Positions 1-64,000 of a stretch of 64,000 bases of DNA are shown here, piece after piece. Source of the DNA: an uncultured Bacteroidales bacterium (GTDB taxonomy: Bacteria; Bacteroidota; Bacteroidia; Bacteroidales; WCHB1-69); assembly GCA_934699095.1 (NCBI GenBank), contig CAKUVI010000003.1:67785-131784 (forward strand), given 5' to 3'. How positions within the stretch are numbered: the stretch's first letter is position 1; the number at the start of each line of letters is the position of its first letter. The notes under the pieces were generated by a model. The model saw nothing but the letters and a program-made list of their open reading frames with translations. It was not told the origin of the DNA and searched no databases. Made by a program: the position numbers and the translations under genes.

Positions 1-1
1 C

Positions 2-781
2 AGCAGCGATGCCAACGAGAGCTCGCGACTCACCCAAACTCAGCGTCTGATGAACAAAATATCCCAATTAGGAGATCCGGGATACTACGTTTTTTCGGGC
101 GATTTTAATTTTACATCTCACGAAGAGCCTGGCTATCAGGAGCTTGTGGAATATTCCAATAGTCTTTACCGTTTTTATGACCCAGTTAACAGTCCGGGAT
201 ACTGGCACAACAATTATCAGTTTGCAAATCTGCACACTCAGTCAACGAGGACCTATTCTGACGGATGTTTTGTGACAGGCGGGTTAGACGACAGGTTTGA
301 TTTCATCCTTGTTTCGCCATACATTTATTACGGTAGTGGCAAAGTGCACATAGTTCCCGATTCTTACCGTGCCTTAGGACAAGATGGAAACAGATTTAAC
401 GGTTCAATAGTTTCGCCTTCCAACAATTCCGTCCCGGCCGACATCGCCACAGCGCTTTACAACCAGTCAGACCATCTGCCTGTGATTATGGACATGGCCA
501 TAGATGCCACAGTTGGAATAAAAGAGTTGACTCGGAATTTTTACATGAATGTCGTGAATCCTGCAGGCGGTAGTCTAAAAATCGAGTTGCAAAACGATGA
601 GTCGGCAGACTACACTTTTGAGGTCTATTCTATTGATGGCAGGCTGTTGATGAGGCAAGAAGAGTCGTTAGAACATGGGATTCACAATCTGGATTTCGGT
701 TTTAACTATGGCAAAGGCATATATCTTCTTGTGGTAAAAAACGATAAAGGAGGTCAGATGGTAAGAAAAATAATCAAATAA
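2..781 (+). CDS. Endonuclease/exonuclease/phosphatase-fold secreted protein, 5'-partial (runs off the window start), with a T9SS C-terminal sorting domain
   Basis: The frame is open from nt 2. It has the EEP-like motifs SGDFNF, DRFDFILVS and SDHLPV. The last ~80 aa (NVVNPAGGSLKIEL...GIYLLVVKNDKGGQMVRKIIK) resemble a Por/T9SS CTD. Confidence 0.6.
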   Translation, partial: SSDANESSRLTQTQRLMNKISQLGDPGYYVFSGDFNFTSHEEPGYQELVEYSNSLYRFYDPVNSPGYWHNNYQFANLHTQSTRTYSDGCFVTGGLDDRFDFILVSPYIYYGSGKVHIVPDSYRALGQDGNRFNGSIVSPSNNSVPADIATALYNQSDHLPVIMDMAIDATVGIKELTRNFYMNVVNPAGGSLKIELQNDESADYTFEVYSIDGRLLMRQEESLEHGIHNLDFGFNYGKGIYLLVVKNDKGGQMVRKIIK

Positions 782-800
782 GCTAACAACATTTCATAAT

Positions 801-1568
801 ATGAAGATAACTATAATAATTCCATGTTATAACGAAGCCAAGAGGTTGCCTTCGGAAGATTTCAGGCGTTTTTTCGATGCTCATCCTGAAATCTCCTTTG
901 TGATGGCCAATGATGGCAGCAAAGACAACACCTTGGAGGTGCTTCACAACTTGTCGGAGGGTTATCCGCAGGTAGAGGTTTATGACGGAGGGGTGAATAG
1001 AGGCAAGGCGCACATTGTGCAAGCCGCGGCGAAACACACGTTAGAGACCACTGACGCAGACTATATCGGTTTCTTTGACGCGGATTTGGCTACTCCGTTG
1101 GAGGAGATTCTCAGTTTCAAGGCTGTGATGGAGCGCAAGGGCGACCTCCTGCTGATATGCGGCTCGCGTGTGCAACGGCTGGGCAGCAATATCCGCAGAA
1201 AATGGTACCGCCACTATTTCGGACGGATGTTCGCCACGGCCGTATCAAATATCCTCTGCCTGCCCGTTTACGATACACAATGCGGAGCCAAAATTCTGAG
1301 CCGAGACGCTGTTAACGCTGTCATAAACGAGCCCTTCATCAGCAAATGGTTCTTCGATGTGGAGATATTCGCACGCATCATAACAAAATTCGGCTATGAC
1401 GCCTGCATCAACAGATGTTTTGAATACCCTCTGGATATATGGGTGGAAAAAGGAGACACTCGTCTGACAACAAATGATTTCCTCCGCACTCCCATCGAAC
1501 TCATGAAACTTAGTCGTAAATATCACAAATCAACAAAACTCGAATTTAAAAAATCAACAAATATTTAA
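801..1568 (+). CDS. Family 2 glycosyltransferase (dolichyl-phosphate glucosyltransferase-like)
   Basis: N-terminus MKITIIIPCYNEAKRLP, plus NDGSKDNT and FFDADLATP (DxD), which are typical of GT2. Confidence 0.8.
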   Translation: MKITIIIPCYNEAKRLPSEDFRRFFDAHPEISFVMANDGSKDNTLEVLHNLSEGYPQVEVYDGGVNRGKAHIVQAAAKHTLETTDADYIGFFDADLATPLEEILSFKAVMERKGDLLLICGSRVQRLGSNIRRKWYRHYFGRMFATAVSNILCLPVYDTQCGAKILSRDAVNAVINEPFISKWFFDVEIFARIITKFGYDACINRCFEYPLDIWVEKGDTRLTTNDFLRTPIELMKLSRKYHKSTKLEFKKSTNI

Positions 1569-1571
1569 TCT

Positions 1572-2495
1572 ATGGAAAAAATCGTCGTTTCCTTATTATT
1601 TATTCTACCGTGTTTATTTCTCAACTCTCAAAATGTGAAGAATGTTCCTATTATTGCAGACTGGTCGGTGGGAGACAAGTTCGCTTTTGATGTGCAAAAC
1701 TCGAAAACATCCAAGGGAACCACGAAAAATGTGAACTATGAGTGTTTTATCACCGTTGTGGATTCCACAGCCGATGAATACAAGCTTCTGTTTTCATACA
1801 AAGGGATGCAGAATGAACTGTTTTCTGACGACACCATCTTTGATAATGTCGATTTCAGCAAATTTGACTTTGAGAGCATCAACAACATATACTATTACAC
1901 CAACAATGTAGGCGAATTTTTAAGGATAGACAATTGGGAATATTTGCTCGACAAATCCATAGAAATTGCCGAGTCAATCCTAAAATCCACCGGATTGGAC
2001 ACAGCAATCATCTCAACATCATTGGCTTTTGTACGATTGCAATACAACAGTGAGGAGAGTGTGTCAGGATTATACGATGAAATCCAGATCATACACAACC
2101 TTTTGGGCAGGCAGGTGTCGGCAAAACCAGTGAAGAAAAAAACCACCTTGCCCACAGTCGTTGGCAGCATGCCCGCCACGGTGACTGCCACTTTGGAGGA
2201 CTATAACAGTGAGACAAAGTATTGTCGTGCCCAAATTGCCACAACCATCAACGACAAGGCTATGAAGAACTATCTCAAGAAGTTCTTCAAAAACATGGGA
2301 TATCCGATTCCCGCCGATGTGCTCAACAGCATGAAAATAGAGTCATTCGACAATACGACATCTGAATACATTGCTAACACGGGCGTGCCGCTTCGTTTTG
2401 AAAAGATTTCCGGAGCAAAAGTGTCAGGACTTGGTCAGTACGAAGAAAATATCAACAGAAAGGTCATCACTAACAAAAAATTCAAGAAAGCTTAG
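1572..2495 (+). CDS. Hypothetical secreted protein
   Basis: A 307-aa ORF with an N-terminal signal-like hydrophobic segment. It follows the GT2 gene tightly. No recognisable motif. Confidence 0.55.
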   Translation: MEKIVVSLLFILPCLFLNSQNVKNVPIIADWSVGDKFAFDVQNSKTSKGTTKNVNYECFITVVDSTADEYKLLFSYKGMQNELFSDDTIFDNVDFSKFDFESINNIYYYTNNVGEFLRIDNWEYLLDKSIEIAESILKSTGLDTAIISTSLAFVRLQYNSEESVSGLYDEIQIIHNLLGRQVSAKPVKKKTTLPTVVGSMPATVTATLEDYNSETKYCRAQIATTINDKAMKNYLKKFFKNMGYPIPADVLNSMKIESFDNTTSEYIANTGVPLRFEKISGAKVSGLGQYEENINRKVITNKKFKKA

Positions 2496-2609
2496 GTTTT
2501 CTGCGCACATCGAGTTTATATTTACAGTTGTTTTTTTTAACATTTCTTCGTTTCTGAAGTTATGCAATGGCTGTTGGTTTTTTTTGAGGGGCCGCAATTA
2601 TAAAAATTA

Positions 2610-2617
2610 TATATTTG
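2610..2617 (+). promoter_or_regulatory. Bacteroidetes-type -7 promoter box (TATATTTG)
   Basis: Matches TAnnTTTG about 50 nt upstream of the ATG at 2666. Confidence 0.4.
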
Positions 2618-2665
2618 CGCTTTGAAATTAATAATTATTTGTCCAACAATTATAATTTTAGAAAA

Positions 2666-3052
2666 ATGAGTGAAGTTGTTGTAAACCGTTATTCAGAGGA
2701 AGAATTGGAAGAATTCAGAATCTTGATTGAGAAGAAGATCGACGAAGCTAAAAAGAATCTTGAGGTGTACCAGGACGCATACAGCGGGACTGGTAACGAC
2801 ACTAAGGACACAGCTCCAACTTTCAAGAATTTGGAAGAGGGCAACCAGGTTCTCTCTAAAGAGGAAAACGGACGTCTGATGCAACGTCTTCAGAAGCACA
2901 TAGCCAATTTGGAGGCTGCCTTGGTTAGAATCGAAAACGGAACCTACGGAGTTGACCGTATCACAGGCAAACTGATTCCGAAGGAGCGCCTCAGAATCGT
3001 TCCTCATGCTACATTGGATATTGATACTAAACTACAGGAAAAGAAGAAATAA
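2666..3052 (+). CDS. DksA/TraR-family-like protein (cysteine-less Bacteroidetes type)
   Basis: Coiled-coil N-terminal part and a C-terminal IENGTYGVDRITGKLIPKERLRIVPHA resembling the DksA finger region without Cys. It sits just upstream of lspA. Start taken at the internal ATG (MSEVVVNRY). Confidence 0.55.
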   Translation: MSEVVVNRYSEEELEEFRILIEKKIDEAKKNLEVYQDAYSGTGNDTKDTAPTFKNLEEGNQVLSKEENGRLMQRLQKHIANLEAALVRIENGTYGVDRITGKLIPKERLRIVPHATLDIDTKLQEKKK

Positions 3053-3091
3053 CGGAATCTTTTTTCAAATTATCAACACTCGGGTTCCGTT

Positions 3092-3757
3092 ATGGACAAC
3101 AAAAAAAAGAGATACACAATAATATTTTTTGTCGCAATTTTTGCACTTCTTTTCATTGACCAGCTTCTAAAGCTTTGGGTCAAGACACACATGGCCTTAG
3201 GTCAGACCATCCCTTTGTTGGGCAGTTGGTGTAATCTGCACTTTGTTGAGAACGAAGGCATGGCTTTTGGCATAAGTTTTGGGCAGCAGATAGGCAAGTT
3301 AATACTCTCTATAGTGCGTATTCTGTTAGTCGTCACGCTGATTTGGTATTTTTTCAACCGGTTGAAACGCGAGAAGATGGACGGCGTTGTGCTTTCCATT
3401 TTCTGTCTGGTTGTGGCCGGCGCGATCGGGAATATCATAGACAGCATGTTCTATGGTCTGTGTTTCACGGAAAGCAACTTTTTCCAGGTAGCCCAGTGGT
3501 CGCCTGGACATGGATATGCTCCTTTTTTCTTCGGGAAGGTGGTGGATATGTTCTATCTTAAGCTCTTCTTTATTCCTGAGAAATTCCCCGTTTGGGGCGG
3601 TTCATACTTCTTTCCTGCCATCTTCAACTTCGCTGATTCCTGCATTACAGTCGGAATCTTCATGGCTTTGATTTTCAACAAGAGGATTTTCAAGGATTTT
3701 GACAAGGAAGAAATTGAAGAAAAAGCTGAAATTACGGAAAATTCAAACAATAATTAA
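3092..3757 (+). CDS. lspA: Lipoprotein signal peptidase (signal peptidase II)
   Basis: Multi-TM protein with VENEGMAFGISFG and IFNFADSCITVG, the two Asp-containing LspA boxes. Confidence 0.85.
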   Translation: MDNKKKRYTIIFFVAIFALLFIDQLLKLWVKTHMALGQTIPLLGSWCNLHFVENEGMAFGISFGQQIGKLILSIVRILLVVTLIWYFFNRLKREKMDGVVLSIFCLVVAGAIGNIIDSMFYGLCFTESNFFQVAQWSPGHGYAPFFFGKVVDMFYLKLFFIPEKFPVWGGSYFFPAIFNFADSCITVGIFMALIFNKRIFKDFDKEEIEEKAEITENSNNN

Positions 3758-3768
3758 AAAACAATATC

Positions 3769-5928
3769 ATGAAATTATTATCATTTTTGAAAAAACAGTT
3801 GCTACTGATAGCAATTTTAGCGTTATCCGCTCCGGTTTTCGCGGTGAATCCGCCAGATGAGGGCATGTGGTTGCCAATGTTCATCAAAAACTACAACTAT
3901 GCACAGATGCAGAAGATGGGGTTGCAGTTGACAGCTGAACAATTGTACGACATCAACCATTCTTCCCTCAAGGATGCAATCGTGCAACTTGGCGACGGTT
4001 TCTGCACCGGTGAGATGGTTTCACGCGACGGACTTATGTTCACAAACCACCACTGCGGTTACTCTTCTGTCGTTGAACTCTCAACAGTTGAGCACGACTA
4101 TCTCAACAACGGCTTCTTCGCTATGAGCAGAGAAGAGGAGCTCCCTGTAAACTTCCATGTTCATTTCCTTGAAAGAATGGAAGATGTAACAGAGATTGTG
4201 CTTGCAAAAGTTGACAGCAAGACATCTGAATCCGACCGTCAGAAATACATTGACGAGGCGATTAAGAACCTCAGAAAAGAAAATTCAGCCAACGGCCGTT
4301 ACAAAGTTGTTGTAAAACCTTTCTACGAAGGCAACGAATACTACATGTTCATTTATACAATGTATGAGGATGTGCGCCTTGTTGTGGCTCCACCGAGTTC
4401 AATAGGCAAGTTCGGCGGCGACACCGACAACTGGATGTGGCCACGCCACACCGGCGACTTCACCGTATTCCGCATCTACACCGCTCCTGACGGTTCTCCT
4501 GCGAAATACTCAAAGGACAATGTGCCGATGCACCCGAAACACTTCCTGCCAATCAGCTTGAAAGGCTACCAGCCTGGCGATTATACCATGATTTGGGGCT
4601 ACCCTGGCACTACAAACCGCTTCATGACCTCATACGAGGTTCAGAACGAGATTGACATCAACGCCCCGGCCATCTATGAACCACTTGATGCAATCCTTCC
4701 TGTTATCTACGAAGCAATGGAATCTTCACAAAAAATCAACCTTCAATACGCCGACAAACACGCAAGCCTCGCCAACTATTGGAAAAATCAGCATGGTGAA
4801 GTCGAGAGCTTGAAAGCGCTCAAGGTTGTTGAATCAAAAGCGAAAGAGGAAGAAGCTTTGAAAAAATGGATCAACGCAACCGCTTCAAGAAAGGAAAAAT
4901 ATGGTGATTGCCTGAGCGAAATCGAAAAAATATGCAAAAACACTGATGGTGCAAAATACAAATCAGCAATCAATGCAAACCTCCTTTTCTCAGCATCTTC
5001 CACAATGTTGGCTACACTTCGCCTCCAATCACAGGTGTCTCTCAAGAAAGGAGAAAAGAAATTTGATGACAAAACTGTCGAAAAACTTCTCAAAGCATTC
5101 GACAACTATAACAATGACACAGATCCTGCAACTGAGGCAAAAATCATAGTTGCATCTCTCAAGACTTGGAACAAGCACAGCGAAGCCAATCGTCCTGACC
5201 TCACCTTCTTCACAAAGAACTTCAAAGGCAACTACGAGACTTTTGAAAAGGCATTACTCAACTCTATTTTCATCAGCAGAGACAACTTCGAGAAATTTGT
5301 AAAAGCCCCTTCAAACAAGGTTTTGGAAAAAGACGCCGCTTACCAATATTGTCAGGCTGTGTTCAAATATGCAATGATGAACTCTTCAGTTTTCAATGAT
5401 CAAGACAAATTGGAAGTTCCTCGTCGTAAATTCATTGCCGCTATCAAGGAAATGAAAGCTTCCACACCTATCTATCCTGATGCTAACAGCACAATGCGTA
5501 CCACATTCGGCACTGTTTGCGATTACTATCCTGCAGATGGTGTTCACTACAACTATTTCACAACTACAACAGGTATCCTTGAAAAAGAAAAACCGGGAGA
5601 TTTTGAATTTGACGTTCCAGCAAGACTCAAACAACTCATCCAGAACAAGGATTTCGGTCAATATCTTGACAAGGACGGCACAATGCACGTATGTTTCTTG
5701 TCAAACAACGACATCACCGGCGGTAACTCAGGCAGCCCGATTATGAATGCAAACGGCGAGCTTATAGGCTTGGCATTTGACGGCAACTGGGAGGCTTTGA
5801 GCAGCGATATCGTGTTCAACACCGAACTGCAACGCTGTATCAATGTTGACGTGCGTTATGTGATGTTCATCATCGACAAGTTCGGCGGTGCCGGATATTT
5901 GATGAACGAAATGGATATCAGAAAATAG
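3769..5928 (+). CDS. S46 family dipeptidyl-peptidase (DPP7/DPP11-like)
   Basis: Signal peptide, then NPPDEGMWLP, TNHHCGY (His) and ITGGNSGSP (Ser). Length 719 aa. Confidence 0.85.
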   Translation: MKLLSFLKKQLLLIAILALSAPVFAVNPPDEGMWLPMFIKNYNYAQMQKMGLQLTAEQLYDINHSSLKDAIVQLGDGFCTGEMVSRDGLMFTNHHCGYSSVVELSTVEHDYLNNGFFAMSREEELPVNFHVHFLERMEDVTEIVLAKVDSKTSESDRQKYIDEAIKNLRKENSANGRYKVVVKPFYEGNEYYMFIYTMYEDVRLVVAPPSSIGKFGGDTDNWMWPRHTGDFTVFRIYTAPDGSPAKYSKDNVPMHPKHFLPISLKGYQPGDYTMIWGYPGTTNRFMTSYEVQNEIDINAPAIYEPLDAILPVIYEAMESSQKINLQYADKHASLANYWKNQHGEVESLKALKVVESKAKEEEALKKWINATASRKEKYGDCLSEIEKICKNTDGAKYKSAINANLLFSASSTMLATLRLQSQVSLKKGEKKFDDKTVEKLLKAFDNYNNDTDPATEAKIIVASLKTWNKHSEANRPDLTFFTKNFKGNYETFEKALLNSIFISRDNFEKFVKAPSNKVLEKDAAYQYCQAVFKYAMMNSSVFNDQDKLEVPRRKFIAAIKEMKASTPIYPDANSTMRTTFGTVCDYYPADGVHYNYFTTTTGILEKEKPGDFEFDVPARLKQLIQNKDFGQYLDKDGTMHVCFLSNNDITGGNSGSPIMNANGELIGLAFDGNWEALSSDIVFNTELQRCINVDVRYVMFIIDKFGGAGYLMNEMDIRK

Positions 5929-5955
5929 TCGATAATCAACATATTGTCGTGAAAA

Positions 5956-5986
5956 GGAGAGATGCAGTGCATCTCTCCTTTTTTTG
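5956..5986 (+). terminator. Rho-independent terminator after the S46 peptidase gene
   Basis: GGAGAGATGCA-GTG-CATCTCTCC stem followed by a T7 run. Confidence 0.65.
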
Positions 5987-6116
5987 TTTCTCATCTTGAA
6001 TCTTTTTCAGGTTAACCAATTTCAAGACAAGACAGACACCGAAAAACCTAAAATATTGTACTCGGAAAAATAGTATTTTTGCGGACAATTATAGCATTAA
6101 ACAGAAGAACACACAT

Positions 6117-6674
6117 ATGCAAGAGAAGGATGAAAAAAATGTCCCGTCAGGGAAGGATTATGTAGGAAGCGATGAGCTCTACGCAGGTGTGCAGAACACA
6201 ATGCGTTTGGCAGCCGAGATGAACACAGGCTATCACACGGAGGCAGAGGTCCGTGACTATTTGCGGAAAATCACAGATTCGAACATAGACGATACAGTGC
6301 GAATATTCACCCCGTTCAACATAAACTATGGTTTGAAGACTACCTTCGGGCGTGATTCGTTCGTGAATTTCGGGTGCACGTTTCTCGCCATCGGTGGGAT
6401 CACGATTGAAGATGACGTTTTCATCGGACCGCACTGCGTTTTAGCTACCGAATACCATCCTGAGGACCCTTCCTCACGTCATTCGCTACTCACCAAGCCG
6501 ATTGTTGTGAAGCGGAATGCCTGGTTGGGTGCCAATGTAACTGTTCTTGCAGGAGTGACGATCGGAGAGAATGCAATTGTGGCGGCCGGATCAGTCGTTA
6601 CTAAAGATGTACCCGACAATATGGTGGTGGCAGGCACCCCGGCACGCATAATCAGGGAAATAAACAAACAATAA
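6117..6674 (+). CDS. Sugar (maltose/galactoside-type) O-acetyltransferase, hexapeptide repeat
   Basis: Left-handed beta-helix hexapeptide repeats (NAWLGANVTVLAGVTIGENAIVAAGSVVTKDVPDNMVVAGTPARII). Confidence 0.8.
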   Translation: MQEKDEKNVPSGKDYVGSDELYAGVQNTMRLAAEMNTGYHTEAEVRDYLRKITDSNIDDTVRIFTPFNINYGLKTTFGRDSFVNFGCTFLAIGGITIEDDVFIGPHCVLATEYHPEDPSSRHSLLTKPIVVKRNAWLGANVTVLAGVTIGENAIVAAGSVVTKDVPDNMVVAGTPARIIREINKQ

Positions 6675-6677
6675 TTG

Positions 6678-7424
6678 ATGTTTATGAAGAGAATAATCAT
6701 AATGTTGGCAGCACTTACCGCCACCGGCTTCACAGCTTGTGGCCAAAAAACGTATGAAACAGACACTTTTGCTACTAAATCCGGAAAATCAGTCAAAATC
6801 CACGCCTTGATGCACTCCAGCATTCGCATTGAGTTTGAAGGTATGGAGATTGAGATTGACCCGTGTGCCAAATTGCGCGACCGTTCTGTTGATTACACCG
6901 TTATGCCCAAGGCCGACTTCATTATCGTGACACACGAACACTTCGACCATTATGATGCCGCCACTATCAAATTGTTACACAATGACGACACTAAACTCGT
7001 TATGAACAAACGTTGTGTTGAGATGTTCGGCGGCGGCACTGCTATGGCCAATGGCGACCGTCTGCAATTAACGGATGACATTGTCATTGAGGCTGTGCCG
7101 GCATATAACACCACCGAGGGGCACCTGCAATTTCATCCCAAAGGTCGCGACAATGGCTATATTCTCACGCTTGACGGACTGCGCATATACATAGCAGGTG
7201 ACACTGAAGACATTCCCGAGATGGCTGACATTAAGGATATTGACATAGCCTTTCTGCCGTGTAACCAACCATTCACAATGACCCCCGAACAGTTGGTGCG
7301 CGCAGCCAAGATTATCAAACCTAAGGTTTTATTCCCATATCACTATGGTGAAACCGATGTGAATGGGATCCCGTCTGCGTTGCAGAATGACGGTGTAGAT
7401 GTCAGAATCAGACACTACGAATAA
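6678..7424 (+). CDS. MBL-fold metallo-hydrolase, probable lipoprotein
   Basis: Lipobox-like LTATGFTAC, then VTHEHFDHYD (HxHxDH). Start taken at the first ATG. Confidence 0.75.
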   Translation: MFMKRIIIMLAALTATGFTACGQKTYETDTFATKSGKSVKIHALMHSSIRIEFEGMEIEIDPCAKLRDRSVDYTVMPKADFIIVTHEHFDHYDAATIKLLHNDDTKLVMNKRCVEMFGGGTAMANGDRLQLTDDIVIEAVPAYNTTEGHLQFHPKGRDNGYILTLDGLRIYIAGDTEDIPEMADIKDIDIAFLPCNQPFTMTPEQLVRAAKIIKPKVLFPYHYGETDVNGIPSALQNDGVDVRIRHYE

Positions 7425-7535
7425 TAATTAAGGCAATTGATTTTCACTGTAAAGAGACTTCGTCTCCTCTTTATTTTCAGCAACAATGTTGCCATTATTT
7501 TAGTACTTTTGCCGCCATCATAGTATTATTGAGAT

Positions 7536-8105
7536 ATGAAAAAATTATTATCGATTTTGATTTCCATTATGATGTTTGGCACTATAATGCTGAAGGCACA
7601 ATCTGAACAGACATCTTTTGAAAAGGGTTTTAGTGTTACTGCCAACTTGTACGCTGGTGCCAATGGATATCTTTTCTGGTCTGATAATGATTTCAATGCC
7701 GGTGGAGGTGTTGGTATGCGCTACGATTTCCATCGTTTTTGGGGCTTTTGTACTGGGCTTAACTATGAAAACATCTTCAAATCAACAAGTTATCTATATC
7801 ACTATATTATCATTCCAGCCGAAATGGAATTTCATCTGAAGCATTTTTACGTGAAAGGGGGACTATTTATTGGTTCTGAAGTTGGCCGGAACACTAACGG
7901 TCCTTCTCGAGAGTTTCTGGTATTTGGCGAATCATTGGGGTTGGGAGGAAGGATAAATCTCACGAAATCGGACTTGTTGACAATAGGTGTAAGGACGAGT
8001 CTTTATTTAGGAGTCATCACAGTAAAAGATAATAGCCAGTTTGACATAAGTCCGGCATCGATGGCGAATGCAGCGGTTGTTGTCGGCTATGAGCATAAAT
8101 TCTAA
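7536..8105 (+). CDS. Small outer-membrane beta-barrel (porin-family) protein
   Basis: Signal peptide, alternating aromatic/Gly-rich strands, C-terminal VVVGYEHKF. Confidence 0.5.
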   Translation: MKKLLSILISIMMFGTIMLKAQSEQTSFEKGFSVTANLYAGANGYLFWSDNDFNAGGGVGMRYDFHRFWGFCTGLNYENIFKSTSYLYHYIIIPAEMEFHLKHFYVKGGLFIGSEVGRNTNGPSREFLVFGESLGLGGRINLTKSDLLTIGVRTSLYLGVITVKDNSQFDISPASMANAAVVVGYEHKF

Positions 8106-8135
8106 TATTCCAATAACGAATTCAATATTATATAC

Positions 8136-8966
8136 ATGAGAGTAATATTAATCACAGGGGGAAGCAGTGGAATAGGATACAACACGGCCAAAGTTCTCGC
8201 ACAAGGGGGTGACAGAGTTTATGCTGCTGCGCGTCGCACCGACAAGATGGAGCCGCTCAGGGAGTTTGGAGTTGAGCCTGTTTCCATGGATGTGACAGAC
8301 GAGACGTCAATGCAGGACGGTGTGTCCATGATTCTTGAAAAAGAGGGGCGGATAGACATTTTGATCAACAATGCAGGATACGGTTATTTCGGGGCCATAG
8401 AGAATGTGGCGCCTGAGGAGGCACGTCGCCAGATAGAGGTCAACGTTTTCGGATTGGCGCGACTTTGTCAATTAGTGCTGCCCATAATGCGCAAGCAACA
8501 TTCCGGTCGAATCATCAACATCTCGTCCATAGCGGGAAAAAGCGTCCTTTTATACGGAGGATGGTACCATGTCTCAAAATATTCAGTGGAAGCCTTCACC
8601 GACGCACTCAGGATGGAGATGAAGCCTTTCGGGATTGACGTTGTAATGATAGAGCCTGGCGCCATAAAGACCAACTGGGGAATCATTGCAGCCGACAACC
8701 TCCAGGAATCTTCAAAGGGCACGGCTTACGAAACCACCGGCAAACAGGTGGCTGACAATATGAGATGGCTTTATGAATCAAATCATATATCTGATCCACA
8801 GATAGTTACAAATGCCATTCGCAAGGCTGTGAACAGTCGTTCGCCGCGTGCGCGCTACCGCATTGGCACTGCCTCGGGAATCACGGTCTTCTTGCACAAT
8901 GTTCTGCCAGCTAAATTGTGGGACAAGCTCATAAGTTTCATTATGACACGTAAAATCAGCAGGTGA
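8136..8966 (+). CDS. SDR family oxidoreductase
   Basis: ITGGSSGIG Rossmann motif, NNAG, and YxxxK (YHVSKYSVEAF). Confidence 0.85.
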   Translation: MRVILITGGSSGIGYNTAKVLAQGGDRVYAAARRTDKMEPLREFGVEPVSMDVTDETSMQDGVSMILEKEGRIDILINNAGYGYFGAIENVAPEEARRQIEVNVFGLARLCQLVLPIMRKQHSGRIINISSIAGKSVLLYGGWYHVSKYSVEAFTDALRMEMKPFGIDVVMIEPGAIKTNWGIIAADNLQESSKGTAYETTGKQVADNMRWLYESNHISDPQIVTNAIRKAVNSRSPRARYRIGTASGITVFLHNVLPAKLWDKLISFIMTRKISR

Positions 8967-8972
8967 TTATCC

Positions 8973-9545
8973 TCACTGTTCGTTTTTCTGTTCTTCCTGT
9001 TTCCTAAGATTCTTTTTCTCAGTGATTTTCTGTATATTGCGGAAGTGATTGGGGGTTATGCCCATCTCCTTCTTGAATGCGGCATGAAAAACCTGACGGT
9101 TGTTATACCCGCACATTTCGCTGATAACCTCCATCTTTTCACGGAAAAAATCGGGATCACTCAAGATATTTATGGATTCCCGAATCCTGTAACTGTTTAA
9201 CAATGATGAGAAATTTTGATGCAGATAAGTGTTTATGACATGTGAAAGCTGCGTTTTGTTTGTGCCAACAGCCTTCGCCACATCATGAATACTCAACTCC
9301 TGCCTTAAATACAGTTTGTCATTTTCCAGAACTTGCTGAAGCAGATTCAGCAGTCTCCTCTCCTGCTCATTCGCTACTTCTTCAGTGATGAAATTGACCG
9401 GAGCCACCAATTTTTTTTCTGGCTCATTCTGGCGCATACTTTTCTGCATCAACTTGCGGTAGGAGCAGCGACTGTGCACAAACAATACCAGAAGCAAAAT
9501 GTTGCAGCAAACCGATAAAATCAGAAATATTTTTAACAAAAACAT
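8973..9545 (-). CDS. AraC-family HTH transcriptional regulator with an N-terminal TM segment
   Basis: C-terminal HTH_18-like region (LSIHDVAKAVGTNKTQLSHVINTY...YNNRQVFHAAFKKEMGITPNHFR). Confidence 0.7.
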   Translation of the reverse strand: MFLLKIFLILSVCCNILLLVLFVHSRCSYRKLMQKSMRQNEPEKKLVAPVNFITEEVANEQERRLLNLLQQVLENDKLYLRQELSIHDVAKAVGTNKTQLSHVINTYLHQNFSSLLNSYRIRESINILSDPDFFREKMEVISEMCGYNNRQVFHAAFKKEMGITPNHFRNIQKITEKKNLRKQEEQKNEQ

Positions 9546-9706
9546 GGCTGCAAAAATATTAAAATTTCAATATTATTACTTAAAAAAGTCGAATTATGAC
9601 AACTTATTAACGAATTATTACAGATTTTCGGATGAATAATGACTAAAAAAGAGTTTTAAATTCATAATTTTGCTCGATTAATTGTTGAAAGGACAAAACA
9701 AGTCAC

Positions 9707-10846
9707 ATGAAAAAACCACTACTTTTTTTACTCTTATTTATTATTTCGCTTTCAATTACTGTCTGTGCGCAGGATACAATAATTAATAAACAAAACAAGA
9801 AATTGATCGAGCAAATAAAGGAACACGTTACGATAGGCGGATGGATTGACGCACAGTATGCATACGAAAGAAACAATGATGCCAACCAAAGCAGTGTGAT
9901 GCAAATACGCAGGGCTCGCCTTGATTTCAAAGGCGGTCTTTCGCATTGGGTTGATTTCGGGTTGCAAGCTGATTTGGCCAACAGTCCTAAATTAATAGAT
10001 GCTTTCGTCAAGGTGAACTTTTGCAAATATGCAAAGTTACAGGTCGGTCAGTTCAAAATACCTTTCTCTATAGAAAACAAATTGTCGCCTTTGGATCTGG
10101 AATTTACCGAGAACGCCCAGATAATCAGTGCTTTGTCTGATTATAAAGATATCACAGGAATAAGTTCATACGCCAATGGCCGCGAAATTGGAATCATGTT
10201 GACGGGCACATTGGCAGAGGCGGAGGTGCGCGGCGAGAAGCTGCCGATTCTAACTTATGGAGTTGGTCTGTTTGGAGGCAATGGTATTAACATCAAGACA
10301 GACAACATGGCAAAGGATATTTCAGCGCGGCTGGAGTTCTGTCCGTTTATTAAAGGATTAAATATCTCTATATCAGAATATTGGGGACGATACAACATGT
10401 TGTATGACAATATTTCCACAGGAATAGACGGCAAGCGTCTTCGTGTGGCATCAGGCATAGAGTATAAAACCAGGCGTTTGGATGTGCGCGGGGAATATCT
10501 GTGGGGAGCCACCGATTTTGCAATCCCTGATCCCGTGTATTCATCAGAATACTACACAAAGACCGTTCATACAGACGGATTCTACATAGTTGGCAGCTAC
10601 TGGTTTGACTTTGGTTGGGGCGAAAACATCCCGATCAGGCAAAGATTGCGCCCAGTCTTGCGATTCGACTATTATAGGTACGACAAAGAAGATGTTACTG
10701 ACAGGGCTTCGTTGTACTATAATGCAGGTGTTGAATGGATTCCGGAAAAACATCTGATCCTGCGACTCAACTATACACTGAAACAGCGATATAATATAGA
10801 CCAGCTCGGTCATAATTTCACAACAATGTTAACCGTAAAATTCTAA
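9707..10846 (+). CDS. Phosphate-selective porin O/P-like outer membrane protein
   Basis: Signal peptide and beta-barrel pattern ending in F, with RRARLDFKG and FKIPFSIEN motifs. It sits directly upstream of pstS. Confidence 0.6.
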   Translation: MKKPLLFLLLFIISLSITVCAQDTIINKQNKKLIEQIKEHVTIGGWIDAQYAYERNNDANQSSVMQIRRARLDFKGGLSHWVDFGLQADLANSPKLIDAFVKVNFCKYAKLQVGQFKIPFSIENKLSPLDLEFTENAQIISALSDYKDITGISSYANGREIGIMLTGTLAEAEVRGEKLPILTYGVGLFGGNGINIKTDNMAKDISARLEFCPFIKGLNISISEYWGRYNMLYDNISTGIDGKRLRVASGIEYKTRRLDVRGEYLWGATDFAIPDPVYSSEYYTKTVHTDGFYIVGSYWFDFGWGENIPIRQRLRPVLRFDYYRYDKEDVTDRASLYYNAGVEWIPEKHLILRLNYTLKQRYNIDQLGHNFTTMLTVKF

Positions 10847-10857
10847 AAAGAGACAGC

Positions 10858-11832
10858 ATGAAAAAACTAACTACATTATTATTAACTGCCACAATCTTTG
10901 TGTCTTTTTTCATCTCATGTGGTGGAAATCAGAAAAAGGAGACAAAAGAAGGGACCTTGACCGGGGAAATATCTATTTCGGGGGCATTTGCATTATACCC
11001 ATTGGCTGTGAAGTGGGTTGAAGAATTTCAGCAGGCCAATCCTGGCGTGCGCATCGACATTTCCGCTGGAGGAGCAGGAAAGGGCATGACAGACGTTTTA
11101 GCAAACGTTGTTGACCTCGGGATGGTTTCTCGAGAAGTTTATCCACCCGAGTTGGAAAAGGGGGCCCTTCCGTTTGCTGTGACCAAAGACGCAGTTGTAA
11201 TCACCGTGAATACCGACAATCCATTTGCATCGGAGATGAAGCGACAGGGCATAACCATGGAAGAGGCATACAAGATCTGGATTTCCGGTGAAATCATCAC
11301 GTGGGGGCAGCTCCTCGGCACTTCCGACAAGACACCGATTCACGTTTACACCCGTTCTGATGCATGCGGCGCGGCGGAAACTTTTGCACTCTGGATGGGC
11401 AAAAAACAGGAAGACCTCAACGGAACGGCGGTGTTCGGTGACCCAGGATTGGCACAAGCCGTACAGCGCGACAAGTTAGCCATAGGATTCAACAACATAG
11501 GCTATGCCTACGATGAAGAAAGCAGAAAGCCCAACGACAATATTTTTGTGTTCCCTATTGATGCAAATGGTGACGGAACTATCACTCCCGACGAATACTT
11601 TTACAACTCAAAAGACGATTTTGTCAAGGCTGTGGCCGACAACAAATATCCGTCACCGCCTGCCCGCGACCTTTATCTTGTGAGCAACGGAACACCTTCA
11701 AAACCGGCTGTGGTTGCCTTTCTGCGCTACATCCTGACCGAGGGACAGAAAGAATGTGCACCGGCAGGCTATATCAGTCTTAGTGAAGAAAAACTGCAAA
11801 ACGGCCTGTCAAAACTTGAATCAGCTCATTGA
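10858..11832 (+). CDS. pstS: Phosphate ABC transporter substrate-binding lipoprotein
   Basis: Lipobox FISCGG, and PBP-like-2 motifs ISGAFALYPL and ISAGGAGKGMTD. Confidence 0.8.
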   Translation: MKKLTTLLLTATIFVSFFISCGGNQKKETKEGTLTGEISISGAFALYPLAVKWVEEFQQANPGVRIDISAGGAGKGMTDVLANVVDLGMVSREVYPPELEKGALPFAVTKDAVVITVNTDNPFASEMKRQGITMEEAYKIWISGEIITWGQLLGTSDKTPIHVYTRSDACGAAETFALWMGKKQEDLNGTAVFGDPGLAQAVQRDKLAIGFNNIGYAYDEESRKPNDNIFVFPIDANGDGTITPDEYFYNSKDDFVKAVADNKYPSPPARDLYLVSNGTPSKPAVVAFLRYILTEGQKECAPAGYISLSEEKLQNGLSKLESAH

Positions 11833-11835
11833 CAG

Positions 11836-12729
11836 ATGCAAAAGTCGCGGATCATAAAAGACAAGGCCGCTGAGGGCGCGATGTTTGCCATGACAGTAGT
11901 TTCCATACTATTTGTTGTGGTCATGGCGGTCGGTTTATGTCTGAAATCGGCACCTGTGTTGCACAATCATACGTTGTGGGAACTTCTGTCGTCATCTGAG
12001 TGGAAGCCTATAAAGGGAGAATTTGGATTTCTGCCTTTCATAGCAGGCACGCTCTGGGCTACGTTCATAGCCATTTTGCTGGCTCTTCCGGTATCGTTGT
12101 TCACTGCAATCTACCTCACCGAATATGCCCGTCCTGTAGTGCGCAAGTTTGTGTTTCCCGCATTGGATATTCTTGCAGCTCTCCCGTCTGTCATTTACGG
12201 AATCTGGGGTACTTTGGTGATTGTACCGGTTATATCAGACAAAATAGCACCATTGTTTGTGGAATATTCTTCCGGCTATACCATGTTGGCTGCTGGAATT
12301 GTACTCGGTGTGATGATCATTCCTCTATTAGTGAGCCTTTTCATCGAAGTGTTCAGTATGGTACCTAAAGATTTGCGAGAAGCATCTCTGGCCTTAGGCG
12401 CAACCCGCTGGCAGACAACACGTAAGGTGGTGATTCGTAGAACATTGTCGGGTATTATAGCTTCCACAGTGTTAGCCATTTCAAGGGCTATGGGCGAAAC
12501 AATAGCTGTGCTCATGGTTTGCGGCTGTGTAATGATGATCCCAAGGAGTCCTCTTGACAGTGGATATCCTATTCCCGCCTTGATAGCGAACAATTATGGT
12601 GAAATGCTATCGATGCCGCTTTACGAATCAGCACTGATGTTTGCAGCGCTTATTTTATTTGTAGTCGTTTTCATTTTCAACCTTTTATCTCGTATTGTTT
12701 TATATAGAATGGAGAAAAGAATGTCATGA
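11836..12729 (+). CDS. pstC: Phosphate ABC transporter permease
   Basis: Six-TM BPD permease with the EAA loop (DLREASLALGATRWQTTRKVV). Confidence 0.85.
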   Translation: MQKSRIIKDKAAEGAMFAMTVVSILFVVVMAVGLCLKSAPVLHNHTLWELLSSSEWKPIKGEFGFLPFIAGTLWATFIAILLALPVSLFTAIYLTEYARPVVRKFVFPALDILAALPSVIYGIWGTLVIVPVISDKIAPLFVEYSSGYTMLAAGIVLGVMIIPLLVSLFIEVFSMVPKDLREASLALGATRWQTTRKVVIRRTLSGIIASTVLAISRAMGETIAVLMVCGCVMMIPRSPLDSGYPIPALIANNYGEMLSMPLYESALMFAALILFVVVFIFNLLSRIVLYRMEKRMS

Positions 12730-12793
12730 AAAAAGAAAAAACCAATTTGATAAGAGAGATTATTTGTTCTATTATCGATCTATTTTTAGTATT

Positions 12794-13648
12794 ATGGACA
12801 TAGCAAAAAGAAAAAAGGCGGGGGAATTGGCCGCTAAAGCCATGATGTGGTTTTCCATGATATTTGTCTTCGGCATGGTGATCAGTGTCATCTGGACAAT
12901 CTTTTCGCATGGTTGGAAGGCGATGAGTTGGGAGATGGTCAGCAGTTTGCCTGGCGGCGGATTCTATATCGGCAAAGAGGGTGGATTCCTGAATGCCATT
13001 GTAGGTTCATTATACATTGTTGGAGCGTCAACAATATTGGGTCTGTTAGTATCGGTGCCGGTGGTGTTTTATCTCAACGTATATTTGAAAAAGGACTCGA
13101 AGTTGGCATACATCGCACGTATGGCTTTTGATGTATTGTTCGGAGTGCCGTCGATTGTATATGGAGCCTTTGCGTTCACTGTGATGATCTTTTTCGGTTT
13201 ACGCACCTCACTGTTAGGTGGAATAATAGTGATAACAATGTTGATAATTCCGATTTTCATACGCACTATGGACGAAGCCACTCGAGAGTTTCCTCGCGAC
13301 ATTTTGGATGCCACCTTTTCGCTTGGGGCGACGCGTTGGGAGACGTTGAAGGTTGTGCTCAGGCAGATTGCGCCCGGCATCGCCACGGCAACGCTTCTCT
13401 CTGTCGGCCGTGCCATCGGGGATGCCGGGGCGGTGATGTTCACAGCCGGCTACACCGACAGCATACCCACAGCCCTGTCGCAGCCCGCTGCAACCCTCCC
13501 GCTCGCTGTATTCTTCCAACTGAGCAGTCCAATCCCGGAAGTTCAGGACCGCGCCTACGCCGCTGCGTTAGTCCTTACCATTATCGTGCTCATACTCAGT
13601 ATATCAGGACGCCTCGTGACCAATTTCTTCTCTAAAAACAAGGTGTAA
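12794..13648 (+). CDS. pstA: Phosphate ABC transporter permease
   Basis: Permease with the EAA loop (ILDATFSLGATRWETLKVVL). Start taken at the internal ATG (MDIAKRKKAGE). The longer ORF overlaps pstC. Confidence 0.85.
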   Translation: MDIAKRKKAGELAAKAMMWFSMIFVFGMVISVIWTIFSHGWKAMSWEMVSSLPGGGFYIGKEGGFLNAIVGSLYIVGASTILGLLVSVPVVFYLNVYLKKDSKLAYIARMAFDVLFGVPSIVYGAFAFTVMIFFGLRTSLLGGIIVITMLIIPIFIRTMDEATREFPRDILDATFSLGATRWETLKVVLRQIAPGIATATLLSVGRAIGDAGAVMFTAGYTDSIPTALSQPAATLPLAVFFQLSSPIPEVQDRAYAAALVLTIIVLILSISGRLVTNFFSKNKV

Positions 13649-13693
13649 AATGTTTGAACTATAATTCGAAAATCATATAACAGACAGATATTT

Positions 13694-14443
13694 ATGGCGA
13701 TTGAAATCAAAGACTTGAACATACACATCAAAGGCAACCACATCTTGAAAAACATCAATTTGACATTGCCTGATAAACGCATAACATGCATCATAGGGCC
13801 CTCAGGTTGTGGTAAAACCACACTCCTTAGAACGCTGAACCGCCTGATTGACAGCACTGAAGGTGTGCAAATCAGAGGCAAGGTGTTGGTTGATGGAAAG
13901 GATATTATTGATAGTGGCTCCGAAATCACTGAACTTCGCCGCAGAATTGGACTGGTGAGTCAGCGCCCTTACCCGCTGCCCATGTCGATCTACAATAATG
14001 TGGCATACGGCTGCCGGATCAACAAGTTGTGCAAAGGAAGGGAACTGCACCGCACCGTCGTTGAAAACCTTCAAAATGTCGGACTTTGGGACGAAGTCAA
14101 AGACAGGCTGCACACGCCTGCGGCGCGACTCTCAATAGGACAGCAGCAGCGACTCTGTTTGGCACGCTCACTTGCTGTTGCTCCGGAATACATCCTTGCC
14201 GACGAGGCAACCAGCGCACTCGACCCGATTTCAGCCAAGACGGTTGAAGACCTTTTTGTAAAACTCAAGGAAAACTACTCGATAATCATGGTTACGCACA
14301 CTTTGCGCCAGGCACTGCGAATCGCCGACTATGTCGTTTTCATGTATTTGGGTGAAATAATTGAGATGGGCGATGCCAAAGACGTCTTCAATAATCCGAC
14401 ACATGAGCTGACACGGAAGTACCTTTCGGGGGCGTTTAGTTAG
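13694..14443 (+). CDS. pstB: Phosphate ABC transporter ATP-binding protein
   Basis: GPSGCGKTT Walker A, LSIGQQQRL signature, and PstB-like QRPYPLPMSIYNNVAYG. Confidence 0.9.
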   Translation: MAIEIKDLNIHIKGNHILKNINLTLPDKRITCIIGPSGCGKTTLLRTLNRLIDSTEGVQIRGKVLVDGKDIIDSGSEITELRRRIGLVSQRPYPLPMSIYNNVAYGCRINKLCKGRELHRTVVENLQNVGLWDEVKDRLHTPAARLSIGQQQRLCLARSLAVAPEYILADEATSALDPISAKTVEDLFVKLKENYSIIMVTHTLRQALRIADYVVFMYLGEIIEMGDAKDVFNNPTHELTRKYLSGAFS

Positions 14444-14482
14444 AATTTAGTATTTAGAATTTGATATTTAGTATTTGGTATT

Positions 14483-15382
14483 ATGTATAGGCTTACTCAT
14501 TTAAAAGAATTAGAGGCAGAATCGATATATGTATTGCGGGAGGTGGCGGCACAGTTCGAGCGGCCCGCGATTCTATTCTCGGGCGGGAAGGATTCAATAG
14601 TATTAACTCACCTGGCTTACAAGGCCTTCTATCCGGCCAAAATCCCGTTCCCTCTGCTCCACATTGACACGGGGCACAACTTCCAGGAGACCCTCGACTA
14701 CCGCGACGCTCTCGTGGAGCAGTTAGGGGCGCACTTGATAGTTGGTTCTGTGCAAGAGAGCATCGACAAGGGCAGGGTGAAAGAGGAAAAAGGCTATAAT
14801 GCGAGCCGCAACCGTCTGCAAACCACAACATTGTTGGACACCATTGAGGAATACAAGCTCGATGCCTGCATAGGCGGTGCGCGGCGCGATGAGGAAAAGG
14901 CACGTGCTAAGGAAAGGTTCTTCTCCCATAGGGATGAGTTCGGACAATGGAATCCCAAGAACCAGCGACCCGAACTTTGGAACATATTCAACGGGCACAA
15001 GAACATCGGCGAGCATTTCCGTGTGTTTCCCATCAGCAACTGGACCGAGATGGATGTATGGCAGTACATCTACCAGGAGAAGATACCGTTACCGTCGCTC
15101 TATTTCACTCACGAGCGCCGGTGCTTCCTGCGCGACGGCCAATGGTTGGCCGCAGAGCCCTGCATGACGCTGAAACCTACGGAAGAGGTTGTCACGCGAC
15201 GCGTGCGCTGCCGCACCATCGGCGATATAACATGCACTGGGCTCACCATCTCTGAAGCCAATAGCTTGGAGGATATCATAGCTGAAATCGCCGCCACCCG
15301 CGTCACCGAACGCGGCGGCCGCGCCGACGACAAGCGCAGCGAAACAGCCATGGAAGACCGGAAGAAAGAAGGATACTTTTAG
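14483..15382 (+). CDS. cysD: Sulfate adenylyltransferase subunit 2
   Basis: LKELEAESIYVLREV, FSGGKDS PP-loop, GGARRDEEKARAKER. Confidence 0.9.
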   Translation: MYRLTHLKELEAESIYVLREVAAQFERPAILFSGGKDSIVLTHLAYKAFYPAKIPFPLLHIDTGHNFQETLDYRDALVEQLGAHLIVGSVQESIDKGRVKEEKGYNASRNRLQTTTLLDTIEEYKLDACIGGARRDEEKARAKERFFSHRDEFGQWNPKNQRPELWNIFNGHKNIGEHFRVFPISNWTEMDVWQYIYQEKIPLPSLYFTHERRCFLRDGQWLAAEPCMTLKPTEEVVTRRVRCRTIGDITCTGLTISEANSLEDIIAEIAATRVTERGGRADDKRSETAMEDRKKEGYF

Positions 15383-15460
15383 TTAGTAATGAACATTTAT
15401 TTAAGACATAATTCCTTAAACGGCCCCGAAGGGGCAAGACGCGCGAAGCGCTAATAACCC

Positions 15461-15510
15461 CACACAAGCGCAGCACAGTGCGGGGACTATCACACAAGCG
15501 TAGCACAGTT
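15461..15510 (+). repeat. Two 20-nt direct repeats (CACACAAGCG-Y-AGCACAGT-K) inside a GC-rich 152-nt cysD-cysN spacer
   Basis: The copies lie at 15461-15480 and 15491-15510. A GCCCC-GAA-GGGGC hairpin lies at 15423-15435. Confidence 0.7.
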
Positions 15511-15534
15511 TTGGGAGCATAAAGATACAAAAAT

Positions 15535-16821
15535 ATGAATAACGGATATTTAGATATGGAGCTGCTCAGGTTCACTACAGCCGGCAGCGTGGATGACGGC
15601 AAAAGCACGCTCATCGGAAGATTGTTATATGACAGCAAGTCTATTTTCGAGGACCAATTGGAGGCGGTGGAACAGGCCTCGCGGAGCCGCGGCAACGAGG
15701 AGGTGAACCTTGCGCTGCTCACCGACGGACTGCGCGCCGAACGGGAGCAGGGCATCACTATCGATGTTGCCTATCGTTACTTCGCCACGCCGAAACGGAA
15801 ATTCATCATCGCCGACACTCCCGGACACATACAGTACACCCGCAACATGGTCACCGGCGCCTCAACCGCCGACCTCGCCATCATACTCGTTGATGCCCGT
15901 AACGGCGTGGTAGAACAGACGGTGCGTCACACCTGCATCGCGTCCCTCCTCGGAATTCCATTCATAACCGTGTGCGTCAACAAGATGGACCTCGTAAACT
16001 TTGACGAAAAAAGATTCGAGGAAATCAAACAGGATTATCTAAGTACGGCACAACGACTGGGCATAAAATCCAAATTCAACTTTATCCCGATATCGGCCAA
16101 ATACGGCGACAATGTTGTCATGGCTTCCGGAAATATGCCCTGGTATTCCGGTGGTTCTCTGATGCATCTCTTGGAAACAGTATCCATAGAGCACAAAACC
16201 GGCGAAGAGAGTCAGCCTGTCAGGTTTCCAGTACAATACGTGATACGTCCGATCTCTGATCGTTTTCCTGATTATCGAGCATACGCAGGCAGGATGTCGG
16301 GCGGCGTACTGCGTCCCGGCGACCGCGTCAGAATCCTTCCGTCCGGATTAGAGAGCACGGTGAAGGCTATAATGCAATCTGACCAAGAGTTGAAAATAGC
16401 ACACACTCCAGAATCTGTATCCATCCTCCTTGACGATGACATTGACATAAGCAGAGGCGATATGATAGTTAACACCGATGGCATCCAACCAGAAGTTTCA
16501 CAAACCTTAGAGATGCACTGCTGTTGGTTTAACGAAACGGAATTGCAACTACGGAAACGCTACATTATCCGCACATCTGTGGCTGAAACAATAGGAATGG
16601 TGCAAAGAATAAACTATCGTCTCAATATCAATACATTAGAACGGGTGAATGGAGATAATACACTTAAAATGAACGATATAGGTCATATAACTGTCAAGAC
16701 AGCCAATCCGGTGGTGTTTGACGACTACGCAAAAAACCGAACCACCGGCTCCGTCATCTTCATCGACCCTGATAGTTTTGAGACTGTTGGGGCGGGGATG
16801 GTGAGTTTAATTAGGAATTAG
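15535..16821 (+). CDS. cysN: Sulfate adenylyltransferase subunit 1 (GTPase), without a fused APS kinase domain
   Basis: GSVDDGKST G1 motif, DTPGH, NKMD. At 428 aa it is too short for a CysNC fusion. Confidence 0.9.
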   Translation: MNNGYLDMELLRFTTAGSVDDGKSTLIGRLLYDSKSIFEDQLEAVEQASRSRGNEEVNLALLTDGLRAEREQGITIDVAYRYFATPKRKFIIADTPGHIQYTRNMVTGASTADLAIILVDARNGVVEQTVRHTCIASLLGIPFITVCVNKMDLVNFDEKRFEEIKQDYLSTAQRLGIKSKFNFIPISAKYGDNVVMASGNMPWYSGGSLMHLLETVSIEHKTGEESQPVRFPVQYVIRPISDRFPDYRAYAGRMSGGVLRPGDRVRILPSGLESTVKAIMQSDQELKIAHTPESVSILLDDDIDISRGDMIVNTDGIQPEVSQTLEMHCCWFNETELQLRKRYIIRTSVAETIGMVQRINYRLNINTLERVNGDNTLKMNDIGHITVKTANPVVFDDYAKNRTTGSVIFIDPDSFETVGAGMVSLIRN

Positions 16822-16854
16822 AAATTAAGAAATAAAAATATATAATGTTGGACA

Positions 16855-17565
16855 ATGGCTTATTTTAAAGATGATATTGAAGATTTGAATGTGCGGTTTG
16901 CGGAGGCTGCTCCAGAGGAACTGCTGCAACATTTTTTGGAAATCTATGGCGGCAGGATTGCTTTGTCATCAAGTCTGAGCATTGAGGACCAGACACTTAC
17001 GGACATTATCCTGAAAATCAATCCAAAAGCAAGGATTTTCACCTTGGATACCGGAAGGTTGTTCCCTGAAACATATCAGCTTATCGACAAGACGAATCTC
17101 AAATATGGAATCCGGATGGAAGTCTTTTGTCCGCAGACAGAGACTTTACAGAGATTTGTGCGCACTGAAGGTATAAATCCATTCTACGAAAGCATTGAAA
17201 AGCGCCATGCCTGCTGTCAGGTGCGCAAATTGGAACCTTTAGGACGTGCTTTTCAAACCTTGGATGCTTGGGTATGCGGATTAAGGAGGGAACAGTCTGT
17301 GACACGGGCCAACATGCAGAGAATAGAGTGGGATGAAATACATAATATCCTCAAAATCAATCCTTTGATTGATTGGACAGAGGAACAGGTATGGAGTTAT
17401 ATAAAGACTCGTCATGTGCCGTATAACCAACTGCACGACCAAGGTTACCCGAGCATCGGGTGCGAGCCGTGCACGCGGGCGGTGAAGCCCGGAGAGGACA
17501 TCCGAGCAGGCCGCTGGTGGTGGGAATCGCCCGAACACCGCGAGTGCGGACTTCACCAAAGATAG
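16855..17565 (+). CDS. cysH: Phosphoadenosine/adenosine phosphosulfate reductase, probably the Fe-S APS reductase type
   Basis: C-terminal ECGLH motif. Also a CC pair (KRHACCQV) and CxxC (GCEPCT), as in 4Fe-4S APS reductases. Confidence 0.85.
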   Translation: MAYFKDDIEDLNVRFAEAAPEELLQHFLEIYGGRIALSSSLSIEDQTLTDIILKINPKARIFTLDTGRLFPETYQLIDKTNLKYGIRMEVFCPQTETLQRFVRTEGINPFYESIEKRHACCQVRKLEPLGRAFQTLDAWVCGLRREQSVTRANMQRIEWDEIHNILKINPLIDWTEEQVWSYIKTRHVPYNQLHDQGYPSIGCEPCTRAVKPGEDIRAGRWWWESPEHRECGLHQR

Positions 17566-17605
17566 TGCCCCGCTGTCACAATTTTACAGTCAGGTTTATT
17601 TCTCC

Positions 17606-18598
17606 TTACGCTCTGTTGAACTTCTCCTTGCCCTGCTTGCAGCGCGGGCATCTCCAGTCGGCGGGAAGGTCCTCGAAGGCCACGCCGTCGTGCTCGGCCG
17701 GGTCATACACGTAGCCGCAGATGGAGCAGACGTACTTGCCCGAAGCCTCCTTCTTCTCGAAGTTCACCTTGTCGAAGACGGTCGGTACGGGGTGGTCCAG
17801 ATCCATCACGCGCTTGGCCTCCAAGTTCTCGTAGCCTTGCGGCGTGTGCGTGGAGACATAGACCGTTGGGTGGTTGCGGACGAACTCGCGCACGCGGTCC
17901 AAGGTCTCGCGGGCGGCTGCCTTGTCATCGAAGACCACGGAGAGCTTGTTCTCGTACAAGGCCTCGTCCACGTAGGTGATGTCGCCGTGGATCATGTAGA
18001 ACAGACCGTCGTTCTCCACGATGACGATGCTGTTGCCGTTGGTGTGTCCTTTGGCTTTGATGAAGCGTATGTCGTCGGCAATCTTCTGGCTTTCAGGGAA
18101 GTTGTAGTACGCCCCGTCGGTGAAGTGCACGGGCACGAGGTTGCCGAGTCCCTGGAGTTCGGCGGCCTGCATCTCGTCGGCGTTCACATAGACCTTCGCG
18201 TCGGGGAATGAGCGCAGCTCGCCGCTGTGGTCGGCGTGCTTGTGGGTGAGCAGAATCTTGGTCACCTGTTCGGGCTTGTAGCCGAGGGCGGCGAATGCCT
18301 CCATGTAGCTGCAGATGTCCTTGCCGGTGAAGGCCGGAGTGTTCTTGTCGGGATTCTCCTCGGGCGTGCCGGCTGGAAGACCTGTATCGACTAAGATAAC
18401 CTCGTCTCCGGTGTCGATCAGGTAGTTCTGCAGACTGCCGCGGTAGCGGATGTTTTTGTCGAACTTGTCCATTCCCTCCTCGCCGCCAAAGGCGAAAGGC
18501 TGTGAATAGAATCCGTCTTTTCTGAATTTTATTGCTTTGATTTCCACTTGATTATAATTTATTGTGATTGATTTTAGACTGCTCAAGTCACACGCCAA
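17606..18598 (-). CDS. MBL-fold metallo-hydrolase fused to a C-terminal rubredoxin domain
   Basis: [10 protein letters not shown] (HxHxDH). The last ~50 aa, [12 protein letters not shown]...[17 protein letters not shown], are a canonical rubredoxin with two CxxC pairs. The start is uncertain: TTG 18598, GTG 18547 or ATG 18472. Confidence 0.8.
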
Positions 18599-19050
18599 AA
18601 ACGGCGAGGATACTGCCTTGCATATTTTTTCTGTGCAAAGTTACAAAAAATGCTCTTTGGAAAAGCAAAATTAAGATTCTATTTATTACGGGATCGTCTT
18701 TTGGGAAAAACATCAGGCATCGTAAATGGATTTTTCGTCAATAATGCAAAAAGCTTGAATAGCTACCGTCACGCGCCTCCCTTGTCTTATTCCGCCACGC
18801 ATCCGCCACCCGCATCGGACTGGTGGACAGCACGATGCCGATTGAGGCGGAGGTGCGCGGGGTGAAAGGGATGTGCTTGGCCTCGGCCTTGCGGCGGAGA
18901 GCCTCTTCGGTGGCGCTGAGAATGGATGAGGATGACTTTTCCGGATTCCCCACACTTTTTTCCGCAGAGGAAACCGAAAAATGGTTCCTGTGACTGTAAA
19001 TTGGAATTGTTTTTTCCCCTATTACGGCATGATTATTGGTCTGTGACAAT

Positions 19051-21432
19051 TTATCTCCCCGCTCCTAACTTCACTACCTTTACAGTCGAAGTGGTTCCGT
19101 TCTGCCAACGGAGGCGCAATAAGTACATGCCAACCGGAACATCCGACAAGTCAATCGCAGAATGACTTCCGCTTATTGTTCCCTGAAGCATTTCCCTACC
19201 GTATAAGTCTGTAATCCAGAAATCTGCATTGCCCGTTTCCAATTCCACACTGACAATGGAGTTGGTTGGGTTGGGCCAGACTTTCAGATTCTGTTTATTG
19301 TAATTGTCGATACCGACGGGTTCTGTCACATTGAGGATTTTCATCACGCTTTGTGCGGGGGCATACTCATCGTTGCCTGGCTGCGCAGCGGTGATGATGG
19401 CCAGTCCCACGCTGTGCAGCGTCAGGATGCTGCCGTTGATGGTGGCCACGCTTTCGTCGCTGCAGGCGAACTGCACAGGCAGTCCGGAGGTGGCGGCGGC
19501 AGCCAACACCACAGGCTCATCGCTCAGCGGGAAGGTGAGCTCCTGATTCCAGAGGATGCTTTGTGGCTGCAGGTCGGGAGTGCTGCTTGTCACAGTGAGG
19601 ATTTTGGAGACGGGTGCGGCGGCGTTCCAGGTGGCGTTGCCGGGCTGCGAGGCAGTGACAATGGCATAGCCGGCACCATGAAACGTAAGCACATTGCCGT
19701 TCACAGTGGCGATGTCTTCGTCACTACAGGTGTATGTTACGGGCAGTCCGGAGGTGGCTGTGGCGTTAAGGGTCAGTGTGCCGTCGGAGAGGTCAGCGGT
19801 GAGGTCCTGATTCCACGTGATGCTCTGGTTGAAGGTGGTGTTGGAAAGCTCGTAAGCCCCGATGTCGGCACGGTTGTTGCCGATGCGCGGGTTGCCGTCC
19901 ATGTCGGTGGCGGGCAGGTAGGTGATGAATGCCGTGTTCGGGTCGCCCGCGTCAACCAACGGCGAGCCTGGCAGCACGTGCCAGTCGGCGTTGAGGTTCG
20001 ACAAATCCGTGGCAATGGAGGAGGCACCCACCATGGTCGAAGGAGCTACGAACTGCGGCAGAGTGGCCGTATCCAACACCATGTTGGTGCTGTCGGCCGC
20101 GAAGTCACTGGCGGATACCGACTTACAAGCGCAGTATGTGTAAGGGAACGTATAATTCGTGGACCAATGCAAATCTTGGGAAGCATTGTCGCGCATATTG
20201 TTCCAGATCACCGTGTTCTTGACGGTGGCGGCGGAAGAGGTGCGGATACCACCTGTGCCGTCGGCATGGATGGTCTGTGCCAGATTGTTGGCTACCACGC
20301 AGTTCGTCATATACATCCTTCCTACTGGGTTTCCGCTGGAAGGTCCCGATGATGTGACGTACGAATAGGTGACCACACCGCCGGTCACGTCAATGCCTTC
20401 GGTGGAGATGGCACTGTTGTTGGCAATCACACAGCCAATAATGTGCGCGGGATGGGTGAAAACGCTGACACCTCCGGCGATGTATGGCCGGCTGCCGCTC
20501 GCGCTGGCGGTGGTGGCGGTAGTGTAAACCGTGTTGTCAATGATACGCGAGTTGATAATCTGCCATTCGTTTCTCGTCGGATAATAAAGGAAATCGTTGG
20601 CTTGCGTCAGCAGACCGCCGGCCTTGGCATCCAAGCCCGAAGCGGTGTTTTTCGTGATGTCACAGTTTTTGACAATGACCGTATTGTATGGCGTCGTGTA
20701 GTTTGCATCGAACCATATTCCACCGCATCGACTGCCTGTGTTCCCAGTAATCACACAGTTGTTGAACTCGTAGGTGGCTCCATAACTTTGGCTGCCGCTG
20801 TACATCCGGACACCGCCGCTTGATGTGTTGCCATTAATCTTGCAGTCCGAAACTTGAAACGTGGCATTGTAGTATGAGTTGGAATATGACATTCCCAAAT
20901 ACAAACCGCAGGCATTTCCAGTCATAGTACAATTCGAAATCGTGTGGGTATTGTTTGCCTCGTCGCGGATGCCGTACTGGTTGCCGCCTGTCACACAGAA
21001 ACCATCGAAAGTGTTTTCCCGGCAATGATAACTGCCGTTGTAGTGAAAGTAGCTGTTGATTTGTACGGCATAGTTGTTGTCGTGTTGTGCATCAATAATG
21101 GTACAGGAACTGTCAGCGGCGATGCCAAAGGTGAGCGGTTGCCGCTCATAGAGATGGCTTTCCGTACCCGCGAAGCCGCCATACACGTGCGTGCCGTTCT
21201 TGATGGTGCAGGCCGGGTAGGTGCCCACTGACACGAACACCGAATCGTCGTTGGGTGAGGTGATCAATGCCATCGCCCCGTTGATAGTGGCCTTGGCCGT
21301 GGCCCACGAAAGGCCGTCGTTGCTGTCGTTGCCGCTGTTGGAGACAAAATAGGTTGTCTGCGCGGAAAGCGAGGCGCAGCAAATCAGCAAAAATGCTATA
21401 GTTATTGAATCTTTGATTCTGAGGTAATTCAT
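19051..21432 (-). CDS. Large secreted right-handed beta-helix repeat protein with two tandem Ig-like domains and a T9SS CTD
   Basis: Start taken at MNYLRIKDSITIAFLLICCASLSAQ (signal peptide). It has many NxxGG/beta-helix repeats and two ~80-aa repeats (...ATATSGLPVTYTCSDEDIATVNG... and ...AAATSGLPVQFACSDESVATING...). The C-terminus KVWPNPTNSIVSVE...GMYLLRLRW...VKVVKL looks like a T9SS sorting domain. Confidence 0.75.
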   Translation of the reverse strand: MNYLRIKDSITIAFLLICCASLSAQTTYFVSNSGNDSNDGLSWATAKATINGAMALITSPNDDSVFVSVGTYPACTIKNGTHVYGGFAGTESHLYERQPLTFGIAADSSCTIIDAQHDNNYAVQINSYFHYNGSYHCRENTFDGFCVTGGNQYGIRDEANNTHTISNCTMTGNACGLYLGMSYSNSYYNATFQVSDCKINGNTSSGGVRMYSGSQSYGATYEFNNCVITGNTGSRCGGIWFDANYTTPYNTVIVKNCDITKNTASGLDAKAGGLLTQANDFLYYPTRNEWQIINSRIIDNTVYTTATTASASGSRPYIAGGVSVFTHPAHIIGCVIANNSAISTEGIDVTGGVVTYSYVTSSGPSSGNPVGRMYMTNCVVANNLAQTIHADGTGGIRTSSAATVKNTVIWNNMRDNASQDLHWSTNYTFPYTYCACKSVSASDFAADSTNMVLDTATLPQFVAPSTMVGASSIATDLSNLNADWHVLPGSPLVDAGDPNTAFITYLPATDMDGNPRIGNNRADIGAYELSNTTFNQSITWNQDLTADLSDGTLTLNATATSGLPVTYTCSDEDIATVNGNVLTFHGAGYAIVTASQPGNATWNAAAPVSKILTVTSSTPDLQPQSILWNQELTFPLSDEPVVLAAAATSGLPVQFACSDESVATINGSILTLHSVGLAIITAAQPGNDEYAPAQSVMKILNVTEPVGIDNYNKQNLKVWPNPTNSIVSVELETGNADFWITDLYGREMLQGTISGSHSAIDLSDVPVGMYLLRLRWQNGTTSTVKVVKLGAGR

Positions 21433-21576
21433 AATTCGCCTTTTTACTTGAGGTCGCAAAAATAAACAATATATAAATGCGCAAGAAAAAAAAACTTTTG
21501 CAATCATAATTTTTATGTATTTTTGCCAGGTAAAATACACAAATATCATACTATCATAATCAATTTCAAAATCATC

Positions 21577-23121
21577 ATGAAAAAGACTAAATTGTTTTTT
21601 TGCTTGTTTATTTGTCTTCTTGCATCTAATCTGACAGCTCAGAAGACTTCTCTCAATGGTTCGCCAATTGTGATTGTTAAAGACCCAAACATCTGGGTGT
21701 TGGAGGACAGCAAAGACAGACTTGTTTTCGGCGCTGTTTCACATGATTTGATGGCTGGCTATGACGATCTATGGCTGTATTATTACAACAAGTCATCTAA
21801 AACAACTGAATCTCAGAAATTTGATGATAATCTTGAGGGTCGTTTTGCTTATTTGAAAGATGGAATTGTGCATTTGATAGGCGTACGCAACAACAACAAG
21901 ACCAAATCGTTGGATTATGTTGATGGTACAATTCAAGAAGGCTCTGGAACTGTAAAAAAGATGCCTTTTACCACAAAATGCTCCGTGCCTTACGAGAAAC
22001 ACAAACTGTATTTCAACCAGTTTGCGTTTTCACCAGATAAATCTAAAATTGCTATTTTGACAGTGCTTCACCCCAAGTCGAACAGTGATATAAGTCATAT
22101 TCAAGATGTTGCGGTTTTCGATCTGAACGGTGAGATGCTCTACCATCACAGACAAAATGTAAACTATCAGATAAATTACAATTCTCCTATTTTAGTGTCT
22201 AACGACGGAGTGGCGTATATTGCAGAATATGGTTGTGCAGAAAATGTAAGGCGCAACATAAGCGATTCGCTCCATATTTCTGTTTATAGCGAGAAAGGCA
22301 TTGTGAATATCACCGATTTTTTCGGTACAAAATCTGAATTTCGCTGTGCAAAAGCGCTGTTGAACGACGGCCGGCTGGCTGTCAGTGGAGTGGTCTGCAA
22401 CAATGGGAAAAGCTCTGGAGTTTTGTCAACATATCTTGTGTCTGAGGATGGAAATTTCGATTTGGTGAAATCGCCTGTCAATCTGCCAATAGATGCGGAG
22501 GATTATGTGTACAACGGCGCGCAATACCACGACAGTGTCGATAGATTTTTGCCATATATCCATGAAATCAAGGAGTTACCAGACGGGAAAATAATGCTGA
22601 TAGGGGAATTGAATTACCGCGACATTATCGGTCAGGTTATTTCTTTAACCGGCCCTTCCTACTGGATTCGCGGCTATTTATCACGAAATCTATACAAGAT
22701 AATGCTCTCATCAGACGGCAAAGTTACAGATGTGGGCACTTATCCTCGCGCCACCGTCACAACCGAGGTGTATTCAATGTATTTCAGAGTGAACACTCCC
22801 GGAGTCTTCATCCGTAACAACGACGTCTATCTTCTTTTCAATGACCATAAAGATAATTTCGACAATAACCATCAGAGATTGTGGACAGTCTTAAACAACA
22901 ATCGTGCGGGTGAGACGGTGGTTGTGCTCTCCAAAGTGGAAAAGAACAATTCTTTGTCATGTGATGTCATATACACAGCACAGCCATATCCATTTCCGAG
23001 ACAAGCGATTTATACCAACCATTATGAATTCTTCGACCGGATATTGACAACCGATGAGGATGCGGTTTATTACATTTTGAAACACGACAACGAATATCGG
23101 CTTGAAACAATAACATGGTAG
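21577..23121 (+). CDS. Hypothetical secreted protein, a distant paralog of 50899-52443
   Basis: Signal peptide MKKTKLFFCLFICLLASNLTAQ. It shares spaced motifs with the 50899 gene: SPDKSKIAIL/SKDDSKAAVL, NDGRLAVSG/EDGRPVIGG, ELPDGKIMLIGE/EFSDGTLALLGE. Confidence 0.6.
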   Translation: MKKTKLFFCLFICLLASNLTAQKTSLNGSPIVIVKDPNIWVLEDSKDRLVFGAVSHDLMAGYDDLWLYYYNKSSKTTESQKFDDNLEGRFAYLKDGIVHLIGVRNNNKTKSLDYVDGTIQEGSGTVKKMPFTTKCSVPYEKHKLYFNQFAFSPDKSKIAILTVLHPKSNSDISHIQDVAVFDLNGEMLYHHRQNVNYQINYNSPILVSNDGVAYIAEYGCAENVRRNISDSLHISVYSEKGIVNITDFFGTKSEFRCAKALLNDGRLAVSGVVCNNGKSSGVLSTYLVSEDGNFDLVKSPVNLPIDAEDYVYNGAQYHDSVDRFLPYIHEIKELPDGKIMLIGELNYRDIIGQVISLTGPSYWIRGYLSRNLYKIMLSSDGKVTDVGTYPRATVTTEVYSMYFRVNTPGVFIRNNDVYLLFNDHKDNFDNNHQRLWTVLNNNRAGETVVVLSKVEKNNSLSCDVIYTAQPYPFPRQAIYTNHYEFFDRILTTDEDAVYYILKHDNEYRLETITW

Positions 23122-23299
23122 AGGCAAGATAGAGACTATCTTCTTGTGATGGAAGAGTGTTTTGTTGAAAAAACATCGGCAAATTCAGGCATATTTTCAC
23201 AAAATCCGAAAAATTGCCACAAATTTCCTCCTATTTGTTAAAAATCTATAACAAAACAATTGTTTACTTTGCAGAATGATTTTTTGAAAAAAAACAATT

Positions 23300-25261
23300 A
23301 TGAAAAAACTGATAGTTTTTATGACGGTCATCTTGCTAACGGTTACAGCGATGGCTCAGAGTACCGTTGAAGTTGTCTATAGCGGGACAACGGCTACGGT
23401 AAACGTGGCAGAAGACATTGCGCAGTATCTGACAGTAACGCAGAGCGGTGCGCATGTGTCGATTGCGCAGAGTGATGATCTTGCCACAGAAATAACATAC
23501 ACTTTAAGCGGAGCCTCAACCGACGGCGAGTTTTATATGTCGGGCTCCTACAAGGCCACCATTGAGTTGAACGGCCTCACCCTGACCAACGTCAATCCGG
23601 TGTACAGTGGTGCGGCTGTGCACATCCAAAACGGCAAGCGCATCAACGTGAAGGTAATCACCGGCACAACGAACACCCTCGTTGATGCTGCTACAGGCAG
23701 CCAAAAAGGCTGTTTGTATGTGAAAGGACATGCAGAGTTCAAGCAGCATGGCACACTAAACGTGGTGGGCAACGTGAAACACGCCATCAAGGCCGGCGAA
23801 TATGTAAGTCTGAAGAACGCCACCCTCAATGTCACATCAGCTGCGGGCGACGGCATCTCGTGCAACCAGTATTTCCTCATGGAGAGCGGAACCGTCAATA
23901 TCAGCGGCACTGAGGACGACGGCATCCAGTGTGACCTCGAAGGCGACACCTCCACAGGCGAAACCGTTGACCACGAGGATGAGGATTCAGGCAACATATA
24001 CATTCTCGGTGGAACAATCAATATAACCTGCGCCGCAACTGCCGCCAAGGGCATCAAAGCCGCCGGAGATATGTTCATCACTGGTGGTGACATCACTGTG
24101 AAAACCACTGGCAAAGGTGAGTGGGACGAGGATGATTTGGAGACAAACTCCGCCTGCGGACTTAGCAGCGACGGCAATCTGACAGTAAGCGGCGGCACAC
24201 TCAATATCACAGCCACAGGATCAGGCGGCAAAGGTATGAAATGCGACGGAGTGATGACAATCACCGATGGCGAAATCATTATAGAAACCACCGGCGGCCT
24301 CTATTTCAACAACGGCACTACAGAGTACACCAACTATACAGGCAACACCGACAATGTAAGCAGCGACTATTACTCATCACCCAAGGGCATCAAAGCCGGC
24401 CTCAAAATCCAAAACGGCAACAGCTACACCTATAGCGGCGGCATGGTTATTGACGGCGGCTATATCAAGGTTACTACATCGGGTAAAAACGCTGAAGGCA
24501 TCGAATGCAAGAACACTCTGGAAATCAACGGCGGTGAGATATTCATCAATTCCTACGACGATGGTATCAATTCCGGACAAGATCTTACGATAACAGGAGG
24601 ATATATTTATTCTCGTTCCTCAAATAATGATGGCATCGACGCCAATGGCAATTGCTATGTCAACGGTGGCCTGGTTTATGCAATCGGCGCACGTTCTCCT
24701 GAGGTGGCGATTGATGCCAATACAGAGGGCGGAAAGAAACTCTACATCAATGGCGGTGTCATAATTGCTGTGAACGGAATTGAGCACGGCAGCACTATAA
24801 ACCAACCGTACATACAGTCTTCTTCCATAAGCAGTAACAGCTGGTACACTGTCACTTACGGTGAAGATGCAGTGGCCTTTTACACCCCTACCCTAAACAA
24901 TGGCGGTGGTGGCCCTGGTGGTGGCGGTCCTGGTGGTGGCGGCGGTAACTCTTCCACCTTTATCTCAGCTCCTACAACCCCGACACTCTCCAATGGAAAC
25001 AACGTCAGCAACGGCACACCTCATTTTGAGGAGAACTGCTACGTCAGCGGCGACGGCACAATCGGCATCAACGATATTGAAATGAGCAATATTACTGTCT
25101 TCTGCAACAATGGAATGATAGTTGTGAAAGGTTGTGATGATTGCAATGTGAACGTTTACGACTTGGAAGGGCGTTTAGTTGGAAATAGCGGTCTTGCAAC
25201 TGGTGTATATCTTGTAAAGGTGGGCGACTACCCAGCTCAAAAAGTTTTCGTCACTCGATAA
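23300..25261 (+). CDS. Secreted parallel beta-helix / carbohydrate-binding-like repeat protein with a Gly/Pro linker and a T9SS CTD
   Basis: Signal peptide, periodic GDGI/DDGI/AEGIE repeats, NNGGGGPGGGGPGGGGGN linker, and C-terminal VYDLEGRLV...GVYLVKVGDYPAQKVFVTR. Confidence 0.7.
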   Translation: MKKLIVFMTVILLTVTAMAQSTVEVVYSGTTATVNVAEDIAQYLTVTQSGAHVSIAQSDDLATEITYTLSGASTDGEFYMSGSYKATIELNGLTLTNVNPVYSGAAVHIQNGKRINVKVITGTTNTLVDAATGSQKGCLYVKGHAEFKQHGTLNVVGNVKHAIKAGEYVSLKNATLNVTSAAGDGISCNQYFLMESGTVNISGTEDDGIQCDLEGDTSTGETVDHEDEDSGNIYILGGTINITCAATAAKGIKAAGDMFITGGDITVKTTGKGEWDEDDLETNSACGLSSDGNLTVSGGTLNITATGSGGKGMKCDGVMTITDGEIIIETTGGLYFNNGTTEYTNYTGNTDNVSSDYYSSPKGIKAGLKIQNGNSYTYSGGMVIDGGYIKVTTSGKNAEGIECKNTLEINGGEIFINSYDDGINSGQDLTITGGYIYSRSSNNDGIDANGNCYVNGGLVYAIGARSPEVAIDANTEGGKKLYINGGVIIAVNGIEHGSTINQPYIQSSSISSNSWYTVTYGEDAVAFYTPTLNNGGGGPGGGGPGGGGGNSSTFISAPTTPTLSNGNNVSNGTPHFEENCYVSGDGTIGINDIEMSNITVFCNNGMIVVKGCDDCNVNVYDLEGRLVGNSGLATGVYLVKVGDYPAQKVFVTR

Positions 25262-25285
25262 TTAATTACAGAACACAAATAATAA

Positions 25286-25329
25286 GAGCGCCTCTTCATC
25301 TCATCTGGAGAGGTGCTCTTTTTTTTTAC
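25286..25329 (+). terminator. Rho-independent terminator
   Basis: AGAGCGCCTCT...AGAGGTGCTCT stem (one G-T pair) followed by a T9 run. Confidence 0.7.
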
Positions 25330-25586
25330 AGTTTTGCAACCCGGCGAGGGACGGGTTGCCTCCCCGACATAGAGACGCGCCATGGCGAGCCTCCACATCC
25401 CAAATCACATAACCCCCATTCCCATTCCAAAATTTTCAATTTTCAATTCTAAATTAACCGCACCGTCTCCAGCCACCCATTCTGAATAGGAGGGAATTGC
25501 AATTGACTGAATTTAACTACGTTTTCTTCGGCCGATAAATAAAAATTATATCTTTGCGGGATTGAGAAACTATAAAATCGAACGTG

Positions 25587-27323
25587 ATGTTTAGAGTAAA
25601 GATTATCCTAACCTGTTTGTTATTAATTTCAGCTTTCATTCCAAGCCCTTCTAATGCAAATGAGACAACCAAAAAGAAGCCAAAGGCCAAATGTTCCGCT
25701 CCCGCTTATTTGAACCCTGGCGACAAAGTCGCAATCATCTCTCCAGCCTACAATTCTCCGATGGAGGAAATCGAGAAAGCGGCAAAGACAATAGAAGAAT
25801 GGGGATTCAAGCCTGTGATTGGCCCTAATTCAGGCAAAAAACATGCCGGGCAATATGCAGGCACCGTGGAAGAGCGAATCTCGGATTTACGCTGGGCACT
25901 TGAAGATCCGGAAATCAAGGCCATAATCTGCTCCCGCGGCGGCTATGGAACGCTCCAGATGGTTGACAAAATGACACTCAAGGATTTTTCTTCATCACCA
26001 AAATGGCTTGTGGGATTCAGTGACATCTCAACACTGTTAAACATGGAAGCGTGCGCCGGTGTGATGGGGATTCATGGTGCAATGGGACTCAATCTTGCCC
26101 GCAAACAGGATCAAAAGGAGTTCGACACCTCCACTTCAATGCTTCGCTTTATGCTTCAAGGGATGATTCCTAATTATGAAATAGTGCCACATCCCATGAA
26201 CCTCAAGGGAAATGCTTCAGGCATTCTCATAGGTGGCAACCTCAGCACCATCGCACCCCTGTTGGCAACACAAGCCGATTATTTTTCCAACAACAATTTC
26301 ATCCTTCTTGTCGAAGAGGTGGATGAAACATTCCATAACATCGACAGACTTTTCAACACACTGAAACTCAGCGGTGTGCTGGCACAATGCAAAGGTGTGA
26401 TATTGGGCGACTTCACAAACTGCCGCGCCGACCTCGGCTATGAAAGCGCGGAATCCCTGATCCGTGGATATATCGAACCTTACAAAATCCCCCTCATTTG
26501 CGGATTTCCTGCCGGGCACGGAAGTCTCAACCTGCCGCTTCTTATAGGTGCCCCAACCACCATGAATGTTACCGATAGCGGCGCAACCCTGTTGTTTGAT
26601 GTTCCTTGCAAAAGCAAACTCACCGTTAAGATTGGATTACCTTCCCCAACCTTGAAACCAGAAGATAATTCCGAGGATTTTGTCAATATTACAGACGTGA
26701 TTCCTGATGTTATTTTAGAAATACGCTATTTTGGCACGTACAATTTTGTTGGAAGGCGTATCGACGGTTACAAACAACCCACAGCGCTGCTGACAAAAAG
26801 AGCAGCCGACAGTCTTCGTGCCGTAAGTGAAGATGTCATGCGACTCGGCTATCGCCTTAAAATCTACGATGCTTATCGTCCGCAAATGGCCGTTGACCAT
26901 TTCGTGCGTTGGGCCGAGGATATTCCCGACACCATGATGCGCCGTTATTTCTACCCGGATGTCGATAAAAGCCTGCTGTTTGTGCAGGACTACATCGCAG
27001 CTAAAAGCGGTCACACACGAGGTTCCACTGTCGATCTTACACTTTTTGACATGAACACCGAAAAGGAACTTGACATGGGCGGCACCTTCGACTGGTTTGG
27101 TGTGGAGAGCCATCCCGATTTCGGCGGCGACCCCAACACAAACCAATACAAGCCAAACGGAAAGATTACTGCCGAACAATTCCACAACAGGATGATCTTG
27201 CGTGCCGCAATGCTCCGCCACGGCTTCAAACCTATCGACTCAGAGTGGTGGCATTTCACCCTTAAAGACGAACCATACCCTGACACATACTTCACATTCC
27301 CGGTAGAAGAGCTTAAAAAATAG
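25587..27323 (+). CDS. Fusion protein: S66 LD-carboxypeptidase (LdcA/MccF-like) N-domain plus M15 D-Ala-D-Ala dipeptidase (VanX/DdpX-like) C-domain
   Basis: N-half: GFSDIS (Ser), LLVEEVDE, FPAGHG (His). C-half: YDAYRPQ, SGHTRGSTVDLTL, SEWWHF. Signal peptide at the N-terminus. Confidence 0.8.
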   Translation: MFRVKIILTCLLLISAFIPSPSNANETTKKKPKAKCSAPAYLNPGDKVAIISPAYNSPMEEIEKAAKTIEEWGFKPVIGPNSGKKHAGQYAGTVEERISDLRWALEDPEIKAIICSRGGYGTLQMVDKMTLKDFSSSPKWLVGFSDISTLLNMEACAGVMGIHGAMGLNLARKQDQKEFDTSTSMLRFMLQGMIPNYEIVPHPMNLKGNASGILIGGNLSTIAPLLATQADYFSNNNFILLVEEVDETFHNIDRLFNTLKLSGVLAQCKGVILGDFTNCRADLGYESAESLIRGYIEPYKIPLICGFPAGHGSLNLPLLIGAPTTMNVTDSGATLLFDVPCKSKLTVKIGLPSPTLKPEDNSEDFVNITDVIPDVILEIRYFGTYNFVGRRIDGYKQPTALLTKRAADSLRAVSEDVMRLGYRLKIYDAYRPQMAVDHFVRWAEDIPDTMMRRYFYPDVDKSLLFVQDYIAAKSGHTRGSTVDLTLFDMNTEKELDMGGTFDWFGVESHPDFGGDPNTNQYKPNGKITAEQFHNRMILRAAMLRHGFKPIDSEWWHFTLKDEPYPDTYFTFPVEELKK

Positions 27324-27368
27324 TTCTATTAATAAATATTCGTCATCTTACCAAAATCGCCTGAAATA

Positions 27369-29348
27369 ATGAAAAAACACACAAAACTCGCGGTATTGCT
27401 TGCCATTACACTATTTTCAATCAACATAAACGTTCAAGCACAACCAATCGACCGCGAAATGTACGCTAAAGTTGTGAAGATGAACAACAATCGTAATTGT
27501 CCATTCGAGGATGATTTTTGGACTGTTGACAAAATCACATACCAGTCGGGCTATCTTATTTTCAATATCACTTTAGAAGACAGCCCGCTGCTTAACAAAG
27601 ACTCATCATACTTAAGGAATTTATTTGCCGACAATATCAGGTACAGCGTCGAACCGGCTGAATTCAGCTACCTGCTTGAAAAACTCAGCGATATTAATGG
27701 TGGTTTTGTCTGCAATGTATCCACCGAGGATCCAAAATCCCTCAAATCATTCAAATTTACACCCGCTGAAGCACGGCAAATCTGGGCCGACCGATCAAAA
27801 CCCGCTTACAAGGATGGCGAAAAATGGCAGGAACGATTCAACTTGGAGATGGAATTGATGCAGACAGAGTTCGAAGCAGACAAAGTTGTTGACAAGACTA
27901 ATCCCATCCGCATCGATTCAGCAAAAATCGTTGTTGACACTGTGGTTTTCTATGCGACCATGTGCAACTCACATTTTAAGATTTCCAAAGAAAGGGGTGC
28001 TGACTTTATTCAGAGGGAAATTGAGAAGTCAGTGCTTGGGGATGCAGACAATATTGAAACTCTAATCGATGCCGACTTGTCCTTGAAATACATCTACCAC
28101 AACGAGTCATACACCGAAAGTCAATCCGTCCTGATAACAAAGTCACGCCTGGAAAAGTTGCTCGAAAAATCCGAGAATGTGTCCCCAGCTTCTTATGAAC
28201 AGATGGAACTGTATATGCATGAAATTGCTGAAGAATTCATGGACGACGATGTGAAACAAGCATATCTGAGCGATGAAGTATTAGACATTCAAGGAGCTTA
28301 CGAAAACGGCGTTCTGCAACTTGTACTGGTAACTCCCGACAATAGTCCCATCACCAATATCAATACTGAAGAAGAAAAGATAATCGAAGACAACATAACA
28401 GTTCAACTCAAACAATCACTCGAAGAGCAGTTTCCCATAGTGTTTAATGATAAAGTTTTAATCACTATTGATGATTTTTACAAACATCTGAAAGGGTTAC
28501 AAATACTCTACATGGAACAGCACACACACAAGACGAAGGAGATGTTCATCACATCTGAAGAACTGAAAAACGCCAAACTTCCTGTCGTATCTTTCGGCTC
28601 TGAAGAAACCAAACAGAAAGTTGCAGACCAACTCAAGGCCAATCTTTTCGCCGAGGAAATCAAATCAGCGAATGCTTCTCTTCCTTTAATATCGAACGGT
28701 ATGACCCTCTATAAAATTGATTATGATACAGAATGTTTGCGTTACTTTTTCACTACAAATTCAGAGAACCTTTTGTCAACAGATGCTGATGTACTTAAAA
28801 GGAGTGTTCGCCAGCAACTCGTCTATAATAACGATTTTTTGGACAATCTCATTGATATCAACAGCGGTTTGGTTTATAACTATAAAATCATAGATACCGA
28901 ACAGAGCGTCGAAATCAAATATACAGTTGAAGATTTGAAGGAAATTCGTTCAGAGTCCTTAACCAGTGACCAAAATGCCATTAAAGCATTACAGGAGGTT
29001 GTAAATAATTCCAATTCAGTATGTCCTATTCGCATTGACGAATATACAACTTTGGATTCAGTACGCTTGACCGACAATAAATTAATATATTTTGAAACAA
29101 TCGGAACACCTGTTGACATCACAGAAAAAAGCTTCAGGCCTCTTTTGATACAATCCCTTATAGAGAGCGATGACCGATCCACAAGATATACAATTGAGAT
29201 GTGTGTTAAGACAAATACACATTTGTGTTATTATATCTCTCTGCCTGAAGACAAAAATGGTAAGAACACCAAGACAAAAAAACAAGGGAAGAAATCAATT
29301 CTAAAAATTTGTATAACTGTAGATGAGTTAAAACAAATTTTAGGGTAA
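27369..29348 (+). CDS. Hypothetical secreted protein (659 aa)
   Basis: Signal peptide. No motif recognised. Confidence 0.55.
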   Translation: MKKHTKLAVLLAITLFSININVQAQPIDREMYAKVVKMNNNRNCPFEDDFWTVDKITYQSGYLIFNITLEDSPLLNKDSSYLRNLFADNIRYSVEPAEFSYLLEKLSDINGGFVCNVSTEDPKSLKSFKFTPAEARQIWADRSKPAYKDGEKWQERFNLEMELMQTEFEADKVVDKTNPIRIDSAKIVVDTVVFYATMCNSHFKISKERGADFIQREIEKSVLGDADNIETLIDADLSLKYIYHNESYTESQSVLITKSRLEKLLEKSENVSPASYEQMELYMHEIAEEFMDDDVKQAYLSDEVLDIQGAYENGVLQLVLVTPDNSPITNINTEEEKIIEDNITVQLKQSLEEQFPIVFNDKVLITIDDFYKHLKGLQILYMEQHTHKTKEMFITSEELKNAKLPVVSFGSEETKQKVADQLKANLFAEEIKSANASLPLISNGMTLYKIDYDTECLRYFFTTNSENLLSTDADVLKRSVRQQLVYNNDFLDNLIDINSGLVYNYKIIDTEQSVEIKYTVEDLKEIRSESLTSDQNAIKALQEVVNNSNSVCPIRIDEYTTLDSVRLTDNKLIYFETIGTPVDITEKSFRPLLIQSLIESDDRSTRYTIEMCVKTNTHLCYYISLPEDKNGKNTKTKKQGKKSILKICITVDELKQILG

Positions 29349-29377
29349 ATATTTGATTGTTAGTTTTTTATTATCAA

Positions 29378-30403
29378 CTATTCAGCGCAAATTTTTCCCT
29401 CAAAGCTGATGTCTAAGAACTGTTGCAACTCGTATTTGAATTTAGGAGAAAGTTCAGAAAGGCGTCCTTTTCCATCAACAAACGGATTTATGTATCGTTT
29501 CTTGGCGGAAACGATGCGTGCTTCTGAAGAATCAGGGTCATTTATGAGTTTTTTGTATGCCCTGAACCTCAACCATGAGTCACGAGCTTGCTGATCTGCG
29601 CAAAGCTTCTCTATAAGTGATGTTTCGGTACCATAGAGGTCTCTTTCGGTGATAATCCCCCTGTCTATCTGTTCTTTAAGAAGTTCTGCCAATCTTTGCA
29701 TCGCATAGCGGTCTTCCGGTGCGATGTAGATTTTTGACATTCGAAGTGCTGCCATGGAAAAATCCATTGCACAAGATTCACTTTGGAACAAAAGTTCCTG
29801 CTCATTCTTTTCATTTACTCCCACCACAAGATCATCATACAAATACTTCACCATATCCTCACTCATATAGCCATAGTTGATAATATTTCCAATGGTATAT
29901 TCCAAGCGGTCTGCAGAAAGCTGTGGTGTGGGATTGTCAGCTATTGCAAACAAGTGATAATCAGATACTTCCGCGGTGGTTAATCCATTATTTTTAAGAA
30001 TATCACGAATCTCCACAGAATCTCCGATCATGCTGAACGTGAGATCCTCAGTGGATTCTTGCATTTCGTGGTCTCCGTGCAAGAAATCGATAACATGGGC
30101 GAACGAAGGGGTTGCAATATCGTGGAGCAGGGCTGCGACAGTCTGTTTAGTGTCGTGAGTGAAGTTCCAGACTATGAGTGCCGCGCCGATGCTATGGTCG
30201 AGGCGGGAGTAAGGCTTGATATTTTGGAACAGGGGGAAGGAGGTGTACTCGCATCCGCAATTCATGCCCACGTCGGCAAGGCGTTGCATGGCGGGAGTGT
30301 TCACTATCTGGAACACGATTTCAGGGCGTTCGTCACAATATATTTTCCAATGGTTCATTATTGCTGTTTCATTTATACCTTGCAACTGAATAGACGTATT
30401 CAT
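29378..30403 (-). CDS. HD-domain phosphohydrolase
   Basis: RLDHSIGAA ... LLHDIATPSFAH (H...HD metal site). Confidence 0.7.
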   Translation of the reverse strand: MNTSIQLQGINETAIMNHWKIYCDERPEIVFQIVNTPAMQRLADVGMNCGCEYTSFPLFQNIKPYSRLDHSIGAALIVWNFTHDTKQTVAALLHDIATPSFAHVIDFLHGDHEMQESTEDLTFSMIGDSVEIRDILKNNGLTTAEVSDYHLFAIADNPTPQLSADRLEYTIGNIINYGYMSEDMVKYLYDDLVVGVNEKNEQELLFQSESCAMDFSMAALRMSKIYIAPEDRYAMQRLAELLKEQIDRGIITERDLYGTETSLIEKLCADQQARDSWLRFRAYKKLINDPDSSEARIVSAKKRYINPFVDGKGRLSELSPKFKYELQQFLDISFEGKICAE

Positions 30404-30932
30404 CAGAAACTGTGGTTTCGATATTGAAATTATCGGATTTGTTCAGAACATATTTCATCTCGTTGCTTATTCCTTCGCCTGTAAGTTTAAGGATGGCCTC
30501 TTTTTGGGTCCAATAGCGAAAGAATGCAACGTTCTTGTCGTCCGACGCAAGAATATTGCGTAATTCATCGTCGTTCATGGTATATTCCATCAAATCACGG
30601 TCAACTGGACGGATAATTTCAATATCAATTCCGATTGGAGAATCGTCAATGGCACAAGCGGTCACATATTTTGAATGGCTGAGGCTGAAATGCACGTTTG
30701 GCAGACTCTCTATAAAAGGTTTTCCGTTCTCATAAAAGGCGAAGCGTGGTGGCTGGGAGATGCCGTATTCTTCGTGGAGACCTCTTAAGAGAAGCAGATA
30801 GGCTGAGAGTGACAATTGTTGGTCAGAGTGTCTGACGAAGCGCAGTGCGTGCGCACGACGTTGTTCCGACACCATTTCAACGGCTGTCTCGACCACTAAT
30901 TCCCGAGCATTTTCGTCAATATAGATCATCAA
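30369..30932 (-). CDS. 4'-phosphopantetheinyl transferase (Sfp type)
   Basis: FSLSHS, IGIDIE and WTQKEAILKLTGEG motifs. It overlaps the neighbouring genes, which suggests an operon. Confidence 0.75.
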   Translation of the reverse strand: MMIYIDENARELVVETAVEMVSEQRRAHALRFVRHSDQQLSLSAYLLLLRGLHEEYGISQPPRFAFYENGKPFIESLPNVHFSLSHSKYVTACAIDDSPIGIDIEIIRPVDRDLMEYTMNDDELRNILASDDKNVAFFRYWTQKEAILKLTGEGISNEMKYVLNKSDNFNIETTVSDEYVYSVARYK

Positions 30933-31462
30933 TCCACGTTTTTAATAAACTTGGCCGGGTTGCCGCCGACAATCGTGTTTGGGGCAACATCTTTGGTGAC
31001 CACTGCACCGGCTGCCACAACAGCGTTTTCACCCACTGTGACACCAGGCAGGATAGTGGCTCCGGCTCCTATCCAGGCATTCTTGCCAATGTGAACCGGT
31101 TTGCAGATGAGCAACTGCCTGTCGTGAAGGTCGTGGTTGTTGGAGATGAGCTGGGCGTTGGCGGCAATCATAGCGCCGTCCTCAATTGTTATGCCTCCGC
31201 GCGACATCATAAGACAGTTGTTCATGATGAACACGTTGTTGCCGATATGTACCTGATCGAAACAAACGCCTGTGAGTCCCGGCTGTATAAAGCATCCCTT
31301 CCCAAGATTATCACCGAAAAGCTCCTTCACAAGGGCATTATACTCATCGGTAAAAGGCATAGTATGGTTCAATTTGAACAACGTCTGGGCCTGACGCACT
31401 CCCTTTGCATGTTCTTCCGGTGTGGTCTGACGAGGGTCAACAATAAATTCTTTCATATTCAA
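30929..31462 (-). CDS. Hexapeptide-repeat sugar O-acetyltransferase
   Basis: NAWIGAGATILPGVTVGENAVVAAGAVVTKDVAPNTIVGGNPAKFI. Confidence 0.8.
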   Translation of the reverse strand: MNMKEFIVDPRQTTPEEHAKGVRQAQTLFKLNHTMPFTDEYNALVKELFGDNLGKGCFIQPGLTGVCFDQVHIGNNVFIMNNCLMMSRGGITIEDGAMIAANAQLISNNHDLHDRQLLICKPVHIGKNAWIGAGATILPGVTVGENAVVAAGAVVTKDVAPNTIVGGNPAKFIKNVD

Positions 31463-31596
31463 CTACTTGATTTTCAATTATAAACAAAACTAATCTTATA
31501 AGTGCAAAAATATAATATTATACGGGATTCTGCTGTCAAAATATTCGGATATTATTTAACAAATTGAACAAAAAAGCATGTCAATAAAAGATTTTA

Positions 31597-31604
31597 TACC
31601 TTTG
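31597..31604 (+). promoter_or_regulatory. -7 promoter box (TACCTTTG) upstream of sugE
   Basis: Matches TAnnTTTG. It is followed by a ~55-nt GC-rich leader. Confidence 0.4.
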
Positions 31605-31665
31605 CACTCCGAAGGAAGGAGACGCCGGGACAGTCCTGCAGCCCTCAAAATCAATATTTTACATT

Positions 31666-31989
31666 ATGAATTGGATCATTCTGATATTAGCAGGATTCTG
31701 TGAAATGGGATTCACTTTTTGCCTTGGCCGCGCAAAATTAGTAACCGGCTTTGAATGGTGGGCGTGGATAGGAGGATTTCTCCTATTTTCGGTGTTGAGC
31801 ATGGCACTGCTTGCCAAGGCCACACAGACACTTCCCATCGGCACCGCCTACCCAGTGTGGACCGGCATAGGGGCAGTGGGCACAGTCCTTCTGGGTATCT
31901 TCGTGTTTCACGAGCCCGCCACATTCTGGCGGCTTTTCTTCATCACCACATTGATCATTTCTATCGTGGGATTGAAAGTGCTCTCATAG
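31666..31989 (+). CDS. sugE: SMR-family small multidrug/guanidinium exporter (SugE/Gdx-like)
   Basis: 107 aa with four TM segments. The N-terminus MNWIILILAGFCEMGFTFCLG carries the conserved membrane Glu. Confidence 0.85.
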   Translation: MNWIILILAGFCEMGFTFCLGRAKLVTGFEWWAWIGGFLLFSVLSMALLAKATQTLPIGTAYPVWTGIGAVGTVLLGIFVFHEPATFWRLFFITTLIISIVGLKVLS

Positions 31990-32146
31990 GTCGGTTTTTT
32001 TGAAATCTTCTCAGATCTCTTCGAACTATGGTTATAGACTTTTTTTTAACTTTGCGGTTCGAAAAAAGGGAACATTTCTCTTTAAAACTAACCAAATAGG
32101 AAATAGACCGAATGTGTCCTTTCCCATTTTTAACAAACTGCGATTT

Positions 32147-32710
32147 ATGACAAATTTAGAAAAATGCAATGCTGATTTAGAATACTCGTATGCAGATGAG
32201 GAGTTAATTGCGCTCAAGACTGAGGCCATCAGGCAATGCGAGATTTTCAACTCTATTGACGGGTGTGACTATATGGCGCAGTACCAGCAGTTGAAGCAGA
32301 TGCTTGGAGCGGTGGGCAAGCGCGTGTGGATTGCCAAGACATTCAACTGTGACCGTGGCAAGAATATCTTCATCGGCAACGATTTCACAGGCAATCACAA
32401 CCTCACCATACTCGACATCCGTGAAGTGTATATTGGCGACCATGTCATGATTGGGCCTCACACGCTGATCACCACTGTAGGGCATCCCCTTTCTCCAAAG
32501 GGCCGAAGGGAATATCATGCCATAGCCAAGCCGGTACGTATTGGAGATGACGTGTGGATAGGCGGCAATGTCACAATATTGCCCGGTGTCACCATCGGCA
32601 ACAACGTTGTGATAGCAGCCGGAGCGGTTGTCACCAAAGACATTCCAGACAACACACTTGTGGGTGGTGTGCCAGCAAAAGTCATCAAGACAATTGAAAA
32701 CGACATCTGA
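32147..32710 (+). CDS. Maltose O-acetyltransferase-like hexapeptide acetyltransferase
   Basis: N-terminal Mac domain (EKCNADLEYSYADEEL...) and DVWIGGNVTILPGVTIGNNVVIAAGAVVTKDIPDNTLVGGVPAKVI. Start taken at the internal ATG. Confidence 0.8.
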   Translation: MTNLEKCNADLEYSYADEELIALKTEAIRQCEIFNSIDGCDYMAQYQQLKQMLGAVGKRVWIAKTFNCDRGKNIFIGNDFTGNHNLTILDIREVYIGDHVMIGPHTLITTVGHPLSPKGRREYHAIAKPVRIGDDVWIGGNVTILPGVTIGNNVVIAAGAVVTKDIPDNTLVGGVPAKVIKTIENDI

Positions 32711-32780
32711 GCAGGTGTGATAATGGAAAGGGGATTATCATGAAAAAACTAATACTTATCGCAGCTGCGGCCTCTATGCC

Positions 32781-33581
32781 ATGCGCATGGCCGAGCGCGG
32801 CTTTGTGGCGTTGGCTTTCGACCCGTCATATACCGGCGAGAGCAGCGGTGAACCACGTCGCACCGCCTCGCCCGACATCAACACCGAAGACTTCCTTGCC
32901 GCCGTTGATTTCCTGTCGAGGTTGGAGAACGTCGATCCGGAGCGCATCGGCATCATCGGCATCTGTGGTTGGGGCGGCATCGCGTTGAACGCCGCCGCTG
33001 CCGACCCGCGTCTCAAGGCCACCGTGGCCAGCACCATGTACGACATTACCCGCATCAGCGGCAACGGCTACTACGACAGCGACAACAACGAGGAGGCCCG
33101 CCACGCCGCCCGCGAGGCAATGGGCAAACAGCGTCTCGCCGACCCGATGGCCATGGCCGGCGGTGTCATCGACTCGGTACCCGACGATGCCCCGCAGTTC
33201 GTGAAGGACTATCACGCCTACTACAAGACCCCGCGCGGCTACCACAAACGTAGCGGCAACAGCAACGACGGCTGGCGCACAATCGGCACGCAGGCCTTTG
33301 CTAACAGCCGTTTCCTCTACTATATCAATGAGATCCGCTCCGCCGTCCTCGTGATGCACGGCGAAAAGGCCCACAGCCGCTACTTCGGCGAGGCCGCCTA
33401 CCACTACATGGTGGATGGCAAGGCCGAGGGTTACAATTTCATCGGCAAGCCGAATCCCAACCCCGACAACAAACAGCTGCTCATCATCCCCGGCGCCACC
33501 CACTGCGACCTCTACGACGGCGGAGAAGGCAACTACATCCCTTGGGATAAGTTGGCGGAGTTTTTCGGGAAGAATCTTTAG
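32781..33581 (+). CDS. Alpha/beta (dienelactone-hydrolase-like) hydrolase, apparently 5'-truncated by an internal deletion and possibly a pseudogene
   Basis: RGFVALAFDPSYTGESSGEP and GICGWGG (GxCxG nucleophile elbow). A signal-like MKKLILIAAAAS start at 32740 is in another frame. The hydrolase frame is open back to 32724 without a start codon. GC content jumps at about 32760. Confidence 0.65.
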   Translation: MRMAERGFVALAFDPSYTGESSGEPRRTASPDINTEDFLAAVDFLSRLENVDPERIGIIGICGWGGIALNAAAADPRLKATVASTMYDITRISGNGYYDSDNNEEARHAAREAMGKQRLADPMAMAGGVIDSVPDDAPQFVKDYHAYYKTPRGYHKRSGNSNDGWRTIGTQAFANSRFLYYINEIRSAVLVMHGEKAHSRYFGEAAYHYMVDGKAEGYNFIGKPNPNPDNKQLLIIPGATHCDLYDGGEGNYIPWDKLAEFFGKNL

Positions 33582-33616
33582 TTCTGTGAAATGTTAGAAC
33601 AAGAAAAAAATAGTTA

Positions 33617-33649
33617 AACCAAGGCTCTGAAATAGGCCTTGGTTTTTTT
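33617..33649 (+). terminator. Rho-independent terminator
   Basis: AACCAAGGC...GCCTTGGTT stem followed by a T run. Confidence 0.7.
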
Positions 33650-33713
33650 ATGTTGTTGGAATAGATATGATGAATGATTTGAGAAAGTTGTATCTTTGCA
33701 ACGATTACCTTCT

Positions 33714-34268
33714 ATGAAAGAAGAACCACAAAATTCTCAGTCCGAAACATATCCGCAGTATGTCAGGGTTATCCGACGGAGTCAACGGAAATACTCTGTG
33801 GTGGCCCGTTTTTATCTTCGCATAGTGTGGCTCTTTTCAGTACTCTTTTTGATGGAGACAGCCATCTTTCTTATCAGCGGCCCCTTGCATTTTCTTATTG
33901 AGAATCTGCTTTTTGTCTTCATCTTCGCTATTTCCTTTGCATTGTTCATTTCTTTTGTGTCGAAAGGGAGTTTGGTGGAATCCGTCTATGTGGATTACAA
34001 GAAAATGGAAATCAGGGTTTTGCGTTATGACATAATGAAACGTCCCATCAAGGATGTGATTTCGTTCGAGGGATTCTCGTGGGATGTTTTGAATGGTGGG
34101 CGAGGTCCTGACCGCCTGAGGATGTTCCGTCCCGACGGGAAACGGATTGTAGTTTGCGAAGGGGTATTGGGCTGGACTTTCGACGATTTTCTGCATCTAC
34201 GGTCAGCGTTGTCGAAGGTTGCGGAACAGAGCGACTGGTGGGAGAAGGGGCTTTGGACAAAACATTAA
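33714..34268 (+). CDS. Hypothetical membrane protein
   Basis: Two central TM segments. A TATCTTTG -7 box at 33691-33698 argues for the ATG at 33714. Confidence 0.5.
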   Translation: MKEEPQNSQSETYPQYVRVIRRSQRKYSVVARFYLRIVWLFSVLFLMETAIFLISGPLHFLIENLLFVFIFAISFALFISFVSKGSLVESVYVDYKKMEIRVLRYDIMKRPIKDVISFEGFSWDVLNGGRGPDRLRMFRPDGKRIVVCEGVLGWTFDDFLHLRSALSKVAEQSDWWEKGLWTKH

Positions 34269-34285
34269 AAATTTAACCGTAATTC

Positions 34286-34999
34286 ATGAACTCATTTGTA
34301 GAATATTTCAAGAATATCCAAGAGAGCAACGGCGATATAGGTTGTATTCACTCTTGCCCTGAATTGATAGATTGTGTCAGGCATACAGGCTTCCTGCCGC
34401 TGTTGGAGAGCGGTATTAGGGGCTATGCAGCGGAGAGCCTGATGGCCGAGGAGTGCCGTTTCACACAGTTTGACGACGGCTCATGGGAATGGCCGCTCTG
34501 GCAGTGGAAAGGGTCGGTGGTGCGCGATGGCAACTGCCTGTATGGAAAGTTCTTCGCAGGAAAAGCTGGTTTCATCAGTCGCGAGTGGTGGCCTGATTTC
34601 TGCAACTGGCGCCGCAGTAAGAATCCTGAGCCAGAGGAGTTCAGCATCGAGGGTATCATCTTGGCCACATTGCGCGATCACGGCAGTATGATAGCCCGCG
34701 ACCTTCGTGCTGCGTGCGACCTCACAGGAAAGAACATGCGTTCAAAGTTCGATGCTTACGTGGGACGGCTGCAAATGGCGACTTATATAGTGACCGAGGA
34801 CTTTGTCTATCCAGTTGACAAACACGGCCGGAAATACGGTTTCGGATGGTCATTGCTCACCACACCTGAACGCTTGTTAGGCAAGGAGGCCTGTCTGTGC
34901 GACCGGGCACCAGATGAGTCGTATAGGCGCATGGTGGAGCATCTTTCGCGGCTGTTGCCTGTCGCCACAGAAAAACAGATCAAAAAGTTGTTGAAATGA
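34286..34999 (+). CDS. Hypothetical protein, possibly an AlkZ-related/winged-helix DNA-repair-associated protein
   Basis: A 237-aa ORF with coding-like composition. Family assignment rests on memory only. Confidence 0.5.
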   Translation: MNSFVEYFKNIQESNGDIGCIHSCPELIDCVRHTGFLPLLESGIRGYAAESLMAEECRFTQFDDGSWEWPLWQWKGSVVRDGNCLYGKFFAGKAGFISREWWPDFCNWRRSKNPEPEEFSIEGIILATLRDHGSMIARDLRAACDLTGKNMRSKFDAYVGRLQMATYIVTEDFVYPVDKHGRKYGFGWSLLTTPERLLGKEACLCDRAPDESYRRMVEHLSRLLPVATEKQIKKLLK

Positions 35000-35181
35000 C
35001 GAGGTAGGAACGGGCAAACACAACACCACCTCATCGCAACGCCACTGCCACTTTAAATGATTCCAGAAAGCCATCGCGCTCGGCTTCGATGTGCTCGACG
35101 AAGTCCCACCATTCCTGCACACCGTCGGCGTACCTTTTGAGCTAACGTTTTTTGTATCTTTGCCGTTCAAAACATAATGCA

Positions 35182-36090
35182 ATGTCAATTACCGTTAAAG
35201 AGATCGAAGTAAAGTCGGTGGTCACCAAGACCAACCTGCCAGTGACCGACTACGCCGTGAACCCGTACGTGGGCTGTTTGCACGCTTGCAAGTATTGCTA
35301 CGCCTCGTTCATGAAGCGTTTCACCAACCATCCGGAGCCGTGGGGCGAGTTCCTCGACGTGAAAAACTGGCCTGACATTCACAATCGCGGGCAATACGCC
35401 GGCAAGGAGGCCTTCTTCTGCTCCGTGACCGACCCATACCAGCCGCATGAGGCCAAGTTCCAGCGGACGCGGAAAGTGCTGGAGCAGCTGCAAGGCACGG
35501 GCATCCGGCTCAGCATCTCCACCAAAAGCGACCTCATCCTCCGCGACCTCGACCTCATCAAGTCGTTTCCGGGCTCACGCGTATCGTGGAGCATCAACAC
35601 CTTGGACGAAGACTTCCGCAAGGAGATGGACCGCGCGGTCAGCATCGAGCGGCGCTTGGAGGCCATGCGGCAGTTCTACGAGGCCGGCATCAACACCACC
35701 TGCTTCATCTCCCCTATTTTCCCCGGCATCACCGACGTGGAGGCCATCATCGAAAGGGCAAAAAAACAATGCAACCTCGTATGGTTGGAGAATCTGAACC
35801 TGCGCGGCGACTACAAAGGGCACATCCTGCAATGGGTGCATGAGCACCATCCCGAGTTGGACGGCCTTTACCGCGACATCTACACCAAGAAAGACCGCAC
35901 CTATTGGAGCGAACTCGACACCGACTTGCGCCGATTCTGTGCTGAGAAGGGGTTCTTATACGTCCGCAACGACGACACAGTGCGCGCCAAGCACGGCGAA
36001 TCGCCCGTGGTGGTGAACTATTTCTACCACGAGGAAATCGTCCCCTCGGCCCGCAAGGAGCAGTTGCGGAAGACGCGGACGTGCTGCTGA
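35182..36090 (+). CDS. Radical SAM protein (SplB/DNA-photolyase-like COG1533 type)
   Basis: CxxxCxxC motif in GCLHACKYCYASF. Confidence 0.8.
   Translation: MSITVKEIEVKSVVTKTNLPVTDYAVNPYVGCLHACKYCYASFMKRFTNHPEPWGEFLDVKNWPDIHNRGQYAGKEAFFCSVTDPYQPHEAKFQRTRKVLEQLQGTGIRLSISTKSDLILRDLDLIKSFPGSRVSWSINTLDEDFRKEMDRAVSIERRLEAMRQFYEAGINTTCFISPIFPGITDVEAIIERAKKQCNLVWLENLNLRGDYKGHILQWVHEHHPELDGLYRDIYTKKDRTYWSELDTDLRRFCAEKGFLYVRNDDTVRAKHGESPVVVNYFYHEEIVPSARKEQLRKTRTCC
36057..36090 (+). repeat. Left copy of a 34-bp direct repeat (the 3' end of the radical SAM gene)
   Basis: GGAGCAGTTGCGGAAGACGCGGACGTGCTGCTGA recurs at 41596-41629 with 2 mismatches. Confidence 0.85.
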
Positions 36091-36101
36091 CTCCGTGTCG
36101 T

Positions 36102-36175
36102 TTAGCCTTCGCTGTTAATTAGCCTTCGGCTGTTAATTACTTCGTGTTAACATAAAATAACCAACACGAAGTAAC
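36102..36175. repeat. GTTAAC-hairpin intergenic repeat, copy a
   Basis: TTAGCCTTCG-CTGTTAATTAGCCTTCGGCTGTTAAT, then the hairpin TACTTCGTGTT-(14 nt)-AACACGAAGTA at 36138-36173. Confidence 0.8.
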
Positions 36176-36239
36176 CAGGTGCCGCCATAATTCCGAGAAA
36201 TATTGTACTTTTGTCAACAAATTTGAAAAACCACAAAAT

Positions 36240-36809
36240 ATGGATAACAGAAGCATTTTTGAACGCGACTATGCCGGCGAGCCGGTATCACCCAACGAGC
36301 CGGACTATCAGCTGCTGATAGCCGACATCGAGGATTGCATGGCGAAAGCCAGTGAACTGAACACAGGACGCTTCTCGTTTGCTGAAGCCCGCGAACGTTT
36401 CGGCGAGATTATCGGCCAGGAGATTGATGACAGCTGCCTGATCATGCCGCCTGTCTATATAGACTACGGCAAACACGTCAAGATCGGCAAGGGCTGCGTC
36501 ATCCAGCAGTGCTGCACGTTTTTCGGACGGTGTGGCATCGAACTGGGCAACGGGGTGTTCGTGGGACCGAAGGTGAACCTCATCACCATCAACCACGACC
36601 CCAATCCGGAGAACCGATCCACGACCTACGGCAAGAAAATCGTCATCGAGGACAACGTGTGGATTGGCATCGCGGCCACCATCCTGCCGGGCGTGCACCT
36701 CGGCTACGGCTGCATCGTCGGAGCCAATGCCGTGGTGACGAGGGACGTTCCTCCGTACGCCATAGTTGCCGGTAATCCCGCAAAAATCATCAAATATATT
36801 GAGCATTAG
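36240..36809 (+). CDS. Maltose O-acetyltransferase-like hexapeptide acetyltransferase
   Basis: NVWIGIAATILPGVHLGYGCIVGANAVVTRDVPPYAIVAGNPAKII. Confidence 0.8.
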   Translation: MDNRSIFERDYAGEPVSPNEPDYQLLIADIEDCMAKASELNTGRFSFAEARERFGEIIGQEIDDSCLIMPPVYIDYGKHVKIGKGCVIQQCCTFFGRCGIELGNGVFVGPKVNLITINHDPNPENRSTTYGKKIVIEDNVWIGIAATILPGVHLGYGCIVGANAVVTRDVPPYAIVAGNPAKIIKYIEH

Positions 36810-36860
36810 TCAGGATTGTGTATATTCTGTACATGAAAAAGAATGGACAAACCGGAATTT

Positions 36861-37658
36861 ATGCATAACGGGAACAACTATGTCACCATGCTCGGTACTG
36901 GCAATGCTCTGGCTACCCGATGCTACAACACTTGCTTCACGCTTCATGGCAAATAGAGTGTATTGCTTGTCGATGCTGGTGGCGGCAATGGTATCCTTGC
37001 CCAGCTTGAAAAGGCCGGAATACGTCGTGAGCTCATCAGCGACCTTTTCGTCATCCATGCCCATACTGACCATCTGTTGGGCTGCATCTGGATGATGCAC
37101 ATGACACTCCAGTTCAGATACCCTCTTCGTGTATGGAGCCATCATAAGGTGCTACAACTGCTGACAGACATTTGCCGCCAGATTCTCCCTTCTGAAGAAG
37201 CTGTTGGCATCGGAAATCTAGTTACGATGAATTGTATTAGCGATGGCGAACGTTTCGAGGCTGGAGAATTTGCCATGCAATGCTTTGATATTCATTCTAC
37301 AAAGGAGCGTCAGTTTGGATTTTCAACCAGGTTGTCGGATGGGCAACTTTTGTGTTGTCTGGGAGATGAGCCTTTTAATCCTCAGTGCCGCCAATATGAC
37401 GAGGGTGCCGACTGGCTGATGAGTGAGGCCTTTTGCCTGTATGAAGACCGCGAACGGTTCCAACCCTACCAAAAGCACCACAGCACCGTGCTCGATGCCG
37501 CCCGTTTGGCAGAGCGACTCGGAGTGAAGAATCTAATCCTTTATCACACGGAGGACCGAACACTGGACACTCGTAAAAGCAAGTACACAGCCGAGGCTGA
37601 GACGCAATATAGTGGTCGCGTCTGGGTACCGGACGATTTGGGAAAGATAATGTTGTAA
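36861..37658 (+). pseudogene. MBL-fold hydrolase gene interrupted by an in-frame TAG at 36954-36956
   Basis: MHNGNNYVTMLGTGNALATRCYNTCFTLHGK-stop-SVLLVDAGGGNGIL...HAHTDHLLG reads as one continuous MBL N-terminus in a single frame. Confidence 0.6.
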
Positions 37659-37842
37659 ATTTCAATGTAGCAAACAATAAACAAATAACCAAATCGACTG
37701 CTACGGGAAGTCCATCGAGTAATCAAATCCGACACGCTTAATGATACTGAAGAAACTTAAACTCAAGTACGCAGCCATCTTTTCCCTCTACAAATTAACA
37801 GAATAGCACATTCCTATTTCAAAATAATGCTATTTTTGCGGA

Positions 37843-40800
37843 ATGAAAACTGAGAAACTATTAGCAGCGGCCGCTGCCGCTTTTGCCGAAAGATGGCAAG
37901 AAAAAGGATATGAGAGAGGCGAGTCCCAGCTGTTTTGGGCCGACTTGCTGACCAACGTGTATGGCGTGGAGGACCTGCCCTCTTTCATCCGCTACGAGGA
38001 GCGGGTGAGCAGCATGGTGGATTCCACCAACTTCATCGATGGGCACATTCCCTCGACAAGAGTGCTCATCGAGCAGAAATCCTTGGGCAAAGACCTGCGG
38101 GCTCCCGTCACGCAGAGCGACGGCGGCAAACTCACCCCTTTCCAGCAGGCGAAAAAATACGTGGCCAACATGCCCCTTTCGCAGCACCCCAAGTGGATCG
38201 TGACCTGCAACTTCGAGGAGTTCCTCGTCTATGACATGGAACGGCCGAACGGGGAGCCCGAACAGATTCTGCTGAAAAATTTGGGCAAAGAGTTCTTCCG
38301 TCTCCGGTTTTTAGTCGATAGCAGAAGCGAACATCTTGCGAAAGAACTGCAGGTCTCGATGAAGGCCGGCGAGATTGTGGGCAAAATGTACGATGCCCTG
38401 TTAGAGCGATACGACGACAATTCGCCCGAGGCCCTGCGCTGGCTCAACATCCTGTGTGTGCGCCTCGTTTTCTGCATGTACGCCGAGGATGCCGCCGTGT
38501 TCCGGCATGACCAGTTCCACGACTTCCTGAATGGATGCAGTGCCGAAGACCTGAACGAGGCCCTGCAGAAGCTCTTCAGTGTGCTCAACACGCCGTTGGA
38601 GAAACGCAGCAAATACCTGAAAGACGACCTGAAGGCGTTTCCTTACACCAACGGCGGCTTGTTCGAGGAGGAGATTGAGATTCCGATTTTCACGGAGGAG
38701 CTGAAGCAGACGCTGCTGCAGAACGCGAGCCTCGACTTCGACTGGAGCGAGATTTCGCCCACCATCTTCGGGGCCGTTTTCGAAAGCACGCTGAATCCCG
38801 TGACCCGGCGCAGCGGAGGCATGCACTACACCTCGATAGAGAATATCCACAAGGTGATAGACCCTCTTTTCTTGAATGATCTGCGCGATGAACTTGACGA
38901 AATCCTGACCGAGAAGACTGAAAAACAACGTGTTAAAAAACTGGAAGCGTATCAGGAAAAGCTGGCGTCGCTGACATTTCTCGACCCTGCCTGCGGCTCT
39001 GGAAATTTTCTCACGGAGACCTACCTTTCGCTAAGAAGGTTGGAGAATGAGGCCCTGCGCGAGCGTTATCACGGGCAAATGATGATGGGGGCGTTTATGA
39101 ACCCCGTCAAGGTGAGCATCCACCAGTTCTACGGAATCGAGATCAACGATTTCGCCGTCACAGTGGCCACCACCGCGCTTTGGATTTCCGAGGCGCAGAT
39201 GCTGGCGGAGACGGAGCGCATCATCCAGCACGACATCGACTTTCTGCCTCTGAAGAGCTATGCCAACATCAAGGAGGGAAATGCATTGCGGGTGGACTGG
39301 AACAGCATAGGAGCCGACGCTTCCAGCGTCGCTAAAGGAGGCAACGCTTCCAGCGTTGCAGAATACAGAACTGACACTACCAGCGCTGTAAAAGAAGGAA
39401 CAAGCGATTCTGTCGCCCTTGGGAATGGGGCTGAGAATGTCATGCTGGGAAGCAAGTCTGAGAATGTCACGCTTGGAAGCAAGTCTGAGAATGTCACGCT
39501 TGGAAGCAAGTCTGAGAATGTCACGCTTGGAAGCGTGACCTCCTTGCATTTCATGGAACGGAAAGCTTACATCCAAATAACAGGGACAAAGCTTCCGCAC
39601 TGGCATCAAGAAAATAAAGTTCAGTTTGTTACATTTCGACTTGCCGATTCATTACCTCAATCCAAGTTAGCCGAGCTTTCGGAATTCAAAGAAGAGTGGA
39701 TATCCAAGCATCCAGAACCTTGGGACCGCAAGACCGAGGAAGAATACAACCATATCATACGCAAACGTGTCGATAAATGGCTTGACCAAAACTACGGTTC
39801 TTGCTTGCTTCAAAGGGCAGACTTAAGAAAAATAGTTGTTGATGCTCTGCTCTTTTATCACGGAAAGCGCTATTGGTTACATCATTTTGTCATCATGCCC
39901 AATCATGTCCATCTGTTGCTTTCACCCATAGGTGAAGAAACTGTAGGGAAAGCATTAGGTAGTGTTAAACAATTTACGTCCAACGCCATCAACAAGGCAA
40001 TTGGAGCCAAAGGGTCGGTTTGGCAGCGTGAAGTTTTTGACAGAATGGTGCGCGATGCCGACAACTACGAGGCATACGTGGCCTATATCAACAACAATCC
40101 GGCAAATCTGCCTCAAGGTTCATTTACCATAGGAGGCGACGCTGGAAGCGTCGCTAAAGGAGGCAACGCTTCCAGCGTTGCAACAAAGGGAGCAAGTGAT
40201 TTTGTCACGCTTGGAAGCGAGCCTGATGACTCTGTCACGCTTGGAAGCGAGCCTGATGACTCTGTCACGCTTGGAAGCGTGACCTCCTATGACTACATCA
40301 TGGGTAACCCGCCGTTTGTGGGCTACACATTCCAAAGCAAGGAACAAAAGGATGACCTTGCAGCCATAATGAAAGGCTTTGGCAGCAATATCGACTATGT
40401 GGCCGGATGGTATCTCAAGGCCTCTCAATATATGCAGTCGAACCCTCAAACCCGGTGCGCTTTGGTGTCAACCAATTCCATCACACAAGGCGAACAAGTG
40501 TCGGCAATTTGGAAACCTTTGTTTGAAAAATTCGGCATACACTTTGATTTCGCCTACCGCACTTTCCGCTGGGACAGCGAAGCTGACATCAAGGCGCATG
40601 TGCATTGCGTGGTATTAGGTTTTTCCGTTGCACCAAATTCCAAGCCAAGGACTATTTATCTTCCCGAAGGACAGTCTATTCAGGTGTCCAATATCAATGG
40701 CTATTTGCTGGATGCGCCGGATGTGTTTATCGAGAATCGGAAGAAGCCTTTGTGCGATGTTCCAGAGATGGTAAAAGGAAGTCAGCCAACCGATGGTGGG

Positions 40801-41571
40801 AACCTGATTTTGTCCAAAGCCGAAATGGAAGATTTGGTCGGCAAGTATCCGCAAATTGAGCCTTACGTTCACCGCTATGTCGGATCCGATGAGTTCATCA
40901 ACAACAAATACCGTTATTGCCTATGGCTTGCCAACGCCAATCCTGCGGTTTTGCGTTCATGCCCGCCCGTAATGGAGCGGATTGAGCGGGTAAGGCAAAT
41001 GCGACTTTCAAGTCCGAAAGCTGCCACACAGAAATGGGCGGAGTTTCCAACGCTTTTCACCGAGAACCGGCAGCCCGAAAGCGACTACCTGCTTGTGCCC
41101 AGCGTCAGCTCGGAAAACAGAAGATATGTCCCCATCGGTTATATGAAGAAAGATGTGGTTGCCAGCAATCTTGCCTTTGTCGTACCCAATGCATCGCTTT
41201 ATCATTTTGGTGTGATTACTTCCAACGTCCACATGGCCTGGATGCGTGCCGTTTGCGGGAGGTTAAAGAGTGATTATAGATATAGCAACACCATCGTCTA
41301 TAACAACTTCCCGTGGCCGAATCCTACCGAAAAGCAAAAGGCAAAGATTGAGCAGACGGCCCAGGCCATACTCGATGTCCGGGCCAAATATCCGGACTGC
41401 TCGTTGGCCGACCTCTACGACGAGGCCGCCATGCCGCCCGAGTTGCGCAAAGCCCATCAGGAGAACGACAAAGCCTTGATGGTGGCCTACGGGTTCGATA
41501 TCAAGATGAGTGAAAGCGAGTGTGTGGCCGAACTGTTCCGAGTGTACACGCAGTTTACGGCTGAATCATGA
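37843..41571 (+). CDS. MmeI-family type IIL restriction-modification enzyme (nuclease plus N6-adenine methyltransferase plus TRD) carrying an in-frame RAYT insertion
   Basis: N-terminal D...EQK nuclease motif (NFIDGHIPSTRVLIEQKSLG), FLDPACGSGNFL (motif I), IMGNPPFVG (motif IV) and a long C-terminal TRD. Motifs I and IV are separated by the 39313-40287 insert. Confidence 0.85.
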   Translation: MKTEKLLAAAAAAFAERWQEKGYERGESQLFWADLLTNVYGVEDLPSFIRYEERVSSMVDSTNFIDGHIPSTRVLIEQKSLGKDLRAPVTQSDGGKLTPFQQAKKYVANMPLSQHPKWIVTCNFEEFLVYDMERPNGEPEQILLKNLGKEFFRLRFLVDSRSEHLAKELQVSMKAGEIVGKMYDALLERYDDNSPEALRWLNILCVRLVFCMYAEDAAVFRHDQFHDFLNGCSAEDLNEALQKLFSVLNTPLEKRSKYLKDDLKAFPYTNGGLFEEEIEIPIFTEELKQTLLQNASLDFDWSEISPTIFGAVFESTLNPVTRRSGGMHYTSIENIHKVIDPLFLNDLRDELDEILTEKTEKQRVKKLEAYQEKLASLTFLDPACGSGNFLTETYLSLRRLENEALRERYHGQMMMGAFMNPVKVSIHQFYGIEINDFAVTVATTALWISEAQMLAETERIIQHDIDFLPLKSYANIKEGNALRVDWNSIGADASSVAKGGNASSVAEYRTDTTSAVKEGTSDSVALGNGAENVMLGSKSENVTLGSKSENVTLGSKSENVTLGSVTSLHFMERKAYIQITGTKLPHWHQENKVQFVTFRLADSLPQSKLAELSEFKEEWISKHPEPWDRKTEEEYNHIIRKRVDKWLDQNYGSCLLQRADLRKIVVDALLFYHGKRYWLHHFVIMPNHVHLLLSPIGEETVGKALGSVKQFTSNAINKAIGAKGSVWQREVFDRMVRDADNYEAYVAYINNNPANLPQGSFTIGGDAGSVAKGGNASSVATKGASDFVTLGSEPDDSVTLGSEPDDSVTLGSVTSYDYIMGNPPFVGYTFQSKEQKDDLAAIMKGFGSNIDYVAGWYLKASQYMQSNPQTRCALVSTNSITQGEQVSAIWKPLFEKFGIHFDFAYRTFRWDSEADIKAHVHCVVLGFSVAPNSKPRTIYLPEGQSIQVSNINGYLLDAPDVFIENRKKPLCDVPEMVKGSQPTDGGNLILSKAEMEDLVGKYPQIEPYVHRYVGSDEFINNKYRYCLWLANANPAVLRSCPPVMERIERVRQMRLSSPKAATQKWAEFPTLFTENRQPESDYLLVPSVSSENRRYVPIGYMKKDVVASNLAFVVPNASLYHFGVITSNVHMAWMRAVCGRLKSDYRYSNTIVYNNFPWPNPTEKQKAKIEQTAQAILDVRAKYPDCSLADLYDEAAMPPELRKAHQENDKALMVAYGFDIKMSESECVAELFRVYTQFTAES
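39307..39543 (+). repeat. Left REP-like module flanking the RAYT core
   Basis: Hairpins GACGCT-TCC-AGCGTC (39316-39330) and CAACGCT-TCC-AGCGTTG (39342-39358). Three 27-nt tandem units lie at 39448-39528. Terminal hairpin GTCACGCTTGGAAGCGTGAC at 39520-39539. Confidence 0.85.
39553..40128 (+). mobile_element. REP-associated tyrosine transposase (RAYT, Y1/HUH, IS200-like) coding core with no stop codon of its own
   Basis: MERKAYIQITGTKLPHWHQENKVQFVTFRLADSLP, HUH in IMPNHVHLLL, WQREVFDRMVRD, and the Tyr motif NYEAYVAYINNNP. Confidence 0.8.
40129..40288 (+). repeat. Right REP-like module flanking the RAYT core
   Basis: A 54-nt direct repeat of 39307-39360, but with the first hairpin loop inverted (GACGCT-GGA-AGCGTC, 40138-40152). 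Two 30-nt tandem units lie at 40213-40272. The terminal 25 nt are identical to 39520-39544. Confidence 0.85.
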
Positions 41572-41595
41572 AAACAACCTTGTTCATGAACCGAT

Positions 41596-41629
41596 GGAGC
41601 AGCTGCGGAAGACGCGGACGTGCTGCTAA
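41596..41629 (+). repeat. Right copy of the 34-bp direct repeat
   Basis: GGAGCAGCTGCGGAAGACGCGGACGTGCTGCTAA, non-coding here. Confidence 0.85.
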
Positions 41630-41724
41630 AAACCAGAACGCCGAATATAGGGAATCGTAGCGCACGGAGTTCCTGAAATGGCTTCTCGTTCCTTCTGTGT
41701 TTCGGTTAAATGCCAAAAAGATAG

Positions 41725-42357
41725 TCAAACGCTCTTCGTCCGTTCCCAAATTTCATCTTTCGAGTGTCGGATGAAGCAGAAGTCGCACAGGTCGCCGCCT
41801 TGGCAAAGGGTTTGGGTGCGGATGAAGTCGGTGTAGGGCAGGTTGCCGTAGTTGATGATGTCGGCGTGGCAGAACATCGGACCGAAACGGTCGATGACAC
41901 CGTAATGCGTGAAAATGTGCTTGTAGAGGCACTCCGTACACTCTAAATGGAACTCGTCGGGGCCGTCGGTGTCCTTGTGCCAGACGTATTGCCAGCCTTT
42001 CCCGGAGCCGTATTTGAAACCTAACGGCACCACCACCTTCATCAGCGGCACAAAGAAACTTTTCGTGGCCAGTTTCTGCATCTTTTCCGGTTTCAGCGCA
42101 CCCCACATGTGCATGGAGAGAAACTCCAGCGTCTCCAGTGGCGTTTTCCCGGCGGCCTGCAGTGCCTCGTCGATGGCAAGCGTGGGCAGGATGTTGCACA
42201 AGTGGCCGTAGTTTCCTCGGTCGTACCATTGGCGGTTCTCTTCTATGAGGCGTTCCATCCGTTGCAATACATCTTTTTGTATTTCTGGACTTAATTCTGA
42301 AAAACAGTCCTTATAGCGGCCTGCGTTAATCATTCTCAAAGGGTGGTCTTTCTTCAT
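41725..42357 (-). CDS. L-2-amino-thiazoline-4-carboxylic acid hydrolase-family protein
   Basis: About 210 aa with C-terminal TQTLCQGGDLCDFCFIRH. Family recalled from memory. Confidence 0.55.
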   Translation of the reverse strand: MKKDHPLRMINAGRYKDCFSELSPEIQKDVLQRMERLIEENRQWYDRGNYGHLCNILPTLAIDEALQAAGKTPLETLEFLSMHMWGALKPEKMQKLATKSFFVPLMKVVVPLGFKYGSGKGWQYVWHKDTDGPDEFHLECTECLYKHIFTHYGVIDRFGPMFCHADIINYGNLPYTDFIRTQTLCQGGDLCDFCFIRHSKDEIWERTKSV

Positions 42358-42360
42358 CGC

Positions 42361-42987
42361 TTATTTTTTTGCCGTAGCCATCAGCCAGTGTTTGGTTTCG
42401 TTTCTTTCGACGTTGATGTCGCTGAAGCCCGTGTTTGTCAGGTGGAGCCGTATTTCCTGAGGGGTGTAGGTGTGCATCCCGTCGATGATTTTCTCCCAAC
42501 GCTCGTTCGTGCCGCTAAGCCCGTCGTCCTCGTTGACGATGGCGAAAACGCCACCGTCTTTGAGCACTCTTTTCACTTCGTTGAAGCAGTGTTCGATGTC
42601 GGGCCAGAAATAGATGGTCTCGAAGGCGGTAACCATGTCGAAGGTGTCCTTCCCGAGGGGGAGCTCGGCCACCGACCCTTCCACTACCTTGCAGCGGCTT
42701 TCCCGGATGGCCTGTGCGTTGACCTGTACAGACTTTTCGACGGAAACGGAGGAATAGTCGATGCCCGTTACGGTGCCGTTTGGACATCGTTTGAGCAGAC
42801 GGGCAATGTTGGCGCCGCCGCCGCAGCCGACATCGAGGATTTGTCCGTTTTCCTTGATCGGCAGCGAAGACAAAGCCCAGCTGGCCATTGCCGCATGGCC
42901 TCCACCGTTCATGCCTTTGACCATCATTTTGCCCAAAAAGCCTGCAGGTTTGCGGGCGTTGTTGAAAAACTTGCTAAGAAGTCCCAT
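42361..42987 (-). CDS. Class I SAM-dependent methyltransferase
   Basis: ILDVGCGGGANI motif I, with FDMVTAFETIYFWPD. Confidence 0.8.
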   Translation of the reverse strand: MGLLSKFFNNARKPAGFLGKMMVKGMNGGGHAAMASWALSSLPIKENGQILDVGCGGGANIARLLKRCPNGTVTGIDYSSVSVEKSVQVNAQAIRESRCKVVEGSVAELPLGKDTFDMVTAFETIYFWPDIEHCFNEVKRVLKDGGVFAIVNEDDGLSGTNERWEKIIDGMHTYTPQEIRLHLTNTGFSDINVERNETKHWLMATAKK

Positions 42988-43033
42988 AATTAATGCTATT
43001 TATATTTACGGCTGCAAAAATATTTGTTTCTTC

Positions 43034-43129
43034 ATTTCTGAAATATTCTCATTTATAGTGATTTTCAGAATGGAGATTCACCATTTTCCGCAATAAAGAT
43101 GCTTCATTGCCGGCAATTAGCAGACTTTT
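43034..43129. repeat. ~95-nt upstream-region repeat, copy A (copy B at 47594-47690)
   Basis: By eye about three-quarters of positions match, including ATG-R-AGATTCACCATTT and CTTCATTGC...GCAAT-AGCAGA. Confidence 0.7.
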
Positions 43130-43241
43130 CGGTCAATCATTATGAGAATAGCCTGAGCATCAGGTGCGGCGACCTCGCCGGATGCGTTTGTATATGATCC
43201 TGAAAAGGCATAGAACGGATTGAAAGTGCAGAAAAACGGTT

Positions 43242-43871
43242 TTACTTTTGGATTACAGCTCGGTACGCTTTGACGTTGTTGCTTAGATTGATCCGCTCCA
43301 CAAGTCCATCGGCCTGTAGTTCGGCGAGCACACGGCTGAGCGATGGGCGGGCGACACCGAGCTGTTCGGCGGTTTCCGATACGTTGGTGATGGTGTCGTG
43401 CTTGCGGATATGATCCAGCACACGGTCGCGCAACCCTTTCACTGCAAATCCTTTGACCTTGCCGCTGAGGAAACGACTGCGGGCGGAGAGTGTCTGCAGA
43501 AAGGCTCGCAGCACATGGGGATGCTGCGTCATGAAGTTGAAGAACGCCTCCCGGTTGATATACCAAACAACGCCGTCGGTGCGCATGGAGACCTCCACGG
43601 GAATGGTGTTGTCCTCAGCGAAAAGGAACGCTGGAGCCAATACCATGGGAGACCTCATTTGCTCGATGACCACTTCGCGCCCGTTGGCGCCTCCCATTCG
43701 TGTCTCCACGGTCCCTTGGGCGAGCAGCATCAGCGAACGGCACGGTGTGCCCGCGTTGGCCACCAGATCGCCCGCCACATACTCTTCGCGCCGGTGCGGC
43801 GACTGCAACAGCTCCTGCAACTCCTCGTCGGTGCAGGTATTGAATAGCGGGAATGTTTTCAGCTCTTCCAT
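43242..43871 (-). CDS. hcpR: Crp/Fnr-family transcriptional regulator, probable HcpR
   Basis: N-terminal cNMP-binding-like fold (FPLFNTCTDEELQELL) and C-terminal HTH (NVSETAEQLGVARPSLSRVLAEL). It is divergent from the hcp operon. Confidence 0.7.
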   Translation of the reverse strand: MEELKTFPLFNTCTDEELQELLQSPHRREEYVAGDLVANAGTPCRSLMLLAQGTVETRMGGANGREVVIEQMRSPMVLAPAFLFAEDNTIPVEVSMRTDGVVWYINREAFFNFMTQHPHVLRAFLQTLSARSRFLSGKVKGFAVKGLRDRVLDHIRKHDTITNVSETAEQLGVARPSLSRVLAELQADGLVERINLSNNVKAYRAVIQK

Positions 43872-43890
43872 TGTTTGGCGGTTTAGGCTG

Positions 43891-43898
43891 CAAAAATA
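43891..43898 (-). promoter_or_regulatory. -7 box (TATTTTTG on the minus strand) for hcpR
   Basis: The reverse complement of CAAAAATA lies about 20 nt upstream of the hcpR ATG. Confidence 0.4.
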
Positions 43899-43913
43899 CA
43901 AAAAAACGCCCTC

Positions 43914-43927
43914 GTAACAAGTGTTAC
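43914..43927. promoter_or_regulatory. Candidate HcpR (Crp/Fnr-type) operator GTAAC-N4-GTTAC
   Basis: A perfect 5-4-5 inverted repeat. Its centre is about 30 nt upstream of the TATTTTTG -7 box at 43950-43957, close to the class II position of about -41.5. Confidence 0.5.
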
Positions 43928-43949
43928 ACTTTACCTCGTGGCGCGGTGG

Positions 43950-43957
43950 TATTTTTG
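43950..43957 (+). promoter_or_regulatory. -7 promoter box of the hcp operon
   Basis: TATTTTTG matches TAnnTTTG. Confidence 0.45.
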
Positions 43958-44007
43958 CATCGTCAAAAACAACGAGAGATAACATTAAAAAGAAAGGAGA
44001 TAACATT

Positions 44008-44694
44008 ATGAGTTACAACGACTGGAAAGACAAGACCACGAGTTTCAAAAAGGTTGACGTGCGCGGTGTTCAGGGGAACTTTTTTCCAGGTCTGAAAATG
44101 CAGGCCTCGAAGATGGCCGTGGGCGAAGGGATAGAAATCATTCAGAGCTTCGAGCCGATTCCGATCTACGAAGTTTTTGAAGACTTAGGTTTCGAGCATT
44201 ATTCCGAAAAGGTGGCCGAGGCTGAATACCACACCTATTTCTACCGTATGGTAGTGAAACAGGCCGAGAAAGACATCCCGATGCGTCCTTACGCTCTCAC
44301 CAACATGGCGTTGATTGACAATGATTTGGCAACAACAGCCGTCAACTTCTGGGATCTGACATGGAACGACAACCGCCGTCATCTGCCTTACGAGATGCGT
44401 TTGCTACTCTCACTGACCAACGCCGTTGGAGCGGGGCGTATGCGCCAAGCCACCCGCGAATTGGTAAAGGCCTATATCCACGGCCTCGATTCAGCCGCAT
44501 TTGACGATGTGTTCGAGCTATTAGCTTGGAACCAGGGCATCGGTCATTTCAGCTCTGAGATTGGGCCTTCCACGCTGTTTCAAGCCTACAAGACCATCAA
44601 ACAAATGGAGAAAAAAGGGAACACACGCGAGGAAATCGCCGAGGTTCTGAAAGAAAAATTCGGAGAAAAACACCCGGATGTAAGGGTAATGTGA
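44008..44694 (+). CDS. DUF2249-like N-domain fused to a carboxymuconolactone decarboxylase (AhpD-like) family domain
   Basis: Start taken at MSYNDWKDK. The N-terminal region VDVRGV...GEGIEIIQSFEPIPIYEV looks DUF2249-like. The C-terminal region is helical and CMD-like. Confidence 0.55.
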   Translation: MSYNDWKDKTTSFKKVDVRGVQGNFFPGLKMQASKMAVGEGIEIIQSFEPIPIYEVFEDLGFEHYSEKVAEAEYHTYFYRMVVKQAEKDIPMRPYALTNMALIDNDLATTAVNFWDLTWNDNRRHLPYEMRLLLSLTNAVGAGRMRQATRELVKAYIHGLDSAAFDDVFELLAWNQGIGHFSSEIGPSTLFQAYKTIKQMEKKGNTREEIAEVLKEKFGEKHPDVRVM

Positions 44695-44704
44695 AAATTG
44701 AAAA

Positions 44705-44944
44705 TTGAAAATTATGAGTACTATCACAGCAGAGACGAGATTATCGGAACTCATTGCCCAATATCCGTGGCTGAAAGAAGAGATGGTAAAAGTGAACGAA
44801 AAGTTCAAAATGCTGAGTTCGTCCGTCGGCAAACTCATGCTGGGCAAAGCCACCATCGCCGAAATGAGCAAAAGGTCAGGAATGGACGCCGACATACTCA
44901 TCAGTCGAATTAATGAACTAATAACTAATCACACAAACCAATAA
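44705..44944 (+). CDS. DUF1858 domain protein (hybrid-cluster-protein associated)
   Basis: 79 aa, with ITAETRLSELIAQYPWLKEEM... It sits immediately upstream of hcp. Confidence 0.65.
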   Translation: MKIMSTITAETRLSELIAQYPWLKEEMVKVNEKFKMLSSSVGKLMLGKATIAEMSKRSGMDADILISRINELITNHTNQ

Positions 44945-44959
44945 AGAAAGGAACAAATT

Positions 44960-46624
44960 ATGAACGAGAAAATGTTTTGCTTCCAGTGTCAGGAAACTGC
45001 CGGAGGCACCGGCTGCAAATTGTCAGGAGTGTGTGGCAAGAACCCCGAAGTGGCCCATGCACAGGATCTTTTGATCTATGTCCTCAAAGGACTCGGTATC
45101 ATCGCCAACCACCACCAGCACGGCTGTGGCCACGACTATTGCGACTTTCGCAAGAACATCCACGCCTTTGTGAACGATGCGCTGTTTTCGACTATCACCA
45201 ACGCCAACTTCGATGTGGAAAGCATCTACGCCCGGGTCGATAAAGGTTTGGAATTGCGTGATATGTTCAAAGATCGTGTTACCAACATGAAAGGTATAGC
45301 CTTGCCCAAAATAGATGTGCTGGAATGGACCGGTCCCCGCGCCGATTATGATGCTAAGGCCCAACAGGTGGGTGTGCTGTCCGAAGCCGACGAGGACATC
45401 CGTTCCCTCAAAGAGCTGACTATGTACGGCCTGAAAGGAATGGCCGCTTATCTCGAACACGCCGACCGCCTCGGTCAGGTGGATGGCGACATCAACGAGT
45501 TCATCCTCCAAACCCTCGGACAGCTTGCATCATGCGACAAAGCCGACGCCCTCACCGCCTTGGTGCTGAAAACCGGCGAGTGGGGCGTGAAGGCCATGGC
45601 CCTTTTGGACAAAGCCAACACGACAGCTTACGGGAACCCCGAAATCACGGAGGTTAACATCGGCGTGGGCAACCGTCCGGGCATCCTTGTGAGCGGCCAC
45701 GACCTCAATGACATTGAGCAACTGCTTGAACAAAGCATGGATGAGGGTGTTGACATCTACACCCACAGCGAAATGTTGCCGGCGCACTATTATCCCAAAC
45801 TCAAGAAATACAGCCACTTGAAAGGCAATTACGGCAATGCCTGGTGGAAGCAGCGCGAGGAGTTTGAGGCTTTCAACGGTCCCATCCTGTTCACCACCAA
45901 CTGCATCGTGCCGCCTATGGCTAATGCCACCTACAAAGACCGTGTTTTCACCACCAACAGCGCCGGCTTCCCGGGTTGGAAGCACATCCCGGCCGACGCC
46001 AGCGGCAAGAAGGATTTCAGTGAAATCATCGCATTGGCAAAGACTTGCGCCGCGCCAAAGGAAATTGAAACGGGCAAGATTGTGGGCGGATTTGCTCACG
46101 AGCAGGTGTTCGCATTGGCCGACAAAGTGGTGGAGGCCGTCAAGAGCGGTGCCATCCGCAAGTTCGTGGTGATGGCGGGCTGCGATGGTCGGATGAAGAG
46201 CCGCCAATACTACACCGATTTCGCCCAAAAACTTCCCAAAGACTGCGTCATCCTTACGGCTGGATGCGCCAAATACAAATACAACAAGTTGAATCTCGGC
46301 GACATTGGAGGCATTCCGCGCGTGTTGGATGCCGGCCAATGCAACGACAGCTACTCGTTAGCCCTCATTGCGCTGAAACTCAAAGAGGTGTTCGGTCTGG
46401 AAGATGTCAACGACCTGCCGATTGTCTATAACATTGCCTGGTATGAGCAGAAAGCCGTTGTCGTGCTGCTTGCTTTGCTTAGCCTCGGCGTGAAGAACAT
46501 CCATCTCGGCCCCACCTTGCCGGGATTCCTTTCGCCCAATGTGGCAAAGGTGCTGGTCGAGAACTTCGGCATCGGCACCATCAGCACTGTGGACGAAGAC
46601 TTGAAAGCATTCGGATTGATGTGA
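44960..46624 (+). CDS. hcp: Hydroxylamine reductase / hybrid-cluster protein
   Basis: N-terminal [15 protein letters not shown] cubane-cluster Cys motif. Length 554 aa. Confidence 0.92.
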
Positions 46625-46713
46625 ACGCAAAAAACGTTAAATATTCCGCAACTCAGGTGAAAGCCTGGGTTGTGGGATTTTTTTGTACTCTTGCGGCTAA
46701 ACAATGAAGTGAT

Positions 46714-47499
46714 ATGACCATTGTTGATTTCTTGCAATCACTATTGTCTGTGCTCAACGCCAAGTTGCCCTATCTGCTGCTGGGTTTCCTCATTGCGGGG
46801 GTGCTGCATGTGTTTGTACCCAAAAGGTTTTATTCCCGCTATCTTTCGCGCGACAACAAACTGTCCGTGCTGTGGGTTGCTTTGTTGGGTGTGCCGCTAC
46901 CGCTTTGCTCTTGCGGTGTCATCCCGACCGCCGTAGGGCTGAAGAACGACTGGGCTTCAAAAGGAGCCGTCGCGTCGTTCCTCATCGCCACCCCGCAAAC
47001 GGGTATAGCCTCCATCCTCGTGGTGCATAAGTCAATGGGTAGCCGCTTCACATGGATTTACCTGCTCACCATCGTGGGGTTCTCCATCCTTTTCGGATTG
47101 TTGGTCAACGCAATAGGCCTCAATGCCGGCGTCACGCCCGCCTGTGACGGGGCGCATGGTGCTTGTTGCCCGGCCGAGACCCCATCTGTAAGTTGGTTCC
47201 GCACACTCTGTTCCGTACTTTTAGTTTTATTCATCATAATAGCATTGGGTATGAAATTATTTGACAAGTTCAAAAAAAAGGAAGCCGTTGAAGGCACGAC
47301 AACCTACACCGTCGAGGGCATGCACTGCAACCATTGCAAGGCCGCCGTGGAGCAGGCCGTGGGCAATCTGAGGGGCGTTGAGTCGTGCGAGGCCACGCCT
47401 GCAGCCAACACCCTGGTGGTCACGGGCACCGCCTCTGAAAAAGACATTTGCAAGGCCGTGGAACAGGCGGGGTTTGAGTTCAAGGAGGTGAAGGAGTAA
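46714..47499 (+). CDS. ArsP/DUF318-type permease (SO_0444-like) fused to a C-terminal heavy-metal-associated (HMA) domain
   Basis: GVPLPLCSCGVIPTAVGL permease motif, a Cys-rich CDGAHGACC segment, and the HMA motif TYTVEGMHCNHCKAAVEQAV. It is shorter than I would expect for this family. Confidence 0.65.
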   Translation: MTIVDFLQSLLSVLNAKLPYLLLGFLIAGVLHVFVPKRFYSRYLSRDNKLSVLWVALLGVPLPLCSCGVIPTAVGLKNDWASKGAVASFLIATPQTGIASILVVHKSMGSRFTWIYLLTIVGFSILFGLLVNAIGLNAGVTPACDGAHGACCPAETPSVSWFRTLCSVLLVLFIIIALGMKLFDKFKKKEAVEGTTTYTVEGMHCNHCKAAVEQAVGNLRGVESCEATPAANTLVVTGTASEKDICKAVEQAGFEFKEVKE

Positions 47500-47514
47500 G
47501 CTGAACGTTGTTTT

Positions 47515-47576
47515 CAAACGCTCTTCGTCCGCCCCAAACTTCATCTTTCGGGAGGCGTATGAAGCGGAAGTCGCAC
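47515..47576 (-). pseudogene. Remnant of the 3' end of an ATC-hydrolase-family gene (a decayed copy of 41726-41788)
   Basis: The minus strand reads CDFRFIRLPKDEVWGGRR..., compared with CDFCFIRHSKDEIWERTK in the intact gene. Confidence 0.6.
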
Positions 47577-47593
47577 CGGTTCTACCATCGATA

Positions 47594-47690
47594 ATTTCCT
47601 CGAATTCCCCCATTTCTATTGATTCCCAAAATGAAGATTCACCATTTACTGCAGCGAACATACTTCATTGCACGCAATAGCAGATTTTTT
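47594..47690. repeat. ~95-nt upstream-region repeat, copy B
   Basis: See copy A at 43034-43129. Confidence 0.7.
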
Positions 47691-47728
47691 TGTATTTTTG
47701 CTCTTTTGAAATAAAGAGCAAAAACAAA

Positions 47729-48100
47729 ATGAGTACACAGAAAATAGCAATCCCCACCAATGAGGGTATGTTGTGGCCGCATTTCGGCAAGGCCCCCCAA
47801 GTAACCATCGTAACCGTTGAAGAAGGTGAAGTCAAGGAAACTGTTGTCAAACAAGCCCCTGAGCATGAGCATGGTGCAATGCCGCGCTTCATCGCTGCCG
47901 AGGGGTGTACCGATGTCTTGTGCGGTGGACTCGGACAGGGTGCTATCCAATTGCTTGACGAATTGGGCATTGCCATCCATGCTGGAGCACCTGAGCTACC
48001 AGTAGAAGAGGTTCTTTCAATGTTTTTGAACGGCAGTATTGAATATGGTGACGGCTCGTGCCACCACGACGGCTGTGGCGGGCATCACCACCACGAGTAG
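47729..48100 (+). CDS. NifB/NifX-family (dinitrogenase Fe-Mo cofactor-binding fold) protein with a His-rich tail
   Basis: KIAIPTNEGMLWPHFGKAPQ, VLCGGLGQGAIQLL, and the tail CHHDGCGGHHHHE. A TATTTTTG box lies at 47691-47698. Confidence 0.65.
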   Translation: MSTQKIAIPTNEGMLWPHFGKAPQVTIVTVEEGEVKETVVKQAPEHEHGAMPRFIAAEGCTDVLCGGLGQGAIQLLDELGIAIHAGAPELPVEEVLSMFLNGSIEYGDGSCHHDGCGGHHHHE

Positions 48101-48181
48101 ATCGTGAAGTAGGCCTTGAAAGAAGAACTGCCGAAGACAAGGACGTGCCGCCAAACATCATATCAATTGACAACAGACAAT

Positions 48182-49018
48182 ATGGAATACAAAACGTTGA
48201 ACAATGGACTGAAGATGCCGATAGTCGGCCTTGGGGTCTATAACATCTCCGAAAAGGAGACGCAAAGGGTGGTGGAAGACGCCTTGTCGGTGGGCTACCG
48301 CAGCATCGACACGGCCGCCATGTACGAAAACGAGAAAGGCGTGGGCGACGCGGTTCGGGCTTGCGGCGTTCCCCGCGAGGAGCTGTTCGTCACCACCAAG
48401 ATCTGCGAGCCCTGCCATACGCGGGAGGAGACGCTGCGCACGGTTGACCGTTCCATGCGGCAGATCGGCCTGGACTATGTGGATCTGATGCTGCTCCACT
48501 GGCCTGTGGGGAACCCCGCCGTGATGTGGCAAACGCTCGAAGAACTCCACGCACAAGGCATGTTCAAGGCCATCGGGGTGTCGAACTTCTATCCCAACAC
48601 CTTCCCGATGATTGTGAAGGACGCCAAGGTCATGCCCGTCGTGAACCAATGCGAGGTCCATGTGCTCTACCAGCAGCGGAAAATGAGGGAATATCTGAAG
48701 CCTTACGGAGTGGCTATGGAGGCCTGGAGCCCGTTGGCGGAAGGGCGGAGCAGCATCTTCAAGAACGAGACGTTGGTAAGTATCGGCGAGAAATACGGCA
48801 AGACATCCGCCCAGGTTGCTTTGAAGTTCCTGGTCCAGAACGACATCATCATCATTCCCAAGACGACGCACAAGGAGAGGATGGTGGAGAACATCAGCCT
48901 CTTCGACTTCGCGCTGACAGACGGCGACCTCGCCGAGATCCGGCGGTTAGACACCGGCCGCAATGTGACCGGCTGGCCGTCGGATGCGCTTGTGTATGAG
49001 CCTGCGGTTGTTGGTTAG
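48182..49018 (+). CDS. Aldo/keto reductase (copy 1)
   Basis: MEYKTLNNGLKMPIVGLGVY, IDTAAMYENE, LLHWP, SNF. Confidence 0.85.
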   Translation: MEYKTLNNGLKMPIVGLGVYNISEKETQRVVEDALSVGYRSIDTAAMYENEKGVGDAVRACGVPREELFVTTKICEPCHTREETLRTVDRSMRQIGLDYVDLMLLHWPVGNPAVMWQTLEELHAQGMFKAIGVSNFYPNTFPMIVKDAKVMPVVNQCEVHVLYQQRKMREYLKPYGVAMEAWSPLAEGRSSIFKNETLVSIGEKYGKTSAQVALKFLVQNDIIIIPKTTHKERMVENISLFDFALTDGDLAEIRRLDTGRNVTGWPSDALVYEPAVVG

Positions 49019-49052
49019 CCTTCGTGTTAACATGAAATAACCAACACTAAAC
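49014..49052. repeat. GTTAAC-hairpin intergenic repeat, copy b (degenerate)
   Basis: GTTAGCCTTCGTGTTAACATGAAATAACCAACAC. Confidence 0.7.
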
Positions 49053-49169
49053 AGCTGTCGCTTTCGTTGCATTTTTTTGTCCATGCACAACAAAAATAGC
49101 ATCACGATAATTTTCTTTGTCTATAGACAATATATTTTACTATTTTTACAGCCGATAAAAACAAAAGAA

Positions 49170-50384
49170 ATGGAAGTGCTCACTCGCAAACATTATGCCG
49201 ATATCGTGGATTCGTGGATAGGCAAGGGCAATATCATCGCCTTGGTCGGATCGCGCCGCGTCGGCAAAAGCTATGTTCTCAAAGACTTCATCCAACGGCA
49301 CCAGGACGAACGGGATGCCAACATCGTATTTATAGACAAGGAAAAGAAAGCTTTCAAGGAGATCAAGACTAAAGACGATCTTGACAACTGGATCGAGGCG
49401 CGCTTCATCAAAGGAAAGCACAATTACATTTTGATTGACGAAGCGCAAGAAATTGAGCATTTTGAGGAAAGCGTATGCAATTGGTACACAGAGGATGACA
49501 CCGACATCATTATCACAGGCAGTAACTCCAAAATGCTTTCCGGCGAGTTAGCCACTCTAATTTCCGGACGTCACGTGGAAATCCGCATCCATCCGCTCGT
49601 ATATTCTGAATTTCTGGAATTCCACAATCTTCCCGACAGCGACGAAACGCTAATGACCTACCTGACTTACGGTGGACTGCCTGGGCTAAGGAAAGTGGGA
49701 CTCGACAGCGACGAGCAGGTGTGGGCCTACCTCTCCAGCGTCTTCAACACCATCATGCTCAAGGACATCATCGAGCGGCACGACATCCGCAACATCCCTT
49801 TTCTCAACAACCTCATCGCTTTTTACGCGGACACAACCGGCAAGCTCACATCTGCCAACAGCATTGCGAAATACATGAAATCGCAGCGGGAAAATGTGTC
49901 TGCCAACCTTGTCCTGCTTTACCGTGAGTTTTACGCCGAAGCATTCCTGCTTGACATCGTTTCCCGGTTCGATATCCATGGTAAAAAAATCATCGAGTCC
50001 AACGAGAAAATCTACTGGGACGACTTGGGCCTCCGCAACCTCAAGGCCGAGGGAAGTATGGACTCCTACATCGAAAAGGTAATCGAAAATGCCATTTACA
50101 AACACCTGCGCCATTTGGGCTACGAAGTGAAGGTGGGCGTGCTGAATGCTGGGGAGGTAGATTTCGTCTGCACTAAACCGGGCAAAACGGTTTATGTACA
50201 AGCGAGTTACATCATTGCGGAAGAGTCCACCCGCAAGCGTGAGTTCGGTCCATTGGAGAAGATCCGCGACAACCATCCGAAATACGTCATCAGCGCCACA
50301 CCGCTGCTTACCTCTCGGGACGAAAACGGAATCACCCACCTCGCCCTGCGAAAATTCCTCAAAAACGGTTTCGAACAAGGTTAA
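49170..50384 (+). CDS. AAA+ ATPase with a C-terminal DUF4143-type domain (COG1373-like)
   Basis: ALVGSRRVGKSY Walker A and ILIDEAQ Walker B. Start taken at MEVLTRKHY. Confidence 0.8.
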   Translation: MEVLTRKHYADIVDSWIGKGNIIALVGSRRVGKSYVLKDFIQRHQDERDANIVFIDKEKKAFKEIKTKDDLDNWIEARFIKGKHNYILIDEAQEIEHFEESVCNWYTEDDTDIIITGSNSKMLSGELATLISGRHVEIRIHPLVYSEFLEFHNLPDSDETLMTYLTYGGLPGLRKVGLDSDEQVWAYLSSVFNTIMLKDIIERHDIRNIPFLNNLIAFYADTTGKLTSANSIAKYMKSQRENVSANLVLLYREFYAEAFLLDIVSRFDIHGKKIIESNEKIYWDDLGLRNLKAEGSMDSYIEKVIENAIYKHLRHLGYEVKVGVLNAGEVDFVCTKPGKTVYVQASYIIAEESTRKREFGPLEKIRDNHPKYVISATPLLTSRDENGITHLALRKFLKNGFEQG

Positions 50385-50392
50385 CGGGACAG

Positions 50393-50446
50393 AGCCTTCG
50401 GTTGTCAATTTACTTCGTGTTAACATGAAATAACCAACCGAAGTAC
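50393..50446. repeat. GTTAAC-hairpin intergenic repeat, copy c
   Basis: GCCTTCGGTTG...TACTTCGTGTTAACATGAAATAACCAACCGAAGTA. The outer arms CTTCGGTTG/CAACCGAAG can pair. Confidence 0.75.
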
Positions 50447-50468
50447 CCAACATTTACTCCTCGGTCTT

Positions 50469-50523
50469 CCGCTTCATTCAAGAAAAGTTGTATTTTTGCA
50501 GAGTCTTTTGAATAGGACAAATG
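50469..50523 (+). promoter_or_regulatory. Orphan copy of a 55-nt promoter/leader module (-7 box at 50491-50498)
   Basis: CCGCTTCATTCAAGAAAAGTTGTATTTTTGCAGAGTCTTTTGAATAGGACAAATG is nearly identical to 52705-52761 but has no gene after it. Confidence 0.65.
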
Positions 50524-50781
50524 CGAAAGCCAAAACGACAATGGACAAAAACGAATTCTTAGCAGCCATTTCTGACAGTTATGGGAACCTCGACGACGAA
50601 CCCGTGACACCCTAACTCCAAATCGCATTTTCGGTTGTTTGATCAGTTTTTGAAAGCTGTTGCAGATTGTAACGTTTTTTTTAATTTTGCGTCGTTAATT
50701 GAAAATCTCAAAAAACGCGAAATTGCACAATTTTTAGAAAAAAAATCGTTAATGTGATTCACAAAACGTACCATTCTACAG

Positions 50782-50816
50782 GTTTTTATGACCTGATATT
50801 TAGAGTACGTTAAAAC
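50782..50816 (+). repeat. Inner direct repeat, left copy
   Basis: GTTTTTATGACCTGATAT...GTACGTTAAA recurs at 52466-52506. Confidence 0.75.
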
Positions 50817-50898
50817 AAAAAAAACTAGTAGAAGTTCAGGTTAAAGGGCTCTGCCTGCGCGGATACGGATAATAAATCAACAGCCCGAAATGTTGACA

Positions 50899-52443
50899 AT
50901 GAAAAAGGTTATTTTTTTCCTATGCATGCTTGCCACACTCTCTGTCCATTCACAGGAAATAGTCACCAAAGTGGTGGACAAAGTGGGCTCATATCGCGAT
51001 TATCTCACACGTTTGGAAGGTAAAGGCTCCGACCACTACCTTTTTTTCAGCGGAATTGTGATTAATGCGGCAAACCCGTCATACAACAAATGGATAGTGA
51101 GGGACGTTATCGTTCTCGCTCAGAAAGACGGTACAACCGGAAAGAGAATAAACATCGAACATACGGCTGAATATGAGCTTCTTACAGCATACGAAGGGAC
51201 CGAGGATCTGATCCTTGTCTATTGCAAATTTAAGGATAGTGAAAAGAATTTCGTTCTCTATCTGAACAGAGTACCTAAAGAGACCGGGCAAAGCGGCGTA
51301 TGGAATCCAGAAAAAATAATCTCAATTCCAATGGAGAGAAGGGATGACATGCTGATTCACGTGGCACGTTCTAAGGATGACTCTAAAGCCGCTGTGCTGA
51401 TGATGCACACCAGAAACAACAGCGTCCTGATCGAAAGAGACGATTACACTTTCAAAGGAGCAGCGGCTGTCGCTTTCGGGGAAGAAGGTTTGATCTGGTC
51501 ACAACCCATTGCCGTGGGCACAGCCAACAACACTCTCCAGTTTTTTGATTTCGCCATTGGAAACGATGCCACTGCCTTCGCTGTCATCAAATCATTTAAC
51601 AAAAAAGGAGATGTCCATTCCAATGAGACAATGCATTCTTTCAGACTGAACAGCGATGATGTTATGGCTACTACTGACGATTTTTCCACTTTCGAGTTTG
51701 GGTCACCCTCTAACGGAAAAATTCTGGTAACAGAGGACGGAAGACCAGTCATTGGCGGGTATTATACATCCGAGCCTGGTGGCAAAGAAGTCGGGACTTA
51801 CACCATTTGCTTTGAGAACGAATCATTTTACAACCCCAGAGTCAGCTTTGCAAAATTCCCGCAGGAATATTTTTCATATAAGCATCCGAAATCAGAGGCT
51901 CCCGCCAAGGAATACACAGTTTGGCCGATGGATTTTTACGAGTTCAGCGATGGCACACTGGCACTTCTGGGCGAACCCCATAACGAGACGTCCATCATGT
52001 CGAGCACATACACGTTGGCCGGAAATATCATAGTCAATTTCGTGAACAAGCAAGGCGACCTTTCTGATGCAAGTATGATTCAAAAAAGTCAAGCGATAAT
52101 GTCAGCTTCCAAGTCCTTGAGTTTGCTGAGGATAAGCATGTTCTCATTTAACACATATATGAAAGACGACCTGATTCACGTCTTCTTCATTGATGATATC
52201 GCCAACTATATGGGAAAAAGAGGAGAGGCATGCGTTGTGGGCAGCTATTCATCCGGCAAACATTGTATGGCCTATTGCACGATAGATCCCCGGCAGAACA
52301 TTTCCTCCCCGATAATGCTGATTGATTACAAAAAACAAAAAACCAGGGTTTACGTTCCGCTATTTGTGGATCACGACGGAGTTTGGATATACAATAGCGA
52401 AAAAATGTTCGCCATAGTCTCCAAATTCCTTCACACGTTTTAA
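50899..52443 (+). CDS. Hypothetical secreted protein, a distant paralog of 21577-23121
   Basis: Signal peptide MKKVIFFLCMLATLSVHSQ. It shares spaced motifs with the 21577 gene. Confidence 0.6.
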   Translation: MKKVIFFLCMLATLSVHSQEIVTKVVDKVGSYRDYLTRLEGKGSDHYLFFSGIVINAANPSYNKWIVRDVIVLAQKDGTTGKRINIEHTAEYELLTAYEGTEDLILVYCKFKDSEKNFVLYLNRVPKETGQSGVWNPEKIISIPMERRDDMLIHVARSKDDSKAAVLMMHTRNNSVLIERDDYTFKGAAAVAFGEEGLIWSQPIAVGTANNTLQFFDFAIGNDATAFAVIKSFNKKGDVHSNETMHSFRLNSDDVMATTDDFSTFEFGSPSNGKILVTEDGRPVIGGYYTSEPGGKEVGTYTICFENESFYNPRVSFAKFPQEYFSYKHPKSEAPAKEYTVWPMDFYEFSDGTLALLGEPHNETSIMSSTYTLAGNIIVNFVNKQGDLSDASMIQKSQAIMSASKSLSLLRISMFSFNTYMKDDLIHVFFIDDIANYMGKRGEACVVGSYSSGKHCMAYCTIDPRQNISSPIMLIDYKKQKTRVYVPLFVDHDGVWIYNSEKMFAIVSKFLHTF

Positions 52444-52465
52444 TATGATGCCAAAACAGGCCATA

Positions 52466-52506
52466 GTTTTTATGACCTGATATCTGATATTTCGGGTACG
52501 TTAAAC
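52466..52506 (+). repeat. Inner direct repeat, right copy
   Basis: Same 18-nt core plus GTACGTTAAAC, with a CTGATAT micro-duplication. Confidence 0.75.
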
Positions 52507-52704
52507 TAATGATGGCTTAAAGTCTAATTTTTTTCTGGGCGACCGGGCACGCTTTCCGCTCGAATTTCGCCCTAAAGGGCTCATAACCGCTGCAATCGTT
52601 GTCGCGGTATTAAGGTAAACAAAAACGCGGTCAAACAGCACGACCGCGTCTTTCTTTGTCCTATGTTTTCCGTTTATAAACGTCATCGCCTGCAAAACAG
52701 CCTC

Positions 52705-52761
52705 CCGCTTCATTCAAGAAAAGTCGTATTTTTGCAGAGTCGTTTGAACAGAACAAATATG
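52705..52761 (+). promoter_or_regulatory. Functional copy of the 55-nt promoter/leader module (-7 box at 52727-52734) driving the flavodoxin-like gene
   Basis: See 50469-50523. It ends in the ATG at 52759. Confidence 0.6.
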
Positions 52762-53376
52762 AAAGCACTCCTCATCAACGGCAGCCCAAACGCGAAGGGC
52801 TGCACCTTCACTGCCCTTAGCATCGTGGCGGAAGAGTTACAGAAAAACGGTATTGAAACCGAGATCGTCCACGTGGGACACAAGAATATCCATGGCTGCA
52901 TCAGCTGCGGGAAATGCTACGAAACAGGCAAATGCGTCTTCGATGACATCGTGAACGAAGTCGCCCCGAAATTCGAGCAAGCCGACGCGCTGATCATCGG
53001 CTCGCCGGTCTATTACGCGGGCATCGCCGGCACGATGAAATCCTTCCTCGACCGCCTCTTCTTCAGCACGCCTTTCCGCAAGTGCATGAAAGTGGGTGCC
53101 GCGGTCTGCTCGGCCCGACGCGCCGGCACCACCGCCACCTTCGACCAGCTGAACAAATACTTCACTATCAGCGAGATGCCCATCGCCAGTACCCGCTACT
53201 GGAACATGGTACACGGTCACAGTGCCGAAGATGTGATGCAGGATGCGGAGGGCGTGCAGTGCATGCGCATCCTCGGCCGCAACATCGCCTTCCTCGTCAA
53301 GGCCATCGCCGCCGAGAAGGAGCGCAGCGGCCTGCCCGAGGCGGAAGAAGCGGTGTTCACTAATTTCATCCGGTAA
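52759..53376 (+). CDS. Flavodoxin-fold NAD(P)H-dependent FMN reductase / iron-sulfur flavoprotein-like protein
   Basis: MKALLINGSPNAKG, CISCGKCYETGKC Cys cluster, IIGSPVYYAG. Confidence 0.8.
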   Translation: MKALLINGSPNAKGCTFTALSIVAEELQKNGIETEIVHVGHKNIHGCISCGKCYETGKCVFDDIVNEVAPKFEQADALIIGSPVYYAGIAGTMKSFLDRLFFSTPFRKCMKVGAAVCSARRAGTTATFDQLNKYFTISEMPIASTRYWNMVHGHSAEDVMQDAEGVQCMRILGRNIAFLVKAIAAEKERSGLPEAEEAVFTNFIR

Positions 53377-53412
53377 AATAGACTATGACTCACTAAACTT
53401 AAAGAAAAAAAC

Positions 53413-53808
53413 TATGAAGAAAGTAAAGATTACCGTCCTCAAAACGATGCTGAATGAGGACTTGGCAAAGGAATATGGCATCTGCGGACTGAAAGCGTGT
53501 CCGATGATGAAGGAAGGTGATGTGTTTTATTCCGACTATGCAAAGCCTGATGGTTTTTGTGACGAAGCATGGAAAGCCATCTATCAGTATGTGTTTGCAC
53601 TGGCTCATGGTGCAGACAAAGGACTGTTCTACTATGGCGATTGGATTAAAGAGCCCGGTGTGGCCGTTGTCAGTTGCAATGACGGCCTTCGTCCTGTGAT
53701 AATGAAACTTGAAGCAACAGATGAGGAAGCCAGGATGGATTATTCGCCAATAGAAAGATGATGAAAAATATGGAACACAAAATCCTGAACAATGGACTGA
53801 AGATGCCG
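53413..53808 (+). repeat. ~396-bp segmental duplication, copy 1 (copy 2 at 58973-59369)
   Basis: The encoded 115-aa proteins and the shadow ORFs are identical in both copies. The copies diverge after AATGGACT-GAAGATGCCG. Confidence 0.85.
53414..53761 (+). CDS. TIGR04076-family small protein (copy 1)
   Basis: 115 aa, with KACPMMKEGDVF...KPDGFCDEAWKAI. Confidence 0.7.
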   Translation: MKKVKITVLKTMLNEDLAKEYGICGLKACPMMKEGDVFYSDYAKPDGFCDEAWKAIYQYVFALAHGADKGLFYYGDWIKEPGVAVVSCNDGLRPVIMKLEATDEEARMDYSPIER

Positions 53809-54606
53809 ATGGTCGGCCTTGGGGTCTATAACATCCCCGAAAAAGAGACGCAAAGGGTGGTGGAAGACGCCTTGTCGGTGGGCTACCGCAGCATTGACAC
53901 GGCTGCCATGTACGAAAACGAGAAAGGCGTAGGCGACGCGGTTCGGGCTTGCAACGTTCCACGCGAAGAGCTGTTCGTCACCACCAAAATCTGCGAGCCC
54001 TGCTATACGCGGGAGGAGACGCTACGCACAGTTGACCAGTCCATGCGGCAGATCGGATTGGACTATGTGGATCTGATGCTACTCCACTGGCCCGTGGGAA
54101 ACCCCACCGTCATGTGGCACACGCTCGAAGAACTCTATGCGCAAGGCATGTTCAAGGCCATCGGAGTGTCGAACTTCTATCCCAACACCTTCCCGATGAT
54201 TGTGGAGGACGCCAAGGTCATGCCCGTCGTGAACCAATGCGAGGCCCATGTGCTCTACCAGCAGCGGAAAATGAGGGAATACCTGAAGCCTTACGATGTG
54301 GCTTTGGAGGCCTGGAGTCCGTTGGCAGAAGGCCGGAGCAGCATCTTCAAAGACAAGATTTTGATGAGTATAGGCGAAAAATACGGCAAGACTTCCGCCC
54401 AGATAGCCTTGAAATTCCTCGTCCAGAACGACATCATCATCATTCCCAAGACGACGCACAAGGAGAGGATGGTGGAGAACATCAGTCTCTTCGACTTCAC
54501 GCTGACAGACGGCGACCTCGCCGAAATACAGCGGTTGGACACCGGCCGGAATGTGACTGGCTGGCCGTCGGATGCGCTTATATATGAGCCTGCGGCTGTT
54601 GGTTAG
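53770..54606 (+). CDS. Aldo/keto reductase (copy 2, a close paralog of 48182-49018)
   Basis: Collinear with copy 1 and nearly identical to it. An alternative start lies at 53758. Confidence 0.85.
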   Translation: MEHKILNNGLKMPMVGLGVYNIPEKETQRVVEDALSVGYRSIDTAAMYENEKGVGDAVRACNVPREELFVTTKICEPCYTREETLRTVDQSMRQIGLDYVDLMLLHWPVGNPTVMWHTLEELYAQGMFKAIGVSNFYPNTFPMIVEDAKVMPVVNQCEAHVLYQQRKMREYLKPYDVALEAWSPLAEGRSSIFKDKILMSIGEKYGKTSAQIALKFLVQNDIIIIPKTTHKERMVENISLFDFTLTDGDLAEIQRLDTGRNVTGWPSDALIYEPAAVG

Positions 54607-54645
54607 CCTTCGTGTTAACACGAAGTAGCAAACACGAAGTAACAA
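54596..54645. repeat. GTTAAC-hairpin intergenic repeat, copy d
   Basis: A perfect 18-nt palindrome CTTCGTGTTAACACGAAG at 54608-54625, plus a second right arm AACACGAAGTA at 54631-54641. Confidence 0.8.
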
Positions 54646-54661
54646 ACATAAATTACCTAAA

Positions 54662-55504
54662 ATGAAATACTACATCGTTGACGCTTTCACAGACAAGCCT
54701 TTTGGCGGGAACCCTGCAGGAGTGGCGCTCCTTGACGGGGATGTTTTTCCGCCGGAGAAACTGATGCTGCAAATCGCCGCCGAGCTGCGCTATTCGGAGA
54801 CGGCCTTCGTGAGACGGGATGCCGAGAAGGAGTTCACCGTCCGCTACTTCACCCCGATGGCCGAGGTGGATCTGTGCGGACACGCCACCATCGCCTCGTT
54901 TGCCCTGATACACCGCAAACTCGGTGTCACCGGCCAGTGCCTCTGTCACGCAAAAGCCGGCGATATCCATGTCGAGGCGGGACCGCGGGTGTTGATGCAG
55001 ATGACCCCGTCCGAAGTCCTGAAAACCATTGAGGACACCGAGGAGGTCTATCGAGCGATTGGCATTTGCAACTACACCCCTACCCTGCCGGTGATGATTG
55101 TCTCGACAGGCCTACCCGACTTCATGATTCAGGTTGAGGATGTCGAAACGCTCAACCGTCTTCCTCTTGACATGAACGCCATCAGCGCGGTGACGGAAAA
55201 ACACAACGCTGTCAGTTTCCACGTCTTCGCTTTCGGCAACGACGGCCACACCGCCCACGTGCGCGATTTCGGGCCGTTGTATGGCATTCCCGAGGAGTCG
55301 GCCACCGGCACCGCCAACGCCTCCTTGACCCATTATCTCCAGCGGAACGGGTGCATCCCCCCGACGGGCGACTTCTCCTTCCTGCAAGGCGAGGCGATGG
55401 GACGGCCTTCGGTAGTGAACACGCGCGTCACTGCCGACGGCACAATCTATGTCGGCGGCACCGCGGCGGTGGTGGCGGAGGGGGAAATGCGGCTACGTCT
55501 ATGA
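54662..55504 (+). CDS. PhzF-family isomerase
   Basis: [21 protein letters not shown], then ETAFV and LCGHATIAS. Confidence 0.85.
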
Positions 55505-55601
55505 TCCCGCCGAGCACGACGGCGTGGCCTTCGAGGACCTGCCGGACGATTGGAAATGCCCGAGATGTAAGCAGGGGAAGGAGAAGTTCAACAGGGCGTA
55601 A
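55497..55601 (+). pseudogene. Orphan rubredoxin C-terminal fragment overlapping the PhzF stop codon
   Basis: [34 protein letters not shown]-stop closely matches the last 34 aa of the 17606-18598 gene. No N-terminal CxxC and no start codon. Confidence 0.65.
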
Positions 55602-55750
55602 CGGGGAAACGGCTCTAAATTACCAAAATCTGTAAAGGAAGCCGGATAGACGGAGCGGAATCCTGTTGCTCAAGGATATTCGATGTTTTACTTGTTCCAA
55701 TAAGCATTTCTACCAAGAATAGTTTCATGGTGGTAGGTAGTATTGTGAAT

Positions 55751-55804
55751 AAAAATCGTCAGTGTATTGACTGAATTTACGTAAAAATCGTCAGCGTATT
55801 GACT
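55751..55804 (+). repeat. Two 22-nt direct repeats AAAAATCGTCAG-Y-GTATTGACT, 32 nt apart, just upstream of a -7 box
   Basis: The copies lie at 55751-55772 and 55783-55804. A related sequence, AAAAATCGTTAATGTGATTCAC, lies at 50741-50762. Confidence 0.65.
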
Positions 55805-55840
55805 TTTTTTGTATTTTTGCGCATTATAAAATATGCTGTT

Positions 55841-56965
55841 ATGTTAGTGCGAACAATACAACAAAAGATTGAAAAACAGCTTGTTCCAAACAAAGCCGTG
55901 TTTATTTTTGGGGCGCGGCGTGTGGGGAAGACCGTGTTGGTGCGTCAAATACTGGAACGGTTTTCGGGCAGGACCATGCTTCTGAACGGTGAAGACTATG
56001 ATGCCCAAGTGCTGCTTGAAGAGAAAAGCATCGCCAATTACCGACGGTTACTCGCCGATGTGGACCTGCTTGCCATCGATGAGGCGCAGGCCATCCCGCA
56101 TATCGGTGAGAAACTCAAATTGATGGTGGACGAGGTGCCGGGCATCCGCATCCTTGCCACCGGATCTTCCGCTTTCGACATACGCAACCAGGTGGGGGAG
56201 CCGTTGGTGGGCAGAGGGTCCTCTTTTATTCTTCAGCCTTTTTCACAGCAGGAAATCTCGCAACAGGAGAACCTGCTTCAAACCCGCCGCAATCTCGAAA
56301 CACGGCTTGTCTTCGGAAGTTATCCTGATGTGGTGTTGGAAGACGACAGGGAGGCTAATGTGGAATATTTGAAAAGTATTGTTTCGGCATATCTGCTGAA
56401 GGATATCCTCTCGTTGGACGGAATCAAGAATTCAGGCAAAATGATGGAACTGTTGCAATTGGTGTCTTTTCAGGTCGGGAGCGAACTGTCGTATGATGAA
56501 TTGTCCAACAAACTGGGAATCAGCAAAAACACAGTGCAGAAGTACATGGATCTGCTTTCGAAGGTGTATGTGATTTTCCGTTTGGGCGGCTACGCGAGAA
56601 ACTTGAGGAAAGAGGTGTCCAAAATAGGGAAATGGTACTTTTACGACAATGGCATACGCAACGCTGTCATCGGCAGATTCCAGCCAATGGCCTTGCGCGA
56701 CGATGTGGGGGCCTTGTGGGAGAACTATTTTATCAGTGAAAGGATGAAACAGAACCTTCACGGACAATTCAACAGGAATCTTTATTTCTGGAAAACCTAC
56801 GACCGTCAGGAAATAGACTTGATAGAAGAGGCACCAGACGGTCTGAGTGCCTTTGAGATAAAATGGAGCGAGGAAAAGGTGAAAATTCCGGTTGCCTTTG
56901 CAAAAAACTATCCTGAAGCAGCCTTCCATTTGGTCAACCGCAATAATTATCTGGATTTCATTTAA
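55841..56965 (+). CDS. AAA+ ATPase with a DUF4143-type C-terminal domain (second COG1373-like paralog)
   Basis: FIFGARRVGKTV Walker A and LAIDEAQ Walker B. A TATTTTTG box lies at 55812-55819. Confidence 0.8.
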   Translation: MLVRTIQQKIEKQLVPNKAVFIFGARRVGKTVLVRQILERFSGRTMLLNGEDYDAQVLLEEKSIANYRRLLADVDLLAIDEAQAIPHIGEKLKLMVDEVPGIRILATGSSAFDIRNQVGEPLVGRGSSFILQPFSQQEISQQENLLQTRRNLETRLVFGSYPDVVLEDDREANVEYLKSIVSAYLLKDILSLDGIKNSGKMMELLQLVSFQVGSELSYDELSNKLGISKNTVQKYMDLLSKVYVIFRLGGYARNLRKEVSKIGKWYFYDNGIRNAVIGRFQPMALRDDVGALWENYFISERMKQNLHGQFNRNLYFWKTYDRQEIDLIEEAPDGLSAFEIKWSEEKVKIPVAFAKNYPEAAFHLVNRNNYLDFI

Positions 56966-57120
56966 GGTGTGGGGCGGTACGGCAGTTCAAGTTAAGGAAA
57001 ACGGAACAAATTAACGAGAGAGAGGAAACATGTTAAAGAAATCAATATTTTTAACACAAAAAGATTTAAAAGTTGAGTTCTAGCGAAAGGATTAACAACA
57101 AGAATAAAACACCAACCAAT

Positions 57121-57249
57121 ATGAAAAAAGTCATCGTAATTTCAACCAGTCTCCGCCCGGGTGCCACCCACTGCTACCTATACGACGGCAGCGAGGGCAA
57201 CTGCATCCCGTGGGACTCGCTGGCGGAGTTTTTTGGAAAGAATCTATAG
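57121..57249 (+). pseudogene. Chimeric 42-codon mini-ORF, copy 1: FMN-reductase-like start fused to an alpha/beta-hydrolase 3' end
   Basis: MKKVIVISTSLRPG joined to ATHCYLYDGSEGNCIPWDSLAEFFGKNL. Compare PGATHCDLYDGGEGNYIPWDKLAEFFGKNL at the end of 32781-33581. Confidence 0.55.
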
Positions 57250-57255
57250 ATAACT

Positions 57256-57274
57256 AACAGATAAATCGGAATTT
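57256..57274 (+). repeat. Conserved intergenic linker AACAGATAAATCGGAATTT, copy 1
   Basis: It directly abuts the ATG at 57275. Confidence 0.75.
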
Positions 57275-57922
57275 ATGGAGATAAAAAACAGACCCAACCC
57301 CAATGAGGCCTTCCCGAATCCTAAGATTCCAAGCCTCTGCTTCATCAAGAACGTGGTGAAGAACCCGCGTATCATCATCGGCGACTATACCTATTATGAT
57401 GACGTGGATGGTGCAGACCAATTCGAGAAGCACGTCACTCATTTCTACGACTTCATTGGCGACCGTCTAATTATTGGCAAATTCTGCGCTATTGCCAGGG
57501 GTGTGGAGTTTGTCATGAATGGAGCCAATCATAGGATGGACGGTGTGACAACCTATCCGTTTTATGTCATTGGTGGCGACTGGGGAAGTGCCATTGCTCC
57601 AGTGAAAGATGAATTGCCTCTGAAGGGTGATACCGTTGTGGGCAATGATGTCTGGATTGGCCAGCATGTTACCATCATGCCAGGCGTTCACATAGGTGAC
57701 GGAGCAATTATCGGAGCCAACTCTGTTGTTGCCTCGGACATTCCTCCATACGCTGTCGCCGTGGGGAATCCTTGCCGTGTGGTCAGAAAGCGCTTCGACG
57801 ACGAATTCATCGCTTATCTGCTGGAACTGAAATGGTGGGATTGGAACATTGAGAGGATTGAGGCCAATTTCGAGGCCTTGTCAAGTGGCGATTTATCGCT
57901 GATTAGAAAGATTGATCAATAG
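57275..57922 (+). CDS. Vat-family (streptogramin A / xenobiotic) hexapeptide O-acetyltransferase
   Basis: PNPNEAFPN...IIIGDYTYYDD...FVMNGANHRMDGVTTYPF...GDTVVGNDVWIGQHVTIMPGVHIGDGAIIGANSVV. Confidence 0.8.
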   Translation: MEIKNRPNPNEAFPNPKIPSLCFIKNVVKNPRIIIGDYTYYDDVDGADQFEKHVTHFYDFIGDRLIIGKFCAIARGVEFVMNGANHRMDGVTTYPFYVIGGDWGSAIAPVKDELPLKGDTVVGNDVWIGQHVTIMPGVHIGDGAIIGANSVVASDIPPYAVAVGNPCRVVRKRFDDEFIAYLLELKWWDWNIERIEANFEALSSGDLSLIRKIDQ

Positions 57923-57932
57923 TTTGTCATCC

Positions 57933-58454
57933 ATGGTTATACTGATAGCAGGTGCATCACATACGGGTAAAACGCTTTTGGCGCAGCGGATGCTTGAAAA
58001 ATACAAGTACCCATATATGTCTATGGATCATTTGAAGATGGGCTTGATCCGCAGTGGCAACACCACCCTGACACCGGAAGATGATGATGCCTTAACGGAA
58101 TACCTTTGGCCCATTGTCCGCGAGATCATCAAGACAGCGATCGAAAATCATCAGAATCTCATAATAGAAGGCGGCTATGTTCCATACAACTGGAGAGAAT
58201 GCTTTGAAGAACCGTATTTGAACGCTATCCGTTTCATTTGTCTTGCCTTGACAGACGAATACATTGACCAACACTTTTCCGAAATAAAAGGACACAGCAT
58301 GGATATTGAAAAGCGGCTGGAAGACAGTTGCACTGTTGCCACTTTAAAGAATGACAACAAGAACTATATTGATGGTTTTAAGAAGGTTGGAGAAAAGGTC
58401 TGTATGATCAACTCCGATTATGAACAAGTGATTCAGTCTATTTTGGACATTTAA
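57933..58454 (+). CDS. P-loop NTPase / small-molecule kinase-like protein
   Basis: ILIAGASHTGKTLLA Walker A. The start is uncertain (57912 or 57933). Confidence 0.6.
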   Translation: MVILIAGASHTGKTLLAQRMLEKYKYPYMSMDHLKMGLIRSGNTTLTPEDDDALTEYLWPIVREIIKTAIENHQNLIIEGGYVPYNWRECFEEPYLNAIRFICLALTDEYIDQHFSEIKGHSMDIEKRLEDSCTVATLKNDNKNYIDGFKKVGEKVCMINSDYEQVIQSILDI

Positions 58455-58477
58455 TTCAATTTTCACGAAATAATACA

Positions 58478-58606
58478 ATGAAAAAAGTAATCGTAATTTC
58501 AACCAGTCTCCGCCCCGGCGCCACCCACTGCGACCTATACGACGGCAGCGATGGCAACTGCATCCCGTGGGACACGCTGGCGGAGTTTTTTGGAAAGAAT
58601 CTATAG
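58478..58606 (+). pseudogene. Chimeric 42-codon mini-ORF, copy 2
   Basis: MKKVIVISTSLRPGATHCDLYDGSDGNCIPWDTLAEFFGKNL has the same fusion junction as copy 1. Confidence 0.55.
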
Positions 58607-58612
58607 ATAAGT

Positions 58613-58631
58613 AACAGATAAAACGGAATTG
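58613..58631 (+). repeat. Conserved intergenic linker, copy 2 (AACAGATAAAACGGAATTG)
   Basis: It ends 2 nt before the ATG at 58634. Confidence 0.7.
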
Positions 58632-58633
58632 TT

Positions 58634-58930
58634 ATGATTGTTTTGATTATTGTCGCCGCCATCCTTCTCATAATGGGAATAATCATACTTGTCGGCAAGG
58701 GAGATAACCTGATTGCCGGCTATAACACTGCCTCGAAAGAAGAGAAGTCGCAGTATAATATCAAACGCCTTCGGGGCTTGATTGGCGGCATCTTGGTCGT
58801 GTTGGCCCCAATGATGTTACTGCTGCTTGGGAGAGAGTCTTTGGCCGCTACACTCTCATTTGTGGTCCTTACCTTCGTTTTGTGTATCGTCATGGTGCTT
58901 CTCGCCAACACTTGGGCAAAAAAGAGGTAA
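58634..58930 (+). CDS. DUF3784-like small membrane protein
   Basis: 98 aa with three TM segments and GKGDNLIAGYNTASKEEKSQYN. Confidence 0.65.
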   Translation: MIVLIIVAAILLIMGIIILVGKGDNLIAGYNTASKEEKSQYNIKRLRGLIGGILVVLAPMMLLLLGRESLAATLSFVVLTFVLCIVMVLLANTWAKKR

Positions 58931-58972
58931 TGTAAATTCCAATGTAACAACGATAACTAACAGAAAATAATA

Positions 58973-59369
58973 TATGAAGAAAGTAAAGATTACCGTCCTC
59001 AAAACGATGCTGAATGAGGACTTGGCAAAGGAATATGGCATCTGCGGACTGAAAGCGTGTCCGATGATGAAGGAAGGTGATGTGTTTTATTCCGACTATG
59101 CAAAGCCTGATGGTTTTTGTGACGAAGCATGGAAAGCCATCTATCAGTATGTGTTTGCACTGGCTCATGGTGCAGACAAAGGACTGTTCTACTATGGCGA
59201 TTGGATTAAAGAGCCCGGTGTGGCCGTTGTCAGTTGCAATGACGGCCTTCGTCCTGTGATAATGAAACTTGAAGCAACAGATGAGGAAGCCAGGATGGAT
59301 TATTCGCCAATAGAAAGATGATGAAAAATATGGAACACAAAATCCTGAACAATGGACTTGAAGATGCCG
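58973..59369 (+). repeat. ~396-bp segmental duplication, copy 2
   Basis: See 53413-53808. Confidence 0.85.
58974..59321 (+). CDS. TIGR04076-family small protein (copy 2, identical to copy 1)
   Basis: The 115-aa translation is identical to 53414-53761. Confidence 0.7.
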   Translation: MKKVKITVLKTMLNEDLAKEYGICGLKACPMMKEGDVFYSDYAKPDGFCDEAWKAIYQYVFALAHGADKGLFYYGDWIKEPGVAVVSCNDGLRPVIMKLEATDEEARMDYSPIER

Positions 59370-59452
59370 CAATCCGGAGGTTGGACACCGGCCGCAACGT
59401 GACCGGCTGGCCGTCGGATGCGCTCCGATATGAGCCTGCGTCCGTTGATTGG
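59330..59452 (+). pseudogene. Aldo/keto reductase remnant: the first ~10 codons fused to the last ~25 codons
   Basis: MEHKILNNGL joined to ...RRLDTGRNVTGWPSDALRYEPA. The reading frame then runs into the hairpin repeat. Confidence 0.7.
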
Positions 59453-59502
59453 CCTTCGGCTGTTAATTACTTCGTGTTAACATGAAGTAATCAACATGAA
59501 GT
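59452..59502. repeat. GTTAAC-hairpin intergenic repeat, copy e
   Basis: GCCTTCGGCTGTTAAT, then TACTTCGTGTTAACATGAAGTA (59468-59489), plus an extra arm AACATGAAGT. Confidence 0.8.
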
Positions 59503-59602
59503 TTGCAGGGCTTGTTTGGCGGTTCGAAATTATTTTCGTATTTTTGCCGCAGAATTTGCGACGTTACAAATGGTATTTCGCCGCATCAAGTGCGAATGAG
59601 TT

Positions 59603-60913
59603 ATGTATATACACGAAAGAGAAGAATGGACAAACTTCCGTTGGGACACTTCCCAAGTATCTCTCCTTCAGGAGAAAGTCTTCCGTAAGCAGGGGCTGCT
59701 TTATGGCAGGCTGAGTTCGTTGGGCTTTGACAGCAAACTGCGTGCGATGGCAGAAAACCTGACATACGATGTGGTGTATTCTTCGGAGATAGAAGGCATT
59801 CAGCTGAACGTGGATCAGGTTCGTTCTTCCATTGCCAGAAAACTTGGCATTGAAAATGTGAAATATACAGCACCCTCGCACTATGTTGACTCTGTTGTGG
59901 GTGTGATGCTTGAAGCAGTCCAGCACTATGACATGCCTCTCGGCAAAGAGAAACTGTGTGCTTGGCAAGCCGCTTTCTTTCCATCGGGCTACAGCGAGGG
60001 TGGTCAGATAGAAATTGGCAAATACCGTACAAACGAAGAGCATATTGTCAGCGGAATGTTCGGACGTGAGAAAATCCACTATATTGCTCCGTCACCAGAC
60101 CGTATAGAGGAGGAAATGCAAAAGTTCCTCGCTTGGTTTGATGGAGAAGAGCCTGTGAGCAGTGTCATCCGTTCAGCCATTGCCCATTTCTGGTTTGTGA
60201 GCATTCATCCCTTTGAGGATGGCAATGGGCGGTTGGCCCGTATCCTTTCTGACATGATGTTGGCGCGTGGAGAAAAGAGTGAGTTCCGTTTCTATAATGT
60301 TTCATCACAGATTAACATGGACAAGAACCACTATTACGAGATTCTTGAACGTATGCAGCATGGCGATGGCGACCTTACAGAATGGTTGGTGTGGTACATG
60401 CAGAAATTGGTGGACGCACTCGACGAGGCTGACACCATCGTGACTACCATCTTAAACAAAAGTTTCTTCTGGCAGAAGGCATCGGCAGTTCCCATGACCG
60501 AGCGACAGACCCAGATGCTCAATCTCTTTCTTGACGGCTATGAGGCAAAGATAACGTCAAAGACATGGGCAACATTGGCAAAATGCTCGAAGGACACGGC
60601 CATACGTGACATACAGGATCTTGTCGATAAGAATATCTTGATAGAGGATATCCCTGGAGCCAAGCGACCAAGTTACTCCATCGTCTATGATGCAGAGGAC
60701 TTGACGCAATTCTTCACTGATATAAACATTAAGGAGGAGAATGACATTCCATATCTCAATGCTTTATATAAAGGAAAGAAGTCGATATGCGAAAGGATTC
60801 TCAAACTTGACGCAGACCGATACCGGGAAGGCGATTTGCCATTGTCCAATCTGCTTAGCAAATACTGCTCGTATATCATTGCAAGCAATAAAGAAAATAA
60901 AACCAACAGATAA
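59603..60913 (+). CDS. Fic-family protein (DUF4172 N-terminus, Fic core, C-terminal winged-helix-like region)
   Basis: HPFEDGNGRLAR Fic motif and an SSEIEG inhibitory-helix-like motif. A -7 box lies at 59539-59546. Confidence 0.85.
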   Translation: MYIHEREEWTNFRWDTSQVSLLQEKVFRKQGLLYGRLSSLGFDSKLRAMAENLTYDVVYSSEIEGIQLNVDQVRSSIARKLGIENVKYTAPSHYVDSVVGVMLEAVQHYDMPLGKEKLCAWQAAFFPSGYSEGGQIEIGKYRTNEEHIVSGMFGREKIHYIAPSPDRIEEEMQKFLAWFDGEEPVSSVIRSAIAHFWFVSIHPFEDGNGRLARILSDMMLARGEKSEFRFYNVSSQINMDKNHYYEILERMQHGDGDLTEWLVWYMQKLVDALDEADTIVTTILNKSFFWQKASAVPMTERQTQMLNLFLDGYEAKITSKTWATLAKCSKDTAIRDIQDLVDKNILIEDIPGAKRPSYSIVYDAEDLTQFFTDINIKEENDIPYLNALYKGKKSICERILKLDADRYREGDLPLSNLLSKYCSYIIASNKENKTNR

Positions 60914-60923
60914 ATCGGAATTT
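60905..60923 (+). repeat. Conserved intergenic linker, copy 3
   Basis: AACAGATAAATCGGAATTT. The Fic stop codon lies inside it. Confidence 0.75.
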
Positions 60924-60987
60924 ATTGTTTCATTAAAAAGGTCTTGGTAGAGACCAGAGCATCGACTCGAAACACTCCAAAGACTAT

Positions 60988-62547
60988 ATGAAGAAGATAT
61001 TCACTTTTTTGGTTGGTGCCTGTCTCTCGGTAGGAGTAATGGCACAAGGTGCTTTGGTTTTCGATGCCAAAGCAGGTGTTAAATCGAAGATGACCGTTTA
61101 TGACGGCACGGAGGTCAGTTATACGGCCTACGAACGGCTGTTCTATGTGACGAATGTGGAGGACTCTACCTATCAGTTCCTCAATGTCTATGTGCCTGAT
61201 GGTGCGACGCAGCAGACTCCTATCTTCCTGCGTACCTACGTGGGTGGCTACATGGCCTCTCCTGCTGCCCAGCCACAAGCGGGCGATGCTACGGGCAGGG
61301 CCTTGAAGGAGGGTTATGTGGTAGTGATTCCGGGTACACGTGGGCGCAACTCTTCCATTGTTGCAGACAAGACATACACCAAAAGTCGCAAGGGTGTGAA
61401 GACTGGGCAGACCATCTATACGGGTCGTGCGCCAAAGGCTATCCTCGATCTGAAAGCTGCTATCCGCTATCTGCGCCACTTCGACAAGGAGATGCCGGGC
61501 AATGCCGAGCGCATCATCACCGACGGAACAAGTGCCGGAGGTGCTATGTCGGCACTAATGGGAGCTACGGGCAACAATCCTGAATATGCCGAACTGCTGA
61601 AGGCGATGGGTGCTGCCGATGAGCGCGACGACGTGTTTGCCTCAGTCTGCTATTGTCCCATCATCGACCTTGAGCATGCCGATATGGCCTATGAGTGGTT
61701 GTATGGGCTGACCGATTCCCGTCAGGCTCTTGACGACACTCATAAACAGATGACCAAAGAGCTTGCCGCCATGTATCCGGCTTATGTAAATAGCCTGAAC
61801 CTGAAGAAACCCGACGGCACACCGCTGACAGCCGACAATTACCTCGACTACCTGAAGAGCGAGATCATCCGTGCGGCACAGATTGCGAAGAATGCCGGAG
61901 CCGACATTCCAGACAGCATAGGATTCTCGTTCAGCAATTCGGCTGGTGGTATGTTTGCGGCACCGATAAACGGAGGGATGCGTCCGCAGATGCCTCAGGG
62001 CGACAATCGCCCGCAGATGCAGGGTGGCCAGCCGCCGAAGGGTATGCGTCCTATGCGTGGCGGTATGGGGCGTAAGCAAGTGGGCGAATACATCACCGAC
62101 CTCGATATGCAGAAGTATCTGAACTACGTGGTATCTACACAGGCGTTGAAAGGTGTTCCTGCTTTTGACAGTCAGATAGAGGGCATCAACAGTGCCAGTG
62201 GCGAGAACGAAGAGTTTGGCGACGAGACAGGCAGCAGCGTGAACTTCACAAAGTTCACGGCTCAGAAGAATGGCACTACTGTTAGTGATGCCATCCGTCA
62301 GAACGTGCGTCTGTTGAACCCCATGAGTTTCATTGGTGACGGCAACACCTCGGTGGCTCCCCACTGGTATATCCGTCATGGTGCACGCGACCGCGACACG
62401 GCCTTCCCCGTGCCCGTCAACTTCGCCACGAAGCTCCAAAACGCGGGCAAGGACGTAAACTTCCTTTTGGCTTGGAACCGTCCGCATAGTGGTGATTATT
62501 CTCTCGATGAGCTGTTCCAGTGGATTGCAGACATCGTAAATAAATAA
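60988..62547 (+). CDS. Secreted alpha/beta hydrolase, tannase (subtype B)-like esterase
   Basis: Signal peptide, and DGTSAGGAMSAL (GxSxG) followed by CYCPIIDLEHADMAYEW. The tannase resemblance is recalled from memory. It has a low-complexity Pro/Gln/Met/Gly insert. Confidence 0.65.
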   Translation: MKKIFTFLVGACLSVGVMAQGALVFDAKAGVKSKMTVYDGTEVSYTAYERLFYVTNVEDSTYQFLNVYVPDGATQQTPIFLRTYVGGYMASPAAQPQAGDATGRALKEGYVVVIPGTRGRNSSIVADKTYTKSRKGVKTGQTIYTGRAPKAILDLKAAIRYLRHFDKEMPGNAERIITDGTSAGGAMSALMGATGNNPEYAELLKAMGAADERDDVFASVCYCPIIDLEHADMAYEWLYGLTDSRQALDDTHKQMTKELAAMYPAYVNSLNLKKPDGTPLTADNYLDYLKSEIIRAAQIAKNAGADIPDSIGFSFSNSAGGMFAAPINGGMRPQMPQGDNRPQMQGGQPPKGMRPMRGGMGRKQVGEYITDLDMQKYLNYVVSTQALKGVPAFDSQIEGINSASGENEEFGDETGSSVNFTKFTAQKNGTTVSDAIRQNVRLLNPMSFIGDGNTSVAPHWYIRHGARDRDTAFPVPVNFATKLQNAGKDVNFLLAWNRPHSGDYSLDELFQWIADIVNK

Positions 62548-62552
62548 CAACC

Positions 62553-62571
62553 AACAGATAAATCGAAATTT
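62553..62571 (+). repeat. Conserved intergenic linker, copy 4 (AACAGATAAATCGAAATTT)
   Basis: It starts 6 nt after the stop codon at 62547. Confidence 0.75.
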
Positions 62572-62587
62572 AACTTACTGAGATATT

Positions 62588-63235
62588 ATGATTGACAGAA
62601 AGAAAGATGAGCAGTATCACGATATGCTCAACAATGGAGAAATGTACGACAGCGTGGACGATCAATTCATAGCCTACCAGCATGAATTAGTGCAGAAACT
62701 CAACGAGTTTAACCGCACGGACGAGACGCCGGAAGGACTTGCCAAGCGCGATGAGATGCTGCGCGACATGTGCGGCACGTACGGCGAGAACCTGTATATC
62801 ATTCCGCCTATTCACGCCAACTGCGGTTTGCGGCACATCCACTTCGGCAAGAACGTGGTGGTTAATTTCAACTGCATGTTCGTCGATGACGGTGACATTT
62901 TCATCGGTGACGATGTGATGATCGGTCCGGGTTGTTGTTTGGCAACCTCTATTCATCCTGTTTCGCCCAAGCTGCGCAAGTATAAGATCCAGCGCAACAA
63001 GTCCATCCGTCTCGGCAATAACGTATGGCTCGGTGCAGGAGCAGTCATCCTGCCGGGTGTAACTATCGGCGATAACTCGATTGTCGGAGCAGGCGCAGTA
63101 GTGACTAAAGATGTTCCCGCCAACAGCATAGTGGTCGGCAATCCCGCTAAGGTGCTTCGTCAGATAACCGAGGATGATGACCGCTTCGAAGGCGGTAAGC
63201 CTATCCCGCAGGAACTGATAGACAAATATATGTAA
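62588..63235 (+). CDS. Maltose O-acetyltransferase-like hexapeptide acetyltransferase with a C-terminal extension
   Basis: NVWLGAGAVILPGVTIGDNSIVGAGAVVTKDVPANSIVVGNPAKVL. Confidence 0.8.
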   Translation: MIDRKKDEQYHDMLNNGEMYDSVDDQFIAYQHELVQKLNEFNRTDETPEGLAKRDEMLRDMCGTYGENLYIIPPIHANCGLRHIHFGKNVVVNFNCMFVDDGDIFIGDDVMIGPGCCLATSIHPVSPKLRKYKIQRNKSIRLGNNVWLGAGAVILPGVTIGDNSIVGAGAVVTKDVPANSIVVGNPAKVLRQITEDDDRFEGGKPIPQELIDKYM

Positions 63236-63339
63236 CATGAAAATCGAAGATAAAAGTCGACCGCTCAATAGAGGAGTTGAACGCCTCAAAGACGAGTTTC
63301 GTGCAATGGAATGTAAAATAGATTAAAAACACTCATATT

Positions 63340-64000
63340 ATGTCAGATATTTATCAACCCATCAACATCGGCGGAGTGATGTTACGCAATAGTGTTTTGC
63401 GTGCAGCCACTGACGAGGCAATGGCAGATTCAAGTGGTTTTCCGTCCGACCAACTTGCAACACTTTACGAGCGACTTGCCAAAGGTGGTGTGGGCGGCAT
63501 CATCACCGGCTACATGGGTATCAACTGCAATGGTCGCTCTCCGCAGGATGGAATGTGCCTTATTGACAAAGATGACAAGATAGAGCCGTTGCGCGATATA
63601 GTGAAGCGTGTACATGCTTTAGACACTCCGATAATTGTGCAGATAGCACATTGCGGGCGCAATGGGGCTGAAAAATACCAAAAAGTGGGTGAATTTACCG
63701 ACACCCGGATTGAGGCAGTCATCAGTGATTTCGTGCAAGCCGTGCGCAGAGCCAAAGAGGCGGAGTTTGATGCGGCGGAGTTGCATTGCGCCCATGGCTA
63801 TCTATTGAGTGAGTTTCTTTCTCCCAAGACCAACCACCGCTGTGATAAATGGGGCGGCAGCGTGGAAAATCGTTTCCGCATTGTGCGAGAGATCATGCTG
63901 CGCGTACGAGAGCAAATGCCGGATTTCCCCGTTTGGGCGAAAATCAACGGAATGGAAGGCAAAGGCATCACACCTGCTTTGGCAGCACAATACGCACGGC
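63340..64000 (+). CDS. NADH:flavin oxidoreductase (Old Yellow Enzyme family), 3'-partial (runs off the window end)
   Basis: My own translation from the ATG at 63340: MSDIYQPINIGGVMLRNSVLRAAT...IVQIAHCGR...ELHCAHGYLLSEFLSPKTNHRCDKWGGSVENRFR. The frame is open to the end of the window, so it is absent from the ORF track. Confidence 0.8.
   Translation, partial: MSDIYQPINIGGVMLRNSVLRAATDEAMADSSGFPSDQLATLYERLAKGGVGGIITGYMGINCNGRSPQDGMCLIDKDDKIEPLRDIVKRVHALDTPIIVQIAHCGRNGAEKYQKVGEFTDTRIEAVISDFVQAVRRAKEAEFDAAELHCAHGYLLSEFLSPKTNHRCDKWGGSVENRFRIVREIMLRVREQMPDFPVWAKINGMEGKGITPALAAQYAR

Follow-up and report, generated by a model that had tools for sequence, protein, structure and literature searches.

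A complete REP/RAYT unit lies in frame inside an MmeI-family restriction-modification gene of the window (the whole 64,000-nucleotide stretch of DNA analysed here), and we consider it likely that this unit is read through and tolerated in a permissive loop of the host enzyme. The intact RAYT and in-frame REP hairpins proposed for this MmeI-type enzyme in an initial annotation are borne out by profile HMMs, a PDB sequence match, the predicted fold and comparative evidence. Literature searches found no publication on whole RAYT genes in frame inside host genes, and to that extent the earlier claim that a RAYT in a restriction enzyme is undescribed still stands; embedded RAYTs are nevertheless numerous in public databases, and they recur across many protein families, so the window case is not unique.

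The host gene and its REP/RAYT insert

The host ORF starts with ATG and encodes 1242 aa followed by a stop codon, with zero internal stops in the ORF list (Table 1). A Pfam search of this ORF recovered five MmeI domains in family order, all far over their cut-offs, and motif searches located every catalytic motif of the host enzyme intact, in agreement with the MmeI-family layout first assigned to it. Residues 285-592 of MmeI (PDB 5HR4) align strongly (268 bits, E = 9.6e-79), the host N-part matching residues 285-468. Some 325 codons without a stop (39306-40291, 986 nt) interrupt the methyltransferase domain, with the peptide junctions WNS/IGAD on the left and VTS/YDY on the right. The limits originally given for the block (39313-40287, 975 nt, 325 codons) are right in codon terms, while the repeats define a unit at 39306-40291, bounded by CATAGGAG... 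and ...CTCCTATG. With the ORF open, the domains in place and both junctions in phase, the predicted product is, as had been suggested, a single nuclease-MTase(N)-REP-RAYT-REP-MTase(C)-TRD polypeptide.

Table 1. Features of the insert-bearing gene (positions in the window; aa, residues of the 1242-aa ORF)
Feature	Position	Strand	Basis
Whole ORF: MmeI-family single-chain restriction-modification enzyme with in-frame insert	37843..41571	+	ORF list, Pfam
MmeI_N	aa 10-189		Pfam
MmeI_hel	aa 201-274		Pfam
MmeI_Mtase, two stretches	second = aa 816-939 (to 40659)		Pfam
MmeI_TRD	aa 957-1160 (40711-41322)		Pfam
MmeI_C	aa 1163-1240 (41329-41562)		Pfam
Host N-part: PD-(D/E)XK nuclease, helical spacer, methyltransferase N-lobe; last residues EGNALRVDWNS	37843..39305	+	Pfam, motifs
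Nuclease motif D...EQK	38032-38079	+	motif search
SAM motif I FLDPACGSGNFL	38977-39012	+	motif search
EGNALRVDWNS, end of host N-part	39274-39306	+	motif search
Left REPIN-like module, opening with CATAGGAG foot	39306..39545	+	sequence, repeats, pattern searches
Left-module hairpins	39314-39332, 39341-39359, 39520-39539	+	
Left-module 27-nt tandem units	~39432 to 39542	+	
RAYT (TnpA_REP) core, aa 571-765, 195 aa, without stop codon	39553..40137	+	Pfam, PDB sequence, AF2/Foldseek
RAYT own ATG, MERKAY	39553	+	
LPHWHQ	39592	+	motif search
MPNHVHLLL, with HUH NHVH	39895-39921	+	motif search
VWQREVFDRMVRD	40018-40056	+	motif search
RAYT WQ	40021-40026	+	
YVAYINNNP	40075-40101	+	motif search
Catalytic Tyr within AYINNNP	40084-40086	+	
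Right REPIN-like module	40128..40291	+	sequence, repeats
Right-module hairpins	40136-40154, 40163-40181, 40264-40283	+	
Right-module 30-nt tandem units	40197-40286	+	
Host C-part: YDYIMGNPPF, remaining methyltransferase domain, TRD, MmeI C-terminal domain	40288..41571	+	Pfam, motifs, alignment
Motif IV NPPF	40306-40317	+	motif search
Site B: TRD/C-domain junction, NNFPWP/NPTEKQKAK/IEQTAQ, empty in window	41320..41345	+	comparison with relatives

The inserted block is a REPtron, with a subclass-2.4/Group-4 RAYT between two REPIN-like hairpin modules. The Y1_Tnp profile (PF01797) matches aa 679-752 at 26.5 bits against a cut-off of 23, and the assignment to Y1/HUH transposases holds. The only PDB sequence match of the RAYT is 4ER8, with the HUH motif and the Tyr aligned, and the AF2 model of the domain (pLDDT 82-97) retrieves 4ER8, ISDra2, IS608 and IS200 TnpA in Foldseek; for the methyltransferase N-lobe the AF2 model is poor and hence no guide to how the insert is oriented towards the DNA and SAM sites. 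The best NCBIfam match, REP_Tyr_transpos (NF047646), reaches 55 bits, under its cut-off of 80, a shortfall that counts against the preferred reading, and the IS200 equivalog, at only 17.7 bits, falls short of its cut-off of 55. The subclass 2.4 defined by Quentin et al. 2018 reportedly corresponds to the Group 4 defined by Bertels et al. 2017. The NHVH, WQ and YINNNP signatures match those tabulated for subclass 2.4 (PMC6006769).

The flanking modules are two copies of one module, sharing a 55-nt direct repeat (39306-39360 and 40128-40182) that is 93% identical. Each carries three hairpins, GACGCT-TCC/GGA-AGCGTC, GCAACGCT-TCC-AGCGTTGC and GTCACGCTT-GG-AAGCGTGAC, and the right module closes with CCTCCTATG, an inverted counterpart of the left end that gives the unit terminal inverted repeats. 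Hairpin patterns were found 7-8 times, counting both strands, against 0.00-0.01 expected in shuffled sequences, and apart from one match with 3 mismatches all lie within the block; as single-stranded DNA, the left module folds with z = -3.4 and the right with z = -6.3 relative to shuffles, the latter fold being closed by the stem CATAGGAGG/CCTCCTATG. The duplication and this excess of hairpins bear out the REP-like flanks described initially. In translation, the left module reads IGADASSVAKGGNASSVA...(GSKSENVTL)n...GSVTS, and the linkers encoded by REPs, about 80 and 53 aa long, are of low complexity and probably disordered, with model confidence below a pLDDT of 50 for the left one. Stops across 39306-40291 number 0 in the host frame and 8-21 in the other five. 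Taken alone, the openness of the flanks is weak evidence, because they are open in several frames anyway (3 of 6 on the left, 2 of 6 on the right); a single REP unit, checked as the first hairpin type with its 5' foot, is free of stops in all frames. How many tandem units there are is uncertain, as the otherwise 100% identical assembly L023 has a 100-N gap exactly there, and the reading frame is unaffected by it because all units are multiples of 3.

Within the methyltransferase domain the unit occupies a surface loop that is hypervariable by nature, just upstream of motif IV. Alignment to uninterrupted homologs puts the insertion point (site A) in the stretch from EGNALRxxW to xDYIMGNPPF, a loop of 9 aa or about 55-65 aa in those homologs that corresponds to residues ~468-476 of 5HR4 (NDVLEAKKC). 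Most close MmeI homologs are without the insert, which is no standard linker of the family. A net REP insert of 21 codons occupies site B in L001, P0122 and P0392, where the insertion is in-frame and polymorphic (L001, P0392, P0222); REP arrays occur at site B in P0222 and P0416, and a RAYT in P0244.

Alleles, relatives and selection

The same insert is present in more than eight independent assemblies, in several of which the ORF is intact, and the order host N-part, insert, host C-part is common to the window, L001 (a strain at ~95-96% ANI), L023, five more cluster members and the distant L002. Near-identical alleles measure 1223, 1233, 1242 and 1250 aa, their only differences being whole units of 9 or 10 aa, and the right module shows whole-unit length polymorphism among strains. 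One apparently broken allele, P0385, proved to be a scaffold-gap artefact. In L002, a distant Bacteroidales MmeI gene whose identity to the window gene is ~79% in the N-part and 57% in the C-part, a RAYT 71% identical sits at the same codon position, and its REP stem has changed by compensated substitutions (GACGTG...CACGTC vs GACGCT...AGCGTC). Relative to L002, pN and pS are 0.197 and 0.85 for the RAYT, 0.143 and 0.68 for the host N-part, and about equal (both about 0.5) for the flanks; omega is 0.06 (vs L001) and 0.09 (vs L002) for the host N-part, within an overall host range of 0.06-0.2. Substitution patterns of this kind show purifying selection on the host parts and the RAYT, with linkers that evolve neutrally at the protein level and hairpins that are preserved. 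Close relatives of the window RAYT include the stand-alone intergenic genes P0010 and P0004.

About a quarter of the nearest RAYT cluster representatives (39/150) are at least 400 aa long, with the RAYT mostly internal; metagenome fusion calls may include chimeric joins at repeats, which affects some of these other examples and not the window locus. Besides restriction-modification proteins, the hosts include LeuRS, ValRS, Mur ligase, PdxA, AroE, UxaC, HypF, a DinG-like helicase and Sua5/TsaC. NHVH is kept in all 38 embedded RAYTs checked, most of which have identical peptides on both sides. The REP of the window unit itself also lies in frame in an activase-like ORF, where it spans 54 nt (2 x 27), and in an EEP-family ORF from metagenomes.

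How the unit may persist in its host

The element is compatible with read-through because the REP unit checked is stop-free and both modules are open in the host frame, because the REP and tandem units measure 27 or 30 nt, multiples of three, and because the RAYT is without a stop codon and joins the host frame in phase at either end, so that the host ribosome would make one 1242-aa protein. The insert-bearing fusion is probably expressed in this way. The folded RAYT domain would then hang on two linkers, the translated REP arrays, and the split methyltransferase could still assemble, giving a protein in which both enzymes may function. The RAYT, predicted to be monomeric like E. coli TnpA_REP, would bind its REP hairpins in ssDNA, cut or join them and thereby spread REP copies. 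Since every RAYT-containing product includes host sequence, RAYT expression would depend on the host gene, and selection on that gene would keep the frame of the element open. Of the readings offered initially, tolerance of a REP/RAYT unit in a surface loop has the strongest support, from the hypervariable loop, the neutral and disordered linkers and the same REPs in frame in unrelated genes. It has points against it: 325 aa directly before motif IV could impair the enzyme, and pattern searches found no further REP copy in the ~63 kb of the window outside the gene's insert, so that REP activity in this particular genome is putative.

Among the 30 embedding proteins that were scanned, 10 belong to restriction-modification systems, a share that pure tolerance does not obviously predict and that leaves room for a functional link. 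Restriction-modification or BREX-type methyltransferases might have recruited the RAYT and kept it for host benefit, for instance to bind or nick ssDNA hairpins of invading DNA or to control the enzyme. Further MmeI+RAYT clusters (P0415, P0416, P0417, P0418, P0421) fit such domestication, as do the colonization of MmeI genes by at least two distant RAYT lineages and of PglX-like and Eco57I-like genes by others, the conserved codon position in genes as diverged as the window gene and L002, the purifying selection on the RAYT and its replacement of the TRD in P0417 and P0418. We nevertheless find it unlikely: the same RAYT clade occupies unrelated housekeeping enzymes (LeuRS, ValRS, Mur ligase, PdxA, AroE, Sua5), for which a role in defence is meaningless, the inserts retain REP modules that are neutral as protein, the insert is absent from most close MmeI homologs, positions vary among restriction-modification genes, the RAYTs closest to this one occur as ordinary REPtrons that stand alone, and an active selfish element also predicts purifying selection. 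Slightly less probable is that REP arrays, portable, stop-free and in frame, provide blocks of homology at MmeI-family domain boundaries and so promote exchange or deletion of the specificity cassette, from motif IV to the TRD, with the RAYT as engine or passenger. REP/RAYT inserts do recur at sites A and B, which bracket this cassette; P0122 and P0222 share 97-100% identity as far as site A, only about 45-55% from there to site B and ~98% (67/68) past site B; in P0247 a REP-RAYT just after motif IV joins site B directly, the remaining methyltransferase domain and TRD being deleted; P0417 and P0418 are without the TRD, with a RAYT in its place; and the window and L001 diverge most just behind the insert (40299-40449). 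Yet the left breakpoint of P0222 has no REP, conservation of both terminal regions, N and C, extends over the whole family, so ordinary homologous recombination would give the same mosaic, the TRD-less derivatives may be merely decaying genes, and the window shows no paired donor cassettes.

Excision by Y1 transposases of the IS200/IS605 family is seamless, and the terminal inverted repeats and subterminal hairpins of the unit, with its copy-number variation between strains, would suit a switch in which the RAYT cuts the unit out as ssDNA in peel-and-paste fashion, joining ...GACTGGAAC... directly to ...TATGACTACATC... and toggling the enzyme. This earlier suggestion fares badly and is very improbable: all 10 members of two near-identical clusters lack an empty-site allele, homologs without the insert come no closer than ~80% identity, the sole apparently broken allele is the artefact P0385, and the 27- and 30-nt changes resemble slippage or assembly noise; excision would moreover not obviously switch anything, because both states are in frame. 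It is hardly credible that the gene was killed by a transposon and kept a luckily open frame, or that repeats were mis-assembled. Several frames of the flanks are open in any case and such repeats are hard to assemble, as the L023 gap illustrates, but the shared order of parts from L001, L023 and five cluster members to L002, the low host omega with all catalytic motifs intact, and a frame that is stop-free over the whole 986 nt only in the host phase argue against both.

Comparison with known systems

With MmeI (5HR4), of the Type IIL/IIG MmeI family, the window enzyme has in common the five-domain order, the D-x12-ExK nuclease, motif I and NPPF, and it carries 325 aa in the methyltransferase domain where MmeI has a 9-residue loop. 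The unit in turn has in common with REPtron/REPIN-RAYT systems (E. coli TnpA_REP, 4ER8) a Y1/HUH transposase with NHVH, WQ and YIxNNP, cognate palindromic REP flanks with a conserved 5' foot, and REPs dispersed elsewhere. Described REPtrons are extragenic, with the RAYT as its own gene and its own stop codon, whereas the window unit lies inside the frame of another gene and its RAYT is obligately fused to host sequence. In subclass 2.4, REPs are known in frame inside the tnpA_REP gene itself, and the survey that reported them put aside long RAYT-containing proteins as 'gene fusions or annotation errors' (PMC6006769).

In-frame intragenic REPs and Rickettsia palindromic elements (Ogata et al. 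2000; Di Nocera et al. 2013) are short palindromic repeats that leave the coding frame unbroken and encode 20-82 extra residues, presumably in tolerant loops and often in DNA-metabolism genes (PMC3733652). The REP-only inserts (L001 site B, L005, L006) are exactly of this kind; those elements are non-autonomous and enzyme-free, whereas the window insert includes a 195-aa transposase in 325 codons. Inteins with homing endonucleases are likewise selfish, encode a DNA-cutting enzyme, sit in frame in host proteins, including essential ones, and are translated within the host polypeptide. Unlike them, the window insert has neither a Hint/splicing domain (Pfam) nor splice-junction residues, is presumably never removed from the protein, and occupies a variable loop where inteins occupy conserved active-site motifs. 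IS200/IS605 elements and IStrons resemble the unit in their Y1 HUH transposase, subterminal hairpins and ssDNA chemistry, and differ in having a Y-x3-Q motif in place of YIxNNP, the window unit also being without tnpB. IStrons are tolerated inside genes, through RNA splicing, whereas the window unit would owe its tolerance to read-through translation.

The host enzyme, the RAYT and the REP modules

The ORF containing the insert encodes an MmeI-family restriction-modification enzyme, as the initial annotation had proposed from motifs that were all found at the positions it gave. Enzymes of this family place m6A on one strand and cut ~20 nt away. In the profile scan of 37843-41571 that it had suggested, the MmeI profiles and PF01797 all scored above their cut-offs, with the five MmeI domains in the expected order on one chain (see the table), and the catalytic motifs comprise a D-x12-ExK nuclease motif (FIDGHIPSTRVLIEQK), SAM motif I (FLDPACGSGNFL) and motif IV, GNPPF. 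The host segment aligns to residues 285-592 of the MmeI structure 5HR4 (E = 9.6e-79). Its methyltransferase domain is not contiguous: 325 aa divide it into two stretches, and they take the place of the 9-residue 5HR4 loop NDVLEAKKC, just before motif IV. In the closest uninterrupted homologues (Bacteroidales MAG proteins, ~70-82% identical), this loop has two forms, a short one, VDWNEVVPAEKLDYIMGNPPF, in proteins of 917-930 aa, and a long one, an unrelated 55-65-aa segment, in proteins of ~972 aa, its length over the homologues ranging from 9 to ~65 aa. The loop is therefore naturally permissive and hypervariable, and alignment to uninterrupted family members, a check that the initial annotation recommended, fixes the insertion point within it.

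Coordinates of the interrupted gene, its domains and neighbouring features in the window
Feature	Position	Strand	Remarks
MmeI-family ORF	37843..41571	+	1242 aa, no internal stops
MmeI_N	aa 10-189	+	117 bits (Pfam, above cut-off)
MmeI_hel	aa 201-274	+	76.8 bits (Pfam, above cut-off)
MmeI_Mtase	two stretches	+	270.6 bits (Pfam, above cut-off)
Y1_Tnp PF01797	aa 679-752	+	26.5 bits (Pfam, gathering cut-off 23)
MmeI_TRD	aa 957-1160	+	272.9 bits (Pfam, above cut-off)
MmeI_C	aa 1163-1240	+	79.6 bits (Pfam, above cut-off)
Host sequence before insert, EGNALRVDWNS	ends 39306	+
Host sequence after insert, YDYIMGNPPF	begins 40288	+
55-nt direct repeat, two copies	39306-39360 / 40128-40182		93% identical
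RAYT core	39553-40137	+	195 aa, own ATG, no stop codon, between the modules
Site B, TRD/C-domain junction	41320..41345		no REP module
Radical-SAM gene	35152-36090		~1.7 kb upstream of the MmeI gene
Metallo-beta-lactamase-fold gene	36963-37658		just upstream of the restriction-modification gene
Region larger than in L001	33581-37782		~4 kb, against 0.6 kb in L001
Paralogous stretches	48177-49030 and 53761-54618		95.6% and 91.6% to the same L001 aldo/keto-reductase region

The RAYT core has the H-hydrophobic-H motif and single catalytic tyrosine of a Y1/HUH enzyme, and the PF01797 match, the alignment to 4ER8 and the predicted fold together bear out the full-size Y1/HUH transposase of the initial annotation. 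Its only PDB sequence match is E. coli TnpA_REP (4ER8), whose HMH aligns with the HVH of NHVH and whose catalytic Tyr115 aligns with the tyrosine of AYINNNP. The best NCBIfam model, NF047646 REP_Tyr_transpos (55 bits, E = 7.7e-15), has an equivalog cut-off of 80 that the core does not reach, but it appears to be tuned to other RAYT groups, so the lower score does not contradict the family assignment. The window RAYT carries NHVH, VWQ and YINNNP, matching the subclass 2.4 signatures NH[IFV]H, WQ and YIxNNP with an enlarged core (Quentin et al. 2018, PMC6006769, Table 1); this subclass equals Group 4 of Bertels et al. 2017 and is common in Bacteroidetes and Cyanobacteria (PMC6006769).

Modelling of the fusion, also suggested at the outset, succeeded in part. 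AlphaFold2, run on MmeI and RAYT homologues aligned together, gave a confident RAYT domain (pLDDT 82-97), both REP-encoded flanks below 50, and a methyltransferase mostly at 63-88 in its C-terminal part but at 30-45 in its N-lobe; because the N-lobe is poor, the placement of the RAYT is unusable and no claim is made on its position relative to DNA. Foldseek with this model retrieved MmeI 5HR4 first, then 4ER8 and the ISDra2, IS608 and IS200 transposases. An intein requires a Hint domain, a Cys, Ser or Thr at the N-junction, and Asn followed by Cys, Ser or Thr at the C-junction; it was rejected, with no Hint/intein Pfam match and junctions reading WNS/IGAD and VTS/YDY. Membership of IS200/IS605 was likewise rejected, given 17.7 bits for NF033573 against a cut-off of 55, a tyrosine motif YINNNP rather than Y-x3-Q, and no second copy in the window.

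The flanks of the core are two copies of one module, which share the direct repeat listed in the table. Both start with CATAGGAG, carry two hairpins 27 nt apart, GACGCT-loop-AGCGTC and then GCAACGCT-TCC-AGCGTTGC, followed by tandem units (27 nt in the left module, 30 nt in the right), and end in GTCACGCTT-GG-AAGCGTGAC and then CTCC; the outer ends of the whole unit are the inverted repeats CATAGGAGCCGACGCTTCCA / TGGAAGCGTGACCTCCTATG. As ssDNA, the right module forms a single closed fold (z = -6.3), with z = -3.4 for the left, and such hairpins are essentially absent from shuffles of the window sequence, in agreement with the REP-like hairpins first noticed around the RAYT. The unit is laid out as a REPtron, with hairpin modules duplicated on both sides of the RAYT, terminal inverted repeats and a REP stem that co-varies with the RAYT in the distant relative L002, but it departs from the extragenic form with a stop codon of its own, since it lies inside ORF 37843-41571 and the RAYT stop codon is absent. 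Over 39306-40291, the host frame contains no stop codon, as had been claimed for this block, against 8-21 in the other five frames; G+C is 0.43-0.47 over the core and about 0.50-0.57 in the surrounding gene. Across the two junctions, the predicted product reads ...VDWNSIGADASSVAK... and ...LGSVTSYDYIMGNPPF....

A wider search for the REPs, proposed in the initial annotation, had a divided outcome: pattern and repeat searches found no further copy elsewhere in the window (~63 kb), but in-frame copies occur at site B of relatives and in metagenome ORFs. Copy number in the source genome seems low, as reported for Group 4. At site B (NNFPWP/.../IEQTAQ), an extra in-frame module is present in the comparison locus L001 and the homologues P0392 and P0222. 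A metagenome scan with the first hairpin and its foot returned 18 stretches, representing fewer distinct loci, with no clear RAYT (E <= 1e-5) and no MmeI gene in any of them. Among these copies are a 54-nt doublet (2 x 27) in frame in a 1429-aa activase-like ORF, one unit in frame in an endonuclease/exonuclease/phosphatase-family ORF, and others at ORF 3′ ends or in intergenic positions, most sharing the foot TA/GGAG(S)CGACGCT. A single unit of the first hairpin type with its 5′ foot is predicted to be stop-free in all six frames, and the REPs appear to be a real, mobile and coding-compatible family.

Alleles, a distant relative and selection

The insert is not an accident of one assembly. Genomic context was taken from P0122, P0385 and others. 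P0121 is identical by eye to the window ORF, its cluster mates of 1223, 1233, 1242 and 1250 aa differing only in counts of 9-aa and 10-aa units, and L001 (GCA_045225055.1; ~92-98% nucleotide identity to the window genome) has the same insert minus one 27-nt and two 30-nt units; every difference in allele length is divisible by three. Tandem unit counts from short-read assemblies are unreliable here. The locus L023 is 100% identical to the window except for a 100-N gap (L023 2878-2977, window 39529/39530) in the 27-nt tandem array. Because of the gap, its gene call begins at the RAYT ATG and gives a protein of 672 aa; P0385, that protein, was accordingly rejected as a broken allele.

The RAYT cores of the window and L001 are 99.7% identical, compared with 88-96% for the host parts and 92-98% for the genomic background. 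The gene is mosaic, with identical tracts of 502, 333, 272 and 237 nt set among clusters of mismatches. The longest mismatch-free tract, 502 nt at 39637-40138, lies inside the RAYT core, and the most divergent stretch is the first 150 nt after the insert. Recent RAYT transfer or homing was considered and set aside, because such a mosaic invalidates the uniform-rate test that had given P about 1e-12; the pattern fits recombination mosaicism and is too little to argue for recent transfer.

The surroundings also differ between the two strains (~96% ANI). The radical-SAM gene upstream in the window lies immediately downstream in L001 (13749-14657) which, with the 4 kb against 0.6 kb, places the restriction-modification gene in a rearranging patch. 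The paralogous stretches that match the aldo/keto-reductase region of L001 are a local duplication in the window. The metallo-beta-lactamase-fold gene has, in the identical locus L023, a weak precomputed match to the Anti-Pycsar Apyc1 family.

A genome-collection scan with the RAYT core as single query protein found one locus only, L002, an uncultured Bacteroidales MAG in which an MmeI-family protein carries a RAYT, 71% identical to that of the window, inserted at the same codon (...REGNALKMDW/LGGDVSHVAT...DVGHVVS-LQFMERDK...FSLGGDVSHVAT...DVGHVVS/YDYIIGNPPF). Its REP stem is GACGTG...CACGTC, compared with GACGCT...AGCGTC in the window; both arms differ and pairing is kept, and the changes are thus compensating. 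In a codon-level comparison of the two loci, pN and pS were 0.197 and 0.85 for the RAYT core and 0.143 and 0.68 for the host N-part, compared with 0.51 and 0.51 for the left flank and 0.47 and 0.48 for the right. Purifying selection acts on the RAYT and on the host protein alike; the REP-encoded linkers are unconstrained as protein, yet their hairpins and open frame are kept.

RAYTs in the frames of other proteins

When the RAYT core was compared exhaustively by HMMER with 1.84 billion cluster representatives, 7894 matched, 470 of them at E <1e-30. Among the best 150 of the 7894, 51 are <=235 aa, 60 are 236-399 aa and 39 are >=400 aa, the RAYT in these last being mostly internal. Pfam scans of 30 long representatives identified Eco57I-, PglX- or MmeI-type methyltransferases in nine, HsdS in one, LeuRS in three clusters, all with the insert at one common site following the editing domain, and ValRS in one. 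Single hosts are a DinG-like helicase, Mur ligase, UxaC, HypF, AroE, PdxA, a B12-radical-SAM enzyme, a 2-hydroxyacid dehydrogenase, a type IV pilin N-methylation motif protein, a DUF3999 protein and an ADH-GFO fusion, and five had no other domain. Further hosts, from earlier matches, are Sua5/TsaC, Dtd, ClpB, Fic and WYL proteins. The Sua5/TsaC domain is in two parts; its gene belongs to a tightly overlapping operon, and a 124-nt module occurs there in three copies. NHVH is kept in 38/38 long proteins checked and the Y...NP motif in 33/38, and in ~60% of those checked identical 5-12-residue peptides flank the RAYT on both sides as translated direct repeats. The LeuRS proteins P0347, P0349 and P0363 are <50% identical pairwise and share the site ...KFxLxxxQVV/REP-RAYT-REP/...AVxSGFLDG...; P0349 appears to be frameshifted downstream of its insert. 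Two plain 214-277-aa RAYTs, P0005 and P0013, are named 'type I restriction enzyme R subunit' by JGI, probably by annotation transfer from references with a RAYT fused to a restriction-modification subunit.

Within the MmeI family, the RAYT occupies the window's loop site in P0415 and P0416, the TRD/C junction in P0244 and the place where the TRD should be in P0417 and P0418; P0247 has a REP array in the loop and a RAYT just after motif IV joined to the C-domain, the rest of the methyltransferase and the TRD being deleted. In P0417, P0418 and P0247, the joint reads ...AHVHCVIxG/RAYT/IE(R/Q)TAQAILD, REP-RAYT-REP bridging the methyltransferase to the C-terminal domain, and these proteins either have decayed through REP-mediated deletion or represent a new architecture. 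In a rough neighbour-joining tree built without support values, loop-site RAYTs fall in one clade, intermixed with stand-alone RAYTs, junction-site and TRD-replacing RAYTs in a distant clade and PglX-like cases in further clades, implying several independent colonisations. The close relatives P0010 and P0004 are ordinary intergenic RAYT genes.

A proposed read-through REPtron: interpretation and comparison

The element is best read as a REPtron that probably survives in genes by being translated through, which would be possible because it is stop-free, built of 3n units and in phase with the host, with a RAYT that lacks a stop. The REP arrays would become flexible linkers from which the RAYT domain dangles while the host domain closes around it. 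The open frame would be maintained by selection on the host gene, and the RAYT by selection on the element or on its usefulness. A terminator scan found no + strand terminator inside the gene, and a promoter scan with a sigma-70 consensus, which is not suited to Bacteroidales, gave nothing informative. The predicted RAYT-containing products are the full 1242 aa, or 672 aa if started at the RAYT ATG; both include host sequence, so the element would depend on the host gene for its expression, a simple account of how embedded RAYTs are expressed. The fusion protein is predicted to be made and active. REP hairpin cleavage and rejoining in ssDNA are known only for E. coli and a few other TnpA_REP proteins (PMC3333891, PMC8266576), and by analogy with the E. 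coli protein the window RAYT may cut and join its own REPs.

More broadly, we tentatively propose, giving the whole a rather low chance of being right, a RAYT/REP clade with an intein-like but non-splicing life, whose in-frame read-through inserts would persist and move, markedly favouring restriction-modification and BREX-type methyltransferases as hosts, and whose stop-free REP arrays at both cassette boundaries of MmeI genes would act as recombination joints that swap, delete or replace the TRD. If true, the element would shape the evolution of restriction specificity beyond merely riding in a gene. That REP arrays serve as such in-frame joints in MmeI-family genes is attractive but, taken alone as an explanation, doubtful: P0122 and P0222 are 97-100% identical over aa 1-480 and ~98% (67/68) over aa 1166-1233 but ~45-55% between, the motif IV-to-TRD cassette having thus been exchanged with breakpoints at the two REP/RAYT insertion sites, and TRD-deleted derivatives exist, but ordinary recombination in conserved flanks accounts for the same mosaic.

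Recruitment of the RAYT by defence enzymes, the domesticated module of the initial annotation, is unlikely; restriction-modification proteins account for one third of the embedded cases scanned, which would suit it, but RAYTs also sit in housekeeping proteins, the inserts keep their REP modules and the RAYT has stand-alone relatives, all of which speak against it. The excisable switch suggested at the same time gained no support, an empty-site allele having been looked for among the near-identical alleles and none found, and is very improbable. Pseudogenisation or mis-assembly is hardly credible, contradicted as it is by several independent assemblies and by a host omega of 0.06-0.2.

By definition, REP/RAYT systems are extragenic, and RAYTs are regarded as domesticated genes in single copy. 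The pieces from which the read-through element is assembled are known, namely MmeI-family enzymes, RAYTs, REPINs and in-frame intragenic REPs, including Rickettsia RPEs (PMC3733652) and subclass 2.4 REPs in frame inside the tnpA_REP gene itself (PMC6006769). A literature search found no description of a complete RAYT gene in frame inside a host ORF; it covered few subscription journals, and the claim of novelty is therefore provisional. The initial remark that no described restriction-modification enzyme carries a RAYT thus stands for the literature, where none was found, but many database restriction-modification proteins do carry one. A survey that must have met long RAYT proteins discarded them as fusions or errors (PMC6006769), and for annotation the point is that such proteins are currently mislabelled or thrown out as fusion errors.

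With the window locus and dozens of parallel cases, a full transposase gene is seen within the frames of other proteins, essential ones included, and the phenomenon is broad and directly testable. An MmeI-type loop that accepts a 36-kDa insert is useful for engineering, and for restriction-modification biology a possible role of REP arrays as mediators of cassette exchange becomes a hypothesis that can be tested. Among mobile elements, the embedded RAYT would represent, besides inteins and IStrons, another route by which a selfish enzyme gene can occupy a gene without killing it; tolerance would here be achieved by a stop-free 3n design and linkers predicted to be disordered.

Follow-up and report, generated by a model that had tools for sequence, protein, structure and literature searches.

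REPtrons reportedly consist of RAYT (TnpA_REP) genes that are flanked by their own REPs. Rickettsia palindromic elements (RPEs) are said to be palindromic repeats that lie in frame inside protein-coding genes. Inteins contain a Hint splicing domain, with Cys or Ser at the start and His-Asn followed by Cys, Ser, or Thr at the end.

Palindromic repeats in frame inside protein-coding genes are also described by Di Nocera (2013, PMC3733652). For RAYT subclass 2.4 (Quentin 2018, PMC6006769), which is equivalent to Group 4 of Bertels (2017, PMC5581495), REPs inserted in frame within the RAYT gene itself have already been reported (PMC6006769). Unexpectedly long RAYT proteins were discarded in the same study as gene fusions or annotation errors. 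In-frame REPs are thus already published. The literature searched, which left most subscription journals outside its scope, yielded no account of an entire RAYT that lies in frame within another gene.

The window (the whole 64-kb stretch of DNA that was analysed) contains a 981-nt insert of 327 codons at 39307-40287 in the order REP array, RAYT, REP array. The insert is probably a complete REPtron lodged in frame in a chromosomal MmeI-family gene, a transposon that selection has kept translatable. It resembles REPtrons in its Y1/HUH transposase with NHVH, WQ, and YIxNNP motifs, in the inverted REP hairpins that adjoin the gene, in its "double-foot" modules, and possibly in a GTAG-type foot (ATAG in the window). 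Published REPtrons are free-standing between genes, whereas the unit in the window lies inside the frame of another gene and is predicted to be read through. In-frame REPs and RPEs add 20-80 residues, are thought to occupy loops or linkers, and are common in DNA-metabolism genes. The palindromic repeats in the window likewise keep the reading frame and are absent from orthologues, but the in-frame REPs and RPEs are without a transposase gene, and the insert places an enzyme of 194 codons between its two modules.

The likeness to inteins would lie in a selfish, in-frame residence in conserved and often essential proteins, in translation together with the host, and in occupation of the same site in homologous hosts. 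The insert differs in having neither a Hint domain nor splice-junction residues, and there is no sign that it is taken out of the protein. Its enzyme of mobility belongs to the single-strand HUH transposases and not to the homing endonucleases. An intein was considered and rejected: no Hint/intein family is detected by Pfam, and the insert starts with IGADA and ends with GSVTS, followed by Y.

The insert shares a related Y1 transposase fold and subterminal hairpins at the ends with IS200/IS605 elements, and it shares with IStrons a way of residing in a gene without destroying it. The RAYT carries the class 2 motifs NHVH and YINNNP, not the class 1 motifs DH[VI]H and Y[IV]ENQ (table in PMC6006769). 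Unlike in IStrons and IS605 elements, neither a TnpB nor a group I intron is reported by Pfam within the insert, which is filled completely by array, RAYT, and array. The host gene would be preserved by translation rather than by RNA splicing or precise excision.

Host Gene and Insertion Site

The features of the host gene are as follows.

37843-41571, + strand: host gene, MmeI-family type IIL restriction-modification enzyme, one uninterrupted ORF of 1242 codons with the insert included
38983-39009, + strand: motif I, DPACGSGNF, intact
39283-39306, + strand: left junction, GNALRVDWNS, aligned to MmeI residue 469 (5HR4)
40288-40317, + strand: right junction, YDYIMGNPPF, aligned from MmeI residue 477 (5HR4)
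40306-40317, + strand: motif IV, NPPF, intact
41320-41346, + strand: second REP site, empty in the window, codons NPTEKQKAK at the TRD/C domain boundary

The Pfam domains MmeI_N, MmeI_hel, MmeI_Mtase, MmeI_TRD, and MmeI_C are all detected in the host far above the cut-off, and PDB entry 5HR4 (MmeI) is matched with an E value of 2.6e-76. The nuclease motif D66...E77-x-K79 is intact. The five-domain architecture, the nuclease motif, and motifs I and IV place the host, as judged by sequence comparison, in the MmeI-family type IIL enzymes.

The insert splits MmeI_Mtase at profile position 135/136. It occupies the position of a 7-residue loop ahead of motif IV, between residues 469 and 477 of MmeI, and the junction peptides of the predicted fusion include NSIGADASSVAK and LGSVTSYDYIMGNPPF. 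The loop at this position is about 12 or about 65 residues long in homologues, and the insertion site appears to be a naturally variable, permissive loop of the methyltransferase domain. The insertion is polymorphic: of the 120 MmeI homologue clusters nearest to the host gene, 117 lack any match to the peptide motifs encoded by the REPs that served as queries.

Architecture of the REP Modules

The two modules were delineated by repeat, array, and hairpin-folding analyses.

39307-39545, + strand: left REP module
39307-39332, + strand: REP1 of the left module, ATAGGAG plus hairpin with loop TCC
39333-39359, + strand: REP2 of the left module
39431-39534, + strand: array of 3.9 units of 27 nt in the left module, 97% matches
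39520-39545, + strand: terminal REP of the left module in the opposite orientation, hairpin plus CTCCTT
40129-40290, + strand: right REP module
40129-40154, + strand: REP1' of the right module, loop flipped to GGA
40155-40181, + strand: REP2' of the right module
40203-40279, + strand: array of 2.6 units of 30 nt in the right module, 100% matches
40264-40290, + strand: terminal REP of the right module in the opposite orientation, hairpin plus CTCCTAT

All of the sequence features listed in the original prediction are present at their positions, far beyond chance. The left array had been counted as three 27-nt units; the unit length is correct and the copy number is nearly four (3.9), with degenerate units that prolong the array back to about 39405 (repeat family D1). 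The translation of the left module consists of 9-residue units rich in Gly, Ser, Ala, and Asp. A comparison of this 79-residue peptide with a set of 5.8 billion proteins gave one weak match and no sign of the module decorating other proteins.

A direct repeat of 55 nt that holds two hairpins (39306-39360 and 40128-40182) is 93% identical between the modules at an offset of 822 nt. The 25-nt terminus GTCACGCTTGGAAGCGTGACCTCCT, noted earlier as common to both modules, is found at 39520 and at 40264 (offset 744 nt) and nowhere else in the 64 kb, against a chance expectation of none. The predicted sharing of a stem core among the hairpins is borne out: ACGCTTCCAGCGT occurs four times with at most one mismatch, always within the modules, against 0.09 occurrences expected. 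Both offsets are divisible by 3, as had been claimed, and the region is a single open frame of 1242 codons (37843-41571). Folded as single-stranded DNA, the hairpins have z-scores of -4.6 to -6.9 relative to shuffled sequences.

The first hairpin is GACGCT-TCC-AGCGTC on the left and GACGCT-GGA-AGCGTC on the right, and one base just upstream also differs. The original prediction read the flipped loop as the inversion of a whole REP. This reading was rejected; the inversion is confined to the 3 nt of the loop, and both the AGGAG tail and the remainder of the 55-nt repeat keep a direct orientation. The truly inverted pair is formed by the REPs nearest to the RAYT, 39520-39545 (hairpin plus CTCCT) and 40129-40154 (AGGAG plus hairpin), which are 88-89% complementary (pairs I13 and I16). 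Stem-mediated inversion of the loop is a simpler cause of the flip, which is also seen in an unrelated family (L021). Because the loop is flipped, hairpins 1 and 2 of the right module are mutually complementary and fold together as one 16-bp hairpin that resembles a REP doublet.

Both modules have inverted termini of their own (ATAGGAG...CTCCT), and the outer ends of the insert form a 20-nt inverted pair (I6). The REP copies in the window carry ATAGGAG/CTCCTAT. The other 63 kb of the window contain no further copy of this REP, and current mobility in the source genome is therefore conjectural.

RAYT Core

The RAYT was located by Pfam, PDB search, and fold prediction.

39553-40134, + strand: RAYT (TnpA_REP-like Y1/HUH transposase) core, 194 codons
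39592-39606, + strand: LPHWH motif
39901-39912, + strand: HUH motif, NHVH
40018-40032, + strand: WQ motif, VWQRE
40075-40101, + strand: Tyr motif, YVAYINNNP

Pfam Y1_Tnp is detected with 26.5 bits (cut-off of 23). A phmmer search of the PDB with the RAYT returned 4ER8 with an E value of 0.0045, and the Tyr motifs of the two proteins align. NHVH is invariant in alignments A1, A3, and A4, and the Y, I, N, and P residues of the Tyr motif are invariant in A1 and A3. A MAFFT alignment of the methyltransferase domain plus the insert (A2) was dropped since the NHVH of the RAYT was paired with the AHVHC of the host.

The AlphaFold2 model was built from alignment A3 and spans residues 470-835. The RAYT core is predicted with pLDDT values above 90, and the REP-encoded flanks appear as coil without secondary structure at pLDDT values below 50. 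The best PDB match to the RAYT model in Foldseek is 4ER8, the E. coli RAYT bound to a REP hairpin (E value of 3e-6), followed by IS200/IS605 TnpA structures. The model predicts that the flanks of the insert are disordered tethers that carry a confidently predicted RAYT fold.

The motifs NHVH, VWQRE, and YINNNP and the 194-residue core match the signature of subclass 2.4 (NH[IFV]H, WQ, YIxNNP, and about 194 residues), an assignment made by comparison of motifs and length with Table 1 of PMC6006769. The RAYT retains its own ATG at 39553. Independent translation is therefore possible, and read-through may be unneeded for expression of the RAYT here. No TAnnTTTG promoter motif was seen by eye upstream of 39553. 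The GC content is 43.6% for the RAYT versus 52.4% for the host gene.

Comparison with Related Strains

A same-species relative from an independent assembly (GCA_045225055.1, designated L018) is collinear with the window over 16 kb at 92-98% nucleotide identity. L018 contains the same insert, and both junctions are identical to those of the window. The right array of L018 is shorter by 27 and 60 nt with the frame kept, and the two diverged strains both have an intact frame. The variation in copy number that the original prediction had anticipated is thus observed directly as a strain difference in repeat units. The proposal that the insert is selected to stay translatable gains from the survival of the frame through these changes.

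The substitutions between the window and L018 lend it further weight. The host gene has a dN/dS of 0.06 in the N-terminal part and 0.16 in the middle part. The left module has nine synonymous and four nonsynonymous changes (dS of 0.17 and dN/dS of 0.13), a coding-like pattern with a binomial p of about 8e-4 against neutrality, although the excess is drawn from only 13 substitutions to which constraints on the DNA hairpins could contribute. This pattern indicates that the insert and the divergence of the alleles are of the same age, with both ORFs still open. The RAYT core is nearly identical in the two strains, with a dS of 0.008 versus about 0.18 in the flanks, which points to recent recombination and weakens simple estimates of age.

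At the second REP site, nine codons are swapped in frame for RAYT-less REP modules of 30 codons in L018 and of 53 codons in a further relative, L019. These non-autonomous modules fit the class of in-frame REPs and RPEs. The module at the second site, and probably also that at the first, replaces about nine native codons rather than being a simple insertion, an outcome that single-strand cut-and-paste of the IS200/IS605 type does not predict. A recombination breakpoint falls at the second site, with an identity between L018 and L019 of 54% ahead of it and of 99-100% beyond it. In this gene, the positions of the REP sites match those of the breakpoints around the target-recognition domain.

These comparisons bear on whether the insert is a programmed switch, in which the enzyme would toggle between forms through excision catalyzed by the RAYT or through recombination of the in-phase repeats of 55 and 25 nt. 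Excision and variable architecture had been raised in the original prediction. Direct repeats in phase at offsets of 822 and 744 nt, array lengths that vary between strains, and the RAYT-less in-frame modules at the second site of relatives are all compatible with a switch, as is P0246, another MmeI-like gene with an apparent in-frame internal deletion between REP modules. The arithmetic behind the earlier claim that recombination between the modules would delete the RAYT and keep the frame is sound. The corresponding product is not seen, however, since neither a RAYT-less module nor a clean empty allele occurs at the first site among the 120 closest MmeI homologue clusters. Deletion by recombination is also irreversible, and the comparison is one of two strains. 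A programmed switch is therefore considered improbable.

Recurrence in Other Genes

Embedding of a RAYT in frame within a larger protein is observed for 20 of 79 metagenomic RAYT loci, about a quarter of the relatives, when at least 190 open codons are required on both sides in the RAYT frame; the same threshold applied to either control frame gives 0 of 79. Among the best 150 protein-cluster representatives, 40 are at least 400 residues long with an internal RAYT, and the commonest host among these is MmeI_Mtase (7 of 40). Where the contig extends far enough, host domains are detected by Pfam on either side of the RAYT and in its frame for LeuRS, CarB, a DinG-like helicase, RarA, HsdR, and Eco57I. 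They are detected on one side for ValRS, N6_N4_Mtase, and DUF1156, which are truncated by the contig or partly annotated. PdxA, UxaC, and HypF are further hosts of this RAYT family. Hosts of the defence type include MmeI, Eco57I/PglX-like, HsdR, DUF1156, Fic, WYL, and CARF-adenosine deaminase proteins. Some RAYT homologues bear the source label "type I restriction enzyme R subunit", which is likely an annotation error, possibly carried over from HsdR genes with an embedded RAYT.

The HUH motif is kept in 33 of 33 RAYT copies within large ORFs, and a Met near the RAYT start is absent from 27 of the 33. PglX/Eco57I-like, Fic, and WYL genes harbor unrelated RAYT/REP families whose flanks are likewise phased by codons, in units of 27, 30, and 33 nt. 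Together with the frequency of in-frame embedding, such flanks favor selection for translatability. The period of the flank array is a multiple of 3 in 34 frame-open cases and not in 13, versus 3 and 16 stop-containing cases, respectively (Fisher p of 6e-5). CarB genes that are 98.9% identical carry, at the same position, RAYTs that are only 67% identical, and the same two sites of MmeI genes are occupied by unrelated REP families.

The exact 20-nt hairpin is found in rumen Prevotella genomes, mostly in intergenic positions and on up to seven contigs in one genome. The tails of these copies are CTACTAC, CCACTAC, or CTCCTAC, the reverse complement of a GTAG foot. Related hairpins thus exist in relatives, and the absence of any elsewhere, which had been named as counting against the original prediction, does not hold.

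Discussion

The reading of the insert as a REPtron kept translatable within its host draws on the anatomy of the insert, the frame that is intact in both strains, array changes in multiples of three, and the coding-like substitutions of the left array. RAYTs recur in many unrelated host genes with conserved HUH and Tyr motifs.

A second use of these data is the proposal that the RAYT was domesticated as an accessory domain, providing restriction and other defence enzymes with a new function in nuclease action on, or recognition of, single-stranded DNA. Embedded copies do conserve their catalytic motifs, many of the hosts are defence genes, and the insert has persisted through the divergence of the alleles. 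Yet the insert is absent from MmeI relatives at 77-83% identity, and a defence role makes no sense in LeuRS, CarB, RarA, PdxA, UxaC, or HypF, where the same RAYT family resides. Embedded copies also retain REP hairpins at both ends in the manner of a mobile unit, and the GC content of the RAYT is unlike that of the host gene. Domestication is accordingly regarded as unlikely.

Inactivation of the gene by a transposon, with the open frame through the insert being coincidental, would suit a restriction-modification gene, since such genes are dispensable and often inactivated, and the RAYT part is open anyway as a gene in its own right. The coincidence, however, requires that the orientation be right, that both junctions be in frame, and that about 135 codons in the flanks be free of stops, and L018 repeats it after two array deletions that are independent of each other and an insertion at the second site, all of them multiples of 3. 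The low dN/dS values of the host, the integrity of all catalytic motifs, and the same layout in the essential LeuRS, ValRS, and CarB, for which a knock-out is not viable, make inactivation very unlikely. Short-read assemblers can be misled by repeats, but a chimeric contig joined through them is practically negligible as an explanation, given the identical junctions on both sides and 16 kb of collinearity in GCA_045225055.1 and the analogous embedded copies in many unrelated assemblies.

For the in-frame REPtron, the ribosome would proceed from the N-terminal part of the host through the left array, the RAYT, and the right array to the C-terminal part of the host. Such read-through is possible because the 9- to 10-codon units are free of stops in the RAYT frame, for a total of 327 codons. 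A fusion protein of 1242 residues would be made and tolerated by the restriction-modification enzyme. The RAYT, either as a domain of the fusion or translated from its own ATG, may cut and join single-stranded DNA at REP hairpins, and it may also spread modules that lack a RAYT, like the ones that occupy the second site of the relatives. The arrays would lengthen and shorten by slippage or by recombination between REPs. Only insertions that keep the frame within permissive loops would persist, and the elements would as a consequence be shaped to be translatable.

A wider proposal, which falls a little short of an even chance, is that embedded RAYTs constitute a widespread and undescribed class of selfish elements. 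They would be intein-like without splicing, written in codons, often without a start of their own, and expressed only as an internal domain of the host, including the essential LeuRS, ValRS, and CarB. Under this proposal they would be shielded from loss, since a deletion that is not precise would destroy the gene of the host as well. They might also home to specific sites, as the divergent RAYTs at one CarB position and the unrelated REP families at the same MmeI sites suggest.

Transposons are expected to break the genes that they enter, and this insert appears to be built for straight read-through. If the fusions are made and work, RAYTs would gain a third lifestyle beside the free-standing domesticated gene and the element that resembles an insertion sequence. 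The "translatable" REPs of one RAYT subclass would then be explained. An enzyme acting on single-stranded DNA inside restriction-modification, BREX-like, and housekeeping proteins could influence domain shuffling, and the collected sites would provide a natural map of the positions at which large enzymes tolerate insertions of 250-330 residues.

Host Gene and Insertion Site

The whole region lies inside a single open reading frame (ORF list and translation) for an MmeI-family type IIL restriction-modification enzyme, and five of the five MmeI domains are found by Pfam. The insert within it is best explained as a REPtron, a REP-associated transposase (RAYT) with its own flanking REP hairpins, that lives inside reading frames, being free of stops, codon-phased and a multiple of 3 in length. 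The features are as follows.

37843–41571, + strand: open reading frame of 1242 codons, MmeI-family enzyme
39306–39360 and 40128–40182: direct repeat of 55 nt, 93% identical, offset 822, with two hairpins inside
Left tandem array: 27-nt unit, 3.9 copies
Right tandem array: 30-nt unit, 2.6 copies
39520 and 40264: identical 25-nt terminus, offset 744
39553–40134: RAYT core with motifs LPHWH, NHVH, WQ and YVAYINNNP

A Pfam match to Y1_Tnp (IS200-like transposase) interrupts the MmeI methyltransferase domain at profile position 135/136. The insert substitutes for a 7-residue loop between MmeI residues 469 and 477, directly before motif IV (NPPF). Across the 120 closest homologue clusters the loop is either about 12 or about 65 residues long and thus tolerates variation in length; the REP-encoded peptide motifs searched for are matched in only 3 of those 120 clusters. 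The host nuclease motif and methyltransferase motifs I and IV are all intact, and a dead host gene was scored lower as an explanation.

RAYT Core and Predicted Structure

The motifs of the core agree with the subclass 2.4 signature NH[IFV]H / WQ / YIxNNP. The E. coli RAYT structure 4ER8 was matched by sequence (E 0.0045) and is also the top PDB structural match of the modelled RAYT (E 3e-6), with IS200/IS605 transposases next. Residues 470–835 were modelled with AlphaFold2: pLDDT is > 90 in the core and < 50 in the REP-encoded flanks, which show no secondary structure. The best-supported arrangement is a REPtron seated in a permissive loop, with a predicted folded transposase domain between disordered REP-encoded tethers. 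On this reading a fusion protein would be made, and the host restriction-modification enzyme would tolerate it.

REP Modules and Hairpins

Every one of the repeats, hairpin loops, arrays and the shared terminus listed in the original prediction is present in the window. Matches to the REP stem core and to the 25-nt terminus have chance expectations in 64 kb of 0.09 and 0.00, respectively, and folding of the hairpins as single-stranded DNA gives z-scores from −4.6 to −6.9 relative to shuffles. On both sides the module begins with ATAGGAG and a hairpin and ends with a hairpin and CTCCT, so each module is bounded by inverted REPs, as are the "double-foot" REPs of RAYT subclass 2.4 (PMC6006769). 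The putative REP substrates of the RAYT, on which it would act, include a true inverted pair nearest to it at 39520–39545 and 40129–40154, with tails towards the RAYT.

The first hairpin in the 55-nt repeat has a TCC loop in the left copy and a GGA loop in the right copy. This flip had been read as an inverted REP, which was not borne out: only 3 nt are changed and the tail and remaining repeat are direct, so the flip is a loop inversion within the palindrome. Hairpins 1 and 2 of the right module can therefore pair as a single 16-bp hairpin. The same loop flip appears in an unrelated RAYT/REP family (locus L021).

The 20-nt terminal hairpin was found as an exact match in 17 genome stretches of rumen Prevotella and relatives. 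Because it recurs, mostly in intergenic positions, with a tail (C[TC]ACTAC or CTCCTAC) that is the reverse complement of the GTAG foot, it represents a genuine REP family. No further copies of the REP of the insert were found elsewhere in the 64-kb window. Similar 21-mers at 48424–48444 (GGAGGAGACGCTGCGCACGGT) and 54012–54032 (GGAGGAGACGCTACGCACAGT) match the REP pattern weakly; they probably represent a coding motif that recurs, with no relation to the REPs. One Prevotella genome has a copy of the hairpin (L015:2477–2496) within an open frame of 928 codons, which translates it from the opposite strand and in a different frame (GHASKRD); this REP family can thus be in frame in more than one reading.

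Comparison with Related Loci

L018 (GCA_045225055.1), a relative of the same species, aligns collinearly with the window over 16 kb at 92–98% nucleotide identity and carries the same insert with identical junctions; an assembly artefact was scored lower. The open reading frame persists in both. The arrays vary between the two strains: the right module of L018 is shorter by two 30-nt units and by 27 nt whose loss fuses hairpins 1 and 2, and each of these changes is a multiple of 3. A programmed switch was likewise scored lower. The host gene (window 37843–41571, L018:6001–9702) falls into blocks of 80–100% identity. Substitutions were analyzed by the Nei-Gojobori method.

Table. Substitutions between the window and L018
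Host N-terminal part: dS 0.18, dN/dS 0.06
Host middle part: dS 0.21, dN/dS 0.16
Left module: dS 0.17, dN/dS 0.13; 9 synonymous and 4 non-synonymous changes, binomial p ~8e-4
RAYT core: dS 0.008; dN/dS not informative with only 2 substitutions

The values for the left module and the host indicate that the insert is as old as the allele divergence, and evolution of the left array, judged from these substitutions, is coding-like. The RAYT core is nearly identical (dS 0.008, against ~0.18 in the left module and host flanks), a pattern suggestive of recent recombination, or of gene conversion, across the RAYT.

Where the TRD and C domains meet there is a second REP site. The window is empty there and retains the native NPTEKQKAK (41320–41346). 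In place of these nine codons, L018 (9387–9475) and a second relative, L019 (about 8691–8850), carry RAYT-less REP modules of 30 and 53 codons, respectively, in frame. Native codons (about nine) are replaced at the second site, and probably at the first, rather than simply inserted into; IS200/IS605-type transposition does not predict this replacement. Identity between L018 and L019 is 54% up to the second site and 99–100% beyond it. The MmeI gene is a recombination mosaic, with the second site coinciding with a breakpoint.

A radical-SAM gene adjoins the MmeI gene downstream in L018 (9765–10655) and L019 (9138–10028) and lies ~1.7 kb upstream of it in the window (35198–36088), a local rearrangement beside the locus. 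In another MmeI-like gene (P0246, 866 aa) the same pre-NPPF site is occupied by a REP family unrelated to this one (EQECS[HR]S units). A RAYT plus module in that gene stops exactly at the second site (before IEKTAQGIL), and the gene lacks the target-recognition region, as if a stretch between REP modules had been replaced or deleted in frame.

Recurrence of Embedded RAYTs

REP flanks of Bacteroidales RAYT relatives are often translated in the RAYT frame (e.g., GADASSVA units, the window type). Several relatives inside PglX/Eco57I-like, Fic and WYL proteins have the same layout with different REP sequences and units of 30 and 33 nt. Metagenome contigs were scanned with a RAYT alignment, giving 80 loci, 79 of them scorable. 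The median upstream open run was 69 codons in the RAYT frame versus 29 and 19 in the control frames, and at least 190 open codons on both sides were found at 20 of the 79 loci in the RAYT frame versus none in either control frame. Pfam placed host domains in frame with the RAYT, flanking it wherever the contig was complete and found on one side only in truncated or partly annotated hosts (ValRS, N6_N4_Mtase, DUF1156). The hosts include LeuRS, ValRS, CarB, a DinG-like helicase and RarA; HsdR, Eco57I-type methyltransferases, N6_N4_Mtase and DUF1156; and a CARF-adenosine deaminase, a Clp-type ATPase and an oxidoreductase. A domesticated defence domain was scored lower as a reading of the insert.

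The embedded metagenomic copies retain inverted REPs at both ends (in L036, 27 nt, 100% complementary, with a GTAGG foot). NH[VA]H is kept in 33 of 33 RAYT copies in large ORFs, and 27 of these 33 lack a Met close to where the RAYT begins. Periods of RAYT-flank arrays open in frame are multiples of 3 in 34 cases versus 13 otherwise, compared with 3 versus 16 for arrays with stops (Fisher p 6e-5). phmmer, run independently against 1.84 billion cluster representatives, gave 7890 homologues; among the best 150, 40 have an internal RAYT and a length of at least 400 aa, and MmeI_Mtase is their commonest host (7), followed by Eco57I (6) and LeuRS (4).

RAYTs occupy the same position in CarB (L049, L051; hosts 98.9% identical, RAYTs 67%) and in LeuRS (L034, L035, L074; hosts 68–80%, RAYTs 45–53%). 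The far greater divergence of the RAYTs could reflect fast RAYT evolution or repeated invasion of the site. At L066:2513–5293 the protein that holds an in-frame RAYT has an adenosine deaminase domain and a match to the CRISPR-associated Cas_NE0113; by these domains it resembles a CARF-deaminase defence effector. Several free-standing RAYT homologues (P0005, P0013, P0046, P0118) are labelled "type I restriction enzyme R subunit" by JGI, a name possibly carried over from HsdR genes with an embedded RAYT, such as those at L045 and L089.

Relation to Known Systems

Palindromic repeats in frame inside genes are known from the Rickettsia RPEs. REPs have been reported inside genes of DNA metabolism (PMC3733652) and in frame within subclass 2.4 RAYT genes (PMC6006769). 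Unusually long RAYT proteins were discarded as fusions or annotation errors in the 2018 survey (PMC6006769). The literature, of which coverage was incomplete, yielded no account of a complete RAYT sitting in frame within host genes, which is absence of evidence only. In-frame REPs are thus already known, and the whole RAYT embedded in frame in a host gene is apparently the new part. With its anatomy, in-frame persistence, strain-level array variation and recurrence all observed, the insert is a clear, well-preserved case of a seemingly general, overlooked RAYT lifestyle.

Follow-up and report, generated by a model that had tools for sequence, protein, structure and literature searches.

Short, inversely paired sites bounding promoterless gene cassettes in a Bacteroidales array are candidate core-type tyrosine-recombinase sites

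Integrons and the dif modules of Acinetobacter, both mainly proteobacterial, are the established cases of single-gene collection at recombination sites. In integrons, each attC site is an imperfect palindrome (57-141 nt) that contains the boxes R'' RYYYAAC and R' GTTRRRY; in work on Streptococcus ICESt integrative elements and CIMEs reportedly accumulate in tandem at one att site. In Acinetobacter Rep_3 plasmids, the dif modules are bounded by pdif sites, with XerC/XerD as the recombinases (Ambrose, Xiao & Hall 2026, PMC13141974). The rAID-1 arrays have a 5' XerD-like recombinase, a GC content of at most 41% and immunity genes, and their repetitive intergenic sequences were called "reminiscent of integrons" by the authors (Ross et al. 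2019, bioRxiv 10.1101/471110).

The array described here lies in a 64,000-nucleotide stretch (the window; GCA_934699095.1, CAKUVI010000003.1:67785-131784) of the genome of an uncultured Bacteroidales bacterium (G000, 2.4 Mb) and continues past the window end on contig C3. A 19-mer, AACAGATAAATCGGAATTT (site A), has four copies in the window and two just past its end, at C3:132317 and C3:136917. In a whole-genome scan at ≤2 mismatches, all six copies were on the plus strand inside 12 kb (G000:C3:125040-136935), and 0 copies were found in the rest of the genome at ≤3 mismatches; 0.03 chance matches were expected in the shuffled window. The motif scan gave exact copies at 57256-57274 (A1; 57256..57275 with the A after AACAGATAAATCGGAATTT) and 60905-60923 (A3; 60905..60924), a variant with two mismatches, AACAGATAAAACGGAATTG, at 58613-58631 (A2; 58613..58632) and a copy with one mismatch at 62553-62571 (A4; 62553..62572). 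Thus, the linker motif that a sequence-only reading had placed after stop codons at 57256, 58613, 60905 and 62553 is present at all four, and the partial match that it had noted near 58950 proves to be a decayed A-like leader, AACAGAAAATAATAT (58959..58973, plus strand), which abuts the ATG at 58974. A1 consists of the outer arm AACAGATAAA, the 6-nt spacer TCGGAA and TTTA, with the ATG of the next gene at 57275. When flanks were compared, conservation ended sharply at either edge of site A, and all 19 of its bases were exact although the adjoining coding sequence was only ~80% identical. Public rumen genomes and metagenomes contained site A in at least 154 different flanks after deduplication; the motif therefore exists in independent copies and not in one duplicated segment. 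Most draft genomes carried one to four copies, and in same-genus drafts most of the 9 other matches were no more than ~300 nt from the end of a contig, where a repeat or a strain-variable junction would be expected to lie.

All modules of the array read on the plus strand, downstream of a gene for a DUF4143 AAA ATPase, and their GC content was 0.31-0.59, mostly above 0.45 (genome, 0.455). To the left of A1 is a remnant, mini-ORF 1 (57121..57249), in which codons 1-14 of an FMN reductase are joined to the 28 final codons of an alpha/beta-hydrolase lipoprotein; its head matches a full FMN reductase gene (L001, 15901-16437), and its tail matches the C-terminus ...IIPGASHCDLYDGGEGNYIPWDTLAEFFGKNL of a 366-aa lipoprotein of this type (L039, 6585-7685). 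The fusion point is a shared Pro-Gly, which was also found in two congeneric species, G010 and G072. A1 is followed by a module (57275..58454) in which a hexapeptide acetyltransferase of the Vat type (57275-57922) precedes a small P-loop protein (57933-58454), and then by mini-ORF 2 (58478..58606), a copy of the remnant with the identical junction. The duplication of chimeric mini-ORFs noted earlier is real and belongs to a 153-nt block of 95% identity (57121-57273 and 58478-58630). Because the block includes the motif, two of the four A copies in the window share one duplication; the flanks of the others are unrelated. Next come a DUF3784 cassette (58634..58930), bounded by A2 and by an inverted partner site, B' (TAAATTCCAATGTAAC, 58933..58948), which begins 2 nt past the DUF3784 stop, and a segment with a "TIGR04076" gene and an aldo/keto reductase remnant (58974..59485), internally deleted, which is a 99% copy of 53405-53800. 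The Fic/DUF4172 gene (59603..60913) ends on the TAA within A3 and precedes a secreted BD-FAE-type esterase module (60988..62547); the last module (62588..64000) contains a Maa-type acetyltransferase (62588-63235) and an OYE-family flavin oxidoreductase, which begins at 63340 and extends past the window end. Pfam bore out most of the earlier gene calls, with matches to Hexapep (Vat and Maa), DUF3784, Fic/DUF4172 and, for the esterase, BD-FAE, but gave no firm support to the other two: the "kinase" had a weak AAA_33 match only, 22 bits and under the cut-off, and the "TIGR04076" ORF had no Pfam match.

Site B, TAAATTCCAATTTAKC, is an imperfect inverted copy of site A on the same strand, with the layout of A inverted (TAAA, TTCCAA, TTTA(T/G)C...); in some 90% of copies, its spacer has a single-base difference from that of A. 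With A sites excluded, four of the five matches to B at ≤2 mismatches were within the same G000 array, whose order past the window end is A (C3:132317), B (133679), A (136917), B (137139) and B (139863). The fetched loci from public rumen genomes and metagenomes yielded 77 unique A..B units. In the typical unit, A is followed after 0-6 nt by an ATG and a single ORF, with the stop inside or shortly before B; the ORF nearly always reads from A to B and is flush with the sites at both ends. Sites alternate as A, B, A, B in L006, L150, L193, L208, L231, L233 and L250, and the G000 array also has direct runs of A (A-gene-A-gene-A) with no B in between. B closely followed by A was seen in a single, decayed instance among the intergenic sites read by eye (58933-58973). 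Empty units, A-30 nt-B, were present in five loci (L012, L025, L082, L155 and L215).

The content of these units is shuffled. At 83 junctions, 53 upstream and 81 downstream protein clusters formed 75 distinct pairs. A GNAT cassette was 99.3% identical between L006 and L018, and a VOC cassette was 98.7% identical between L034 and L110, with flanks that aligned at only 55-65%; conversely, L149/L154 and L244/L253 had flanks 79-96% identical around unrelated cargo. Gene order at the motif also varies among species of the same genus. The Fic gene is an anchor after which different cassettes stand in different species, with Fic and site A followed by Vat in G044, FMN reductase in G003 and the esterase in G000; the junction of mini-ORF, A and Vat recurs in G000, G010 and G072. 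The cargo of the 77 units spans at least 45 Pfam families and includes Vat, Maa, CAT and GNAT acetyltransferases, beta-lactamase, glyoxalase, SDR, small membrane proteins and DUFs; many cassettes in rumen Bacteroidales and some gut Clostridia encode drug- or toxin-modifying enzymes. Altogether, the independent copies of the motif, the changes of gene order between species and the sharp homology switches at the motif support the earlier cassette-like reading, which is strengthened by the partner site B, the empty units and two tyrosine-recombinase contexts with the same core.

One of these contexts is a Clostridial mobilisable element of 7-7.5 kb with a PF00589 integrase. On the right, the element ends in the exact 19-mer, beyond which 13 loci diverge at once, and on the left in a direct repeat that resembles A (GACAGACAAACTGGAATTT and similar); it targets positions between small co-directional genes that also bear a B-like site. 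The 19-mer is the attachment core of this element, which counts as one observation since it belongs to a single lineage. The other is an hsdS shufflon with a Xer-like recombinase, in which the homology of four copies breaks exactly at TAAATCGGAATTTA; this match falls within coding sequence (QINRNL) and may in part be a coincidence. Homology switches at the site in all three settings: the mobilisable element, the hsdS shufflon and the cassettes. In addition, an integrative element with at least 6 different left flanks carries tandem integrases and, 0.5 kb downstream of them, an A-CAT-B cassette preceded by a promoter; the same slot of L149 holds another first cassette. The sequence-only reading had called for a search for a nearby recombinase outside the window; no ORF in C3:124000-143999, which extends past the window, encodes one, and no recombinase recurred beside A/B units among 138 Bacteroidales loci. 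G000 has four tyrosine-recombinase genes only, two of them Xer-like and on C4, and none of the four is close to the integrase of the mobilisable element or the shufflon recombinase.

The explanation that we favor, and consider reasonably probable, is that A and B are core-type tyrosine-recombinase sites that bound promoterless cassettes. The layout GATAAA-TCGGAA-TTTAT(C) fits the general plan of such a site, in which two inverted arms enclose an overlap of 6-8 bp: AACAGATAAA would be the outer arm, TCGGAA the 6-nt crossover spacer, and TTTA the opening of a weakly conserved inner arm on the cargo side. For a core site, an inner arm conserved over no more than 4 nt is unusual. Recombination of A with A, or of B with B, would move, swap, add or delete the intervening DNA and could generate arrays such as A-gene-A-gene-A-gene-B, the pattern seen here. 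The one-base spacer difference is predicted to bar recombination of A with B, so cassettes would remain co-oriented with the upstream promoter. Site A also sets the start codon of the cassette, 0-6 nt further on, and B often provides the stop; we propose that a cassette is thereby expressed wherever it is inserted. Because no recombinase is encoded beside the array, we infer that the Bacteroidales sites would be recombined in trans or were so in the past.

Several of the same features could be read differently. If site A acted mainly at the RNA level, as a portable leader or a linker between cistrons that serves to initiate or couple translation or to process the mRNA, B would be the matching stop or insulator and the shuffling would reflect ordinary homologous recombination between pieces of expression punctuation. 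The host phylum rarely uses Shine-Dalgarno sites, and of 134 contexts, 65 have an ATG 0-6 nt after site A and 88 have one within 20 nt. Likewise, the motif holds a TAA, on which two array genes stop, with an ATG 13 nt further on; in 17 contexts, a Bacteroidetes -7 promoter box precedes A at a constant distance of 14 nt, and the lack of a linked recombinase in the Bacteroidales loci also agrees with such a role. However, an expression signal would not be expected to be confined to one array in the genome, to be exact over all 19 bases next to diverging coding sequence or to stand 65 nt or more than 100 nt from the ATG, as it does in some contexts, and in Clostridia the exact 19-mer is followed by a separate Shine-Dalgarno (GGAGG) and ATG and also ends the integrase element. 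Nor is an A:B helix what selection maintains, since B variants are uncompensated in A and a C/A mismatch is retained in 90% of pairs. A primary role of this kind is rather unlikely in our judgment; a translation or processing signal as a secondary role of site A is possible.

The imperfect inverted repeats of 16-20 bp around passenger genes, the identical unit in unrelated flanks and the empty 70-bp forms, which fold as hairpins (-7 to -9 kcal/mol, z ~ -2.7), also recall a non-autonomous transposon with A and B as its termini, i.e., mobile insertion cassettes, or MITEs if empty, served by a DDE or other transposase encoded elsewhere. This is unlikely: no target-site duplication was found at unit flanks, where the bases to the left of A are fixed and those to the right of B highly variable, the ORF is flush with both ends and nearly always in one direction, and arrays of A-gene-A-gene-A lack an intervening B. 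Moreover, no transposase was among the 25 families listed of the 45 matched by 53 cargo proteins, and there was no match in IMG/VR. The empty A-30 nt-B unit resembles a REP doublet as well, Bacteroidales have other palindromic repeat families, and the window contains a RAYT (REP-associated HUH transposase, 37843-41571) that could serve A and B as halves of a REPIN-like repeat. This must be considered highly improbable, as every copy at ≤3 mismatches is in the single array, none being dispersed or near the RAYT, A by itself folds into no more than a 6-bp A/T hairpin (-2 kcal/mol), and most units enclose a gene, unlike REPINs. Finally, the block 57121-57273/58478-58630 carries the motif, and two other copies share 12 more upstream bases, TAAATAACAACC, as would be the case if the motif were a mere by-product of local segmental duplication; the unrelated sequence on either side of the remaining copies and the hundreds of independent contexts in other genomes effectively rule this out.

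Beyond the single array, it is possible, and we suggest tentatively, that core-type recombination at A and B constitutes a hitherto unrecognized, integron-independent cassette system common to rumen and gut Bacteroidales and Clostridia, in which recombinases of mobilisable elements, the shufflon and integrative elements would exchange or add cassettes in trans. No account of a matching system was found in the literature searched. If true, this would be natural recombinase-mediated cassette exchange that spreads drug- and toxin-modifying genes across phyla, and a comparable system of anaerobes, with its own sites and without the integron integrase, would open a further route for genes to move within rumen and gut microbiomes. 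With cargo of the Vat, CAT, Maa, beta-lactamase and glyoxalase/bleomycin-resistance families, it bears on the tracking of the livestock resistome, and the two short sites may serve as a simple search key with which cassettes can be collected from metagenomes and contig breaks in draft assemblies accounted for.

Among described systems, rAID-1 is like the array in its co-directional, horizontally acquired Bacteroidales genes and repetitive intergenic sequences. By description rather than by motif sequence the two are set apart: the 5' gene here is the DUF4143 AAA ATPase and not a recombinase, module GC is mostly 0.45-0.59, and the cargo is of detoxification and drug-modifying type, so membership in rAID-1 was rejected. 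CIME accretion offers a parallel in that direct repeats of an att core separate integrase-less blocks of cargo, the 19-mer being the att core of the Clostridial element; the modules here differ in that they are single genes (0.2-2 kb) set directly against the site, with an inverted partner site, and not decayed elements of several kb. As in integrons, cassettes are promoterless, compact, mostly single-gene and co-oriented behind a promoter, arrays differ among relatives, a stop codon is often in the boundary site, and the cargo repertoire is similar. Identity with integrons was rejected nonetheless. The best TIGR02249 (IntI) match in G000 scored 85 bits against a 265-bit cut-off, and all matches look Xer-like or generic; by eye, a single A or B of 19-20 nt stands between cassettes in place of a 57-141-nt attC hairpin with RYYYAAC/GTTRRRY boxes, and the half-palindromes are on either side of the gene and not together after it.

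Compared to dif modules, the array is chromosomal and its kind occurs in Bacteroidales and Clostridia, only one arm of the site is well conserved, and the ORF, flush with the site at either end, nearly always reads from A to B. Site A also differs from the host dif candidate, TTGTTATATAA-TTTATA-TTATGTTAAAT (C2:222558), which has the canonical XerD arm TTATGTTAAAT and with which it shares only the layout of arm and 6-nt spacer. In both systems, however, gene modules lie between short, inversely oriented core sites built of an arm, a 6-bp spacer and an arm, the sites tend to alternate, and empty and fused modules exist, the direct A runs of G000 corresponding to the "fused" modules of dif systems. 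Likewise, recombination is expected in both between sites with identical or near-identical spacers, and module content is shuffled between replicons.

We searched the source genome (G000; 2.4 Mb in 17 contigs) for the 19-nt linker that a sequence-only reading had placed between unrelated genes; the window corresponds to C3:67785-131784. This linker, site A (AACAGATAAATCGGAATTT), lies on the plus strand in all window copies, at 57256 (contig C3 position 125040; exact), 58613 (A', C3:126397; two mismatches), 60905 (C3:128689; exact) and 62553 (C3:130337; one mismatch), against 0.03 matches expected by chance from window shuffles, bearing out the proposed linker. The genome-wide search, which that reading had also called for, returned six copies at up to two mismatches, all on one strand and all inside C3:125040-136935; the array therefore runs past the window end, with two copies just beyond it (C3:132317 and C3:136917). 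At up to three mismatches, no further A-like sequence was found in the genome except one unrelated site.

When related loci were compared, a partner was spotted on the same strand: site B, TAAATTCCAATTTA(T/G/A)C, an imperfect inverted complement of A. In the source genome it lies at C3:126717 (B'), C3:133679, C3:137139 and C3:139863, giving three A..B pairs with one gene inside each, encoding a DUF3784 protein, a flavodoxin-Lcl lipoprotein and a 65-aa membrane protein. The last cassette is directly followed, at C3:140797-143996 (positions 16798-19997 of locus L001), by a gene whose product joins a RecQ-like helicase to a phosphoribosyltransferase (ComF-like) domain; a DprA-family gene comes next. 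Among related loci, at least 77 unique same-strand A-then-B units were collected, about 35 of which consist of a single ORF starting 0 to 6 nt past A and stopping at the TAA of B; in most of the remaining units, the ORF stops 3 to 19 nt ahead of B. In five empty units, A and B enclose just 30 nt, and these units fold as 70-nt hairpins. The cargo is diverse, 53 proteins matching 45 Pfam families that include Vat/Maa hexapeptide acetyltransferases, CAT, GNAT, a beta-lactamase-family protein, glyoxalase and SDR, as well as EamA, GyrI-like proteins, CAAX proteases, lipoproteins and DUFs. At 10850-11100 of locus L204, a variant site ATCTCGTAAATCGGAATTTA is repeated four times head to tail with a period of about 78 nt, each copy running into a GC-rich arm (TGTGCAAGCCGAG...); L249, L150 and L046 have the same arms just interior to A and B.

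Site A is uncommon. Allowing up to one mismatch, 9 of the 54 other genomes in the genus carried it, as did 6 of 400 drawn evenly from the order, and most of the nine matches in the genus drafts are no more than about 300 nt from a contig end, which fits a repeat or strain-variable junction and makes draft-genome copy numbers underestimates. Exact matches were found in at least dozens of genomes, mainly rumen Bacteroidales and Prevotellaceae drafts, compared to approximately four expected by chance in the genome collection (our own estimate from its size), and in at least 120 metagenome contigs; because this sample of species-representative genomes and metagenome contigs was collected by the exact 19-mer, variation within A is under-sampled. 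After de-duplication, at least 154 different flank contexts remained, across which conservation ends abruptly at both edges of A. A scan of IMG/VR for the 19-mer gave no match.

The junctions at these sites are combinatorial: 53 clusters of upstream tails and 81 of downstream genes made up 75 distinct pairs among 83 junctions, and three "anchor" genes, encoding a TM1586-type nitroreductase, an esterase lipoprotein and Fic, each had 7 to 13 different partners. Near-identical cassettes were found in flanks aligning at only 55 to 65% identity, namely, a GNAT cassette (99.3% identity, L006 versus L018) and a VOC cassette (98.7%, L034 versus L110); conversely, the locus pairs L149/L154 and L244/L253 hold unrelated cargo inside flanks that are 79 to 96% identical. 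Gene order, which the sequence-only reading had suggested comparing, differs across species of the genus, with Vat (genome G044), FMN reductase (G003) or the esterase (G000) coming next after the Fic tail plus A. The combination of mini-ORF, A and Vat is common to G000, G010 and G072, and module GC content ranges from 0.31 to 0.59 in the G000 array versus 0.455 for the genome.

The chimeric mini-ORFs (57121-57249 and 58478-58606) reported earlier proved to be duplicated as described, both sitting in a 153-nt duplicated block that contains A. Their head aligns with a complete FMN reductase gene lying 15 kb farther downstream, and their tail aligns with the C terminus of a 366-aa alpha/beta-hydrolase lipoprotein from another genome. 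The identical fusion junction is present in two other species, so it arose once, as proposed earlier, and later spread. Most gene names assigned from sequence agreed with Pfam, but the "kinase" had only a weak AAA_33 match, and the "TIGR04076" ORF had no Pfam match. From PLSDB, the block of mini-ORF, A and Vat retrieved only vat(E)-type genes that were distant (67 to 69% identity) and lacked the A/B context, and the entire window gave no Rfam match at gathering thresholds. The "TIGR04076" gene, together with the beginning of an aldo/keto reductase gene, is duplicated at 99% identity (53405-53800 and 58965-59360); in the second copy, the reductase (59318-59485) retains only its N- and C-terminal codons in an in-frame fusion. 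A perfect palindrome, CTTCGTGTTAACACGAAG, recurs 3' of genes at 50413-50445, 54608-54640 and 59470-59502, with a TAnnTTTG-type promoter box about 60 nt past it (TTTTCGTATTTTTGC at 59533); together, these look like a terminator-plus-promoter module that breaks the array up into two or more transcription units.

Site A reads as an arm (AACAGATAAA), a spacer (TCGGAA) and TTTA, and site B reads as TAAA, TTCCAA, TTTA(T/G)C and a variable outer arm; more distant members keep TAAAT(C/T)GGAATTTA invariant. Compared with A inverted, B is changed at a single spacer base in about 90% of units. Since variants of B show no compensating change in A, the pattern argues for two putative protein-binding sites rather than a helix maintained by selection. 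We lean toward a model in which A and B serve as core-type recombinase sites. Through A x A and B x B events, the intervening DNA would be gained, lost or swapped, and the spacer difference between A and B would keep cassettes co-oriented. Cassettes are probably expressed from an upstream promoter. A TAnnTTTG box lies at a fixed 14 nt upstream of A in 17 contexts, and A immediately follows a stop codon in 73. Altogether, partner site B, the A..B units, the combinatorial junctions and the tyrosine-recombinase contexts described below support and extend the earlier cassette reading.

Related sites were found in three such contexts. In 13 loci of a Clostridial mobilizable element (Acutalibacteraceae, Faecalibacterium sp. 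CAG:74, and human-gut and rumen contigs), a PF00589 integrase gene (432 to 456 aa) ends 112 nt ahead of an exact 19-mer; this 112-nt stretch is conserved, and the loci part immediately past the 19-mer, mostly into GGAGG and the ATG of differing small genes. The element spans 7 to 7.5 kb and carries Xis-like and XRE genes and, as read from its N-terminal sequence, a putative Mob-type relaxase gene. At the opposite end stands an A-like direct repeat (GACAGACAAACTGGAATTT, GAAAGACAAATTGGAATTT, AGAAGATAAATCAGAATTT or GGGTGATAAATGAGAATTT), so the 19-mer is the attachment core of this integrase. The targets are A-like sites amid co-directional accessory genes, with a flavodoxin-like gene on one side and putative Sel1-repeat and GNAT genes on the other, and the target array also bears a B-like site with matching spacer. 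Being a single lineage, the element counts as one observation. The second context is a type I restriction hsdS shufflon on a rumen contig (L165, 8666-12323) with a 330-aa Xer-like recombinase, in which four copies of TAAATCGGAATTTA across both strands mark exactly where left and right homologies re-assort; these inverted repeats hold the 14-nt core of A, there as sequence coding for I-N-R-N-L. The third, a CAT element on metagenome contigs (L268-L276), has a promoter-A-CAT-B slot 0.5 kb downstream of two tandem integrase genes (Arm-DNA-bind_5, SAM_5 and Phage_integrase domains) and at least six different left flanks or insertion sites. Its left end, near GTTCTATTTTTACGAATATC, is not A-like and apparently takes the place of the target gene's 3' end. 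A different first cassette occupies this slot in L149, and in L272 the array runs on past B with esterase, YjbR and DUF5131 genes.

The absence of a linked recombinase is the main weakness of the recombination-site model. The sequence-only reading had suggested looking for one nearby, outside the window; none is encoded beside the G000 array, and none recurs beside other arrays. Clustering of neighbor proteins from 138 loci gave no recurrent recombinase, only a weak resolvase-like ORF in four loci; the recurrent neighbors were TM1586-type nitroreductase, esterase lipoprotein, Fic, FMN reductase and aldo/keto reductase. Searching G000 for homologs of the Clostridial integrase, the shufflon recombinase and the tandem integrases produced generic Xer-like matches only. 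On the 3.7-kb contig C17, a small Xer-like tyrosine recombinase gene precedes a co-directional gene read as AbiH-like from sequence motifs only, and the contig end bears a DUF4143 ATPase fragment and tandem repeats; considered as an hsdS shufflon, C17 was rejected because its small recombinase adjoins the AbiH-like gene, and it may be a recombinase-associated defense array of the rAID type.

Several known systems were weighed against recombinase sites. An integron was rejected, as an integrase search found no IntI in G000 and inspection by eye revealed neither attC nor its boxes. The repeat family of the RAYT was rejected, copies of A being confined to the array, and the absence of target-site duplications at the units disfavors a transposon. 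Mimicry of dif was rejected: the candidate chromosomal dif of the host (C2:222558-222585; TTGTTATATAA-TTTATA-TTATGTTAAAT), whose XerD arm is that of E. coli, is canonical, and A has no similarity to it. The rAID-1 system was excluded on the criteria of the paper describing it (Ross et al. 2019, bioRxiv 10.1101/471110). Literature searches, including those for Prevotella and Bacteroidales cassettes, returned neither the 19-mer nor an account of an A/B cassette system; the closest architecture described in the papers searched is the dif-module system of Acinetobacter (PMC13141974).
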